DNA from: Spirochaetales bacterium
GTDB lineage: Bacteria; Spirochaetota; Spirochaetia; DSM-27196; SLST01
DNA length: 49,082 nucleotides
Assembly (NCBI GenBank): GCA_007130265.1
Contig: SLST01000469.1
Coordinates: forward strand, 1 to 49,082
Reading direction: 5' to 3'
A program made the translations under genes and the position numbers. The notes below the pieces were generated by a model. The model was not told the origin of the DNA and did not search any database. It saw only the letters and a list, made by a program, of their open reading frames with translations. Shown piece after piece: positions 1 through 49,082 of this stretch (position 1 is its first letter; the number at the start of each line of letters is the position of its first letter).

Positions 1-1330
1 CATTGCCGGCGATCACCTCGCGATAGAAGTAATAGCTGTCCTTCGGCACGCGGCGCAGGTCGGTGTAGTCGCAGAACACGATCCCGAAGCGCCTGGTATA
101 GCCCCACGCCCACTCGAAGTTGTCGATCAGCGACCAGAGGTAGTACCCCTTGAGCGGCACTCCGTCCTCGATGGCGCGGGCACAGACCCGGAAGTGCGAC
201 CGCAGGTAGTCGACGCGGTCGGTGTCGTGCACGCGCGTGCCGTCGCTGCTGAGCCGGTCATCACAGGCGCACCCGTTCTCCGTGACGTAGAGCGGGAGGC
301 CGCCGGTCTGTGAGTTGGCCCAGTGAAGCTGCCGGTAGAGCCCGTCGGGCACGATCGGCCATCCCATTGCCGTCACCGGGTGATGTGTCGTGACGGTGAC
401 GAACTGCTCCGGGGCGTCGGCGTCGAACCGAACCGCGCGCTCGTTGTAGTAGTTGAGGCCGAGGAAGTCGATCTTCCCGGCGATGAGCTCCATGTCGCCG
501 TCTCTGACGGGCAGCTTCAGCGTGGGATGCGCGGCAAGGTGACGCTCGGGATAGGGGCGGCCGAACAGCGGATCGAGGAACATCCTGCTGTCACGATCGG
601 CCGCGCGGTCGGCGGCGAGCCGATCCTCGTCGCGCGCCGTCGCGGGTCGAGGAGTGCTCAGGTTGAGCGTCGTACCTATCCGTCCGTCGTATCCGCCCTC
701 GCGGAACACGCGTAGCGCGATGCCATGCGCGAGATTCACGTGATGGATAGCCGCGTAGGCGGCCTGCTCGTCACGGAGCCCGGGTGCGTGCTCGCCCATC
801 AGATGGCTGAGCAGCGTCACGCACCACGGTTCGTTGATGGTGATCCAGTTCTTCACCCGGTCTCCGAGCGCCTCGAAGCACGCACGCGCGTACTCCTCGA
901 AGTGCAGCGCGGTCTCGCGCGCCGGCCACCCGCCGGCATCCTGCAGCGTCTGCGGCAGGTCCCAGTGGTAGAGCGTGATCGCCGGCGCGATACCGTGCGC
1001 GAGCAGCGCGTCCACGAGACGGTTGTAGTAGTCGAACCCCCTGGGGTTCTTCGCACCGTGACCGTCCGGGTAGATGCGGGGCCAGGCGAGTGAGAACCGG
1101 TACGAGCCGACGCCGAGCTCGTGCATGAGCCGGACGTCCTCCTCGTAGCGATGGTACTGGTCGGTCGCGACATCGCCGGTGTGACCAAAGGCGACTTTGC
1201 CGGGTGTTCTGCAGAACGTATCCCAGATGCATGGCTTCCGTCCGTCGTCGGCGGCGGCACCCTCAACCTGGAAGCTGGCGGTAGCGGTGCCCCATACAAA
1301 ATCGGCGGGAAAGGTCTTTCCGGTGTTCAT
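1..1330 (-). CDS. Glycoside hydrolase family 1 beta-glucosidase (C-terminal end lies beyond the left window edge)
   Basis: This gene is absent from the supplied ORF track because it has no stop inside the window. The reverse-strand frame is open from the ATG at 1330-1328 to base 2. My translation starts MNTGKTFPADFVWGTATASFQVEGAAADDGRKPCIWD. It contains TINEPW (acid/base Glu) and YVTENG (nucleophile Glu). At the edge it ends ...YYLWSLIDNFEWAWGYTRRFGIVFCDY. These are canonical GH1 signatures. Confidence 0.9.
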   Translation of the reverse strand, partial: MNTGKTFPADFVWGTATASFQVEGAAADDGRKPCIWDTFCRTPGKVAFGHTGDVATDQYHRYEEDVRLMHELGVGSYRFSLAWPRIYPDGHGAKNPRGFDYYNRLVDALLAHGIAPAITLYHWDLPQTLQDAGGWPARETALHFEEYARACFEALGDRVKNWITINEPWCVTLLSHLMGEHAPGLRDEQAAYAAIHHVNLAHGIALRVFREGGYDGRIGTTLNLSTPRPATARDEDRLAADRAADRDSRMFLDPLFGRPYPERHLAAHPTLKLPVRDGDMELIAGKIDFLGLNYYNERAVRFDADAPEQFVTVTTHHPVTAMGWPIVPDGLYRQLHWANSQTGGLPLYVTENGCACDDRLSSDGTRVHDTDRVDYLRSHFRVCARAIEDGVPLKGYYLWSLIDNFEWAWGYTRRFGIVFCDYTDLRRVPKDSYYFYREVIAGN

Positions 1331-1347
1331 TCGCTCAGTGTATATCG

Positions 1348-1911
1348 TTACAGGGAGAACGTGTAGAGCAGTCCGAGTCTCACCAACCCGCCCGGCAGCA
1401 TGGCGCGAAGGATCGATTCGAGCCGCGGCGGCGGGCTCCACGCGTCTATGAGCGAATCGGCAACGGCGGTATGCGCGGCATCTTCGGGAATCGGGCGGTA
1501 GTACTCCAGCCCAAGATCGAGCCCGATACGCCCGTGCCCGAACTGCACGAAATCCGGAGCCAGACCGGCGGCCAGGAAGAGGCCGTCGGCAATTGTCTGG
1601 TGGCGTTCGGTGCGGCTCGTGAGCCGGAAGGTCCATCCCGCGTTCGCGTAGAGCCAGCCGAGCTCGAACCTCGCAAAAGGTGCCGCGTGCAGATCGAACT
1701 GCGAGGCGCCGACGACGCCCTTCACGCCGGCGCCGACACCGAGCAGGCCGGGGCGCCAGACGAGGTGGGGTTCGGCGCAGACGTAAACCCCGAAGAGCGA
1801 GGCGCTGAGATGGATATTAGTCTCCGCGTACACGCGAGAGTCCGCCGCAGCGACGCGCACGCCCGGCACGAGGAGCATCGCTGTGATGAGAGCGAGCGCG
1901 GATCGTCTCAC
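1348..1911 (-). CDS. Secreted or outer-membrane barrel-like protein, family not recognised
   Basis: This is a 187-aa ORF with an N-terminal signal peptide (MRRSALALITAMLLVPGVRVAAA). It has alternating beta-strand-like segments and an aromatic C-terminus (LLYTFSL). Third codon positions are strongly G/C in this frame, unlike the overlapping + ORF 1471..1950. Confidence 0.6.
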   Translation of the reverse strand: MRRSALALITAMLLVPGVRVAAADSRVYAETNIHLSASLFGVYVCAEPHLVWRPGLLGVGAGVKGVVGASQFDLHAAPFARFELGWLYANAGWTFRLTSRTERHQTIADGLFLAAGLAPDFVQFGHGRIGLDLGLEYYRPIPEDAAHTAVADSLIDAWSPPPRLESILRAMLPGGLVRLGLLYTFSL

Positions 1912-1931
1912 AGGCGCAGTATACCACAGTC

Positions 1932-3419
1932 TCAGACGAGATCCGTGTAGAACGAGGAGGCGGCGCGGTCGGCGGCGGTGCGCCAGGCGAATCTCACGAC
2001 GATCGCCTCGGCGGGCACGAACGACCCGGGGAGGTCCACGACGACGCCTCTCTTCTCTTCGCGCCAGTCGATCTCTCGCTCGAGACCGAGGACCCGGACA
2101 TCGAACAGGTCCTCATCGCTGGTCGCGTCGGAACGGGGTACGCCATCCAGGTCGAGATCCGGGAACTCGATCGACAGCATGCGCGGGCGGCCGAGAACGA
2201 CCGCGTAGAGCGCGTCCGGTCGCGACGTATACCGCACCGGAAGCCCATCCGCGGTCGTGCCTTCTGAGTGCCGCCACGGCCGCGTCCCGTAGATCGCCTC
2301 GCCGTGGGTGGCAAGCCATCGTGCGAGCGTTGCGAGGGCCTCACGCTGTTCGCGACAGAGCGATCCATCGACCGCCGGCGCGACGGACAGGAGCAGGTTG
2401 CCGTTCTTGCTCACGACGTCAACGAGAAGGTGAACCAGCTCGACCCCGGAGAGGTAACTCGACGAAGGCTCAGCAGCGTTGAAGCCGAAAGAGCGGCCGA
2501 GTCCCCGGACATACTCCCACGGTCGCGGGCGTTTCGTGACGGGCGCCGGATACTCCACCACCGCGATATCACCGTGAGTACCGCAGCCCGCGCTCGACGC
2601 GGCAAGCGTGGCGGCCCTGATCCGACTCGAGAGGAGCCGACGACCCGGCGGCAAACCGAAAACGGCTCGCTCGAGCGCTCGGGTCTGCCGCCAGCACCCG
2701 TTCACAACGCCGTCCGGAATCGCCTCGCGGTAGGCGTGCACGAGAACCTTCCGCGCGATCCCGGCGGGCAGACCTCCCTCGATCCGCAGCACATCGGCGG
2801 CGGTTCTCTCGATCAACTCGGTGAGATGCGCCTCAACGTAACCGGGGTACTCGACGGGATACCTCGCCAGCCGCAGATCGGCAAAATCGCGGACGGGACG
2901 GGGCTGTACGGTCCAGTCGAGCAGACCCGAGTAGGAGACGCCGTACTTCATGCCAAGGGCCCGCACCGCGGTCGCGAGCTCGCCCACGACATCGCGCTGC
3001 GCAACAAACGAGGGTGAGGCAGGAGCCGTCTGCGAAGGCCAGAGCAGGAAGCCGTCATGGTGCTTCGCCGTCATCACGACGTACCGCGCTCCGGCTTCCC
3101 GAAACAGCCCGGCCCACCGCGTCGGATCCCAGAGCGGCAGCTCTTCGTTGAACCGGCGGGCAAACCGCTCGTAGGCGGTATAGTCACCGTAGTGCTTGCG
3201 GTGGTGGCGGCGCACGGGACTCGCACTGATACGCAGCGAGTTCAGATACCACTGTGCGTCCGGATGATTGCGGAAGTAGAAGCGTGCATTGTGATCACGA
3301 AGGATGTCCAGAGGGCCGCCGAGTTCACTCGGGGCATAGGCGGGCACCGAAGGAACCCCCCAGCGCACGAGGACCCCGAGCTTGGCGTCGCGATACCACT
3401 GCGAAACCTGATGTCTCAA
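1932..3419 (-). CDS. Alpha-L-fucosidase (GH29)
   Basis: The ORF-track ORF 1932..3536 carries WYRDAKLGVLVRWGVPSVPAY and YVVMTAKHHDGFLLWPS, both typical of GH29. I place the start at the in-frame TTG at 3419-3417. It is preceded by GGGAGG and overlaps the stop of the upstream GH3 gene (TTGA). The longer ORF would run 120 nt into that gene. Confidence 0.85.
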   Translation of the reverse strand: MRHQVSQWYRDAKLGVLVRWGVPSVPAYAPSELGGPLDILRDHNARFYFRNHPDAQWYLNSLRISASPVRRHHRKHYGDYTAYERFARRFNEELPLWDPTRWAGLFREAGARYVVMTAKHHDGFLLWPSQTAPASPSFVAQRDVVGELATAVRALGMKYGVSYSGLLDWTVQPRPVRDFADLRLARYPVEYPGYVEAHLTELIERTAADVLRIEGGLPAGIARKVLVHAYREAIPDGVVNGCWRQTRALERAVFGLPPGRRLLSSRIRAATLAASSAGCGTHGDIAVVEYPAPVTKRPRPWEYVRGLGRSFGFNAAEPSSSYLSGVELVHLLVDVVSKNGNLLLSVAPAVDGSLCREQREALATLARWLATHGEAIYGTRPWRHSEGTTADGLPVRYTSRPDALYAVVLGRPRMLSIEFPDLDLDGVPRSDATSDEDLFDVRVLGLEREIDWREEKRGVVVDLPGSFVPAEAIVVRFAWRTAADRAASSFYTDLV

Positions 3420-4711
3420 TCTGAGCCTCCCGCGAGGTCGATGATCCGCTCGACGAGCAGCCTGTGCTCCGGGGCCCCGAGCGTCTCGACGGCCGACTGG
3501 AGATCGCCTGCCGCCGCCGCGGTATCGATCGCCCACCGCGGACCGAGAATACCAAGCTTCTCCTTGACGGAGAAGATGCGCAGCACCGACTGCTCGAGTG
3601 TTGCGCGGGCAATACGCCCGTCTGCACGCGCCTCGAGAAGCGCATCGCGCGCGGCAACCGGATCGAGCGGTTTGAGCAACACGTCGGCGCCCGCTTCGAC
3701 CGCACGCACCACGAGCTCGGGTTCCGGCGCGATGTCGGCGAGACCACGCATATTGAGCGCATCCGTGACGATCAGCCCGTCATAGCCGAGCTCCTCACGC
3801 ACCATCCGCTTCACCTCGGGCGAGATGGTCGCCGGGAGATCGTTTCCCGTCGCCCGCGGGACGGAGAAATGCGCCGTCATGACGCCCAGGGGCTCCGCCT
3901 CGAATGCCAGCGCGAAGGCCAGCAGCTCTCGGTCGCGGAGCTCTTCGGCCGAGGTCGGCAGTACTGCGAACCCGTCGTGTGAATCGCTCGTGAGCCCCCC
4001 ATGGCCGGGAAAGTGCTTGACGACGGCGGCGACCCGCGCCTCCTGCAGCCCCTTCGCGACGGCCGCGGCGGTCCGCCCGACGTGCACCGGATCGTCACCA
4101 AACGTCCGCCCGTGCCGTCCGATTGCTCCGACCCCGCCGGCCGGGTCGACATCGGCAACGGGTGCGAGATTCATCGTCACCCCGAGCGCCCACAGCTCCC
4201 GGCCCATCACCCGGCCGAGCTCTTCAGCCAGGGAGAAGCCCTCCTCGTCGAGCGCCCGGACGGCGCGGCCAACCACCGAAGCCGGCGGGATTCGGGTCGC
4301 GGGCACACCGCCGGAGCTCGTCAACCGTGAGACGAGCCCACCTTCGTGATCCGTGGCGACGATGGGAGGCACCGGGCTCGCGTCGTGCAGCCCACCGATC
4401 AGCGCGAGTGTCTGTTCGACGTCTTTGAAGCTCCCGCCGAAGAGCACCATTCCGCCCGGCTGAACGTCCGCGATCACGACGCGCATCCGTTCGTCGAGCC
4501 GCGTGAGCGGGCGCCCGTCCGCCTCACTCTCGACGCCTACGATGAAGAGCTGACCCGCGAGGGTACGGTCGGGAAGCACCGAGACGAGGGTACGCAACGA
4601 CCAGTCGATGATCCGGGCAGTCCCGGGCACGGGCGGGTCCGGCGGGCGTGCCGGATTCACCTCGGCACACGCCGTCAGCAGCAGAACGGTACACAGCGCC
4701 GCCGTGACCAT
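3416..4711 (-). CDS. GH3 beta-N-acetylhexosaminidase-like lipoprotein (NagZ family)
   Basis: GH3 motifs are present: ATDHEGGLVSRL, VVKHFPGHGGLTSDSH and IVTDALNM. The ORF-track ORF extends to 5128. The internal ATG at 4711 gives a lipoprotein signal (MVTAALCTVLLLTAC). The extension would cross the low-GC intergenic patch and the opposite gene. Confidence 0.85.
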   Translation of the reverse strand: MVTAALCTVLLLTACAEVNPARPPDPPVPGTARIIDWSLRTLVSVLPDRTLAGQLFIVGVESEADGRPLTRLDERMRVVIADVQPGGMVLFGGSFKDVEQTLALIGGLHDASPVPPIVATDHEGGLVSRLTSSGGVPATRIPPASVVGRAVRALDEEGFSLAEELGRVMGRELWALGVTMNLAPVADVDPAGGVGAIGRHGRTFGDDPVHVGRTAAAVAKGLQEARVAAVVKHFPGHGGLTSDSHDGFAVLPTSAEELRDRELLAFALAFEAEPLGVMTAHFSVPRATGNDLPATISPEVKRMVREELGYDGLIVTDALNMRGLADIAPEPELVVRAVEAGADVLLKPLDPVAARDALLEARADGRIARATLEQSVLRIFSVKEKLGILGPRWAIDTAAAAGDLQSAVETLGAPEHRLLVERIIDLAGGSD

Positions 4712-4840
4712 AGCGATTTTTGAAGAATAACGTATGAAAAAACAGACTATACCCGGTAACGAGGGTGAGCGCGACGCATGGGACCTCATCAAATCGATGC
4801 CAGGAAGCGGCTTAGCAGGACGGCAAGAAAACTCAGATGT

Positions 4841-4856
4841 TGGCATGGATATTGCA
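4841..4856 (+). promoter_or_regulatory. Sigma-54 (RpoN) -24/-12 promoter
   Basis: The sequence is TGGCATGGATATTGCA. GG (4842-4843) and GC (4854-4855) have the canonical 12-nt register. It matches 11 of the 12 specified positions of TGGCACG-N4-TTGCW. It lies in a low-GC non-coding patch 106 nt upstream of the ATG at 4962. Confidence 0.6.
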
Positions 4857-4870
4857 ACAGTTGTCCCTGA

Positions 4871-4898
4871 GCTGGGCGACGCGATTGGTCGCTCCAGC
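4871..4898 (+). other. Stem-loop in the predicted 5' leader downstream of the sigma-54 promoter
   Basis: GCTGGGCGAC (4871-4880) pairs with GTCGC-t-CCAGC (4888-4898). This gives 10 bp with one bulged T and a 7-nt loop. No U-tract follows, so it is not a terminator. Confidence 0.4.
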
Positions 4899-4961
4899 CG
4901 ATGGACACCGGGAGTATACATCGTGACGTCGAGTAAAGCAATCACACCAACGTTCGAGACC

Positions 4962-5573
4962 ATGATCAAGCGGACGACGACACGGGCACTCGTCAGCCCT
5001 GCGGAGCTTCGCGGCGAGTTTGTCCGCAAGTCTCTGCACATGCTCATTGCGCTCGTTCCCGGGATCGCGACCGTCACCGGGGTCCTTCCTGCGCTCGGGA
5101 TGCTCGGACTCGGTGTGCTCGTATACACGAGCGCTGAGTACTACCGGCTCCAGGGCGGTTCGGTCGCGGTCGTGTCGGTTCTCACCGTGATCGCGTCACG
5201 ACCGCGTGACCAGGGCCGGTTCGTTGTGGGCCCGGTGACGTTGGGAATAGGAGCGATGCTCGCCCTCCTGCTCTATCCTGCGCCGGCGGCATTCCTCGCG
5301 ATCTACGCCCTCGCGTTCGGCGACGGTATCGCAAGCCTCGTGGGCCGCACAGTCGGAACGATCCATATCACGAGAGGAACGACGCTCGAGGGAAGCCTCG
5401 CCTGCCTTCTCGCCGTGTTTGCGGCTGCAGCGGCGCTGACGGGTGACGTAGCCGTCTCGCTGACCATTGCCGTCGCGGCGACGGTTCTCGAGGCGCTTCC
5501 CACCGACGACATGGATAACATTATCCTGCCGGTCGGTGTCGGGCTTCTGGCGACCGTACTCCTTGCAGCGTAG
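4962..5573 (+). CDS. Dolichol/phytol kinase-like (CTP-dependent polyprenol kinase, CTP_transf_1-like) membrane protein
   Basis: This is a multi-pass membrane protein containing RKSLHMLIALVP..., ...FGDGIASLVGR... and the C-terminal EALPTDDMDNIILPVGVGLL pattern typical of the SEC59/VTE5/DGK1 family. The ORF-track start at 4734 lies in low-GC sequence and would place the sigma-54 promoter inside the gene. I therefore prefer the ATG at 4962 (MIKRTTTRAL...). Confidence 0.7.
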   Translation: MIKRTTTRALVSPAELRGEFVRKSLHMLIALVPGIATVTGVLPALGMLGLGVLVYTSAEYYRLQGGSVAVVSVLTVIASRPRDQGRFVVGPVTLGIGAMLALLLYPAPAAFLAIYALAFGDGIASLVGRTVGTIHITRGTTLEGSLACLLAVFAAAAALTGDVAVSLTIAVAATVLEALPTDDMDNIILPVGVGLLATVLLAA

Positions 5574-5575
5574 CT

Positions 5576-6427
5576 TTAATACCACAGGTAACTCGATCGA
5601 TTCACGAGCACGAATGCAGCAGCGCCGCTCGCGACGAGTCCTACGCCCAGCGCGAGCGCGAGGGGGGAAGCAAGGTTCAGTGCAAGGTCCTTACCTATCA
5701 CAATCGCCGAGATGGACAGGGCGATCGCTCCGCCGCGTTCGCGATGCCCGCGAAACCATCCGATCGAACAATTGGCGATCGCCCCAACGCTGAGAAACGC
5801 GAGCAGGAAGTCTATAGCCGCTCGATCGCCAACGACGTGCAGGAAGGTCGCGTTCGTCTCGCGGCTGTCGACCGGAACGAGATAGACGACGAGGAACGAG
5901 ATCGCAGCGAGCAGGAGCGTCGCACTGCCGACGCGCGGATAGTCTGCCCCCGCCAGATAGATTCCCGCGGCAAAGAGTGAGAGCGCCCCCATGAGCCGAC
6001 CAAACAGCACGATGCGTGTCAGCTGAACCCCCACGAGGGCCGGCAGACCCGCGGCATCCGCAAGCGGCATGCCGAGACGGAAGAGCTCGACGGCAAGAGA
6101 CATCAGGAAGAGCATCACGAAGTAGATCTCAGCGGCGCTGACTCTCCGAAAAAGATGCGCCGAGACGGCCAGGACGACGGTCGCGATCAACGCCAACACA
6201 CCGGCGGCGCCGAGCGAGTGAAACGCGCCGACCTGGGTCACCGGCCAGCGAACGCCGAACCAGCTTTGGTACTCGCCGACGACAAAGGACCTGTCGGACA
6301 GCGGGCCGTACAGGAGCGCGTAGGCGCCGGCCAGGTAGGCTGCCAGAACTGTCGAGATGAGGACGACACCGGCGATAAGGACGACGTTCCGCGTTGCGAG
6401 GGTCATCGCCTGCGAGTATACCAGCAC
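5576..6427 (-). CDS. Polytopic inner-membrane protein, family not recognised
   Basis: This 283-aa ORF has about 8 hydrophobic helices and G/C-rich third codon positions. The start is uncertain: GTG at 6427 or ATG at 6406. Confidence 0.6.
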   Translation of the reverse strand: MLVYSQAMTLATRNVVLIAGVVLISTVLAAYLAGAYALLYGPLSDRSFVVGEYQSWFGVRWPVTQVGAFHSLGAAGVLALIATVVLAVSAHLFRRVSAAEIYFVMLFLMSLAVELFRLGMPLADAAGLPALVGVQLTRIVLFGRLMGALSLFAAGIYLAGADYPRVGSATLLLAAISFLVVYLVPVDSRETNATFLHVVGDRAAIDFLLAFLSVGAIANCSIGWFRGHRERGGAIALSISAIVIGKDLALNLASPLALALGVGLVASGAAAFVLVNRSSYLWY

Positions 6428-6480
6428 GAAAAGGCTACAGTAAGCACCCGTTCCTCTCGATCATAGAAGAGGGAGGCCCC

Positions 6481-7155
6481 ATGAGACGATGGTTCACCCT
6501 TGCGCTTCTCCTGGTCGTGACCGGCGTCGCAATCGGGGGTGATATCGCGACATTCGAGAACCTCGGGTTCAGTCGCACGGCGGACACGTTCGTCTTCGCC
6601 CAGTACGGTGTCGGCGGCGCGGCGGGCAATCCCTACGCGGAGATCTACGTCGTCGACGTTCCGGGGAACGTCTTCGTGTCCAACGGCATATTCCGGCTCA
6701 CCAGTGATGCTCCGCTCACCCTCGGCCAGGACGGCCGCGGCGCCCTCTACACGGTGCTCGGCCGGGCACGCACGCTGATCGCGAGCCGTGACGTCGATCA
6801 CCTGACTACCGGACGTCCCGTCTACATCCTCGTTGACGGCGACGAGCCGCGCGAGCGCCTCGCCTTCCGTGACTTCCACGCAGACGCTCGATACGAGGTC
6901 CGCCTCAGCCAGCAGCGACGGGGCGAGGGCGACGGCGTCTCGGCGGCATTCCACATAGACCTCACGATAACCCGCGCCGACGACACGGTCCGCACGATGA
7001 GAATCGGGCGCCCCTCGCTCTTCCGCGACGGTGTGACGAGCTATCGCATCACCCAGATCGTCGTCGGACCCGACGAGGCGTCGGTCGTCTTCGTCGTCGA
7101 GCGACGCTCGCCGGACGGCAGCGTCCGCTACATGGTCGAGACCGCGGCTTTCTGA
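6481..7155 (+). CDS. DUF2259-like secreted protein
   Basis: The ATG at 6481 is preceded by GGGAGG, 29 codons inside ORF 6394..7155. The signal peptide is MRRWFTLALLLVVTGVAIGG. The segment FENLGFSRTADTFVFAQYGVGGAAGNPYAEIYVVDVPGN follows the DUF2259 N-terminal pattern (GFS..g..FaFeeyG...g.pya.iyviD). Confidence 0.65.
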   Translation: MRRWFTLALLLVVTGVAIGGDIATFENLGFSRTADTFVFAQYGVGGAAGNPYAEIYVVDVPGNVFVSNGIFRLTSDAPLTLGQDGRGALYTVLGRARTLIASRDVDHLTTGRPVYILVDGDEPRERLAFRDFHADARYEVRLSQQRRGEGDGVSAAFHIDLTITRADDTVRTMRIGRPSLFRDGVTSYRITQIVVGPDEASVVFVVERRSPDGSVRYMVETAAF

Positions 7156-7194
7156 TCCGCCCGGCGACCGCCCTGGGGTGAATCCCGACAAACG

Positions 7195-7203
7195 TGGTAT
7201 ATT
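7195..7203 (+). promoter_or_regulatory. Extended -10 promoter element (TGgTATATT) just upstream of the start codon
   Basis: TGGTATATT lies at 7195-7203, with the ATG at 7212 only 8 nt after the hexamer. No Shine-Dalgarno sequence lies between them. It belongs to the recurring leaderless-type pattern described in the findings. Confidence 0.35.
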
Positions 7204-7211
7204 TGGTCACG

Positions 7212-8024
7212 ATGATCCTTCGCAGGCTCGCACTGGCCATACTGCTTGCACTCGTCCTCGCTCTTCGAGTCGTGCCGGCCCTGAGCGTCGACGCGGTGCT
7301 CCTCGGATTCTCGCAGGCGTGGACCGGCAACGGCTACGTCCCCACACCCGATGATCCCGACGGCCCGTACAACTTCGCCGTGACCGGAAGCGAGGCGATG
7401 CCGATCGACCCCTTTCTCGGGTTCGGCACCCGTATCGTCCTCCTCGAAACCACGGCGGTCTCCGGTGCGCTGACGTGGTCGCCGACGGTGCAGGTCGGGT
7501 GGCGCTACTACCTGCTCTACGCCTCCGGCCACGTCGTTCCGTCGCAGATCGAGGCTGCTGCCGGCGCGGAGGGCGATGTGCCGGGCATCGCGTCGGCACG
7601 CGTAGTGAGCGTACGACTGCCGCTGCCGATCGGGTACGAGGTGCGGATGGCTGACGCGCACGCCTTCTCGGTCGCCCTGTCGCCGACTTTCGTGTTCCGG
7701 ATCCCGGCAGGCGACGTCGCAGGTGGCGACGAAGACCCGGATCTGTCGAATATGTGGAGCTTCTTCTACGACCGGACGAGGTTCCTCATGCCGGAGCTTG
7801 TACTCAGCTACCGGTTCGCGATGAGCGAGTATCTCGAGGCCTCGCTCTTCGCAACCTACGGAGTATCTCCGCTCGATCTCACCGATACCCGTCTCCCGTG
7901 GTACGATCAGATGCGGATTGCCGCGGGCATCGAGCTCGGACTGCGCCCTCCGTTCGCCGGACTGGCCCGCCCACGCGAGCCCAGGCTCCCGGAAGGCGTC
8001 GAACCGTTTCCGTCCGACGAGTGA
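7212..8024 (+). CDS. Secreted or outer-membrane-like protein, family not recognised
   Basis: Starting at the ATG at 7212 gives a clean signal peptide (MILRRLALAILLALVLALRVVPALS). The body is rich in beta-strand-like segments, and third codon positions are G/C-rich. The ORF track starts at the GTG at 7194. Confidence 0.6.
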   Translation: MILRRLALAILLALVLALRVVPALSVDAVLLGFSQAWTGNGYVPTPDDPDGPYNFAVTGSEAMPIDPFLGFGTRIVLLETTAVSGALTWSPTVQVGWRYYLLYASGHVVPSQIEAAAGAEGDVPGIASARVVSVRLPLPIGYEVRMADAHAFSVALSPTFVFRIPAGDVAGGDEDPDLSNMWSFFYDRTRFLMPELVLSYRFAMSEYLEASLFATYGVSPLDLTDTRLPWYDQMRIAAGIELGLRPPFAGLARPREPRLPEGVEPFPSDE

Positions 8025-8042
8025 ACCGGCGCGACCGGGCGG

Positions 8043-9275
8043 TCACACGAAATCGAGCGGGTCCACGATGCGGCGCTTGCGCTCCCACTGGGCGACGATG
8101 AACGAGATGGCCGCTGCCGTCATGGTGTCGACCACGACCGCGATGCCGGTGAGAATCGGGAGCGCCGGGAGCAGTATCAGATAGATGTCTTCCATCCCCT
8201 CGCCATAGCTGCGCGCGAGAACCGAGAGCCCCACGATTACGGTTGCGCCGGGAACACGGCCGAGCAGAAACGAGAGGACAAAGGCGCTTCCGGCGATCCA
8301 GAGCACCTGCCCGACCCCGATCTCGAGCGCGGTGTACGAACGGAGTACCGTGATAAACGCGGCCGAAACGACCATGGCGCTTCCGGGCTTGGCGAAGAGC
8401 GTCGAGAAAGCGAGCACCGGGGAGGCCGCCTCGCGGGAGATGCCGTAGTTCTCTTTCGAGATCCGGGTGAGAGGCCCGAGTGTGAGGTAAGAGTCACCCG
8501 AGAAGAAGGCGATGACGGCCGGCCCTATCATCCCGTAGAGCCAGGCGAAGGGGCTGTATCGGTCGCCGCGGAGGAACACGAGCAGAGGAAAAGCGATGAG
8601 ACAGAGGAAGACGGCGACGACGGCGACGACCCATATCAACGGCGCGAAAAGGCCCAGATCGCTGACGGTTCGCAGCTGGAGGACCCACGCGGCGGAGAGT
8701 GCGATCAACCCGACACTCAGCGCCTCGGTGATCCAGGAGTTCAGCCGGTAGAACACACGTGTGAGCGAGTCGACGAGATCCACGGCCGGTGCGACGAGCG
8801 CGCCTTCACGAAAGAGCACGAGGCCGATGAGCACCGCCGCGACCACCGTGGGGAGGAGGTACCCGCCGTCGCCGGCGAAGACGGAGAAGAAGCTGCGCGG
8901 GAAGACCGACCCGAACAGGTCCGGAAGCGGGGGCAGTCCCGGGACGTCCGACTCCTGGAAGATCGGCGGAATTCGCCGCGGAGAGAGGAACAGGGTCACG
9001 ACGGTTGCCACCGCAACGACGACCGCACTCACCGCCACGATGCCGATCGCGGCCTTACCGCAGACGCGGGCGGTCATGTGATCTTCGCGGAGTTCATGCA
9101 TGCCGATGATCACGCCGAAGAAGATGAGCGGAAAGACGACGTAGCGGCCCACGTTGATTACGAGATCGCTGATCATCCTCATGATGACGACCGTATCGCC
9201 GCCGCTTACGGGCAGGAGCAGACCGAGCGCAAGCCCTATCGCCGCGCCCACCAGTATCCGGATCCAGAGCTTCAT
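8043..9275 (-). CDS. Dicarboxylate/amino acid:cation symporter (DAACS/SDF family) transporter
   Basis: The N-terminus MKLWIRILVGAAIGLALG..., the segment ...YVVFPLIFFGVIIGMHEL and the C-terminal ...IAVVVDTMTAAAISFIVAQWE follow the sodium:dicarboxylate symporter family layout. I prefer the ATG at 9275 over the TTG at 9311. Confidence 0.7.
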   Translation of the reverse strand: MKLWIRILVGAAIGLALGLLLPVSGGDTVVIMRMISDLVINVGRYVVFPLIFFGVIIGMHELREDHMTARVCGKAAIGIVAVSAVVVAVATVVTLFLSPRRIPPIFQESDVPGLPPLPDLFGSVFPRSFFSVFAGDGGYLLPTVVAAVLIGLVLFREGALVAPAVDLVDSLTRVFYRLNSWITEALSVGLIALSAAWVLQLRTVSDLGLFAPLIWVVAVVAVFLCLIAFPLLVFLRGDRYSPFAWLYGMIGPAVIAFFSGDSYLTLGPLTRISKENYGISREAASPVLAFSTLFAKPGSAMVVSAAFITVLRSYTALEIGVGQVLWIAGSAFVLSFLLGRVPGATVIVGLSVLARSYGEGMEDIYLILLPALPILTGIAVVVDTMTAAAISFIVAQWERKRRIVDPLDFV

Positions 9276-9335
9276 TGCAGGCAGACTACTTGATGCTCCC
9301 GGGCTGGTCAATCGACGCGGAATGTCTGTCAGGAC

Positions 9336-9983
9336 TCACCGCGCGCGGGAGAAGATCCGGCTGCGAGCCTGATAACGCTGCCATTCGAGCCGCGGTCGGC
9401 GAGAGGCGGGTGCATCGAGAACGTCGACGATATGCTCGGCGTACCCGGCGGTGTCTGTCGACCGCGTGGAACAGAGGCGGACTTCGAGCGCCTCGTTCGC
9501 GTAGTACCGCTGCATTGCCTCGGCTCCCGAGACGAAGCCGCCGTACGATATCGCCTCGAGAGGCGATTGCAGCTCGCTCTCCTGCTCGAGCACCGCGAGA
9601 ACCAGGGTCCCGGACCGCTGTTTCTGGAAGAGCGCGAGTATCTCGCGAATCATGAACAGGTATCCCTTCACCTCGGCGTCGGTACGGTTTTCGATGCTGA
9701 CGATCGAGCTCTCGTGGAACGGAACGCTCTCCCGCACCGGAGAGAACACGATCACCGCCTCGTCGAGACGGCCATAGAGGTTGTGCGCGTGGAGCACGAC
9801 CGACCGCGCAGAGAGTGCGGACCGACGATTCCACGGTACCACGGTCGCCTCGTCGCCGACACCGGCAACCTCGAGGGCGCCGCTGCGCGCGATGAGCGTT
9901 CGTCGCTCGCGCGCGGTCGTGCGCCGGGCGACCTCGACGAGCAGCTCAGTAGACTTGCCGGTGACGAGGCACGTCCTTCCCAT
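9336..9983 (-). CDS. SDR-fold (Rossmann-like) protein with degenerate cofactor and catalytic motifs
   Basis: The 215-aa product has short-chain-dehydrogenase topology (CLVTGKSTELLVEVARR ... GRLDEAVIVFSP ... GTLVLAV ... ISYGGFVSGAEAM). The TGxxxGxG motif is replaced by TGKSTELL. The YxxxK lysine is absent (YGGFV). Confidence 0.55.
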   Translation of the reverse strand: MGRTCLVTGKSTELLVEVARRTTARERRTLIARSGALEVAGVGDEATVVPWNRRSALSARSVVLHAHNLYGRLDEAVIVFSPVRESVPFHESSIVSIENRTDAEVKGYLFMIREILALFQKQRSGTLVLAVLEQESELQSPLEAISYGGFVSGAEAMQRYYANEALEVRLCSTRSTDTAGYAEHIVDVLDAPASRRPRLEWQRYQARSRIFSRAR

Positions 9984-9994
9984 GCCTGGAGATA

Positions 9995-10807
9995 CTAACG
10001 GCCGTCTGAGCCGTGGTCAACGCCCGCGGCATCGGCGCCCGCTGCGTCCACGGAGTCGGCTGCCGCGCTGGAGGCTGCAAGGCGCAGATACCCGCGCGCG
10101 CATGCCTGATCGTCCGAGGTGCGGATCACCTCGAATCGTTCGGTCGCGCCGTCCGAGGCGAGGCTGACGCGATATCCGTCGCCAAGGAGCGCTTCCTTGA
10201 GAAAGTCGACGGCAAGCTCTTCGGCCTGCCGGCCCATGAGCTGCGGTGGGTCGAGCGCGTCGAGCACCCACTCGAGGTACGAGGCGTTGTTCACGTGCCG
10301 GTACTGATCTATGTCGTGGTATCGTACGGGGAACGGACCAACCGAACGCGACGTGGCAAGCGCCTCGAGACGGTCCACGTCACCGTCATACTCGCTCGGC
10401 GTGGCGACGATGTCGGCGACCACCGGCTCAGGACGCACGGGACGACCGCGACCGCCGTCGACGACAAGCCAGCCGCTCGCAGCGCGGCCAATGACGGCTC
10501 CGGACTCGTCATGAATCGAGAACTCGCGGATGGCGAGTAGTTTCTCCGTTCCGACTGGAAAGGTGCGAATGGTGAGCCGGTCTCCCCACCGCGGGTAACG
10601 ACTGATGCGGCAGCGCAGCCGCGACAGCACCCAGAAGTAGGCCCCGCCGGTCCGCTGGGCGAAGCCCTTCCCAAGCAGGTCCGCGTGCTGCCACGCCGCT
10701 TCCTGGAGCATTCGCAACAGGACAACGAGCCGCAGGCGTCCGTCAGGCTCAACCTCGTAGGACCGGACGACGAACGGCACGTTATGCTCACGAGGCGCCC
10801 TACTCAT
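9995..10807 (-). CDS. Acyl-ACP thioesterase
   Basis: The sequence shows a double hot-dog layout: FVVRSYEVEPDGRLRLVVLLRMLQEAAWQHA..., YFWVLSRLRCRISRYPRWGDRLTIRTFP, and VRYHDIDQYRHVNNASYLEWVLD. The start ATG at 10807 overlaps the upstream stop by 8 nt. Confidence 0.85.
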   Translation of the reverse strand: MSRAPREHNVPFVVRSYEVEPDGRLRLVVLLRMLQEAAWQHADLLGKGFAQRTGGAYFWVLSRLRCRISRYPRWGDRLTIRTFPVGTEKLLAIREFSIHDESGAVIGRAASGWLVVDGGRGRPVRPEPVVADIVATPSEYDGDVDRLEALATSRSVGPFPVRYHDIDQYRHVNNASYLEWVLDALDPPQLMGRQAEELAVDFLKEALLGDGYRVSLASDGATERFEVIRTSDDQACARGYLRLAASSAAADSVDAAGADAAGVDHGSDGR

Positions 10808-13800
10808 CGACTGCTCCCCGGCGCGGCGATCCCAGCGTATCGAGAAAAGCGTCGACGCGGTAGCGTGAGCGCGCCTGGGCCTCTTCCATCGCGAGCGCCG
10901 TCCGGTCGAGACGGATCACGTCGTTGATCAGCCGCACGCGTCCGGCGGTGTCGTCGGGCGCCACCCGGTCCATGCTCACGAGCGCCGTGGCGAAGAGCCA
11001 CCATCGCAACTCGTCGAGACGCTCCTTGCGGAACCAGACATCCCCCTCGTACTCGTTGAGCCCCAGGTACGTCGTGACGTCCCCGTTGGACATCAGGTCG
11101 CGCATCAGGCCGGGCAGAGGCTCCTCCGAGTCCGCGTAACGCTCCCACCAGTTTCCATGGGAGAGCACGATCTTGAGCAGGTAGACCCACCCCGCCTCGT
11201 GCACATCCGCTCCAAACGCCCGTGCCGTCCTGGCGATCAGCCCCCACTCCTCACAGATCCCCACCACCGGAGGGTAGACGGCTTCGAGCGGACGGAGCAG
11301 AAGCCAGGCGGTGAGCACGTCCCGCCGGTCTGCGCGTGCACGAATCCCCCTCAGGTACCGCTCGACGGCGAGCCGGTAGGTGACGGGCGCCTCAGCGGAG
11401 GTCTCGAGTTGGAGGAACGGCAGTCGCTCGACCGCGCGCAGCCCTTTGACGAGCGACGCGACCGCCTCTTCCACCGCGGCGTCGGAGGAAGGCGCCTGAT
11501 AGTTGCATCCCACCTGGATGAACGAGCGGTACCTGCGGGAAATCTGCCCAATCAGCTCGTCGCTCATCGTGCTGTGCCCGCGAATCGCCGCGTCTATCTC
11601 GTGGAAGGTGCGGCTGTTCGCGATTCCCGCGTACAGATCGAGCAACGGTCGCAGCGCAACGTCGCGGATCGCCTCTTCGACATCCTCAACCCCACGCCCC
11701 CCGAGCTCGTCGCACAACTGCGCGTAGTGACCATACTGATTGTCACGCACCTCGCGGAACTCGAGAAAGACCTGGCTCTGGTACCCGCCGAGCTCGACAT
11801 AGAGCCCACGCTCGCAGAGCTCGAGACTCTCGCGGATGAACCACCGACCGCTTCGATGATCACGAAACAGGCAGTATCGTCCGTGATCAGCCCGGAGACC
11901 AAGCGCCTTACCAAGGTCGCTTCGACGGTGTCGCTTGACCCCGTCCGGCGACTTCTCCAGGTATTCCGCGGAGACCCTGATCCAGCCCCCGGCCCGTTCG
12001 TACGCATTGTTGTAGAGCACGAGCGCCGACTCGTTGCCAGCCGAATTGGTGTAGGCAAAGACGTTCTCGCTCACCGCCCCGCCGTCGGTGACGAGGTCGT
12101 AGAGCAGAAAATGCTCGACCCCTGAGAAGAGATGCCGACGCCTCATGAGCGGAAAGATGTCCGACTCGTGTCGGGCAACAAGTTCGCGGTCCGGCTTCTC
12201 GTCGAGGTACGCGCGTCGGTACTCCATTCCGTACTTCTCGGTGAACCCTTCGATCTGCCCGTGCCCGAACATCGGCAACCCGGGCATCGTCACCATCAGC
12301 GTGCAGACGCCGATGTACTTGTCTCCCTTGTCGAACTGGGCAACGGCCGTTTCCTCATCCGGATTGTTCATGAAGTTGACGAACCGTCTGAGGACTTCCT
12401 TGTCGAACTCGAGCGTGTTCTTGATCGTGCGCCGGTACTTCGCGTTCTCCTCGGCCTTGAGCATGTTCATGAAGGCCGAGTTGTAGACGCGGTGCATGCC
12501 GAGGGTCCGCACGAAGTACCCCTCCATCATCCAGAACGCCTCGGCGAGGAGCAGCGTGTCGGGAACCTCGACCGCGACCCGGTCGACGACCTCGCGCCAG
12601 AACTCCTGCGGCATCGCGGCGTCGAACGCCTGCGCGCTCATGCCGTGCTCGGCGCGCGAGGGAATGTCGCCGCCGGACCCGGGCTCGGGGTACCAGAGCC
12701 GCTGTATGTGCTGCTTGGCGAGCGTCATCGCCGCGTCGAACCTGATGATCGGGAAGTTGCGGGCGACGTGGAGGATCGTGTTGATGATCGCCTCGCGTGC
12801 CTCGGGCTTGAGGAAATCGAGCTGGGCGGTGTCGTTCCACGGCATCGAGGTTCCGTCGTTGCCGTGATAGATGTGCCTCGTCTCACCGGTCGCGAAGTCG
12901 ACGCGACGGAAGACGACCGCCGCGTCCGAACGCGAGTAGTAGTGGTCTTCGAGGTAGACGCCGACGTCGGAAACCCCGGAGAGGTTCTCGCCGGAGAACT
13001 GATACGAGGGGAAGGGCGGATCGGGCACCTGCACGAACCAGTCCGGGTGTTCGATGACCCATCGGCCGTCAATGCCCGTATGGTTGGGCACCATGTCGCT
13101 CGCGAGCCTGATGCCGCGCGACTCGCACCGGCCGCGCAGCGTCGCGAGCGCCTCCCACCCGCCGAGCGCCGAGGCGATCTCGTACTCGTAGAGAGCGTAC
13201 GCCGACGCTTCAGCCTCAGGGTTTCCCATGATCTGCTTGATCCGCCGCGAGGCGGCGCTGCGTTCCCAGAGGCCGATCAGCCAGAGCCCGGTGAAGCCCC
13301 AGCTCGCGAGCCGGTCGAGCTCTTCGCCGGGCACCTGGTCGAGCCGGGTGATCTCCCGCCGGTATTCGCGGGAGAGCTGGTCGAGCCAGACGAGCGTGCT
13401 CTTCGCGACGATGACGACGCGGGGCATCCAGTCACGGTCGGGGGAGAAGCGCTCAGGATCTGCCCCCTCGTACCGGTAGATCCGGGTGGGTCCGGGACCG
13501 TCGAACCCGAGACGCGACTCCTCCTGAAGCACATCGAGCCCGCGCAGAAGGCGAAAGAGATAGGCGCCGAGTAACCCACCCCATCGTTCGCGCATGTACC
13601 CGAGCTGGCGCTCGAGGCTGTGCGGAAAGAGGCGAGCCGGCGTCTCGAGCATCTCCACCAGCGGCTGGTCGTCCGGGCCAAAGCCGGGCCGATCGCGGAA
13701 GAAACCGGCTAGCGCCTCGATCAGCTCGTGGTAGCCGCTCGTCTGAACGAGCGGCCCATCGTCAAAGAGCTCGCCAAAGGGAGCGAAGGCGGGATTGGTG

Positions 13801-14279
13801 TTCTCGAGCCGCAGCATCAGCATCTCTTCGAAAAGCACTTCGCGACCGGTTCGCCCCTCGTACTCGGTCTCGAGGAAATCGCCGATCTGCCGCTCACCGG
13901 CGTAGACCGGCGTGGGCGGGAAGTGCGTTGCGAAGGAGCGAATCGCCTCGTCGACGCGACGAGCGCCAAAGCGATCCTCGAGAGCGGCCAGCGCCTCGCC
14001 AATCACTTCGCGTCCGTACTGTTCCCGGTAGAGCTCGATCACGTAGTGCTGTATTTCGTCGATCAGCCCCATGGCGTTGATGTCGCCGGCACGGACGACC
14101 GTATCAGGTCGATGGATCAGATCTCGCCCGCGGTTCATCTCGTGGGCGAGCCGACGCGTTGCCTGGAGATCCGCGAGGATCACGTCTCCGCTCAGGGCGT
14201 AGAGGGAGCCGCGCACTCCGTACTTCTCACGAGCCGCACGGGTGATATGCAGTTCCCGCAGAAGCGGATCATCGTTCAC
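10800..14279 (-). CDS. Large alpha-amylase-family (GH13-like) protein
   Basis: The 1159-aa product has a central catalytic core. Region I is RLASDMVPNHTG. Region II is PIIRFDAAMTLAK (nucleophile Asp). Region III is LLLAEAFWMMEGY. Region IV reads FVNFMNNPDEE rather than NHD. Long flanks on both sides carry no motif I recognise. The GTG start overlaps the malQ stop (GTGA). Confidence 0.85.
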   Translation of the reverse strand: MNDDPLLRELHITRAAREKYGVRGSLYALSGDVILADLQATRRLAHEMNRGRDLIHRPDTVVRAGDINAMGLIDEIQHYVIELYREQYGREVIGEALAALEDRFGARRVDEAIRSFATHFPPTPVYAGERQIGDFLETEYEGRTGREVLFEEMLMLRLENTNPAFAPFGELFDDGPLVQTSGYHELIEALAGFFRDRPGFGPDDQPLVEMLETPARLFPHSLERQLGYMRERWGGLLGAYLFRLLRGLDVLQEESRLGFDGPGPTRIYRYEGADPERFSPDRDWMPRVVIVAKSTLVWLDQLSREYRREITRLDQVPGEELDRLASWGFTGLWLIGLWERSAASRRIKQIMGNPEAEASAYALYEYEIASALGGWEALATLRGRCESRGIRLASDMVPNHTGIDGRWVIEHPDWFVQVPDPPFPSYQFSGENLSGVSDVGVYLEDHYYSRSDAAVVFRRVDFATGETRHIYHGNDGTSMPWNDTAQLDFLKPEAREAIINTILHVARNFPIIRFDAAMTLAKQHIQRLWYPEPGSGGDIPSRAEHGMSAQAFDAAMPQEFWREVVDRVAVEVPDTLLLAEAFWMMEGYFVRTLGMHRVYNSAFMNMLKAEENAKYRRTIKNTLEFDKEVLRRFVNFMNNPDEETAVAQFDKGDKYIGVCTLMVTMPGLPMFGHGQIEGFTEKYGMEYRRAYLDEKPDRELVARHESDIFPLMRRRHLFSGVEHFLLYDLVTDGGAVSENVFAYTNSAGNESALVLYNNAYERAGGWIRVSAEYLEKSPDGVKRHRRSDLGKALGLRADHGRYCLFRDHRSGRWFIRESLELCERGLYVELGGYQSQVFLEFREVRDNQYGHYAQLCDELGGRGVEDVEEAIRDVALRPLLDLYAGIANSRTFHEIDAAIRGHSTMSDELIGQISRRYRSFIQVGCNYQAPSSDAAVEEAVASLVKGLRAVERLPFLQLETSAEAPVTYRLAVERYLRGIRARADRRDVLTAWLLLRPLEAVYPPVVGICEEWGLIARTARAFGADVHEAGWVYLLKIVLSHGNWWERYADSEEPLPGLMRDLMSNGDVTTYLGLNEYEGDVWFRKERLDELRWWLFATALVSMDRVAPDDTAGRVRLINDVIRLDRTALAMEEAQARSRYRVDAFLDTLGSPRRGAVDE

Positions 14280-16261
14280 GGCGCCTCCAGGCGCCGACGC
14301 TTGTCAAGCAGCGCCCGCAGGACGGCACGAAGCTCATCGTGGTCACGGAGGGTCGGTAGCGGTGTCGTACGGTAGCTCCAGTTCTCATCGCTGACGGTAC
14401 CGGGAGTGTTGACCCGCTCATCCGCCGGGTCGTCGGGCACGAGCCCGTCCACGAGCGCGAGCAGATCCTGAATTTGGAGGACGCAGAGCGCCGACCCGCT
14501 GCCCAACAGCCCCTCGGTCACGAGGCGAGCGGTCGCCGGATCGTAGTCGGCGGGCGGCTCGCCGGACAGACCGATGCTGCGCCAGAAACCTTCCCGGTCG
14601 TCGTCTTCGCGCCACCACCCGCGCATCGTGGAGGTGTCGTGCACCGAAGGCGCGCAGACGGTGAGGAACGGATAGTCGGCCGGTGGAATGTGCGGCCGGC
14701 CCGGCTCGTTCCACCGCCGCGCCCAGCGCGGAATCCGCAGCCCGAGGATCTCCAGGTCGGCAAGGGCGCCTGGCACGCAGTCAGGGATCGCGCCCAGGTC
14801 TTCGGCGCAGGCGAGCATCTGCGTCGCCTCCTGCAGGACGGCGAGGAGCCGTCTCCCCTGTTCCTCCCAGAGCTGCTCGGACTCCTCGCGCAGCTCCTCT
14901 GCGAGCGTCTTGAAGCGGCGACGCTCATCGCCGCTCAGCGTGTCGAAGCGCGAGCAGGAGGCGAACCACCAGACGGGGGCAAAGGTGTCGTGCTCGAGGC
15001 GTACGAGCGCCCGGTCGCGGTACTGCGCGGCGAGCCAGTCGCGGGCAGCCTGCGAGCAGTCAAGCGCCATGATGTCGCGCTCGCCCCGGATTCCCGGTCC
15101 GAAGAGGTAGAGATCCTCCCCTTCGATCTGCTGCAGCGCGAGATCGACCGCGGCATTCGCCTCGCCACCGAGCTGTTCCCGCAGGAGGGCCCCCCCGATG
15201 TGCGGCTCGGCGAGCCATCTGATCCGGTGATGGTCGAGTCCCGCCTCATTCAGACGCTCGCGCGTCGCGGCGGCGCCCGGGTTGAAGTGTCCGAGGTATC
15301 CGGTCACGTCGTCGGCGGGGATACTCCATACGCGGAAGAAACCGAGCACGTGGTCGATCCGGTAGGCGGCATAGTAACGGTCGGCCTGGTGCAGCCGCTG
15401 CTTCCACCAGCGGTAGTCGTCACGAGCGAGTTCCGCCCAGTCGTAGATGGGGAGTCCCCAGTTCTGCCCCGTCGGGCTCTGAGCGTCCGGTGGAGCTCCT
15501 GCGCGAAGCCGCGTCGAAAAGTAGCGGCGACTCGCCCAGGTGTCTACGCTATCCTCGTTGATGAGAATAGGCAGGTCACCCTTGAGCAGAACACCGTGGC
15601 CCGCGACCGCCTCTGCCGCCGAGCGCAGCTGCTCGTCCAGCCGCATCTGAACCCAGGCGTGATAAGTGAGCTCAGGCGCGCGCCGATCGTCCGACCAGAT
15701 GGTCGCGAGGACCTCCGGTGTCGGATCCCGGAACTCGGTCCACTCGTGCCATGCGGCGCCGGCGTGCTCGCCTTTGATCACCTTGTAGGCCGCGTACTCG
15801 CGAACCCAGGAGTGCTCGGACGCGAAATCGCGGACGGCGGACTGCAAACCCTCGTCGTGAGCGCTGCGGTCGTAGACGAGGCGCTCGACCGCGCTCTTCG
15901 CGTCGAGCACCGCGCTGTAGTCGACGCGCGGCGCCTCGTCGTGCGCGGCACGCAGTGCCCCGATCGCCGCGTCGACCTCGTTCCGGTTGGTGGGCGAGAG
16001 GTTCCCGTACTCCGGCAGTGATTCGACGCGCAGGTAGAGCGGATGCAGCGCGAAGGCGCTCAACGCGCTGTACGGAGACGGCTGCCAGCCGGTATCGTTC
16101 ACCGGGAGGATCTGGATCAGGTCGAGCCCGACATCGGCGCACCACTCGGCAAGCGGCGGCAGGTCGGCAAACTCGCCGGTTCCGAGCGAAGCGCTCGTAC
16201 GCAGGGCCGAAACCGGAACGAGGACACCGGTAAGGTACCGCGTGAGCCCTGGAAAGGTCAT
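14276..16261 (-). CDS. malQ: 4-alpha-glucanotransferase (amylomaltase, GH77)
   Basis: The N-terminus GVLVPVSALRTSASLGTGEFADLPPLAEWCADVGLDLIQILPVNDTG...SPYSALSAFALHPLYL is typical of the family. Further matches are YRIDHVLGFFRVWSIP and ACAEDLGAIP. Confidence 0.92.
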   Translation of the reverse strand: MTFPGLTRYLTGVLVPVSALRTSASLGTGEFADLPPLAEWCADVGLDLIQILPVNDTGWQPSPYSALSAFALHPLYLRVESLPEYGNLSPTNRNEVDAAIGALRAAHDEAPRVDYSAVLDAKSAVERLVYDRSAHDEGLQSAVRDFASEHSWVREYAAYKVIKGEHAGAAWHEWTEFRDPTPEVLATIWSDDRRAPELTYHAWVQMRLDEQLRSAAEAVAGHGVLLKGDLPILINEDSVDTWASRRYFSTRLRAGAPPDAQSPTGQNWGLPIYDWAELARDDYRWWKQRLHQADRYYAAYRIDHVLGFFRVWSIPADDVTGYLGHFNPGAAATRERLNEAGLDHHRIRWLAEPHIGGALLREQLGGEANAAVDLALQQIEGEDLYLFGPGIRGERDIMALDCSQAARDWLAAQYRDRALVRLEHDTFAPVWWFASCSRFDTLSGDERRRFKTLAEELREESEQLWEEQGRRLLAVLQEATQMLACAEDLGAIPDCVPGALADLEILGLRIPRWARRWNEPGRPHIPPADYPFLTVCAPSVHDTSTMRGWWREDDDREGFWRSIGLSGEPPADYDPATARLVTEGLLGSGSALCVLQIQDLLALVDGLVPDDPADERVNTPGTVSDENWSYRTTPLPTLRDHDELRAVLRALLDKRRRLEAP

Positions 16262-16335
16262 TCCGCATTCCCCTTCATACGTCCCCCTCTCCGCTCAGAA
16301 TATCGCGAATCTCGCGCGGCGGATAGCACCGCCCC

Positions 16336-18057
16336 TCAGAACCCTCCCGCCTGGCCGTCGCCGCGGGGATCGCTGCCCGACCAGAGCACGCCGTCGTCGC
16401 CGCGGGCGATGACCTGCCCAAGACCGAAAATCGCCCGCTGCTCGCCGGCGATCTCTTCCACCTCGTGCCCCCTCGCCCCGAGCTCCGCCGCGACGCCCGG
16501 GTCGGTGCCCTCCTCAACGAGCACCGTGCCGTTCGGATCGCCTCCGGCGAGCTGGAATCGCGAGGCGTCGAGCGCGGCCTGCGGGTCGAGTCCTTCGTCG
16601 ACGAGCCGACCTACCACCTGCAGATGCCCCTGCGGCTGCATCATACCCCCCATGACCCCGAAGACCGCGGCGAGCCGGCCCTCGCGGGTCATAAGCCCGG
16701 GGATGATCGTATGATATGGCCGCTTACCCGGGGCGAGCTCGTTCGCGTGCCCCGGCTCGAGGACGAACCCGAGTCCGCGGTTCTGGAGCGTGAAGCCGCA
16801 TCCGCGCGGGACGATGCCGGTCCCGAAACCGGCGAAATTGCTGTTGATAAATGAACAGCCGTTGCCCTCGGCGTCGACGACGGAGAAGTAGACCGTATCG
16901 CTCCCCGCGACGTGCGCCGGCAGGCCCGGACCAACGGAGGGCATCGCGCGATCGAGGCGGATACCCGCGGCGCGAGAGGCGGCGTAGTCGTCACCAAGAA
17001 GCTCGCCGAGCGGCGCCGGCGCGAAGGCGGGGTCCGCGACGAAGCGAGCTGCATCCGCAAAGGCGAGACGCATCGCCTCCACCTGCGCGTGGAGACGGTC
17101 GACCGGCTCCGCTCGCATCTCAGGCGGCAGGTGGCCGTAGATGCGGAGGGCAAGGAGCGCGGCGAGCCCCTGCCCGTTCGGTGGACACTCCCAGACGTCG
17201 AAACCGCCGTAGCGGACGCGCATCGGCTCGACCCACTCGCCGCGGTGAGCCGCGAGGTCTTCCGCGGACATGCACCCGCCCTCGTATTCGATCTCCTCGA
17301 TGATCCGCTCCGCGATCCAACCCTCGTAGAAGCTCTCACGTCCGTCCGCCGCGAGCGACTCGAGCACACGGGCAAGCCCCGGGTTCCGCAGCCGCTCGCC
17401 TACCGTGGGAGAACGACCGTCGACCATGAGCTCGTGGCCATGCCGGCGTCCGGCCACCTGCCGCTCAACACCCCTGGACCACCACCGCGCGGTCATAGGT
17501 CCGAGCGCGAACCCGTCGCGGGCGAGCCGGACCGCCGGCAAGAGCACGTCCGCCAGCGGCAGGCGCCCGAATCTGCGGTGCGTTTCGAGCCAGGCGTCGG
17601 CGGCGCCGGGCACGGTCACCGTATGGACATGGTAGTCGGGTAGGCGCGGAGATGTCCCCGCGACGGTCGGGATCACGCCCGCCGCCTCGCTTGCGCCGCC
17701 CGCGACGGTCGCCTGACTCGCGATCACCTCGTCGGAATCGACCGCCACCGCTCGAGCCGCCTCCGCGGTGAGCGCCCGCGGGCTTCGTCCCGATCCGTTG
17801 TAGGCGTGTACGGTTCCCGTCGCCGCCTCGTAGTAGAGGCAGAACGCGTCGCCGCCGAGGCCGGTCGAGCAGGCCTGCGTGACCTGCAGCGCGGCGGCGA
17901 CGGCGATCGCGGCGTCCGCTGCGCTGCCGCCCGCCCTCAGGACGTGAACTCCGGCCTCGGTGGCCGGCGCCTGGCTGCTTGCGACAGCCGCCGACGGCGA
18001 CAGCACGAACGACCGTCGCGACCGGTACTCGTAGTTGGTGTCACAGGTGAATCGCAT
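16336..18057 (-). CDS. ggt: Gamma-glutamyltransferase family protein without a signal peptide
   Basis: The sequence contains AGVHVLRAGGSAADAAIAVAAALQVTQACSTGLGGDAFCLYY. The autoprocessing and nucleophile region is GSDTVYFSVVDAEGNGCSFINS, followed by GMMQPQGHLQ. I use the ATG at 18057, preceded by AGAGGGA. The ORF-track extension to 18345 would run through the divergent promoter and the opposite gene. Confidence 0.88.
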   Translation of the reverse strand: MRFTCDTNYEYRSRRSFVLSPSAAVASSQAPATEAGVHVLRAGGSAADAAIAVAAALQVTQACSTGLGGDAFCLYYEAATGTVHAYNGSGRSPRALTAEAARAVAVDSDEVIASQATVAGGASEAAGVIPTVAGTSPRLPDYHVHTVTVPGAADAWLETHRRFGRLPLADVLLPAVRLARDGFALGPMTARWWSRGVERQVAGRRHGHELMVDGRSPTVGERLRNPGLARVLESLAADGRESFYEGWIAERIIEEIEYEGGCMSAEDLAAHRGEWVEPMRVRYGGFDVWECPPNGQGLAALLALRIYGHLPPEMRAEPVDRLHAQVEAMRLAFADAARFVADPAFAPAPLGELLGDDYAASRAAGIRLDRAMPSVGPGLPAHVAGSDTVYFSVVDAEGNGCSFINSNFAGFGTGIVPRGCGFTLQNRGLGFVLEPGHANELAPGKRPYHTIIPGLMTREGRLAAVFGVMGGMMQPQGHLQVVGRLVDEGLDPQAALDASRFQLAGGDPNGTVLVEEGTDPGVAAELGARGHEVEEIAGEQRAIFGLGQVIARGDDGVLWSGSDPRGDGQAGGF

Positions 18058-18074
18058 CACGGCATCCCTCTTAT

Positions 18075-18104
18075 ACACTATGGAAAACCGTTCTTCCATA
18101 GTGT
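18075..18104. promoter_or_regulatory. 30-bp palindromic operator-like site in a divergent promoter region
   Basis: The site reads ACACTATGGAA-aaccgttc-TTCCATAGTGT with perfect 11-bp arms. 13 of 15 positions are symmetric about a central CG. It lies between the ggt ATG (18057, minus) and the GTG at 18116 (plus). Confidence 0.5.
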
Positions 18105-18115
18105 AGGTTGGGGGC

Positions 18116-20038
18116 GTGAGTCCTCTGACAACTACGCTGACCCGAAGCGCCGCATCGCGCCGCCGGGCATATCTCGTGACGGCCGTCTGCACGGCGATCG
18201 TACTGGCACCACCTCTCCCGGCCGGAGAAACCCCGTATACGGGCGGTCCGCGACTGCTGCCGCAGCCGGCGCTCGTCGCGCGCGTCTCGGTATCGCAAAC
18301 CCTCGAGCGGTCTGTCGACGCCGGAACGACCTGGACGCCGGTCAATGGTCTCCCGGTACGGGTGCTCCCGGCCTACCGGGCCGGCGAGAGGTTGCCGGTG
18401 ACTGCCTTCGCGACCGCGCCGGGAAACCCGTCGAACCCCGCCGAGCGCGCAGCCGTCGCCGCATCGCCGGGTGTCAAACGCCCCGGACTCCACCTCGTTA
18501 CGCGAAACGCCCCGGCGCTCGCCGCGGTCGGCGGACGATTGTTCGTCAGCACCGACCGGTTGGAGAGCTGGAGGGAGATAGACCTCACCGGGACGATAAG
18601 TCCCGCGACCTATGTCACGGCGATCGCGATCGACCCCAACGATCACGAGCATTGGCTGCTCGGCACGTCGTACGACGGGGTCTACCGCAGCCGTGACGGC
18701 GGTCGCACCTGGGTCGATCTGACTCAACAGCGCTCTCTCTGGCCGATCTACGTCGGCGCGGGCTTCTTCGAGGAGGTCGCGGGGCTCTGGTTCACGGCGA
18801 GCGGCGACGTTCTGCTCCAAGCCGGGTTCGGTCAGGGGTTCTACACCGTCGAGCTCGACCCGCTCGCCGTGCGCCGGCTGCGGCCGCTCGCCGACGGCAC
18901 CGATGCATACGCGAGGCTCGCCTACGCGCTCGGAGTGACCGGCCCGGGGGCCGACGCCGAACCCCGGGCAGATTCGTCGCCGGCGGTGCGAGACCCGGTC
19001 GGGGAGGAGCAGCGCTCCGCCGCAAAGCGGCGGGAGGCGGCAGCGGATCGCACGGGAATCTACCTCGCGCCGCACAACGCGACGAACGAGAGGCTCGACG
19101 AGTACTTCGACTACCTCGAGCGCCACGGGTTCAACAGCATCGTCGTCGACTTCAAGGACGACTACGGGCGGCTCACCTATGCCTCCAGGCTCCCCAAGGC
19201 GCTCGCCGCGGGCGCGGTGACGCCGATCATCGACCCCCCGGAACTGGTTCGCCGCGCCCACGAGCGTGGGATCTACGTCATCGCGCGGGTGGTCGTCTTC
19301 CAGGACCGCCGGCTCTTCGCGTACGACGATCATCGCTACGCGCTCCGGGACGCGGTGTCGGGCCGACCCTGGGGGGTCTTCCGCACCGTGACCGACGCGG
19401 AGACCGAGGAGTCGCGAACCATCCAGGTGGAGTTCTGGGTCGACCCCTGGTCGCCTGAAGTCTGGCGGTACAACGTCGACATCGCGAAGGAGATCGCCGG
19501 CTTCGGGGTGGACGAGATCCAGTTCGACTACATCCGCTTCCCCTCGGACGGAGACACATCGCGAATCGAGTCGCGCTTCGCCGTGCCCGACGCCGACCGC
19601 GTACAGGCGCTCGAAGGGTTCCTCGCCGCGGCGCGCGAAGCGATCGACCTTCCTATCGGGATCGACGTGTTCGGGTTCAATGCCTGGTCACGCATGAGCT
19701 ATCTGGGCCAGGACGTGTCCCGGCTCGCCGACTACGTCGACGTCATAAGTCCCATGTTCTACCCGTCACACTTCGCGCGCAGCTTCCTCCCGCAGTACCG
19801 CTACCTCGACCGCGCCTGGGTCATCTACGACCTCGGCACGCGGCGAGCGATCGAGATCGCCGGGGCCGACACGCTCATCCGGCCCTATATCCAGGCGTTC
19901 CTGATCGGCCCGGAGCTCGAGTTCGAGTTCGCCACGTACCGGCGCTACCTCGACCTCCAGGTGGAGGCAAGCCTTGCCGGCGGCGCGAGCGGGTACACGC
20001 TGTGGAACGCATCCGGGCGGTACTACATGCTACCCTGA
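18116..20038 (+). CDS. Secreted BNR/Asp-box repeat protein fused to a GHL (DUF4015-type) putative glycoside hydrolase TIM-barrel
   Basis: The N-terminal region is hydrophobic (RRRAYLVTAVCTAIVLAPPLPAG). Asp-box motifs are SVDAGTTW and SRDGGRTW, plus the degenerate STDRLESW. The C-terminal half (GIYLAPHNATNERLDEYFDYLERHGFNSIVVDFKDDYGRLTY..., EIQFDYIRFP, ISPMFYPSHF) follows the DUF4015 pattern. Confidence 0.8.
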   Translation: MSPLTTTLTRSAASRRRAYLVTAVCTAIVLAPPLPAGETPYTGGPRLLPQPALVARVSVSQTLERSVDAGTTWTPVNGLPVRVLPAYRAGERLPVTAFATAPGNPSNPAERAAVAASPGVKRPGLHLVTRNAPALAAVGGRLFVSTDRLESWREIDLTGTISPATYVTAIAIDPNDHEHWLLGTSYDGVYRSRDGGRTWVDLTQQRSLWPIYVGAGFFEEVAGLWFTASGDVLLQAGFGQGFYTVELDPLAVRRLRPLADGTDAYARLAYALGVTGPGADAEPRADSSPAVRDPVGEEQRSAAKRREAAADRTGIYLAPHNATNERLDEYFDYLERHGFNSIVVDFKDDYGRLTYASRLPKALAAGAVTPIIDPPELVRRAHERGIYVIARVVVFQDRRLFAYDDHRYALRDAVSGRPWGVFRTVTDAETEESRTIQVEFWVDPWSPEVWRYNVDIAKEIAGFGVDEIQFDYIRFPSDGDTSRIESRFAVPDADRVQALEGFLAAAREAIDLPIGIDVFGFNAWSRMSYLGQDVSRLADYVDVISPMFYPSHFARSFLPQYRYLDRAWVIYDLGTRRAIEIAGADTLIRPYIQAFLIGPELEFEFATYRRYLDLQVEASLAGGASGYTLWNASGRYYMLP

Positions 20039-20040
20039 CG

Positions 20041-20049
20041 TGCTATAGT
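20041..20049 (+). promoter_or_regulatory. Extended -10 promoter element (TGcTATAGT) abutting the moxR start codon
   Basis: TGCTATAGT lies at 20041-20049 and the ATG at 20055 is 5 nt after the hexamer. There is no room for a Shine-Dalgarno sequence, which predicts a leaderless or near-leaderless transcript. Confidence 0.35.
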
Positions 20050-20054
20050 GCGCC

Positions 20055-21011
20055 ATGCACGACGTCGCCGCATGGGCGCAGCGGATTCTCAGTGCCGTGG
20101 AGACGGTCTTCTTTGGGAAGCGCGAGGTGATCGAACGGCTGCTCGTGGCGCTGCTCTGCCGCGGACACGTGCTGCTCGAGGACGTTCCCGGGATGGGCAA
20201 GACGATCCTCGCCCGAGCCCTCGCCGCGAGCCTGGGCGGACGGTTCACCCGAATCCAGTGCACGCCGGATCTCCTTCCCGCCGACATCCTCGGGGTCAGC
20301 GTCTACAACCCGCAGGACGGCACCTTCACCTTCCGGGAAGGCCCCATCATGGCCAACGTCGTCCTCGTGGACGAGATCAACCGTGCGACGCCGCGCTCCC
20401 AGTCGGCGCTGCTCGAGGCGACCGGCGAAGGCCAGATCAGCATCGAAGGCGTGCGCCGCGAGCTTCCGGACCCCTTCTTCCTGATCGCGACGGAGAACCC
20501 GGTGGAGTTCGAAGGGACCTTCCCGCTGCCGGAGGCGCAGCAGGACCGGTTTCTGCTCTCCATGAGCATCGGCTACGCCGACCGCAGCGTCGAGCAGCGC
20601 ATCGTCGACAGCCAGCGCAGGCTCACCCACCCGGTCGTCGACGTCGTGGCGGTCACTGAGATAGGCGAGGTGCCGACGCTGCAGGCGCGGGTCGTCCAGG
20701 TGCACGTCGATCAGGACGTCATGGACTATATCAGCGGGCTCGTCGAGGCAAGCCGGGCTCATCAGCACGTACGGATCGGGGCGAGCCCGCGCGGCACGAT
20801 CGCGCTCTACAAGGCGGCGCAGGCGCTCGCGGCGGTACGGGGACGCGACTACGTGATTCCGGAGGACGTGAAGGAGCTCTGCCGACCCGTCTTCGCGAAG
20901 CGACTCATCCTCACGAGCCAGGCGATGATCCGAGGGGTCACCGCCGACTCGGTCATCGCGTCGGTACTCGAGTCGGTCCCCACTCCGGTAATCCCGGAGC
21001 AGCGCACATGA
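20055..21011 (+). CDS. MoxR-family AAA+ ATPase
   Basis: The Walker A context is HVLLEDVPGMGKTILARALA. Other matches are RIQCTPDLLPADILG, the Walker B motif VVLVDEINRATPRSQSALLEA, and FFLIATENPVEFEGTFPLPEAQQDRF. Confidence 0.93.
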   Translation: MHDVAAWAQRILSAVETVFFGKREVIERLLVALLCRGHVLLEDVPGMGKTILARALAASLGGRFTRIQCTPDLLPADILGVSVYNPQDGTFTFREGPIMANVVLVDEINRATPRSQSALLEATGEGQISIEGVRRELPDPFFLIATENPVEFEGTFPLPEAQQDRFLLSMSIGYADRSVEQRIVDSQRRLTHPVVDVVAVTEIGEVPTLQARVVQVHVDQDVMDYISGLVEASRAHQHVRIGASPRGTIALYKAAQALAAVRGRDYVIPEDVKELCRPVFAKRLILTSQAMIRGVTADSVIASVLESVPTPVIPEQRT

Positions 21012-22186
21012 GAACCCGCAGCATCGCGCTGCTGGTCGTGGGGCTCTTCCTGGTCCTCTTCATGCCCTTCTACGTCGTTCAGTGGACAGGCTATCTGATT
21101 CTCACGGTGATGGGGCTCAGCTACGCCTGGTCGCGACTCGTCCTGAAGGACCTCCGCGTCGAGCGTGAGGAGCGCGTGCTGCGCGCGTACCGACACCAGG
21201 TCGTGGCGGTGCGTATACGCATCGTCAACGGCAGCCTCCTGCCGCTGCCCTGGCTCGTCGTCAACGACCAGCCGGGCAGCCTCTACACCGGCGACGACAA
21301 TATCCGGCTCATGAGCCTGCGCGCGGGTGAAACGACGCGGCTCGCGTACGACATCCGCGCCATGAGCCGCGGCGCCTACCGCATTGGTCCGGTCGTGGTC
21401 CGTTTCACCGACCCGCTCGGCCTCTACCCGGTCTCGATCACGATGCACGAGGAGACCCGCTTCGTCGTCTACCCCCGGATCTACCCGATCGCCCTCCCGG
21501 TCAGCCGCGGGCTTCCCGCCGGCAGCATCACCACTGCGAACCGGGTCTACGAGGACCCCACGCGCTACCGCTCGGTGCGCGAGTACGCCGCCGGGGACGA
21601 GATGCGGCGGATCAACTGGAAGGCGAGCGCGAGACTCGGGGCGCTGCACTCGACCGAGTGGCTGCCGACGATTAACGTCCCGGTGCTGATCCTGCTGAAT
21701 CTGACGGCGAGCGCCTACGAGCGGCGGAACCGGTTCGCGCACACGGAGCGCACGATCGACGCCGCGGCGAGCCTGGTGCACCATCTCGCGCATCGCGGTC
21801 AGGAGGTGGGGCTCGTCACGACCGGGGTGATCAAGGGCGATCCCGAGCGCGTGATGCCGTGGATCAAGGTGCGGTCCGGGATGCGGCACGCGATGGAGAT
21901 TCTCGAAACGCTCGCGCAGGTCACGGTGAACGACCTCGATGAAGACCCGATCGAGCGGTTTGTCGAGCACGGGTCAACCTCGTACGGCACACGCATCTTC
22001 TACCTGGGCCCACCACTACCGCAGGAGTCGATCGCGGCGCTCGTGAGCTCGATGGGCGACCGGTCGCTGCTGCGTCTCTACTACACCGACGAGGGGGTAC
22101 AGAACTGGCACGAGCTCTCGGTCGAGACGGTTCGGGTCTACCGGATCACGGAGCACGGCGATGATCTCTTCGCGCTTCAGGCCTGA
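21008..22186 (+). CDS. DUF58 domain protein (MoxR partner)
   Basis: The ATG overlaps the moxR stop (ATGA). The N-terminal TM hairpin and the hallmark YEDPTRYRSVREYAAGDEMRRINWKASARLGALHSTEW are both present. Confidence 0.88.
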   Translation: MRTRSIALLVVGLFLVLFMPFYVVQWTGYLILTVMGLSYAWSRLVLKDLRVEREERVLRAYRHQVVAVRIRIVNGSLLPLPWLVVNDQPGSLYTGDDNIRLMSLRAGETTRLAYDIRAMSRGAYRIGPVVVRFTDPLGLYPVSITMHEETRFVVYPRIYPIALPVSRGLPAGSITTANRVYEDPTRYRSVREYAAGDEMRRINWKASARLGALHSTEWLPTINVPVLILLNLTASAYERRNRFAHTERTIDAAASLVHHLAHRGQEVGLVTTGVIKGDPERVMPWIKVRSGMRHAMEILETLAQVTVNDLDEDPIERFVEHGSTSYGTRIFYLGPPLPQESIAALVSSMGDRSLLRLYYTDEGVQNWHELSVETVRVYRITEHGDDLFALQA

Positions 22187-23699
22187 GCTCTACCGGGTCG
22201 TCGTGCACCCGCTGATGAGCGTCGCCGTCGCGTCGACCGGCGTGCTCGCGACGGTCTGGCTGATCGGAGTCAACCTGGGAATCCCCGCCCCACGCTTCGT
22301 GACAGCAGCCGCGATCGTCACGGCAGCGATCGTCGAGGCGGTGGTGGGGAACGCCCTCTACCGGGAACGAGCCGGACTCGGCAACCGACTGAGGGAAGCG
22401 CTGATCTACCTCGGGCTCGTCTACCTCATCCTCTCGGTCGGACGCCCGGGCCCGCTTCGCGTCCGTGTCGAACCGTCACTCGACCAGATGATCCCACTCG
22501 TTGCGGTCGCAACCGCCTGGCTGATCGCATTCGCCTTCCACAACCGGCTCCGCGGGCGTGAGGCGCTCCTGCGAGCCTTCGCCGGGAGACGGGGAGAAGA
22601 GCTGCGGCACGCAGTGATCGAGCACCAGCGCGAGATGGCTGAGACCGTCCGCGCGTTGCGCCGGGCGCGGGGCCTGATAGGCACGCTCTTCGCCGTACTC
22701 GCGGGCCTCGCGATCTTCGCGAGCGTTGACGTGCTTGGCATCAGCGCGCTGGGCGCGCGATCCGGCGCCTTTCTGCTGCTCATTCTCTACACGATCAGCG
22801 GGCTCGCAGCGATCGGCAGTCTCAACGTGTTTATCCAGGAGTACGAAGCGAACGGCGAGGGGCTCCCGGTACCGTTGCGGTTTCAGCGGCGGCGATCCTT
22901 CGCGGTCGCAGCGCTGATGTCGCTCGTGCTCGCGCTGACCTTCGCGTTGAGCCGTTCGGCGAGCGTAGTGCCGATCGAAACGATCGGGGATTTCCTCCGG
23001 TGGATTGGAGGCCTCTTCGGCGGCGAGGTCGAGCAGGAGTACTTCATACCGCCGCCTCAGCCGACGATGCCGACCGGAGTCTCGCCGGAGCTGCTCGAGA
23101 TCATCAGCGCGATGGAAGGCCGAGAGGTGCCGCTCCTGCTGCGGATACTGCTCTACCTGATCGAACGGCTCCTGGTGTTCGCACTCGTACTCGGCGGCGT
23201 GGTACTGGTGTTCGGACCGATTGTGTCACCGTCATTCCGCAAGGCGCTGCGCGAGTTCCGCCCGCACTCGCTGATCAGAACGCTCTGGAGCACCTTCGTG
23301 CGAAGGTGGCGGATCCTCATCCGGCTGCTCGCTCGCGGATTGCGCCGCAGGAGCCGAGGCGGCGGTCGCTCACCGCACGAACCGGGCGATCCGTCCGGCG
23401 CTGCCGGGCAGCGCTCGCGCTGGAGACCGGGTCTGCGAAAGCGCGTCCAGATGGAACGCGTGGTGCGGGTATTCGTCGAGGTCACGAAATGGGGCGCGAA
23501 GCGGGGGCTTGCCTACCGCCGGTCGGAAGCGGCGCGCGAGTATCTGCTGCGAATCGCGGCGTTGCGGCCCGAGCATTACCCCGACGCGGTAACCGTGGCG
23601 GAAATCTACTGTGAGGTGAGATTCAGCCGGCACCTCGTAGCCGGGCACCGGTTCCACGACTACCTGCGCGCCGCGAAACGCATCACGGCGAGCGAATAG
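22161..23699 (+). CDS. Multi-pass membrane protein with a C-terminal DUF4129-like domain
   Basis: The gene overlaps the DUF58 gene by 26 nt. It has several TM helices, an Arg-rich linker and a C-terminal segment (SEAAREYLLRIAALRPEHYPDAVTVAEIYCEVRFSRH) shaped like DUF4129. I saw no transglutaminase Cys-His-Asp core or VWA motif. Confidence 0.65.
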   Translation: MISSRFRPELYRVVVHPLMSVAVASTGVLATVWLIGVNLGIPAPRFVTAAAIVTAAIVEAVVGNALYRERAGLGNRLREALIYLGLVYLILSVGRPGPLRVRVEPSLDQMIPLVAVATAWLIAFAFHNRLRGREALLRAFAGRRGEELRHAVIEHQREMAETVRALRRARGLIGTLFAVLAGLAIFASVDVLGISALGARSGAFLLLILYTISGLAAIGSLNVFIQEYEANGEGLPVPLRFQRRRSFAVAALMSLVLALTFALSRSASVVPIETIGDFLRWIGGLFGGEVEQEYFIPPPQPTMPTGVSPELLEIISAMEGREVPLLLRILLYLIERLLVFALVLGGVVLVFGPIVSPSFRKALREFRPHSLIRTLWSTFVRRWRILIRLLARGLRRRSRGGGRSPHEPGDPSGAAGQRSRWRPGLRKRVQMERVVRVFVEVTKWGAKRGLAYRRSEAAREYLLRIAALRPEHYPDAVTVAEIYCEVRFSRHLVAGHRFHDYLRAAKRITASE

Positions 23700-23704
23700 T
23701 CGGT

Positions 23705-24262
23705 TCAGCTGAGCTCGTTGATCTTGTCGCGCAGGCGGGCGGCTTCCTCGTAGTCCTCGTGATCAACCGCCTTCTGCAGCTCCTGTTCGAGCCTGGTTCG
23801 CTCCATCTCCTGCGGATCCGGCGCATCGACCTTGGGGTCTTCCTCGGTAATCAGGTTGATCGCGATCCCGGCTTCCTCGACGATCGACTCCGCGATGTAG
23901 AGCGGACAGTGGATGCGCGCGGTGATGCCGAGTGCGTCCGACGGCCTGCTGTCGATCACGATCTTCTTCAGACCCTGCTTCATGACAATACGCGCGTAGA
24001 AGGTCCCGTCCTTCAACTCGGTGATATCGACCCGCTCGATCGTCGAGTTGAGCTTCTCCATCATGGTGACGAACAGGTCGTGAGAGAGCGGACGCGGCAT
24101 GGGCACGTTACCGAGGCCGATGAGTATCGATTGCGCTTCGAGTTGGCCGATGAAGATGGGCACGGCACGCTCGGAGCCGATAGGCTTCACCAGCACCGCA
24201 TTCCCCTTGTCTGTCCGAGCTACGGTCCAGATTTCCGCCTCCACCAGCATGATGTTCTTCAT
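23705..24262 (-). CDS. Bifunctional nuclease (BFN/DUF151) with a C-terminal UVR motif
   Basis: The BFN core is AVLVKPIGSERAVPIFIGQLEAQSILIGL...MPRPLSHDLF...DSRPSDALGIA. The UvrB/C-type tail is RLEQELQKAVDHEDYEEAARLRDKINEL. Confidence 0.88.
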   Translation of the reverse strand: MKNIMLVEAEIWTVARTDKGNAVLVKPIGSERAVPIFIGQLEAQSILIGLGNVPMPRPLSHDLFVTMMEKLNSTIERVDITELKDGTFYARIVMKQGLKKIVIDSRPSDALGITARIHCPLYIAESIVEEAGIAINLITEEDPKVDAPDPQEMERTRLEQELQKAVDHEDYEEAARLRDKINELS

Positions 24263-24271
24263 CACTCTCTA

Positions 24272-24300
24272 ATAGTACGATGGAACCCTCGTTTTTTCAA
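24272..24300 (-). promoter_or_regulatory. Sigma-70-type promoter TTGAAA-17-TACTAT directly upstream of the BFN gene
   Basis: The minus strand reads TTGAAA (24300-24295), a 17-nt spacer, TACTAT (24277-24272), then 6 nt to the GTG at 24265 and 9 nt to the ATG at 24262. The -35 element contains the purL stop codon. Confidence 0.4.
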
Positions 24301-27300
24301 ACGCCGGAGTCCCCTCTCGCGTCGATCTCGGTCTTCCGACCGACCGCACGGGCATGCCGCACGGCGTTACCGAAGAGCGGCAGTCCCCCCTCGCGGGCGA
24401 CGCTTCGGTCGCGCCAGTGCGGGTGGTGCTGTGCGGTGAGATAGGCCTCCGGATGCGGCATCATGCCGAGCACGTGCCCGGTGGTGTCCACGATGCCGGC
24501 AATCCCGTCAAGCGACCCGTTCGGGTTGCGTCCGACGTAGCGCAGCGCGACGAGTCCTCGCCGGGTGAGGGCGGTGCGCACCGCGTCGTCGCGGACGACG
24601 AAACGCCCCTCGCCGTGCCGGATGGGGAGATCCATCCGCGCGAGCCCCGCGAGCCATGGCGACGTGCAGGACGAATCGAAGTCGACCGTGACCCAGCTGT
24701 CCTCGAACACGCCCCGCTCGTTGTGCACGAGCGACACCTCACCTCGCCATTCGCCGGCAAGGTCCGGAAGGATCCCCAGTTTGACGAGCGTCTGAAAGCC
24801 GTTGCAGATGCCCAGGATGAGCCCCCGACGGCCCCTGAACCGGTCGAGTTGGGTCCGAAGCGAGCGAAGGCGATGCGCGAGCATCATCCCCGAACCAACG
24901 TGGTCCCCATAGGAGAAACCTCCCGGCACCGCGAGAATCGCCGCATCGTCGAGCATCGCGGGCTCTTCGAGCAGGTCATTCACGTGCACCGGCCTCACCC
25001 GGGCCCCGGCGATCTCGAACGCCCGTGCGAGCTCGCGGTCGGCGTTGATTCCGTACCCGGTCAGGATGAACGCGCACGGAGGGGTTTCCCGGCCGGAGAC
25101 CGCTTCACCGTCGGGAGAGCCGTCACGCCCGGTTCGCGCCGTTGCGGTGACGCCGAGCGGGTCACCGCTCCGGTCGCAGACCGTCCGTGGCGCCGTATCG
25201 GCCCCCTGGCTTCGGGCAAACGCCTTCCACGCCGCCACGAGCTCGTCGACCGTCCAGACCGCCTCCGTCGAACCGTCGCGGACGGTGAGCGCGGGTTCGG
25301 CCACGACCTCGCCGACCACCGCCGAGGGCGTGTCGCCGAGCGCCCGCGTCAGCCCGGGCAGAGAGCCGGATGGACAGGTCACGAGGAAGCTCCCGATCGG
25401 CTCCCGGAAGAGGTCTGCGGCGGGCACCTCGAGCCGTGCGCCAAGGCGACCGCCGATCGCCATCTCGGCCGCGGCCACCGCGAGTCCGCCGTCGGAGAGG
25501 TCGTGGACCGCGTTCACCAGCCCGTCGCGAATCGCCGCGTGGAGCCGGCGGTAGTAGGTCAGATTGGCCCGGAGACGCTCCGGAGCGTCGGACGGCGCGA
25601 GCAGTGCTTCTCCGTCCGGCGCTCCGGCGGCCGGGCCGACGATAAGGACGCGGTCGCCCGGCGCCTTGAAATCGGTGGTCATCGCGAGCCCCACGTCGGG
25701 TATGATCCCGATCAGGCTTACGAGCAGCGTCGGTCTGATGGATACCTTGCGTCCGCCGAGGTTCGCGTCGTTCTTCATCGAATCCTTGCCGGAAATCAGC
25801 GGCAGCCGGTAAGCGATGCAGGCGTCGGCGAGCCCGCGGCAAGCGCGGACGAGCTGGGCCATCTTGTACGGTCCATCCGGCGTGCCGTCGGAAAGCACCG
25901 GGTCAGGCCAGCAGAAGTTGTCGAGCGCGGCCATCCGGTCCGGATCACCGCCGAGCGCGACGTGTGCCCGCACCGCTTCGTCGACCGCGGCCGCGGCCAT
26001 GTCGTAGGTATCCACGTCGCCCCGGCGCGGGCAGATCCCGTGGGTCACGGTGACGCCGCGGGCGCTGTCGAACCGCGGCGTGACGACCGCGCCGTCGGAC
26101 GGGGCGTCGGCGTGCCTCCCGCAATGGGGTTTGATCACGCTTGCGCCCTGCACTTCGTGGTCGTACTGGCGCACGAGGTGCTCCTTGCTCCCCACGTTCG
26201 GATCGCAGAGGAGCGCGAGCAGACGCGCGTGCGGATCCGACTCCTGCGGTCCGCAGACTCCCGGCTCGTCGGGCGATCCGCCGCTGCGGAGGCCGGGCCA
26301 GCTCGCCGGGATCACCATGCGCGGCAGGCCGTCGTGCAGGAAGTCGAGTGAGAGCGACGCGACGAGCTCGCCGCGGTGGGTGACATCGATGCTGCCGCTG
26401 TCGGTGAACTCGCCGACGACGGCGACGGTCACGCCACGCCGCTTCGCGAGGGCGAACAGCTCGTCGACCGTCTCCCGGGCGACCGCGAGGCTCATCCGCT
26501 CCTGGCTCTCGCTGACGAGGATCTCCCAGGCGGCAAGCCCCTCATACTTGAGCGGACAGCCGTCGAGATCGACCCGCACCCCGCCGGAATCCCTCGCCAT
26601 CTCACCGATCGAGCTCGAGAGTCCGCCTGCCCCGTTGTCGGTGATGCCCTTGTACAGACCGAGGTCGCGCGCCTCGAGCAGGAAGTCGGCGAGCTTCTTC
26701 TGGGTGATCGGTTCACCAATCTGAACGGCCGAGGTGGGAGAGCTCTCATCGAGCGCGAGCGAGCTGAATGTGGCGCCGTGGATGCCGTCCTTGCCAACGA
26801 GCCCTCCGGCCATCACGGCGAAATCGCCCGGCTCGATGTGCTTGATCCAGGCGTCCTCACCGCCGATCCTGGCCGGCAGTACGCCGCCGGTGCCACAGAA
26901 GACGAGCGGCTTCCCGGTGAAGCTCTCGTCGAACAGGAACGCCCCGGCGGCGACCGGTATGCCGCTCTGGTTGCCGCCGTCGACGATCCCGCGGTGCACG
27001 CCCTGCATGACGACGCGGGGATGCAGCAACCCTTCGGGGAGGCTTTCTCCCGGCGTGTCCGGGTACCCGAAGCAGAGCACGTCGGTGTTGAAGATGGGTC
27101 GAGCGCCCTTGCCCGTGCCCAGGATGTCACGGTTCACCCCGACGATCCCGGTAATGGCGCCGCCGTACGGGTCGAGCGCCGACGGGCTGTTGTGCGTCTC
27201 CGCCTTGAAGCAGAGCAGCGTTTCTTCGTCGAACCGCACGACTCCGGCGTTATCGTCAAAGACGCTCTTCACGAAATCGGGGTCCGCGACCGCCTCCGTC

Positions 27301-28157
27301 GTCGCCCTGATGTAGGTCGCGAAGAGGCCGTCGATCACCTCCGCCTCGCCGTCCTCCTCGCGATACTCGACCCGGGCGGCAAAGATCTTGTGCTTGCAGT
27401 GCTCGCTCCACGTCTGCGCGAGCGTCTCGAGTTCCACGTCGGTCGCCTGCACACCGAGCCCGCGCTCGCTGCGCGCCGTGCGCACGGCCGGTTCCGCGTA
27501 GTAGTCGCGGATTGCCCGCATCTCGGGAAGCGTGAGTGCGAGCAGCCTGCCGCGACTGAGCTCCTCGAGCTCGGCGTCGGTCATGGCCGCGACGTCGACA
27601 CGCTCGACCGCGGGGGTCCCCTGCAGCGCGACGGTGGGGTACGAGGAGGGAGGGCGTCGTCCCTCGCGCCACTCGGCGCAGGTTATGACGAGCGCGTGCT
27701 CGATCAGCGGGTTGAAGAGCTCCCGCGAAAGCAGCCGCGGATCGACGTCGGTTCTGAGGAAGAACTGGCGGGCGGTCTGTACCGCGGCGGTCGCCGGCAG
27801 GCCGCCGAGCTCGCTCCCGAGCGCGTCCCGGATGCTCGACGCCACCGGATCGGTAACTCCGGGGCGATAGCCGACTTCCACCACGACATCCCACGCCCCC
27901 GCGGCGCGATCGTCCCGGTCTCGGTCGTCCGGAGCGCAGTCGCCGTCAACGAAGACCTCCTGTGCAACCGGGTCGCAGAAGAGCTCCGCGGCGAGCGCCG
28001 TGTCGAGCGCCGGAACACCGGCCAGGAGGTAGACGTCGGCGACCGTACAACCGGACACCTGGTACCCGGCAGTGTTGAGCCGCGCGACGATGCCACGGGC
28101 ACGACCGTCTTCGATCGCGGGAATCGGAACGACCTGAACACGCATCATCGTCAGCAT
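24297..28157 (-). CDS. purL: Phosphoribosylformylglycinamidine (FGAM) synthase, single-chain form (PurS-like, PurL and PurQ domains)
   Basis: The product is about 1290 aa. AIR-synthase-like repeats are present (ETHNSPSALDPYGGAITG, DNGAGGLSSSIGE, HDLSDGGLAVAAAE). The C-terminal glutaminase carries LGICNGFQ and MMPHPE. The start is ambiguous among the TTG at 28175 and the ATGs at 28157, 28148 and 28145. Confidence 0.93.
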   Translation of the reverse strand: MLTMMRVQVVPIPAIEDGRARGIVARLNTAGYQVSGCTVADVYLLAGVPALDTALAAELFCDPVAQEVFVDGDCAPDDRDRDDRAAGAWDVVVEVGYRPGVTDPVASSIRDALGSELGGLPATAAVQTARQFFLRTDVDPRLLSRELFNPLIEHALVITCAEWREGRRPPSSYPTVALQGTPAVERVDVAAMTDAELEELSRGRLLALTLPEMRAIRDYYAEPAVRTARSERGLGVQATDVELETLAQTWSEHCKHKIFAARVEYREEDGEAEVIDGLFATYIRATTEAVADPDFVKSVFDDNAGVVRFDEETLLCFKAETHNSPSALDPYGGAITGIVGVNRDILGTGKGARPIFNTDVLCFGYPDTPGESLPEGLLHPRVVMQGVHRGIVDGGNQSGIPVAAGAFLFDESFTGKPLVFCGTGGVLPARIGGEDAWIKHIEPGDFAVMAGGLVGKDGIHGATFSSLALDESSPTSAVQIGEPITQKKLADFLLEARDLGLYKGITDNGAGGLSSSIGEMARDSGGVRVDLDGCPLKYEGLAAWEILVSESQERMSLAVARETVDELFALAKRRGVTVAVVGEFTDSGSIDVTHRGELVASLSLDFLHDGLPRMVIPASWPGLRSGGSPDEPGVCGPQESDPHARLLALLCDPNVGSKEHLVRQYDHEVQGASVIKPHCGRHADAPSDGAVVTPRFDSARGVTVTHGICPRRGDVDTYDMAAAAVDEAVRAHVALGGDPDRMAALDNFCWPDPVLSDGTPDGPYKMAQLVRACRGLADACIAYRLPLISGKDSMKNDANLGGRKVSIRPTLLVSLIGIIPDVGLAMTTDFKAPGDRVLIVGPAAGAPDGEALLAPSDAPERLRANLTYYRRLHAAIRDGLVNAVHDLSDGGLAVAAAEMAIGGRLGARLEVPAADLFREPIGSFLVTCPSGSLPGLTRALGDTPSAVVGEVVAEPALTVRDGSTEAVWTVDELVAAWKAFARSQGADTAPRTVCDRSGDPLGVTATARTGRDGSPDGEAVSGRETPPCAFILTGYGINADRELARAFEIAGARVRPVHVNDLLEEPAMLDDAAILAVPGGFSYGDHVGSGMMLAHRLRSLRTQLDRFRGRRGLILGICNGFQTLVKLGILPDLAGEWRGEVSLVHNERGVFEDSWVTVDFDSSCTSPWLAGLARMDLPIRHGEGRFVVRDDAVRTALTRRGLVALRYVGRNPNGSLDGIAGIVDTTGHVLGMMPHPEAYLTAQHHPHWRDRSVAREGGLPLFGNAVRHARAVGRKTEIDARGDSGV

Positions 28158-28210
28158 ACCTGCGCGGGCGCACAACGGCTACCGGGCATCATCAGATCCG
28201 CGAATTGGGT

Positions 28211-28230
28211 AGAAGTGTTCGGACACTTCT
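28211..28230. promoter_or_regulatory. Inverted repeat in the purL / EIIA divergent intergenic region
   Basis: The repeat is AGAAGTGT-tcgg-ACACTTCT with perfect 8-bp arms. It overlaps a -35-like CGGACA that sits 17 nt upstream of the -10-like TATATG (28243-28248). A second hairpin, GGCGG-tctggt-CCGCC, lies at 28250-28265. Confidence 0.3.
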
Positions 28231-28312
28231 GGTACATTCGACTATATGAGGCGGTCTGGTCCGCCGGCAGGAACGATAGGATGGAAGATAGCGGAACTAG
28301 AGGTAAATCCCG

Positions 28313-28810
28313 TTGGCGTACTTCGACCCCGGAAGTGTAATCTGGAACCTGAGAAGCAGGAATAAGCTGGACGCGATCAGAGAGATCATCGATGAGACAC
28401 CCGTCTTCGCCGAGCACGAAGCGTTGAACACCGAAGAGTTCACCCGGATCGTGATCGCGCGCGAGAAGCTTCAGTCGACGGGCTTCGGACACGGCGTCGC
28501 GGTCGCGCACGGCAGGACCGAACAGGTCGATGAGCCGGTGATCGCGCTCGGCGTCTCGCACGAAGGAATCGACTACGACTCGTACGATGAGAAACCGGTG
28601 CACCTGCTCTTCATCATCGCAAACCATCCGGATCGGCAGGTAGACTATCTGCAGATCCTCTCAACGCTGGTGCTGATGGTACGCGACGAGCTCTTTCGTC
28701 GGGAGATTCTCGACTGCACCGATGCCGGCTCCGCGGAGCGGAAGCTGTGCGAGGTGTTCTCGAAGCTGATCGAACGTCAGCGCCTGCGCACCGTCGGACG
28801 CACGGCGTAG
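28313..28810 (+). CDS. ptsN: PTS EIIA-2 (EIIA-Ntr / PtsN-like) domain protein, stand-alone
   Basis: The TTG start is preceded by AGAGGTAA. The layout follows PTS_EIIA_2: ...VIWNLRSRNKLDAIREIIDE..., the phospho-His region STGFGHGVAVAHGR, then VHLLFIIANHP..QVDYLQILSTL. I recognised no EIIB, EIIC, EI or HPr genes in the window. Confidence 0.75.
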   Translation: MAYFDPGSVIWNLRSRNKLDAIREIIDETPVFAEHEALNTEEFTRIVIAREKLQSTGFGHGVAVAHGRTEQVDEPVIALGVSHEGIDYDSYDEKPVHLLFIIANHPDRQVDYLQILSTLVLMVRDELFRREILDCTDAGSAERKLCEVFSKLIERQRLRTVGRTA

Positions 28811-28819
28811 GCGGTACGA

Positions 28820-30109
28820 TCAGCGCGAGGAGACCGGTGCTCTTTCCCTGCCGGCCGCGAGCTCGGCGATCTCCAACGTCGCGAAGTAGTCGGTGAGGGT
28901 TTCCGCGCGTCTGATGAGATCGACCGACCCGTCCTCACGGAGCAGGAGTTCCGCGCTGCGCAGCTTCCCGTTGTAGTTGAAGCCCATTGAGTGACCGTGG
29001 GCGCCGGTATCGTGTATGACGAGGTAGTCGTCGACGTCGATGCGTGGAAGCTGCCGGTCGATCGCGAACTTGTCGTTGTTCTCGCACAGGCTTCCCGTGA
29101 CGTCGTAGGTCTCCGTCGCCGGGGCCTCCTCCTTGCCGAGCACGGTGATGTGGTGATAGGCGCCGTACATTCCGGGACGCATGAGATTCGCCATCGACGA
29201 GTCGAGCCCGACGTACTTCTTGTACGTGTCCTTCAGATGACGCACGCGGGTCACGAGGTAGCCGTGAGGCCCGGTCACGCATCGGCCGTTCTCCATGTAG
29301 ATCCGCATGGGATCAAGTCCGGCCGGCTCGATGATCTGCGAGTAGAGCTCGCGTATGCCGCGGGAGACGTAGTGTAGATCCACGGCGTCCTGGTCCGGTC
29401 GATAGGGTATGCCGATGCCGCCGCCGAGGTTGAGGAAGCCGATCCGAACGTCGGTTTTCTCGCGGATCTCTACGGCGAGCTCGAAGAGCAAGGCGGCTGT
29501 CTCGACGAAGTAGTCCGGATTGAGCTCGTTGCTCGCGACCATCGTGTGAAGCCCGAACTCCTGCGCACCGAGCTCTGCCGCTCGCCGGTACCCTTCGATG
29601 ATCTGGTCGCGCGTGAAGCCGTACTTCGCCTCTTCCGGCCGCCCGATGATGACGTTCCCCTCTTTGAGCGAACCCGGGTTATACCGCATGCAGATGCGGC
29701 GCGGCATGCCGATACCTTCGTGCAGGTAGTCGATATGCGAGTAGTCGTCGAGGTTGATGATGGCGCCGAGTTCCTTCGCCTGGGCGAACTCGCAGAGCGG
29801 CGTGTCGTTCGAGGTAAACATGATCAGGTCGCCGGGGGTCTCGAGATAGTCGCAGAGGGTGAGCTCAGCCGTGGAGGAACAGTCGAAGCCCATACCCTCA
29901 TCGGCGACGACCTGCATGATCGCAGGGTTCGGGAGCGCCTTCACGGCGAAGTAGTTGCGGAAACCGCCCGGAACCCAGCTGAAGGCCGACGCCATATCGC
30001 GGGCGGTCGCGCGGATACCCGCCTCGTCGTAGATGTGAAACGGCGTGGGATGGTCGTCCGTGAGTCGCTCGACGAAGTCGCGACCGAAGGGTACGTTCTT
30101 GGGTGTCAT
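28820..30109 (-). CDS. lysA: Diaminopimelate decarboxylase (group IV PLP decarboxylase)
   Basis: The sequence contains TPFHIYDEAGIR, YFAVKALPNPAIMQ (PLP Lys), LNLGGGIGIPY, GSLCENNDKFA and DTGAHGHSMGFNYNG. Confidence 0.85.
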   Translation of the reverse strand: MTPKNVPFGRDFVERLTDDHPTPFHIYDEAGIRATARDMASAFSWVPGGFRNYFAVKALPNPAIMQVVADEGMGFDCSSTAELTLCDYLETPGDLIMFTSNDTPLCEFAQAKELGAIINLDDYSHIDYLHEGIGMPRRICMRYNPGSLKEGNVIIGRPEEAKYGFTRDQIIEGYRRAAELGAQEFGLHTMVASNELNPDYFVETAALLFELAVEIREKTDVRIGFLNLGGGIGIPYRPDQDAVDLHYVSRGIRELYSQIIEPAGLDPMRIYMENGRCVTGPHGYLVTRVRHLKDTYKKYVGLDSSMANLMRPGMYGAYHHITVLGKEEAPATETYDVTGSLCENNDKFAIDRQLPRIDVDDYLVIHDTGAHGHSMGFNYNGKLRSAELLLREDGSVDLIRRAETLTDYFATLEIAELAAGRERAPVSSR

Positions 30110-30146
30110 GGCGCAAAGGTAGCGGGGCGTCGGCCCGGCGTCAATC

Positions 30147-32870
30147 TCACTTCTTGCTGAGGTTGAACACTCCGTCCCAGTCGGCCTTCGGCGGTTGCCT
30201 CATGAACGCCTTTACCCGGTCGACGTAGTACTGCGCCGGACCGTCGTCCGGGTACTTGTCCAGCACCTCCTTGAAGCAGCGACCGGCGGTGCGCCAATCC
30301 TTCGCCTCGAACGCGGTGAGTCCTGAGTTGAACGTGCGCAGCTTCGCGATCTGCTCCGGGTCGTTGTCCACCGGCTCGCGCAGGTTGACGAGCTCGTAGA
30401 GCCTGATCGGTTCGCTGATCCCGACGACTCGGACCCGGTCGAGTTTGCGGGCCGTGAAGCTCCGCTTCCCGGCCGCGTCGTCCTTGGTCTCGAGGTAGGT
30501 CTGCTCGCTCATCAGGATCCAGGTGCCGTACTGCTTGTTCACTCCTTCGAGACGGGCGGCCAGGTTCATGTTGTGCCCCATCGCGGTGTAGTCCATCCTC
30601 GTCTCGGTTCCCATGTTGCCGACGACCATGTCGCCGGTGTTGATGCCGATCCTCGTCAGTATGGGACTCGGGGCGACACCGGAAGCGCGGAACTCCTCGT
30701 TGAGTTCCCGCTCCTTCTCCTTCATGCGGATCGCCGCTCGGCACGCCCGTACCGGGTGGTCGGCGAGGTCGAGCGGCGCGTTCCAGAAGGCGATGATCGC
30801 GTCACCCTCGAACTTGTCGATCGTGCCGCCCTCGTCGATCACGATGTCGGTCATCGCGCCGAGGTATCGGTTGAGGAGGTCCGTCAGCTGTTCCGGCTCG
30901 AGCGACTCGCTGATCGTGGAGAAACCGCGGATATCGGTGAACATCGCGGTGAGATGCCTCTTGACACCGCCGAGCGCGAGCTTCGACGGGTCCTCGGTGA
31001 CCTGCCGGACGACTTCCGCCGACATGTAGTGTCCGAAGGCGTTGCGGATCTCGGTTTTCTGACGGTTCTCGCGCACGAACTTCACCGCCGTCAGCACGAC
31101 GAAGGTGAGGAAGACGCCGGCCGCGGGGGTCACCATGTTGAGGTAGATCCCCGCTGTCGCGAACAGCAGGATCCCGCCGCCTATGACGAGAAGCAGGGCG
31201 CCGAAGCCGACGAGCAGACTCGGAATGGGGTTGAGCTTGCTGATGAGAAGCGTCACGAGCACGGCCACGAGGAACATCACGGCGAGCGCGACGGTCCACG
31301 GCAGGTCGACGAGAAACTGTCCCTGGAGGATCGTATTGAGGACCGACGCGTGGGTACCCACGTTCATGTACTCCTCGTCGAACGGGGTAACCCCGATATC
31401 GGTCGTGGACGTCCCCACGTGACCGATGATGATGAAGCTCCCGGGAATCTCCTGCGCGAGAACGGCTCGGTTGTCGGTGAAACCGGCATAGATCCTCTCG
31501 AGCTCGTCGTAGAGCCGGGCCGCCTCCTCGAGCGCGTACCGGTAGTCGGCCTCGATCTCCGCGTCGAGGTCGGAGTCGAGCGCCGCCTCGATGTCCGCGA
31601 GCAACCGCTCGCGCGCGCCGGACTCGAGCAGACCGCCGATCATCGCGAAGAACTGCGCGCGAAGCTCTCGCCATTCGTCTATCTGCGACCGGTCACCGCC
31701 GTCAAGCACATCGCTCTCGAGCTCCCTCGTGTAGTCATAGAGCGTGAACAGCACGTCTGCCTGGTCGTAGTAGAAGAGATAGTTCAGCTGGTCCATCGCG
31801 CGCAGCCGCTCGAGCATCGATTCCTCGTCGAGCCGGTCTCTGATGAGTCGCCAGTAGGTCACGTGTCGGAAGCTCTCGTCGTAGTCCGCCTGGGGCCAGT
31901 TGATGAGCATCCGGCCGTCGGTGGCGAGCGGAATGCGAATCGTCACGGGCCGCTCGGCGCCCGGCACGATCGCGTCTTCGAGAACCACCGCGTTCGAAGC
32001 CACGGTGAGCCCCGGCCGGCCGAGCCAGTCGAGGAGCGGCGACATGACGAGCTGGCCGTAGTACGCGTCGTCTACTTTGGCGAGGAGATCAATACGGCGG
32101 CGAACGCCGTCGCGGTCGACCACGACGTTCGGGAATCCGGCTCCCGCGCCGCCCGCCGTCACCGGGTCGATCGTCGGCCTGATATCGGCTCCGCGACGAA
32201 ACGCCGCGTCAGGATACGCGGTGATGCCTTCAAGCCCGATCCGCCCGGCGACTGTCCCGCGATCGATCGCGAGCGGACTCTGCTCGGCGAGGATGTTCAC
32301 GGTGAACCAGGCCTCTCCGTGGAAGCGGGCTGCCTGGCCGAGAAAGGTGTCGTTGTCCCGCACGACGTCCATCGCGGCACGCTTGATATCGTGTCTGACC
32401 TCGTCGGTAATACCGGCGAGCTGATCGATGAAGTCGGTTGCCTCCTCGAGGGGGATCTGTCCCTCGACGAGCGCGCGGAACAGCGATCGTATCTGCTGCT
32501 GGATGAAGGCGAAGTCGTTGTCGATGATGACGGGAAGCACGTCCCTGAGGTACCGGCCGTCGATTGCCTGGGGGCTCTCGTCGACGTACTCGATATCAAA
32601 AACGACGTAGCCGGAGTCGAACTCTCGAAGGAGCATAAGTCCGTGAGCCATGTAGTCCCTGCTCCAGGGCCAGAGCCCGACATTGTCGATCGCGGTGTCG
32701 TCCACGTCGAGCAGGAGTATCTCCGGGCGTTCGGGAACCGCGGGCCTGATGTGGAGGAACAGGTCGTAGACCCGGTGCTCGGCGGTCTGATAGAGGGGAA
32801 GCAGGTTGAGCAGGACGAAAAGCGCCGCGACGGCAACGGGCACCACGAGCTCGACAAACCGCTTTCGCAT
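30147..32870 (-). CDS. CHASE2-sensor class III adenylate cyclase with a C-terminal TPR-like tail
   Basis: The N-terminal TM helix and CHASE2 pattern are present (RVYDLFLHIRP...ILLLDVDDTAIDNVGLWPWSRDYMAHGL). Three TM helices lie around residues 520-610. The cyclase core is LTAMFTDIRGFSTISE...IDKFEGDAIIAFWNAP...RIGINTGDMVVGNMG...YTAMGHNMNLAARLE. GGAGG precedes the ATG. Confidence 0.9.
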   Translation of the reverse strand: MRKRFVELVVPVAVAALFVLLNLLPLYQTAEHRVYDLFLHIRPAVPERPEILLLDVDDTAIDNVGLWPWSRDYMAHGLMLLREFDSGYVVFDIEYVDESPQAIDGRYLRDVLPVIIDNDFAFIQQQIRSLFRALVEGQIPLEEATDFIDQLAGITDEVRHDIKRAAMDVVRDNDTFLGQAARFHGEAWFTVNILAEQSPLAIDRGTVAGRIGLEGITAYPDAAFRRGADIRPTIDPVTAGGAGAGFPNVVVDRDGVRRRIDLLAKVDDAYYGQLVMSPLLDWLGRPGLTVASNAVVLEDAIVPGAERPVTIRIPLATDGRMLINWPQADYDESFRHVTYWRLIRDRLDEESMLERLRAMDQLNYLFYYDQADVLFTLYDYTRELESDVLDGGDRSQIDEWRELRAQFFAMIGGLLESGARERLLADIEAALDSDLDAEIEADYRYALEEAARLYDELERIYAGFTDNRAVLAQEIPGSFIIIGHVGTSTTDIGVTPFDEEYMNVGTHASVLNTILQGQFLVDLPWTVALAVMFLVAVLVTLLISKLNPIPSLLVGFGALLLVIGGGILLFATAGIYLNMVTPAAGVFLTFVVLTAVKFVRENRQKTEIRNAFGHYMSAEVVRQVTEDPSKLALGGVKRHLTAMFTDIRGFSTISESLEPEQLTDLLNRYLGAMTDIVIDEGGTIDKFEGDAIIAFWNAPLDLADHPVRACRAAIRMKEKERELNEEFRASGVAPSPILTRIGINTGDMVVGNMGTETRMDYTAMGHNMNLAARLEGVNKQYGTWILMSEQTYLETKDDAAGKRSFTARKLDRVRVVGISEPIRLYELVNLREPVDNDPEQIAKLRTFNSGLTAFEAKDWRTAGRCFKEVLDKYPDDGPAQYYVDRVKAFMRQPPKADWDGVFNLSKK

Positions 32871-32931
32871 TGTCTACCTCCGTGCTCGGAATCGTACTAC
32901 AATTGCATGGAGAGGCCAACATGAAGTATAC

Positions 32932-32947
32932 TGGCACCGACCACGCT
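32932..32947 (+). promoter_or_regulatory. Weaker sigma-54-like -24/-12 element upstream of the FecR envelope operon
   Basis: The sequence is TGGCACCGACCACGCT. The -24 half (TGGCAC) is perfect and the GG-GC register is correct (32933-34 and 32945-46). The -12 half is ACGCT rather than TTGCW, giving 9 of 12 specified positions. It lies only about 16 nt from the ATG at 32963. Confidence 0.3.
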
Positions 32948-32962
32948 CGGCAGGAGACCGCC

Positions 32963-33421
32963 ATGGCACGAAGCCCACGTTACGGATTCCTCGCTCTACT
33001 CCTCTTCGTAGCAGCAACACTTTCCGCCCAGACTAACGAGATGATCGACGCGATCCTCGCCGAGGAAGCCGTCTCGATCGGTTCGGCCGCCTACCTCGCG
33101 CTTTCGGCGGCGCAGCTGATCGCCGATGACGCGACACCGGGGCAGGCGGTCACCGTCGCGCGCGAGGCGGGCTGGCTTTCCGACGACGCCACGGCCGACC
33201 TGCCTGCGACGTTCGGTGAGCTCGCGTACCTTCTGATGCAGGCTACGGAGGTCAACGGCGGGCTGATGTACCGGCTGATCCCCGGGCCCCGGTACGCCGC
33301 GCGTGAGTTCGCCTACCGCGGCTGGGCACCGGAACGGATCGGCCCGCGCGAGCGTGTCTCCGGCCGGTTCGCCGTTCGGGTTACCGGCAACTTCCTCGAC
33401 CGCGTGGAGGGTTCACGATGA
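32963..33421 (+). CDS. Small secreted protein, family not recognised (first gene of the FecR envelope operon)
   Basis: The ATG at 32963 is preceded by AGGAG (32952-32956). The signal peptide is MARSPRYGFLALLLFVAATLSAQ. The ORF track starts 31 codons earlier. Confidence 0.6.
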   Translation: MARSPRYGFLALLLFVAATLSAQTNEMIDAILAEEAVSIGSAAYLALSAAQLIADDATPGQAVTVAREAGWLSDDATADLPATFGELAYLLMQATEVNGGLMYRLIPGPRYAAREFAYRGWAPERIGPRERVSGRFAVRVTGNFLDRVEGSR

Positions 33422-34731
33422 GGCGCTTCTGGTTCGTACTGCTGTTGCTGCCGCTGACGCTCCCGTCGGTACCGGCGCTCGACTTTGGCGGCTACCTCGA
33501 CAACACCTCGGGATTCGCCAGCTCGCCGGCCGGCGCGGAGACCGACCTCCAGCTCGTCCAGAGCACCACCGTCGCGCTCTGGATCGAACAGAGGCTCGGC
33601 GCATGGACGCTCGACGGCCGGGGAAACTACACCTACACGCCCAGTATCCCGGTGCTCTTTGATCTCGACCGACTGACCATTGGAACCGAGGTTGCCGCGA
33701 CGGAGGCTGGAGCGACGACTTTCAGTTTCGCCGTAGGCCGTTCGACCTACACCGACCCGACGGGGATGGTGCTCGCGCACGCGCTCGACGGGATGCGGCT
33801 GCGGGTCAACCGGACGCAGAGCTCGTTCGGGTTCGGGATCGGCACGACGGCGCTCCTGCAGAAACCCACGAACCGGATCATCCTGAGCCGCCTCGACGAG
33901 CTCGACCTCTCTGATCCGGAACGGAGATTCGCGCCGCCGCGACTGATCGCGCTCCTCAGCTACGAGCTCCTCGAAGCGTTCGCCGGGCAGGCGGTGACGC
34001 TCGGCGCGCTTGTGCAGGAGGACCTGCGGCCCACGGACCAACTGACTCCCCCCGGGACCGAGGGCACGACGCCGGATCCCGGAGCCGGCGGCCGTTTCGA
34101 CACGCAGTACCTGAGCCTCGCCGTCTCGGGGGCCGTTGCTCCGGGAGTCTATCAGCGAACCTACTACAGCCTGAACAGCGGCCGCCACCTGGTCTTCGCC
34201 GAGGACGAGCGAAGCGGCACCGGTTTCGCCTACCAATATGACACCTTTCTCGGGCACCTCGCCGGGACCGAGCTGACCTGGTTTCTGCGCGAGGCGCTCA
34301 ACTCGCGGGCGAGGATCTTCGGCCAGTTCAGTACCGGTGGCACGGAGTGGTCGGATACGTTCGTTCCCCTGTCGCCGGCTGCCTTTTCTGACGTATTCAG
34401 TTTACAACCCGGAAATTCCGCTCACCTTGGGATATCGTATAGTGTGCGACCGTTGGCCGGACGCGAATACGACGTGCTTCAGACCGAACTGAGCACGGTC
34501 TCGTACTTTCGCAGCTCGGCCGGCGGGGCAGTGTCGGAGGCGGCGGTCGACGCGACGTCCGACGGGGCGTACGTCGGGACCGACGTGAACCTGATCGTCA
34601 CGGCGGTTCCGTTCTCCGATCTGCGGCTCGTGCTGAAAGGTGGCGTATTCGCGCCCAATAAGGACGTGATGAGCCCTGAAAACAAAAACGTTGATTACCA
34701 GGTGACCCTGCAGGGCGTGTTGCGATTCTGA
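33418..34731 (+). CDS. Outer-membrane beta-barrel-like protein, family not recognised
   Basis: The ATG overlaps the previous stop (ATGA). The signal peptide is MRRFWFVLLLLPLTLPSVPA. The body has long amphipathic beta-like segments, and the C-terminus ...QVTLQGVLRF ends in Phe as in many OMPs. Confidence 0.6.
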   Translation: MRRFWFVLLLLPLTLPSVPALDFGGYLDNTSGFASSPAGAETDLQLVQSTTVALWIEQRLGAWTLDGRGNYTYTPSIPVLFDLDRLTIGTEVAATEAGATTFSFAVGRSTYTDPTGMVLAHALDGMRLRVNRTQSSFGFGIGTTALLQKPTNRIILSRLDELDLSDPERRFAPPRLIALLSYELLEAFAGQAVTLGALVQEDLRPTDQLTPPGTEGTTPDPGAGGRFDTQYLSLAVSGAVAPGVYQRTYYSLNSGRHLVFAEDERSGTGFAYQYDTFLGHLAGTELTWFLREALNSRARIFGQFSTGGTEWSDTFVPLSPAAFSDVFSLQPGNSAHLGISYSVRPLAGREYDVLQTELSTVSYFRSSAGGAVSEAAVDATSDGAYVGTDVNLIVTAVPFSDLRLVLKGGVFAPNKDVMSPENKNVDYQVTLQGVLRF

Positions 34732-34760
34732 GTCGCGGCTCCTGCGACGGGAGGAGAAGG

Positions 34761-35393
34761 ATGAAGAGGGTACTGTTGGTACTGGCGGTAGGCGCCGCGC
34801 TCGTCGCGACGGTCGGCGCCCGGAGCGCAACGGTGACCGGGTTTTCGGGGAAGGTCGAGTACCGGCTCGCCTCCGGCTGGGAGGCAGTCCGGATCGGGCT
34901 CGAGATCCCGCTCAACGCAACGATCAGCACCGGCTTCGGTGCAAGCGCCACGCTCGAGGTCGCCGGGTCGACGATCGAGGTTGCCCAGTTGACCAGACTC
35001 ACGCTCGAAGAGCTCGTCGACGACGGTTCGACCGTGAGCACGGAGGTTTTCGTGCCGGTGGGACGGGTCCGGGCGTCGGTGACGACGCCGGCAGACCGAT
35101 CGTCGGACTTCCGCGTCCGCACCGCACAATCCACGGCTGCGGTTCGCGGGACCGAATTCGAGACGAACGGCTGGCGCATCTTCGTCCGCGAAGGCAGCGT
35201 CGAGTTCCAGAACGAGCTCGGCCAGTCGAGGGTCATCCGCTCGTCGCAGATCAGCCGGACGAGACTCGGCGGGCCGACCGACCCGCTCGAGGAAGACAAC
35301 AACGAGGCGAATGTCGGCGACAGAGAGGGCCCGGAAGACTTCCGCGGCCGTCGTGGACCCTCCGGCTACATCACCGTCCGGTGGGGATGGTAG
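34761..35393 (+). CDS. FecR-domain protein with a signal peptide
   Basis: The signal peptide is MKRVLLVLAVGAALVATVGA. The FecR-like core is GFSGKVEYRLASGWEAVRIGLEIPLNATISTGFGASATLEVAGSTIEV... ...TAQSTAAVRGTEFE.... Confidence 0.7.
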   Translation: MKRVLLVLAVGAALVATVGARSATVTGFSGKVEYRLASGWEAVRIGLEIPLNATISTGFGASATLEVAGSTIEVAQLTRLTLEELVDDGSTVSTEVFVPVGRVRASVTTPADRSSDFRVRTAQSTAAVRGTEFETNGWRIFVREGSVEFQNELGQSRVIRSSQISRTRLGGPTDPLEEDNNEANVGDREGPEDFRGRRGPSGYITVRWGW

Positions 35394-35403
35394 GGAGGTC
35401 ACC

Positions 35404-36870
35404 ATGAAGAAGCTCATCAGAGTCGGCACGGCGGCCGCGATTGCGGCACTGCTCGCCAGCTGTTATATCAGCCTTGACGAAGGGGCGGGCGCCGTTGGAA
35501 TCCAGCTGCCGCCGCCGCAGAGCGCGACCGGCGCCGCAATCGGGCAGACCGGGCGGATCTATGTGATCAACGGCGCGACGCTCATCAACGTGGGCGATGA
35601 AGCGCCGTACGCGGAGTTCGACCTCGAGCCCACCCCGGGCGAACGGCTGACCGAGTACAGCGTGGGTCCGGTGCCGGCCGGCCCGGGCTACCGCGTCGTC
35701 GTGGTCTTCGGGTCGTACGCGCGGGCGGGGGGCCGGGGCGAGTTCTTCGTTCCCGCCAGCTACGCGCTCAGCGAGGAGTTCGCGGTGGCCGCCGGACAGG
35801 CGAACGAGACCGAAGAGCTCACGCTCACCGACGCACGGTTCGCGCCGGTCGATCTCGCGAACACCCTGGGCAGGGAGCTGGTGGGGATCACCTTCGTTCC
35901 TGACGCGAACCCCCTTGACTCGCGCCTCTACGCCGCGACGGACACACGGTTGTACGAAGCGACCATCCCGTCGGTGGACGAGTACGGTGACGTCACCTTC
36001 GCGGACGACTACCCGGTTCCCGGCGGCCGCACGATCAACAGTCTCTCGCTCGGGGCAGACGACGACGGGCCGGCGGTCTGGGTCAACACGACGAGGGGTA
36101 TCCTCGTGGGCACGGACTTTGACGGGTCGATCATGACCAACAGCGGCCTCGCGGAGAGGTCGATCCTTGATTCCGGGGCCCTCTACCGGTCGCCTGTCCA
36201 CTACGGTTACCTGCAGTTCGACGGCGGCGTGAGCGCGGTCCAGAGGGTTCCCGCAACCGACACGACGAACTGGCTCGAACCGGCGGACCTGAGCGAGATC
36301 GTCGTGGGTCGTCCGGTCTACAGTATGGACGTCGAACGCGGGACGACTGCCACGGCGGGCTATTTCGCGACGAAGATCGGCGCCTTCAGGCTGAGAGAGG
36401 ACATCCTTACCCTGGATCTCTCCACTGTCCAGCAGATATTCGCCAGCCCCTATACCGACTTCTTCGAAGTAGAGATAGGCGGGCAGGCGGCGACAATCAC
36501 GAGCGTGGCGGTCGTAAACGTCGTCGGTGGCGATGCCGACTACCTCTACGTGGGAACGCCGCGAGGCGCGATGCGGGTCGAGATCGCAGACATTGGGGCG
36601 AGCCCGGGCACCGACCGCGTGCAAGGGCTCCTGATTCCGCAGGCGACCGGTCAGGTCGTCAAGGATATCGTTGCGCAGGGTGATCTCATCGTAATCGTGA
36701 CGAGTCACTCTCTGCTCTACTCGATGAACGGGTCGGCGTCAACGCCCACCTTCACCGAGGTACCGCTCTACGCAAGCTCGGTAGGCGAGGTAACCGGTAT
36801 CCTTGTCGATCAGACGAATGGAATTGCGCTGCTTTCTGGAACCGGCGGACTGGTTGCGATACAGTTGTAG
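35404..36870 (+). CDS. Lipoprotein (488 aa), family not recognised
   Basis: The ATG at 35404 is preceded by GGGAGG. The lipobox is MKKLIRVGTAAAIAALLASC. The ORF track starts 31 codons upstream, inside the FecR gene. Confidence 0.65.
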   Translation: MKKLIRVGTAAAIAALLASCYISLDEGAGAVGIQLPPPQSATGAAIGQTGRIYVINGATLINVGDEAPYAEFDLEPTPGERLTEYSVGPVPAGPGYRVVVVFGSYARAGGRGEFFVPASYALSEEFAVAAGQANETEELTLTDARFAPVDLANTLGRELVGITFVPDANPLDSRLYAATDTRLYEATIPSVDEYGDVTFADDYPVPGGRTINSLSLGADDDGPAVWVNTTRGILVGTDFDGSIMTNSGLAERSILDSGALYRSPVHYGYLQFDGGVSAVQRVPATDTTNWLEPADLSEIVVGRPVYSMDVERGTTATAGYFATKIGAFRLREDILTLDLSTVQQIFASPYTDFFEVEIGGQAATITSVAVVNVVGGDADYLYVGTPRGAMRVEIADIGASPGTDRVQGLLIPQATGQVVKDIVAQGDLIVIVTSHSLLYSMNGSASTPTFTEVPLYASSVGEVTGILVDQTNGIALLSGTGGLVAIQL

Positions 36871-36909
36871 TGGATTTTCACAGGTGATCCGCGAAGCTTC
36901 CGGATGCCT

Positions 36910-36949
36910 CCGGGTCGTGCTATTCCTCCGGCGCGGCCCGGCTTTTTTT
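36910..36949 (+). terminator. Rho-independent terminator closing the FecR envelope operon
   Basis: Bases 36910-36921 (CCGGGUCGUGCU) pair with 36930-36941 (GGCGCGGCCCGG). The stem is 12 bp (9 Watson-Crick plus 3 G-U pairs) with an 8-nt loop. One C and a T7 run (36943-36949) follow. It lies 40 nt after the stop at 36870. Confidence 0.6.
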
Positions 36950-36963
36950 GCTGGACACAGCCG

Positions 36964-37257
36964 ATGAAGTGCCGACCGGGCTGCGGCGCCTGCTGCATTG
37001 CCGCCTCCATCAGCTCGCCTCTACCGGGAATGCCGGACGGGAAACCGGCCGGGCTTCGCTGCGTCAACCTCGACGAGACCTACCGGTGCACGATCTGGAG
37101 CACGAGCGAGTACCCGGCGGTATGCCGCGCCCTGAACCCCGAACCGGAGATGTGCGGCGCCGACCGCGATGAGGCGCTTGCCGCATTGAGAGAGTTGGAG
37201 GCCCGCACGCAGCCGGATATTTCTCTGGTGCCTCTTCAGGTGCCGAGGATGGGGTAG
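36964..37257 (+). CDS. ykgJ: YkgJ-family cysteine-cluster protein
   Basis: MKCRPGCGACCIAASISSPLPGMPDGKPAGLRCVNLDETYRCTIWSTSEYPAVCRALNPEPEMCG is the conserved CxxCxxCC family pattern. The ORF-track start at 36904 would place the terminator inside the gene. Confidence 0.75.
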   Translation: MKCRPGCGACCIAASISSPLPGMPDGKPAGLRCVNLDETYRCTIWSTSEYPAVCRALNPEPEMCGADRDEALAALRELEARTQPDISLVPLQVPRMG

Positions 37258-37937
37258 AGCTCGTCATACCCGGCCACCGTATACGTGGCGGAGATTTCGG
37301 GGTCGGGCGGAGCGCCACGGAGGTTAAACCAGCACGAGTCGATCCCGGCGGCTGCCGCCCCGCGAATGTCGGAGTGCAGGCCGTCGCCGATCATGATCAC
37401 CCGGTCACCGGCAGGGGTTCCTCCGGTCGCTCTGAGCGATTCGAGCGCTATCCGGAAGATCTCCGGGTCGGGCTTCTGAACACCGACTTCATCGCTGATC
37501 GTGACTGAGTCGAAAAAGTCGCCAACGCCTGACAGCGCAAGCCGTGAGCGCTGAACTTCACTGATGCCATTCGTCACGAGACCCAGAGTGACCACGCCGT
37601 GAAGCGCGTCAAGCAGATCCCGTGCGCCGGGCAGGAGAAACGCGGCCTGTCCGAGCCGAGTGACGTACATCGCGCTCAGCGCGTGCGGGTCTGCGTGGTG
37701 ACCGAGCTCTGAGAGCAGCAGGACGAAGCGCTTGACGCGGATCTCCTGCGAGGTCGAGGTCCCGGCCTCGTAGGCGCGCCACACCTCCGCGTTGATCCGG
37801 TGGAATGCCCCGAGGTACTCGTCGAGCGGAGCGGTGTAGCCGAACGCCGCAAGACTCTCCTCGAGCGCGACCGACTCGGCGCGCCGGAAATCGAAGAGCG
37901 TATCGTCGGCATCCAGCAGAACGATGTCGTAGTTCAA
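37236..37937 (-). CDS. yjjG: HAD-superfamily hydrolase, YjjG-type noncanonical pyrimidine nucleotidase-like
   Basis: HAD motif I is IVLLDADDTLFDF, motif II is GLVTNG, and motifs III/IV are QKPDPEIF...MIGDGLHSDIRGAAAAGI. Confidence 0.8.
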   Translation of the reverse strand: MNYDIVLLDADDTLFDFRRAESVALEESLAAFGYTAPLDEYLGAFHRINAEVWRAYEAGTSTSQEIRVKRFVLLLSELGHHADPHALSAMYVTRLGQAAFLLPGARDLLDALHGVVTLGLVTNGISEVQRSRLALSGVGDFFDSVTISDEVGVQKPDPEIFRIALESLRATGGTPAGDRVIMIGDGLHSDIRGAAAAGIDSCWFNLRGAPPDPEISATYTVAGYDELYPILGT

Positions 37938-37952
37938 GGCCTGAAACAGCCT

Positions 37953-39005
37953 CTACTGCCAGCGAACGTTGAGCGCAACGCCGGGGTACCCGGTGCCGAT
38001 GCCCCACGAACCGTTGACCTGGAGCACAACGCGCCCGAAGACCATGTCGAACCCGCCAAAGACCACGATCGAGAGATCATCGCGGACGACGGCGGTACTC
38101 GGGGCTCTTCCCGTGTACTCGACATCCCTGTCGCCGTCATCGTCATAATCCACATAGGCGTCGAACTCGTTCCCCGGACTACCGACGCCGCCGCTGAACG
38201 ACGCGATGTGATAGTAGGGCGAAATGCCGACGTAGGGAACGAAAAAACCGAACGCCTTGGACGCGTGGACGTCGAGACCGAAGGCGTGAACGCGGCTGTC
38301 CGCGCTCATGACGCCCTTGAGATAGAGCTCGCCGAGCTCGACGGAGAGCCCTCCATAGTCGCCGCGTCCGGTCCCGAGCTGAGCCAGGTCGTAGGCGAAT
38401 CGAAACCCGCTGTAGCTGTACCCGGCACCGACGGAGATCGCGGGAAACGGCCCCGCGTCTTTGAGAACGGCGCGCCGCACCTTGGTTCCCAGATGCACCA
38501 TGCCGAGCTCGAGGCCGTCCGCGTTGAGGCCGCCGAGGATCGGGGCCGTCACGAAGGCGGGAACTCCACCGAACCCCACCATTGCCTCGAGGTCACCGGG
38601 TAGCTTGACCCCGGCCGAGACCCGGGAAACCGGCACGGGGAAGAATGTCTTCATCCCCTCAGAAGCGTCGGTCAGGGCATCCACCGCAGCGGCATCGAGT
38701 ATGGTGCGGAACAACCCGGGCACATTGAGCACCGTGAACGCTTCTTCATCGTCCACGAAGCCCAGGACTCCGTCGGTGAAGATCGTGCCGAGCGACAACG
38801 TCAGGAAGAACCGCGAACCGTCGACGAAGCTGGCCGACCCGGTGTACTGGCCCCAGATCGCGGACTGCGTCAGAGCCGGCAGCGTCGCGGCGCCGAGCTC
38901 CTCGATCACGACCTCGAAGTCACGTCCGAGTCCCGACAGATCCTGAGCGGAGACGCCGGAGACGAGGACAAGGGCGACGACAAACAGTACAAGCATTCGC
39001 TTCAT
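37953..39005 (-). CDS. Secreted or outer-membrane barrel-like protein, family not recognised
   Basis: The ATG at 39005 is preceded by AGAGGTG. The signal peptide is MKRMLVLFVVALVLVSGVSAQ. The body is Gly/aromatic-rich and beta-like (GAGYSYSGFRFAY, VPYVGISPYYH). The ORF track starts 27 codons upstream. Confidence 0.6.
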   Translation of the reverse strand: MKRMLVLFVVALVLVSGVSAQDLSGLGRDFEVVIEELGAATLPALTQSAIWGQYTGSASFVDGSRFFLTLSLGTIFTDGVLGFVDDEEAFTVLNVPGLFRTILDAAAVDALTDASEGMKTFFPVPVSRVSAGVKLPGDLEAMVGFGGVPAFVTAPILGGLNADGLELGMVHLGTKVRRAVLKDAGPFPAISVGAGYSYSGFRFAYDLAQLGTGRGDYGGLSVELGELYLKGVMSADSRVHAFGLDVHASKAFGFFVPYVGISPYYHIASFSGGVGSPGNEFDAYVDYDDDGDRDVEYTGRAPSTAVVRDDLSIVVFGGFDMVFGRVVLQVNGSWGIGTGYPGVALNVRWQ

Positions 39006-39121
39006 ATGCGCACCTCTGCGGCGGGGGATGCTGCGCCTATCATACGCATTTCGGTGAGGATGATCCACCGTTTTCGCCCGGCGCACCGCCCCGGCGCGGT
39101 CGGTCGCGAACGCATGCGCGC

Positions 39122-39151
39122 TGGAAAAAGAGGCGTCCGCGACGGTAGATT
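39122..39151 (+). promoter_or_regulatory. Sigma-70-type promoter TGGAAA-18-TAGATT abutting the start codon
   Basis: TAGATT lies at 39146-39151, followed by 6 nt and then the ATG at 39158. The -35-like TGGAAA lies at 39122-39127. There is no Shine-Dalgarno sequence. Confidence 0.3.
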
Positions 39152-39157
39152 CACCGC

Positions 39158-40090
39158 ATGAGATCCGAACTCCGTGACGGTCGGCCGCATCGGTTCCCGC
39201 GCGTCCCGCTGCATCTGCGGATCGCAGTGGCCGCGTGCATCGCAGGTCTCATCGTCGGCGGACAGGCCTTCGCGCGCGACTTCCCGGTACCGTTCGCCAT
39301 GGGTGACCCGTTCTCGCTCGCCGACGATCGGGGGCTGCTGCCCGGAGGCCACGCCGACGTCGCGTACCATCACTACACCTTTCTCAAGGGACCGCACGAC
39401 CTCTTTTCCATCCGGCAACGCGCGGCTATATCGCTGCTCAACACCGGCCGGCTCGCAGCCGGGTTCTCCTACCAGAACCACCTGCTCGTAGGTCCGGTCA
39501 GACCGGGCGAGGACCCGTTCAGCATCGCCGAGTGGAACATGAATGCGATCCAGTTCGAGTACGGGGCGGTGGTCGGCGTGAGACTCCCGCCGGTCATCAC
39601 CTTCGAGTACGGACGCACGAGCCAGCATCCGCTTCGCGGCGGGTACTCGGAAGTCTCGACCGACCTCGTACAGCTCTCGGTCTACGCCGAACCGCTGACG
39701 TGGCGCCGGCTGACGCTCCTCACCGGCCTGCGATTTGCTCACGTCGACCTGTACGACTTCTGGGACAGCCCGCTGCACAGGCCGCGCACGCGGTACCGCG
39801 TGGAGATCCCACTCGAGGGACGGTGGGAGCTTCCTCCGCACGGACTCGTGATCGTCGCCCGCGCCTGGCCGAGAGTTCTTCTCCTGCGCACCCAAGGCGC
39901 CTGGGAGTACGCGAAGATCGATCCTCCGGTTCAGACCGAGATCGACGCCGAGCTCGGCATCCGGCTCGAACGGCGGTCGGCGATCGAGCTCGTGCTCGAG
40001 TTCTACTCCACGGCGGACAGCGAGCAAATCCGCGGGGAAGCTGCGCCGCTCACGACGCTCGGTGTCACCGCGCGGATTGGGACGAGGTGA
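39158..40090 (+). CDS. Secreted or outer-membrane-like protein, family not recognised
   Basis: The hydrophobic signal-like segment is LHLRIAVAACIAGLIVGGQAFA. The frame has beta-rich segments and strongly G/C third positions. The competing minus ORF 39002..40027 is Arg/Glu/Asp-rich and overlaps the neighbouring gene start. Confidence 0.6.
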   Translation: MRSELRDGRPHRFPRVPLHLRIAVAACIAGLIVGGQAFARDFPVPFAMGDPFSLADDRGLLPGGHADVAYHHYTFLKGPHDLFSIRQRAAISLLNTGRLAAGFSYQNHLLVGPVRPGEDPFSIAEWNMNAIQFEYGAVVGVRLPPVITFEYGRTSQHPLRGGYSEVSTDLVQLSVYAEPLTWRRLTLLTGLRFAHVDLYDFWDSPLHRPRTRYRVEIPLEGRWELPPHGLVIVARAWPRVLLLRTQGAWEYAKIDPPVQTEIDAELGIRLERRSAIELVLEFYSTADSEQIRGEAAPLTTLGVTARIGTR

Positions 40091-40113
40091 GACGCCGCCC
40101 GCAGAGCCTGCGG

Positions 40114-40572
40114 TCAGTGAATATTTCTGATCACATCCGTACCGTCGTCGACGATGATCACGTAGATCAGACGGTTCAGCGACTTGGCCGGATCCGGGAG
40201 GAAGCCGAACTGGATCGCGACGCCGTCGTCCGGGAAGGTCCGACTCGTGATGCTCCCGGAGAGCGACGATGTCCCCGGGAAGCCGCTCAGGGCATCACCG
40301 GCCTGGAGGCCCCTCGTAGCGAACGGCTGCTCACCCAGGTCGAAGAAGGTCTCCTCCCAAAAGCCCGACGTGTTCATCGATGCATAGCTCGGCGCATTCG
40401 GGTGAAAGTGTTCCCGCAACGCGACGTAGTCGCGGGGTGACTCGTTCGCCGTCTCGATGAAGGCGGCGGCGCGTTCGGAGTCGGTGAGGTGCTCGCCGGA
40501 AAACCACTCGCATCCGGAGAGGAGGAGCAGGCCGGTCAGAGCGGCGGCGGCGAGAATGGTCTTCCTCTTCAT
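40114..40572 (-). CDS. Small lipoprotein (152 aa), family not recognised
   Basis: The ATG at 40572 shares one base with the upstream TGA. The lipobox is MKRKTILAAAALTGLLLLSGC. Confidence 0.65.
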   Translation of the reverse strand: MKRKTILAAAALTGLLLLSGCEWFSGEHLTDSERAAAFIETANESPRDYVALREHFHPNAPSYASMNTSGFWEETFFDLGEQPFATRGLQAGDALSGFPGTSSLSGSITSRTFPDDGVAIQFGFLPDPAKSLNRLIYVIIVDDGTDVIRNIH

Positions 40573-41606
40573 CAGAACCTCCAGGGTAGATCGCTCGGGA
40601 CGAGCCACGGTACCACGACGGACTCGTACTGTGAGCGGATTGCGGCGAGATCGCTTCGGAACTCGTCGATCACGCGGCTCTCCGGCTCGAAAAAGGACTG
40701 CGCCTCCACTTCGGCGGCGAGCCGCGAGAATATGTGCTGGTCGAGCGAGAGCGCTGAGAGCACGACGAACCTGAGATCGACGAAGGCGGCGCGCGCGGCG
40801 CGACGCGCCGGCATCACGGTACCGCGAAAGTGCTCCTGACGCGCCTCGAGCCCGTCTGCCTCTTCAATTTCATCGAGCCGGGCACTCTCTTCGGCGGAAC
40901 GCGCGAGCAACGCCTCGACCTGGGGGGCACGGCGGCGAATGTCGTCGAGAAGGTCCTGCATCTCCGCGGCGATTCCGCGAAGCGACGGCAGGGGGTCGGC
41001 GAGGAACCCTTCTACGAGCCCGGCGTTCCAGACGCCGTAGTCGATTGGACGCTCAAGGAAGGCGAACACGTTCTGCGGCCCGGCGCCTTCGCCCGGCGTG
41101 ATCTCGATTCCCTGCTCGGGACCGAGCGTCACGCGGCGCGCCGCGTCTTCGATCTCGATGAGGCCCTCGAGTACCTCATAGCGCGTCGTCCCGTCGCTGC
41201 CGACGTAGACGCGCACCTCCGTCCCACGAACGCCGGCAACCGAAGTCGTCGACCCCATCCGCGGCTCGTTCCCGACCGCGGCGCTGAACCGGAAGCTGAA
41301 CGAGCCGACGGCGGCCGCAACCCGGCTAACCGGTTCGCCCCCGGCTCCCGTCGTCGATCCGATGATGAAGACAGTATCGCGCCCGACGTTCACGGTGCCG
41401 CCGGTCGTGAGCTCGAGCTCAGCTTCCCCGATTCGTTTCGTGATCACCCGATCGCCGGAGTCGAGCTCGTCACCGAAGTCGGCAGGAAAGGTAAGGCCGC
41501 TTTCAGTCCGGACATCGACGTCGCCGGCGACATAGACAACGGTTGCGTCCTGCGCGGGCAGCAGGGCCGCGGCGAGAACGAAGAGAACGAGTACAAGTCG
41601 ATTCAC
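40572..41606 (-). CDS. FecR-domain protein with a signal peptide and a long helical C-terminal region
   Basis: The GTG start overlaps the upstream stop (GTGA). The signal peptide is MNRLVLVLFVLAAALLPAQ. The FecR-like core is VVYVAGDVDVRTESGLTFPADFGDELDSGDRVITKRIGEAELEL...VAGVRGTEVRVYV. Confidence 0.7.
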   Translation of the reverse strand: MNRLVLVLFVLAAALLPAQDATVVYVAGDVDVRTESGLTFPADFGDELDSGDRVITKRIGEAELELTTGGTVNVGRDTVFIIGSTTGAGGEPVSRVAAAVGSFSFRFSAAVGNEPRMGSTTSVAGVRGTEVRVYVGSDGTTRYEVLEGLIEIEDAARRVTLGPEQGIEITPGEGAGPQNVFAFLERPIDYGVWNAGLVEGFLADPLPSLRGIAAEMQDLLDDIRRRAPQVEALLARSAEESARLDEIEEADGLEARQEHFRGTVMPARRAARAAFVDLRFVVLSALSLDQHIFSRLAAEVEAQSFFEPESRVIDEFRSDLAAIRSQYESVVVPWLVPSDLPWRF

Positions 41607-42043
41607 AGTCGCCCCCTGACGAGTCCCACGAGCATGGGAAGCCTGTTCGCCTCTCCGGCGAAAATGAGCGTGAGGTCACCCGAGCTGCTCGGTACGACAA
41701 CGAACCGGGCCTCTGCCGGGAGACGGTCATAGAACACGTGCACGTCGAAGCGCGCATCGGTTCCCGCCGGCGCCGCGGACTCGTTGGCGATGACCCGCGG
41801 CGAGACGACGAGCCCACCCTCGCGAAGACGTTCGAGGATTGCTACGAGATCGGAATCGGCGTAGAGCACCTGATCGTTGAACAGGAACGGGGTGCCGCTC
41901 TGCGTGATGAACTCACCCGGCTCCGCCGTGTTGAACTGATCGATCACCTCGACGACGCTCGCATCACGCTGCGCCGGCGGGATCGTGGCGCACGCGCCGA
42001 GCAGGACCGCCACCGCCGCAACGGCGGCCAGACGTACTCTCAT
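41603..42043 (-). CDS. Small lipoprotein (146 aa), family not recognised
   Basis: The ATG at 42043 gives the lipobox MRVRLAAVAAVAVLLGAC. The ORF-track extension to 42331 runs into ppk. Confidence 0.6.
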   Translation of the reverse strand: MRVRLAAVAAVAVLLGACATIPPAQRDASVVEVIDQFNTAEPGEFITQSGTPFLFNDQVLYADSDLVAILERLREGGLVVSPRVIANESAAPAGTDARFDVHVFYDRLPAEARFVVVPSSSGDLTLIFAGEANRLPMLVGLVRGRL

Positions 42044-42083
42044 GGATACCCCCGTGTAATGGTATGCCGCTTTCGGCCCGAAT

Positions 42084-44246
42084 TCAATTGCCCCTTGGGT
42101 ACGCATCGCCTGCCTTGCGCCGAACCTCGAACTCTTTCTGATTTGTCGCGCTGGTGTCGGGCGACCGGTCACGGGCCTGCTCCTGGAGCGCGAGCTGGCT
42201 CCGTACGGCGGGCGAGCCGGGCTCCGAAGACACAGGCCGGTACGACCCGTCCGACTCGAGCAGGTGCGCGTTTGTCGCATCCTCGAAGGCGAATCCGAGT
42301 ACGGACATCGCGCGGCTCTTTGCGTCGGCATCGGCGACGGGGAAGAGGAGCTCTACGCGGCGTTCGAGATTTCGCGGCATCCAGTCGGCGCTCGACGCGT
42401 AGACCTCCGAAGCCCCCCCGTTGTGGAAGTAGAAAAGCCGCGCGTGCTCGAGATAGCGGTCCACGATGCTGACCACGGTTATGCTCTCGCTCATTCCCGG
42501 CACTCCGGGAACAAGCATGCAGATGCCGCGAACGTTGAGCCTGATCTCGACCCCTGCCTGTGACGCCCGGTAGAGCGCTTCGATCACATCCGGATCGGCG
42601 AGGCTGTTGAGCTTCGCGTGGATACGGCCGACGATGCCCGTGCCGGAACGCAGAGCTTCCCGCTCGATGAGCTGGAGAAGTCGGCCCTTGAGACCGACCG
42701 GCGCCATCACGAGCTCATTCAGCGAAGGAATGGCCGAGTAACCGGTGATCGCGTTGAAGAAGAGCCCGACCTCGTAGGCGATCGTCGGCCTCGTAGTCAG
42801 GAGACTGAAGTCCGTATAGAGGCGGGCCGTCTTGTCGTTGTAGTTGCCGGTTCCCAGATGAACGTAGCGGCGAATCGAGTTCTGCTCGCGGCGCACAACC
42901 AGCAGCGCCTTCGCGTGCACCTTCAGCCGCGCGATCCCGTAGACGACGATCACGCCGGCGTGCTCGAGGCGCTCGGCCCAGGTGATGTTGCGCTCCTCGT
43001 CGAAGCGCGCCTTGATCTCGACGAGGACCATCACCTGTTTGCCGGCAGCTGCCGCCTGCTCGAGCGCCTGTACCACCGGCGAATCGCCGCTCGTGCGATA
43101 GAGGGTCATTTTGATGGCCAGGACCCCGGGGTCGCTCGCGGCATCGCGCAGGAGCCGTATGACGGGCTCGAAAGTTTCGAAGGGATGGTACAGCGCCACG
43201 TCACGCTTTCTCAGCGTGTCCCACAGCGGCCCATCGAGCGGCAGATCCGGCGAGTCGTAGTGCTGCCATCTCGGGTACTTGAGCTCCTCGAACCCGGCGA
43301 TCGACGCGAGATCGGCAAGCTCGCCAATGTCGAGCGGTTCGGCCTTGTCGAACATCTCGCCCTCGTCGATCCCCACGACCTCGCTGAGCATCTTTCGCAG
43401 ACGTCCGGCGCCGCGACTCACCGAGAGGCGCACGGGTCTGCTGAACTCGCGGTGTGCGACGATCTGCTCCATCGCTTCGACGAAGTCTTCGTCACGCTCC
43501 TCGTCGACGCCGACGTCGGCATCGCGCGTCACCCGGAAGACACAGCGCTCAACCACCGTATACCCGGCAAAAAGCGAGGAGGCATGCTGCACCACCACGT
43601 CCTCGAGCAGGGTGAAGGATACGCTACCCGCCTCGTCGGGCAGGTAGATGATCCGGTCGAGAGACTTCGGGATCTGTACGATCGCGAGGTACTCGCCGCT
43701 CTCCTCGTCACCGGCGGACACAAGATCGGCGTCGGCCTGAGGCTCGAGAACAAAGGCCGCATGCAGGCGCAGGTTCGTGATGTAGGGCATCGGTTGCCCA
43801 ACCGCGGCGCGCACGGGCGTGAGAACCGGAAAGATCTCCTCCTGATAGAGCTTCTTGAGGAACGAGCTCTGCGTCGGCGTGTAGTCGCGGGGCCTGCGAA
43901 GCACCAGCCCCGCCTTCGCGAGCCCCGGTACAATCTCTTCAAGCAGACAGCGGTACTTCCGGGTAGCCATTTCGCGGGTGCGCCCTAGAATACGTGAGAG
44001 TAGCGCCGACGGGGCGATCCCCGACGGGCACTGGACGTAGTCGCCGCTCTCGATCTGCCGTTTGACCGCGGCGACACGAACCATGAAGAACTCGTCAAGG
44101 TTCGTAGTAACGATACAGAGGAACCTCAGTCTCTCGAGCAGAGGCACGTCGGGCCGCAACGCCTGAGACAGCACGCGTGCGTTGAACTCGAGCCAGCTGA
44201 GCTCGCGGTTGAAGTATTGTGGCGGGCGGGACGGTGATACACCCAT
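42084..44246 (-). CDS. ppk: Polyphosphate kinase 1
   Basis: The sequence contains YFNRELSWLEFNARVLSQA..., LERLRFLCIVTTNLDEFFMVRVA and two PLD-like HKD-type regions (KVHAKALLVVR, RIHAKLNSL). GAGAGGA precedes the ATG. Confidence 0.93.
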   Translation of the reverse strand: MGVSPSRPPQYFNRELSWLEFNARVLSQALRPDVPLLERLRFLCIVTTNLDEFFMVRVAAVKRQIESGDYVQCPSGIAPSALLSRILGRTREMATRKYRCLLEEIVPGLAKAGLVLRRPRDYTPTQSSFLKKLYQEEIFPVLTPVRAAVGQPMPYITNLRLHAAFVLEPQADADLVSAGDEESGEYLAIVQIPKSLDRIIYLPDEAGSVSFTLLEDVVVQHASSLFAGYTVVERCVFRVTRDADVGVDEERDEDFVEAMEQIVAHREFSRPVRLSVSRGAGRLRKMLSEVVGIDEGEMFDKAEPLDIGELADLASIAGFEELKYPRWQHYDSPDLPLDGPLWDTLRKRDVALYHPFETFEPVIRLLRDAASDPGVLAIKMTLYRTSGDSPVVQALEQAAAAGKQVMVLVEIKARFDEERNITWAERLEHAGVIVVYGIARLKVHAKALLVVRREQNSIRRYVHLGTGNYNDKTARLYTDFSLLTTRPTIAYEVGLFFNAITGYSAIPSLNELVMAPVGLKGRLLQLIEREALRSGTGIVGRIHAKLNSLADPDVIEALYRASQAGVEIRLNVRGICMLVPGVPGMSESITVVSIVDRYLEHARLFYFHNGGASEVYASSADWMPRNLERRVELLFPVADADAKSRAMSVLGFAFEDATNAHLLESDGSYRPVSSEPGSPAVRSQLALQEQARDRSPDTSATNQKEFEVRRKAGDAYPRGN

Positions 44247-44254
44247 GTTTCCTC

Positions 44255-45799
44255 TCAGGCGATGACGACGCTCAGACCGAACACTTCCTCGAACATGTCT
44301 GCCTTGGCATCGAAGCCGTATCGCTCGATCGAGATGTCGCCGGTGTAGTCGCAGTGCAGGATGACGTCGCTTCCGACGAGCTCGGCCTCGATGGCACGGA
44401 CCCGCTGGGCATGGCCGCGGTCGAGGGCGTCGGCGACGCGGAGGATCGCCGCGAGCTTCAGGACCTGCACGCGTTGCTCGCGCCGCAACGCAACGAAAGT
44501 GGTGTGGCCGGAAGAGGGAGGCGCCTTACGATGGTAGCGCACGACATTGGAGATGATCCGCAGGTCGTCGCGGCTGACCCCGAATATCTCGGAGTTCTGC
44601 ACGATGTACTGGCCGTGTTTGTGGTGACCACTCGCCTGGATGTAGGTGCCGATGTCATGCAGAATCGCGGCGACCTCGAGCAGCATGCGCGAATGCCTGT
44701 CCATCGCGTGCTCCTCCTGCAGCTGATCGAAGAGCGACAGCGCCAGGTTCGCCACGTGACGCGAGTGGCGCTCATCGTAGTGGTAGCGGCGCGCGAGATT
44801 CTCCGCCGACGTGATGACCTGTCCGTAGAACTGGCGTTCGACGGCCCAGTCACTGCCGAGCGCGAAGCTCATCAGCACGCCCTCGCGGATGCTTACGTCC
44901 GGGACGATGAGCTCGTCCGCCGAAGTGCTCTCGAGCAGAAGCCGGTAGACGGTGAGCGCCGGCACGAGGCCCTCCGCCTCATTGTACGTGACGTTGTGGA
45001 TCCGGACGATTTCGTCGACGGTTCGGTCCTGAAGCTCGTCCAGGTACCGGTTGAACTCCCTCCGCGAAATCGTCCAGTAGTGCTCTCCCTGTTTCGTCCC
45101 AACTGCGTGGGCGACGTGTCGCGGATCGCCGCCGACGGCGACGAAGTACTTGATCCGGTCTAGTGGAAGCTCAGAGTCGATCAGCTCGCGACTGACCCTG
45201 ATGTTCTCGCGCACGTAGTCCTCGATCTGCTCGGCGCTCGACCACATGGGGCGTGCTTCCTGCTCCATCCGCACCGTCCCGATCCTGAGGCTATGCGCCG
45301 CCACCATCTTCCCGCGCTGAAGCAGCATGATGACGGTCGTGCCGCCGCCGACTTCCATGATGAGCGAGTTCGCCCGCGAGAACTGCTCCTGCATCGGACT
45401 CACCGCGTGCTGAACGGCGAGGAAAGTGAGGTGGTTCTCCTCGATTCCCTCGATGATCTCGATGCGCAGGCCGGTACGAACGAGTACTCGATCGAGGAAC
45501 GTGTCCCGGTTGCGGGCCTCGCGGATAGCGCTCGTGGCGATGACCCGCACCGCCTCGTCGGGAACCTGCCAGCCGCGCACCAGTTCGCGAAATCCGTCGA
45601 GGATCGTGATTGCCTGCTGCATGCTGTCGCGAGTGAGCGATCCGGACATGAATACGTCGCGACCGAGTGCGATCGGTCTCGCGGCCCGGTCGAGTCGCTC
45701 CCACTCACCGTTCTCGCCGAGCTGCGCGATCACCATCCTGATCGCCGTTGAACCGACGTCGATGACCGCGGCGATATCCCCGCCGTCCCGTGGACTCAT
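44255..45799 (-). CDS. ppx: Exopolyphosphatase (Ppx/GppA family) with a C-terminal HD domain
   Basis: The sequence contains IAAVIDVGSTAIRMVIA, IATSAIREARNRDTFL and MEVGGGTT. The HD region is AAILHDIGTYIQASGHHKHGQYIV. Confidence 0.9.
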   Translation of the reverse strand: MSPRDGGDIAAVIDVGSTAIRMVIAQLGENGEWERLDRAARPIALGRDVFMSGSLTRDSMQQAITILDGFRELVRGWQVPDEAVRVIATSAIREARNRDTFLDRVLVRTGLRIEIIEGIEENHLTFLAVQHAVSPMQEQFSRANSLIMEVGGGTTVIMLLQRGKMVAAHSLRIGTVRMEQEARPMWSSAEQIEDYVRENIRVSRELIDSELPLDRIKYFVAVGGDPRHVAHAVGTKQGEHYWTISRREFNRYLDELQDRTVDEIVRIHNVTYNEAEGLVPALTVYRLLLESTSADELIVPDVSIREGVLMSFALGSDWAVERQFYGQVITSAENLARRYHYDERHSRHVANLALSLFDQLQEEHAMDRHSRMLLEVAAILHDIGTYIQASGHHKHGQYIVQNSEIFGVSRDDLRIISNVVRYHRKAPPSSGHTTFVALRREQRVQVLKLAAILRVADALDRGHAQRVRAIEAELVGSDVILHCDYTGDISIERYGFDAKADMFEEVFGLSVVIA

Positions 45800-46761
45800 T
45801 CCTGCTCCCGCCAGGCGAGCGCGGCCGAACCTACGATCACCGAGTCGTCGCCCAGTGAAGCAGCCACGAGCCCGACGTCGGAATCGATCATCGAATGCGC
45901 GCGCATGCTCTTCTCCACCGGCTTCAGGTAGAGATCCCCAAGCTTCTCGACGAGACCTCCGCCGACGATCACGAGATCCGGGTCGAAGATGTCAACGAGG
46001 CTTCCGAGCCCCACACCGAGGTACCAGGCGGCACGCTCGACGACTTCCACTACCGGTTTCTCACCTGCTTCCATCGCCTGCCTGATCAGCTTGCTCTTGA
46101 TCTTCGCGATGTCGGTGCCGGCCTTCTCCAGAACTGTCGGAGACTGCCCCTTCATCGCGAGGTGAACGAGATCCTTCGCGATGGCAGTCTTGGACGCGAC
46201 GGCCTCGAGGCACCCGTACTTCCCGCAGCCGCAGCGCCATCCGCCGGCATCGACGATCATGTGGCCGACCTCTCCGGCGCTGCCCGTACGGCCGCGGTAC
46301 AGCGTGCCGTCGATGATGATCCCTCCTCCGACGCCGGTCCCCGGGAAGACTCCGATCACGTTTTCGGCGTCCTTCGCAGCGCCCGCAACGAACTCCCCGT
46401 AGGTGCCGGCGTTCACGTCGTTCTCGAGCACCACCGGGACGCCGATCGCCTCCTCGAGTTTGTCCCGCAACGCATAGTCCTGCATGTCCACGTTCGGCAT
46501 GCTGATCACCCGTCCGGCTTCCCGGTCAATGGGTCCGGGTACCGCGATGCCGATCGCCGCGAGTTGCTTCGTCTTGGCGTCCGCCTCGTCGAGAGCTTCG
46601 TGAATCAGCGAGACGATCGCCTCGAGCGTCTCCTTGTTTCCGGCCCCGACGGGGGTGCGCACCTTGGCCTGCCCGCACGGCTCGTACTTCTCGTCGAGGA
46701 CCACCGCAAGCATCTTCGTGCCGCCCATGTCGAAGCCGATGACGCGATTCTTCTCTGCCAT
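45796..46761 (-). CDS. ROK-family sugar kinase (glucokinase-like)
   Basis: The ATG at 46761 is preceded by GGGGGAA. The sequence contains VIGFDMGGTKMLAVV, LENDVNAGTYGE, GTGVGGGIIIDG, GEVGHMIV and the zinc motif GWRCGCGKYGCLEAVAS. The stop overlaps the ppx ATG (ATGA). The 620-aa ORF-track version is an upstream extension across the opposite-strand gene. Confidence 0.88.
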   Translation of the reverse strand: MAEKNRVIGFDMGGTKMLAVVLDEKYEPCGQAKVRTPVGAGNKETLEAIVSLIHEALDEADAKTKQLAAIGIAVPGPIDREAGRVISMPNVDMQDYALRDKLEEAIGVPVVLENDVNAGTYGEFVAGAAKDAENVIGVFPGTGVGGGIIIDGTLYRGRTGSAGEVGHMIVDAGGWRCGCGKYGCLEAVASKTAIAKDLVHLAMKGQSPTVLEKAGTDIAKIKSKLIRQAMEAGEKPVVEVVERAAWYLGVGLGSLVDIFDPDLVIVGGGLVEKLGDLYLKPVEKSMRAHSMIDSDVGLVAASLGDDSVIVGSAALAWREQE

Positions 46762-46800
46762 TGGTTCCCCCGGCTTCAGTGTATCCGAATCTGCCGCCTC

Positions 46801-46816
46801 TGGCATCAGCTTTGCT
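46801..46816 (+). promoter_or_regulatory. Sigma-54 (RpoN) -24/-12 promoter
   Basis: The sequence is TGGCATCAGCTTTGCT. GG (46802-03) and GC (46814-15) are in the canonical register. It matches 10 of the 12 specified consensus positions. It lies 81 nt upstream of the GTG at 46897. Confidence 0.55.
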
Positions 46817-46896
46817 GCACGGATGTGTCTTCGAGCGCGCCCAGGGGCGCCGGGACCTCCCTTGCGCAGCGCCGACGGCTGAGGTAGGCTCTGCGG

Positions 46897-47844
46897 GTGG
46901 CACCGGCACGACACGGCGGCGTGGTGATCGGCAGGTTCATGCCTCCCCACGCCGGCCACCAGTACTTGATCGAGTTCGCGCGCTCCTATACCAGGGACCT
47001 CACGGTCTTCGTCTGTACGCTCGCCCACGAGCCCATCCCCGGGGAGCTCAGATTCGCGTGGATGTCGCGCCTCTTTCCTCACGTTCGACTCATCCACGTC
47101 ACCGAAGAGATCCCGCAGGCGTCCCGGTCGGAGGAAGGAGCGTACGCGATCTGGGCCAAGGCGATACGCCTCCGGCTCGAGGCCGACCCGCGGTACGTCT
47201 TCGCCTCCGAAGAGTACGGGCGCGATCTCGCGGCCGCGCTCGGCGCCGAGTACGTGCCGGTCGACCCGCGGCGGTCGGTGTTCCCGGTATCCGCCGGCGC
47301 GATCCGCGATGACCCGTTCGGCAACTGGACCCACGTGCCGCACGTCGTGCGCCCCTACTTCGCACGGAAGGTCGTCCTCCACGAACGATCCGGCACGCTC
47401 GCCGAAGAGCTTGCGCGCTCGTACGGCACGCTGTTCGCCACCGACTATCCCGCCTATCTTCGATCGCTCGGGGCCGACGCCGCGGTGATCGGCGGCCCCG
47501 CCGCGCTCGCGCGCGCGCAGTCGGCGAGTGAAGAGGCGCTCCTGCTGCAGGCGAACCGCGTCCTGTTCACGGCGACCGATCCGCTGCGAATCCTTACCGA
47601 TGCCGGAGTGAGGCCTGCCGATCGCGACGAGGTCATGGCGCAGCTCATCGCCGCTCACCCCTACCTTGCCCCCTCGCTCGTCGTCGCCGTGGAACCGGTC
47701 GGCGAGTCGTACCGTGACGCGATCGAGTGCTACGGATGGCCGCTCGCCTGCGTCGCGGACCGGAAGGCCGCGCGACGGCGCTGCGACCTGCAGCTCGAGG
47801 AGTGGCTCGGCCCCACCGGCTCGCCCGCCCGCCGGGTCGATTGA
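46897..47844 (+). CDS. NadR-type nicotinamide-nucleotide adenylyltransferase-like protein lacking the HTH and an intact kinase P-loop
   Basis: The cytidylyltransferase motif is GVVIGRFMPPHAGHQYLI, with the second motif VSAGAIRDDP. The C-terminal half aligns with the ribosylnicotinamide kinase domain, but HERSGT replaces the GxxxxGKS/T P-loop. Confidence 0.7.
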   Translation: MAPARHGGVVIGRFMPPHAGHQYLIEFARSYTRDLTVFVCTLAHEPIPGELRFAWMSRLFPHVRLIHVTEEIPQASRSEEGAYAIWAKAIRLRLEADPRYVFASEEYGRDLAAALGAEYVPVDPRRSVFPVSAGAIRDDPFGNWTHVPHVVRPYFARKVVLHERSGTLAEELARSYGTLFATDYPAYLRSLGADAAVIGGPAALARAQSASEEALLLQANRVLFTATDPLRILTDAGVRPADRDEVMAQLIAAHPYLAPSLVVAVEPVGESYRDAIECYGWPLACVADRKAARRRCDLQLEEWLGPTGSPARRVD

Positions 47845-47869
47845 CTTCCACGGGCCTGGGGGCTACTGT
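47841..47869 (+). promoter_or_regulatory. Sigma-70-type promoter TTGACT-17-TACTGT abutting the nfeD start codon
   Basis: TTGACT lies at 47841-47846 and contains the upstream TGA stop. A 17-nt spacer follows, then TACTGT (47864-47869), then 6 nt to the ATG at 47876. This predicts a leaderless transcript. Confidence 0.45.
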
Positions 47870-47875
47870 CACCCT

Positions 47876-48340
47876 ATGGGTCCGCTGATCTGGGCCATTT
47901 TTGGTCTCGCCCTCATTCTCGCCGAGTTCGCTATGCCGGAGTTTGTGGTATTCTTCTTTGGCGTAGGGGCGCTCTTGAACTCGGTTCTCACGGCGCTCAT
48001 CCCGGGGCTCGCCGCGAGTATCCCGCTTCAGATTGTCACCTGGCTCGGGCTGTCGGCGGCGACGCTCTTCTCGCTGCGACGGTACGTTGCCGCCTGGTTC
48101 AGAGGCCGGAAGTTCGTGGAGGACGACCAGAGCGACTGGGTCGGGCGCCGCGCGAAAGTCACGCAGGCCATCGCCCCGGACGCCCCCGGACGGATCAGTC
48201 TCAACGGCACGACCTGGGTCGCCGAGAGCTTCGACGAATCGTTCGAGGCGGGCGAGAAGGTAGAGGTTCTCCGGCGGGAGGGAACCCGGTTCTACGTGAC
48301 GAAGTCGTTGACCGGCCTGTCGCAGCTCGACGACGAGTGA
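47876..48340 (+). CDS. NfeD-family membrane protein
   Basis: MGPLIWAIFGLALILAEFAMPEFVVFFFGVGALL... provides the TM helices. The C-terminal OB-like segment is GRRAKVTQAIAPDAPGRISLNGTTWVAES...GEKVEVLRREGTRFYV. It sits directly upstream of an SPFH gene, which is the classic pairing. Confidence 0.85.
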   Translation: MGPLIWAIFGLALILAEFAMPEFVVFFFGVGALLNSVLTALIPGLAASIPLQIVTWLGLSAATLFSLRRYVAAWFRGRKFVEDDQSDWVGRRAKVTQAIAPDAPGRISLNGTTWVAESFDESFEAGEKVEVLRREGTRFYVTKSLTGLSQLDDE

Positions 48341-48391
48341 ATACGATGGCGCCGCTTGGGTAGTAGTCCATGAAGTGACCCTGGAGGGAAT

Positions 48392-49082
48392 ATGGGAATG
48401 CTGGGTTCGTATCTGTTGACGGCGGTCATCCTGGTCGCCTTCTTCATCGTCTTCTTCAAGCTGATCCGGATTGTGCCGGAACAGGAAGCTTGGATCGTCG
48501 AACAGTTTGGCAAATACAAGAAAACGCTCGGCCCGGGGCTGCACCTGGTGGTTCCGGTCGTGCAGAAAGTGGGGTACCAGAACATCCTCAAAGAAGAGGT
48601 CATCGACGTGCCGCCGCAGGTCTGCATCACGCACGACAACGCCCAGGTCGAGGTCGACGGAATCCTCTACATCCAGATCGTTGATCCGTACAAGGCGAGC
48701 TACGGGATCGACAACTACCGGTTCGCCGCCGCCCAACTCGCGCAGACCACGATGCGCAGCGAAATCGGGAAGATCGATCTCGACAACACCTTCAGCGAGC
48801 GCGACGCCATCAACGACGCGATCGTGCGGTCGGTCGACCAGGCCTCCGACTCATGGGGGATCAAGGTCACACGGTACGAGATCCGGGACATCACTCCCAC
48901 CGACTCCGCGCTCCAGGCAATGGAGCAACTCGTCATTGCCGAGCGCGAGAAACGGGCTGCGATCCTCGAGAGCGAGGGCAAACGCGAGTCGGGCATCAAC
49001 CGTTCGAAGGGGCGCCGGCAGCACCAGATCAACCTGTCGGAAGGTGAGCGTCAGCGACGGATCAACGAGTCCGAAGGACGCG
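48392..49082 (+). CDS. SPFH/band-7 (stomatin-like) protein, truncated by the right window edge
   Basis: This gene is not in the ORF track because it has no stop in the window. The ATG at 48392 is preceded by GGAGGG. My translation reads MGMLGSYLLTAVILVAFFIVFFKLIRIVPEQEAWIVEQFGKYKKTLGPGLHLVVP...DGILYIQIVDPYKASYGIDNY...TMRSEIGKIDLD...WGIKVTRYEIRDI. Confidence 0.88.
   Translation, partial: MGMLGSYLLTAVILVAFFIVFFKLIRIVPEQEAWIVEQFGKYKKTLGPGLHLVVPVVQKVGYQNILKEEVIDVPPQVCITHDNAQVEVDGILYIQIVDPYKASYGIDNYRFAAAQLAQTTMRSEIGKIDLDNTFSERDAINDAIVRSVDQASDSWGIKVTRYEIRDITPTDSALQAMEQLVIAEREKRAAILESEGKRESGINRSKGRRQHQINLSEGERQRRINESEGR

Follow-up and report, generated by a model that had tools for sequence, protein, structure and literature searches.

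A CHASE2 class III cyclase and a divergently transcribed operon of four exported proteins (g1 to g4) lie side by side in the window, the 49,082-nt stretch of Spirochaetales DNA analysed here, and this pairing is kept in about 90% of evaluable related spirochaete loci. The operon is therefore a strong candidate for the signal input of the cyclase. We put at about even the chance that the two form one conserved Spirochaetota signalling module, in which the operon relays input to the enzyme.

The cyclase is encoded on the minus strand (30147-32870) by a 907-aa open reading frame with Pfam matches to CHASE2 (E = 2.6e-30) and Guanylate_cyc (E = 5.8e-16), in agreement with an earlier note on this DNA. 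Four hydrophobic segments (residues 8-26, 526-544, 552-570 and 575-598) leave a periplasmic portion of about 500 aa, so that the protein runs from TM1 through the CHASE2 region to three further TMs, the catalytic domain and a short TPR-like tail. In an alignment, residues D646, K686, D690, T762, N769 and R773 were present and invariant across 16 orthologues. We read these six as the catalytic residues of a class IIIb enzyme (two Asp that bind metal, a Lys/Thr(Asp) pair for the substrate, and an Asn and an Arg for the transition state), and the enzyme is probably of the adenylate rather than the guanylate type. There were 326 homologues at E ≤ 1e-20, and all the named ones belong to Spirochaetota. 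We know of no ligand for the CHASE2 domain.

The cyclase ATG (32870) and the g1 ATG (32963) are separated by 92 bp (32871-32962), the distance given in the earlier note. Within this spacer lies the palindrome AGTATACT (32925-32932), on which both strands read TATACT, with TTGCAT (32903-32908) 18 nt upstream of it and AGGAG preceding the g1 ATG. Allowing at most one mismatch, AGTATACT occurred in 24 of 52 orthologous cyclase-g1 spacers, compared with 4.2 expected from shuffles, and its density was 3.9 per kb in these spacers versus 0.22 per kb elsewhere in the loci. We infer that the palindrome serves as a shared -10 element for both transcription units.

On the plus strand, four packed genes encode products of 152, 437, 210 and 488 aa. 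Each product begins with a basic and then a hydrophobic stretch, and the N-terminal helices in the AlphaFold models of g1 and g2 also agree with export signals. The earlier note had described these genes from the sequence, and its product sizes, overlap of g1 and g2, export signals, FecR domain and lipoprotein were all confirmed. The g1 product (32963-33421; 152 aa) is a secreted, all-helical protein of a large unannotated family (1306 representative clusters at E ≤ 1e-3) that matched nothing in Pfam or, by sequence, in the PDB. Its AlphaFold2 model (pLDDT 91, pTM 0.82) shows a predicted fold whose top 13 Foldseek hits were all SLH domains, although weak ones (E = 0.03-2, TM 0.47-0.54). The Pfam SLH profile matched 0 of 35 g1 family members at E ≤ 1, and a PDB profile search with g1 returned no SLH chain. 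One protein (P0297), present in two assemblies, joins g1 to a g2 without its signal peptide (a g1::g2 fusion, E = 3e-47), and in each of them its gene has a divergent CHASE2 cyclase and a FecR gene for neighbours. In other proteins g1 is joined to an OmpA-like domain, and one of these genes (P0371) is followed by g2 and g3. Through these two kinds of fusion the module is connected with both outer membrane and cell wall.

The g2 gene (33418-34731; 437 aa, ending in GVLRF) overlaps the g1 stop by 4 nt with its ATG. The earlier note had called its product barrel-like, and the AlphaFold2 model makes it an AlgE-like beta-barrel of 18 strands (pLDDT 90.2, pTM 0.84); its top 17 Foldseek hits were all AlgE (E down to 1.6e-16, TM 0.67-0.73). 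Pfam Alginate_exp (PF13372) matched 5 of 50 g2 homologues (best E = 8.4e-11) and did not match the window's own g2 at E ≤ 0.1, which points to a distant relative rather than a clear member. AlgE-like barrels are known as polymer exporters, not receptors, and this counts against a role of g2 in signal input. We found no polysaccharide synthesis or export genes in the window or in the annotated neighbourhoods of related loci. Nor is g2 a TonB-dependent transducer; the modelled 18-strand barrel has neither a plug nor a signalling domain.

Beginning 29 nt after g2, g3 (34761-35393; 210 aa) encodes a stand-alone periplasmic FecR-domain protein (PF04773 at residues 54-148; E = 4.5e-10, with 40.3 bits where the cut-off is 24). 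In the family alignment it consists of a signal peptide, the FecR domain, a variable low-complexity linker and a short conserved C-terminal strand (GYITVRWGW). A Pfam scan found neither an anti-sigma nor a FecR_C domain, and beyond residues 4-22 we saw no further hydrophobic segment that could act as a TM anchor. Sequence searches gave a weak NCBIfam match to Leptospira Lsa33 and nothing in the PDB. Because g3 has no anti-sigma domain, the earlier picture of a FecR protein that lacks its sigma partner does not fit this gene.

The last gene, g4 (35404-36870; 488 aa), starts 10 nt after g3 and encodes a lipoprotein with the lipobox LLAS|C, whose cysteine is invariant in a 14-sequence alignment. 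Profile matches were weak (FN3, E ~0.02-0.1; the beta-propeller sensor 3ott, E = 2.7e-4), and g4 is probably an Ig/FN3-like N-terminal domain followed by a beta-propeller. In most loci a lipoprotein gene follows g3, and lipoboxes occur in most of these fourth-position genes, yet only about 22 are detectable g4 homologues. From these sequences, g4 is the fast-evolving and least conserved member of the operon. A trace of NHL is present at one locus (L087). The operon ends at an intrinsic terminator (36910-36949, plus strand), recognized in the earlier note, with a 12-pair stem (9 G-C, 3 G-U; 36910-36941), an 8-nt loop and a T7 tail (36943-36949). Its folding energy is −24.2 kcal/mol (z = −2.25 versus shuffles), and no further plus-strand terminator-like site was found within the operon.

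Two secreted products encoded beyond the terminator, neither matching Pfam, come from possible accessory genes. Homologues of orf377 (37953-39086, minus strand; likely start at the internal Met of MKRMLVLFVV) occur in 14 cyclase loci, at least 10 of them directly beyond g4 and mostly convergent. A module without a cyclase (L084) has a homologue of orf310 (39158-40090, plus strand) immediately upstream of g1, at 33% identity (E = 2e-37). Across 35 ORFs of the window that were scanned, Pfam detected no sigma-70 region 2 or 4, TonB-dependent receptor or plug, or CRP-like protein; 8 of the ORFs had no Pfam match whatever. This agrees with the earlier note, which recognised no ECF sigma factor or TonB-dependent receptor in the window, and neither turned up in the lists of genes around nine related loci.

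We surveyed 83 Spirochaetota loci with cyclase orthologues (39-92% identity), of which 69 were evaluable. The full g1-g2-g3 triad stood beside the cyclase in 51 loci and was cut only by a contig end in 11 more, together 62 of 69; the recurrent linkage whose absence the earlier note had named as a refutation is present. Among the 51 loci, 44 were divergent and adjacent, 2 divergent with a gap, 4 convergent downstream and 1 downstream on the same strand. The exceptions were 3 loci with part of the triad and 4 without it, the latter scattered over the cyclase tree. Flanking housekeeping neighbours (decarboxylase, EIIA, PurL) were retained in only 7-9 loci, while the whole cyclase-plus-operon unit was tandemly duplicated in two (L063 and L029) and the operon alone in a third (L006). 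Thus, the linkage, which survives inversions, relocations and en-bloc duplication, is not passive synteny. In a second survey, which started from g1 and covered 72 metagenome loci, g2 came next wherever there was room for it (53 of 53 loci), and so did g3 (27 of 27). A divergent, adjacent CHASE2 ORF was present in 40 of the loci, and in 3 others such an ORF lay downstream. No CHASE2 gene lay within 4-8 kb of at least three g1-g2-g3 modules (L084, L112 and L147); with the four module-less cyclases, they indicate that neither partner strictly needs the other in cis.

Distance matrices showed that the divergence of g2 follows the periplasmic CHASE2 region (r = 0.83; partial r = 0.78 controlling for the catalytic domain) and not the catalytic domain (0.02 controlling for CHASE2), a correlation that is inflated because the CHASE2 region and g2 are both long and fast-evolving, and all the sequences also share one phylogeny.

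For the signalling module we infer the following contacts, direction and kind of signal. The AlgE-like barrel of g2 would sit in the outer membrane with g1, translationally coupled to it at this locus, as its periplasmic helical partner; g3 would act as a soluble periplasmic FecR-domain adaptor, and g4 as the variable lipoprotein of an assembly anchored in the outer membrane and the cell wall. By touching the CHASE2 region, the ~500-aa periplasmic part of the inner-membrane cyclase, this assembly would govern the activity of the enzyme, so that an event at the outer envelope (a ligand on the variable lipoprotein or the barrel loops, or a change in envelope state) might be converted into cytoplasmic cAMP. 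The complex of barrel, FecR protein and lipoprotein suggested in the earlier note survives in part: it left out g1, a core member that some genomes encode as one protein with the barrel, and it included the lipoprotein, the least conserved member. In other phyla the FecR neighbour tracks CHASE2 whatever the output domain, histidine kinase or adenylate cyclase, which argues for a link on the sensor side. A precedent for an outer-membrane protein that relays to CHASE2 cyclases is found in Sinorhizobium meliloti, where signal perception by CyaD1, CyaD2 and CyaK requires NsrA, a protein of the outer membrane (PMC13001267, PMC7529298).

The same bacterium also challenges the input claim. There, two genes next to cyaD1 and clr, smc02177 with its FecR domain and smc02178, are switched on as cAMP-Clr targets and are dispensable for plant-signal perception (PMC5498481). 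By analogy, the spirochaete operon could be a target of its cyclase: cAMP would act on the divergent promoter by way of a regulator whose gene lies elsewhere, and would so remodel the envelope by means of a pore, a surface lipoprotein and an outer-membrane tether, perhaps as part of a mixed feedback loop. The spacer common to both units, whose conserved palindrome could be a shared promoter or operator, fits such a role, as do the modules with no cyclase nearby. However, FecR adjacency also occurs with CHASE2 histidine kinases, whose output is not cAMP (PMC5192318), and this makes the periplasmic sensor the constant partner. The palindrome, moreover, reads as an ordinary -10 hexamer, no CRP-like TGTGA-N6-TCACA site was found on reading the 92-bp spacer, and Pfam revealed no CRP or cNMP-binding regulator in the 35 window ORFs. 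We consider it unlikely that the operon is an output of the cyclase, be it alone or within a feedback loop.

It is also improbable, in our estimate, that g1 to g4 are an autonomous structural or transport unit, with the cyclase adjacent for reasons of co-expression or history and no direct signalling between them. Such a unit could be an outer-membrane-to-cell-wall tether of the SLH-porin or OmpA kind, or a polymer or solute channel like AlgE/AlgK. The modelled AlgE fold of g2, the fusions of g1 to barrels and to OmpA-like peptidoglycan-binding domains, its weak resemblance to SLH domains and the cyclase-less modules are all consistent with this, and barrel-plus-lipoprotein pairs are typical of exopolysaccharide export. 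Yet the linkage to the cyclase outlasts inversions, relocations and duplication over a range of 39-92% identity in which other neighbours drop away, no glycosyltransferase or polymerase genes occur among the listed neighbour genes of related loci, and we know of no structural or transport role for the FecR domain. Only the Pfam FecR match of g3 speaks for an orphaned cell-surface signalling system, in which g3 would be a FecR-type regulator with its ECF sigma factor and TonB-dependent transducer elsewhere in the genome. A predicted cleavable signal peptide takes the place of an anti-sigma domain and transmembrane helix in g3, FecR_C is missing, the modelled g2 has 18 strands with no plug or signalling domain, and both partner classes are absent from the 35 window ORFs and the listed neighbours of nine loci, which brings this explanation close to refuted.

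A broader form of the trans-envelope input model, which we regard as possible but on balance doubtful, is that CHASE2 domains are not small-ligand sensors but docking platforms for FecR-domain adaptors, which would report the state of an assembly anchored in the outer membrane and the cell wall. For spirochaetes this assembly would comprise the g2 barrel, the periplasmic domain of g1 and a variable lipoprotein, either periplasmic or on the surface; the LysM-FecR protein would take its place in Betaproteobacteria. If this were true, the module would be the input machinery of a general trans-envelope route that parallels FecA-FecR-FecI and ends in second messengers or a phosphorelay, and CHASE2, a domain with no known ligand, would gain a testable partner.

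FecA-FecR-FecI signalling uses a TonB-dependent transducer, an anti-sigma factor and an ECF sigma factor. The spirochaete module shares with it a periplasmic FecR domain next to an outer-membrane barrel and the idea of a relay across the envelope. In contrast, it has no sigma factor, g3 lacks the anti-sigma domain and the membrane anchor, g2 is modelled as an AlgE-like 18-strand barrel free of plug and signalling domain, and the presumed output is cAMP. Individual parts recall other envelope systems. As in AlgE/AlgK secretion pairs, a barrel with the predicted AlgE fold is encoded with a lipoprotein, although polysaccharide synthesis genes are not alongside; the g1::g2 fusion, a periplasmic domain plus a barrel, resembles OmpM (SLH and porin) in its layout, although g1 is not an SLH domain by sequence; and the g1 proteins with OmpA-like domains connect this family to the cell wall as in OmpA, a barrel with a peptidoglycan-binding domain. 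None of these three systems includes a FecR domain or a cyclase. The Rcs envelope-stress relay consists of the lipoprotein RcsF, outer-membrane barrels and the inner-membrane protein IgaA. It has no sequence or fold relationship to the module and serves as a functional model only, in which a signalling protein of the inner membrane is informed of the state of the envelope by a lipoprotein and outer-membrane barrels via periplasmic contacts.

Closer parallels come from clusters that contain CHASE2 itself. In Burkholderia and Pseudomonas, a FecR gene adjoins a CHASE2 histidine kinase: the Burkholderia 'BiofilmReg' operon and the P. aeruginosa PAO1 PBP-HK pair encode a response regulator, a LysM and FecR protein (COG4254), the kinase and a DUF4136 protein, and the functional evidence for BiofilmReg is only the biofilm phenotype of a regulator mutant (PMC5192318). 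Both there and here, the genes for a CHASE2 membrane sensor and a secreted FecR-domain protein are neighbours, with a peptidoglycan-binding element (LysM there; here g1, with its OmpA-like domain in some genomes) and a further small exported protein completing the cluster. The proteobacterial genes are co-directional rather than divergent, however, their output is a histidine kinase and response regulator rather than a cyclase, and they include neither an outer-membrane barrel nor a g1 family member. In Campylobacterota, a CHASE2 adenylate cyclase clusters with a cAMP phosphodiesterase, a FecR-domain protein of the outer membrane, plus a TPR protein; clustering was the authors' sole ground for proposing a common pathway, with no experimental study (PMC9239204). 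This cluster likewise joins the cyclase to a FecR-domain envelope protein and a protein-interaction partner, but its phosphodiesterase and TPR protein are missing from the spirochaete locus, and an AlgE-like barrel, g1 and a propeller lipoprotein are not reported there. In S. meliloti, perception of an external signal by the CHASE2 adenylate cyclases depends on a beta-barrel protein of the outer membrane, and a FecR-domain gene and a periplasmic-protein gene adjoin one of the cyclases. NsrA differs from g2 in being ~1200 aa long, with the barrel as its C-terminal half and not AlgE-like, and in the three reports (PMC5498481, PMC7529298, PMC13001267) it is not described as a neighbour of the cyclases; the S. 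meliloti locus, unlike that of the spirochaete, encodes a Crp-type regulator (Clr), and its FecR-domain neighbour is a cAMP target not required for perception. Three papers, PMC5192318 and PMC9239204 among them, back the earlier note's expectation that CHASE2 genes often adjoin FecR-like ones. Since the adjacency is on record for Burkholderia, Campylobacterota and Sinorhizobium, it is not new as a genomic observation; what is new here is the spirochaete variant of a known, mechanistically unexplained CHASE2-FecR pairing.

The window (G+C ~65%) carries on its minus strand a CHASE2 class III cyclase (30147-32870, 907 aa; Pfam CHASE2 E 2.6e-30, class III cyclase domain E 5.8e-16). Its hydrophobic segments (residues 8-26, 526-544, 552-570 and 575-598) imply a topology usual for CHASE2 proteins, in which ~500 aa are periplasmic and the catalytic domain is cytoplasmic. 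D646, K686, D690, T762, N769 and R773 were invariant in an alignment of 16 orthologues; we take these to be the class IIIb catalytic residues (two metal-binding Asp, Lys and Thr as the substrate pair, and Asn and Arg for the transition state), and the protein is therefore probably active as an adenylate cyclase. Within the genome collection, the window is closest to Spirochaetales bacterium CSSed162cmB_334, a MAG from soda-lake sediment, whose cyclase (locus L004) is 92% identical at the protein level, and the named homologues of the cyclase and of the neighboring operon genes belong to Spirochaetota throughout.

The operon runs divergently on the plus strand, with 92 bp between the cyclase start and the first ATG. 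It comprises g1 (32963-33421, 152 aa), g2 (33418-34731, 437 aa, C-terminus GVLRF), which overlaps g1 by 4 nt, g3 (34761-35393, 210 aa; Pfam FecR E 4.5e-10) after a gap of 29 nt, and g4 (35404-36870, 488 aa; lipobox LLAS/C) after a further 10 nt. All four N-termini have a basic stretch followed by a hydrophobic stretch. The operon ends at a real terminator, whose stem of 12 pairs (36910-36941) encloses an 8-nt loop and is followed by a T7 tail (−24.2 kcal/mol, z = −2.25), and there are no further plus-strand terminator-like sites within it. The ORF coordinates, Pfam matches, N-termini and stem thus confirmed what the earlier note had read from this region: a minus-strand CHASE2 cyclase, four tightly packed genes of these sizes 92 bp away, the g2 overlap, export signals on all four products and a closing 12-bp-stem/U7 terminator. 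The lack of any ECF sigma factor or TonB-dependent receptor also held, as Pfam scans of 35 window ORFs found neither of these and no CRP-like regulator. Neither Rfam nor tRNA scans of the window gave a hit. The longest ORF of a CxxCxxCC-domain gene (36904-37257, plus strand) begins within the operon terminator; the Met at 36964, past the terminator, is probably its true start, because the Pfam match starts only at residue 22.

Recurrent linkage of cyclase orthologues to the operon, which had been set as a test, was found. The 16-orthologue alignment retrieved 80 loci, one genome per species, and look-ups of encoding contigs added three; iterated HMMs of g1-g4 were then run against the ORFs of all 83. 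The full g1-g2-g3 triad was present at 51 loci, divergent and adjacent as in the window at 44, divergent with a 1.6-2.8 kb insertion at 2, convergent downstream at 4 and on the same strand downstream at 1. A contig end cut the triad at 11 more, while 3 loci had a partial triad, 4 had none, and 14 had flanks too short for judgement. Cyclases at triad loci were 39% to 92% identical to the window protein. The four triad-less cyclases are scattered across the cyclase tree, which rules out a single operon-less paralogue clade and points to independent losses or relocations. Nor does mere synteny explain the linkage, since the other window neighbors (decarboxylase, EIIA and PurL) are retained at only 7-9 loci and the unit has been duplicated en bloc. 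The entire cyclase-plus-operon unit is in tandem at L063 and L029, and at L006 (2194-9816) the operon alone is duplicated, with two complete, convergent g1-g2-g3-lipoprotein copies beside a single cyclase.

The search was also run from g1, where a scan of metagenome contigs gave 72 loci. With room available, g2 came after g1 in 53/53 and g3 in 27/27. At 40 loci g1 had an adjacent, divergent CHASE2 ORF, and at 3 such an ORF lay downstream in same-strand orientation. No CHASE2 ORF was present at 9 loci whose upstream flank is 1.5 kb or longer; of these, only L112 and L147 extend for 4 kb or more in both directions, and L084 (8001-15163) is a third clear cyclase-less module. These three have g1-g2-g3 without a CHASE2 gene within 4-8 kb, and at L084 the module goes on with a g4-like lipoprotein and two genes whose products (476 and 610 aa) have no Pfam match. 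Given cyclase-less modules and module-less cyclases, linkage in cis is not a strict requirement for either partner. At most loci a lipoprotein occupies the fourth position; it varies in length and sequence, with only ~22 detectable g4 homologues. Because this lipoprotein varies and g2 and g3 always come after g1, the core is g1-g2-g3, with the cyclase as a near-constant partner and the lipoprotein as a fast-evolving fourth member. At least one cultured organism, Breznakiella homolactica, carries the module.

An AlphaFold2 model of g2, built on a 50-sequence alignment, has 18 strands (pLDDT 90.2, pTM 0.84), and its best 17 Foldseek matches in the PDB were all to the alginate exporter AlgE (E down to 1.6e-16, TM 0.67-0.73). 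Pfam Alginate_exp was matched by 5/50 g2 homologues (best E 8.4e-11) and not by the window protein. By its predicted fold, g2 is an AlgE-like barrel, in keeping with its earlier description as barrel-like. With 437 aa, 18 strands and no plug, it is not a TonB-dependent transducer (22-strand, plugged), nor is it a receptor like NsrA, an outer-membrane protein of Sinorhizobium meliloti (~1200 aa according to PMC7529298 and PMC13001267). The g1 protein matched nothing in Pfam or among PDB sequences, even with a 35-sequence profile. Its model is all-helical (pLDDT 91.2), and its top 13 Foldseek matches were all SLH domains, but weak ones (E 0.03-2, TM 0.47-0.54); sequence does not support SLH membership, and we take the weak fold resemblance that is left as no more than a lead. 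When 1.84 billion representative proteins were searched with a profile, 1306 clusters matched at E<=1e-3, nearly all of ~150 aa, so that g1, judged by these profile matches, founds a large unannotated family. Every database name among the g1 and g2 homologues is ‘hypothetical protein’.

Four g1-family proteins are longer than 300 aa (P0297, P0371, P0386 and P0307). P0297 (578 aa) is g1 joined directly to the g2 barrel, with residues 161-553 matching mature g2 (30% identity, E 3e-47). Its junction lacks the g2 signal peptide, as a genuine single polypeptide would and a frameshift read-through would not, and P0297 occurs in two independent assemblies (L087 3037-4773; L088 3047-4783), both times divergent from a CHASE2 cyclase and with a FecR gene after it. 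In P0371 and P0386, g1 is joined at its C-terminus to an OmpA-like peptidoglycan-binding domain (OmpA in Pfam, E 1.9e-18 and 4.5e-20), and P0371 (L089 239-1219) has g2 and g3 homologues after it (E 2.7e-81 and 1.9e-64). Finally, P0307 is g1 with a small outer-membrane barrel, the latter a weak match. At the level of sequence, these fusions show g1 acting in the periplasm while joined to an outer-membrane barrel, and they show a module that is sometimes cell-wall-anchored.

In g3, a signal peptide and a FecR domain are followed by a low-complexity linker that varies and, at the C-terminus, by a short conserved strand (...GYITVRWGW) whose last residue is aromatic. No anti-sigma domain, membrane anchor or solved relative of g3 was detected, and beyond its FecR match Pfam and PDB sequence searches gave nothing usable for placing g1 or g3. 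NCBIfam hinted only at the Leptospira FecR-domain lipoproteins Lsa33 and LipL45, far under their cut-offs. Canonical FecIRA signaling was rejected, since g3 has no anti-sigma domain and the 35 scanned window ORFs include no sigma factor or TonB-dependent receptor. Profile matches of g4 were weak, to an FN3-like N-terminal domain and a beta-propeller like that of a Bacteroides hybrid-kinase sensor (3ott, E 2.7e-4).

A palindrome, AGTATACT (32925-32932), lies in the 92-bp spacer and reads TATACT on either strand, and TTGCAT lies 18 nt upstream on the operon side. With at most one mismatch, AGTATACT was found in 24/52 orthologous divergent spacers (4.2 expected from shuffles) and was ~17 times denser in spacers than elsewhere in the loci, in genomes (L001-L083) of 34% to 69% G+C. 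We infer that it is probably the −10 element of the operon and possibly common to the cyclase promoter, which would couple the two transcription units. No CRP-type site was seen in the spacer by eye.

Other window genes were also recorded. A second envelope trio (40114-42000, minus strand) lies just downstream of ppk1 with no adjoining CHASE2 gene. Its members are a small lipoprotein (within 41603-42331, minus; internal start MRVRLAAVAAVAVLLGAC), a secreted FecR-domain protein of 344 aa (40572-41606, minus; Pfam FecR E 1.3e-3, below cut-off) whose L004 orthologue matches the g3 HMM at E 1e-27, and another lipoprotein (40114-40608, minus; ...LLLSGC). Two secreted products without Pfam match, orf377 (37953-39086, minus) and orf310 (39158-40090, plus), may be further envelope components; orf377 has homologues at 14 cyclase loci, directly beyond g4 in at least 10 and usually convergent, and an orf310 homologue lies directly upstream of g1 in cyclase-less L084. 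Directly downstream of the cyclase are an Orn/DAP/Arg-type PLP decarboxylase (28820-30109, minus), which could be related to polyamine metabolism, and beside it a nitrogen-type PTS EIIA-2 (28313-28810, plus); both are kept at 8-9 of the more closely related loci, and any connection to the module is speculative. A polyphosphate cluster (42084-47658, minus) encodes Ppk1 (720 aa), an HD-domain-containing Ppx/GppA phosphatase of 514 aa, and a ROK-family protein (620 aa) whose N-terminal extension of ~300 aa has no Pfam match. Genes for a MoxR-type AAA ATPase, DUF58 and DUF4129 stand in a row (20055-23699, plus), a trio also found beside PurL in L001 and L002. Several glycoside-hydrolase genes (1932-5128, 10800-16261 and 18116-20038: GH29 fucosidase, GH3, a 1159-aa alpha-amylase-family protein, GH77 4-alpha-glucanotransferase and a DUF4015 putative hydrolase) suggest a polysaccharide-degrading lifestyle.

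CHASE2 is a sensor domain of cyclases, histidine kinases and diguanylate cyclases. We give an even chance to the module being a trans-envelope input relay for the cyclase, in which g2 and g1 would form an outer-membrane unit carrying a periplasmic domain, g3 would be a soluble adaptor, and g4 or the barrel loops would supply variable recognition; the assembly would touch the large periplasmic CHASE2 region and set cAMP synthesis. The relay is favored because the cyclase-module linkage is conserved from both search directions and outlasts rearrangement and en-bloc duplication, because a FecR neighbor tracks the CHASE2 sensor in other phyla with any output domain, and because a peptidoglycan-binding element recurs (LysM in the Burkholderia system, OmpA-like fusions in spirochaetes). 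It is also favored by the NsrA precedent, in that S. meliloti CHASE2 cyclases require NsrA for signal perception, according to PMC13001267 and PMC7529298. The earlier interpretation, an envelope complex signaling to the cyclase, is partly supported: the linkage now stands as conserved, and we infer the contacts, the direction of signaling and the signal itself. Distance matrices over 42 taxa weakly fit the relay: divergence of g2 followed that of the periplasmic CHASE2 region (r = 0.83; partial r 0.78 controlling for the catalytic domain), and the catalytic domain added nothing (0.02). This mirror-tree support is weak because the CHASE2 region and g2 are both long and fast-evolving, so that length and rate confound it.

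The operon could instead be an output, a target of cAMP, which we think rather unlikely. The same S. meliloti system speaks for it, as smc02177 and smc02178 are targets of cAMP and its Crp-type regulator Clr and are dispensable for perception (PMC5498481). By analogy, the two precedents would point opposite ways, one to a required outer-membrane protein and the other to a FecR gene as cAMP target. Slightly less probable still is an autonomous tether or channel without a direct signaling link to the cyclase, set against the same conserved linkage that favors the input relay. If the relay is true, it explains FecR-domain genes beside CHASE2 sensors in several phyla and adds a second kind of trans-envelope signaling to the TonB/ECF systems; if the output model is true, a cAMP-controlled envelope structure of spirochaetes has been identified. 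Under either outcome, several large hypothetical-protein families gain a function.

The CHASE2-FecR neighborhood is already known. Burkholderia, its relatives and P. aeruginosa encode a LysM+FecR protein (COG4254) beside a CHASE2 histidine kinase (PMC5192318), and in S. meliloti smc02177, with a FecR domain, is near cyaD1 (PMC5498481), which bears out the earlier belief that such genes are often neighbors in other genomes. Reports of the neighborhood, including these two, give no mechanism, the cited CHASE2 literature describes no direct ligand, and CHASE2 goes unmentioned in the literature that ranks highest for CHASE2 together with spirochaete names. The well-defined spirochaete variant is new, and its module offers concrete, strongly conserved candidate CHASE2 partners in one phylum (a barrel, the g1 family, a stand-alone FecR domain and a variable lipoprotein), which natural fusions link to the outer membrane and cell wall. 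The components new to the known association are the AlgE-like barrel and the g1 family.
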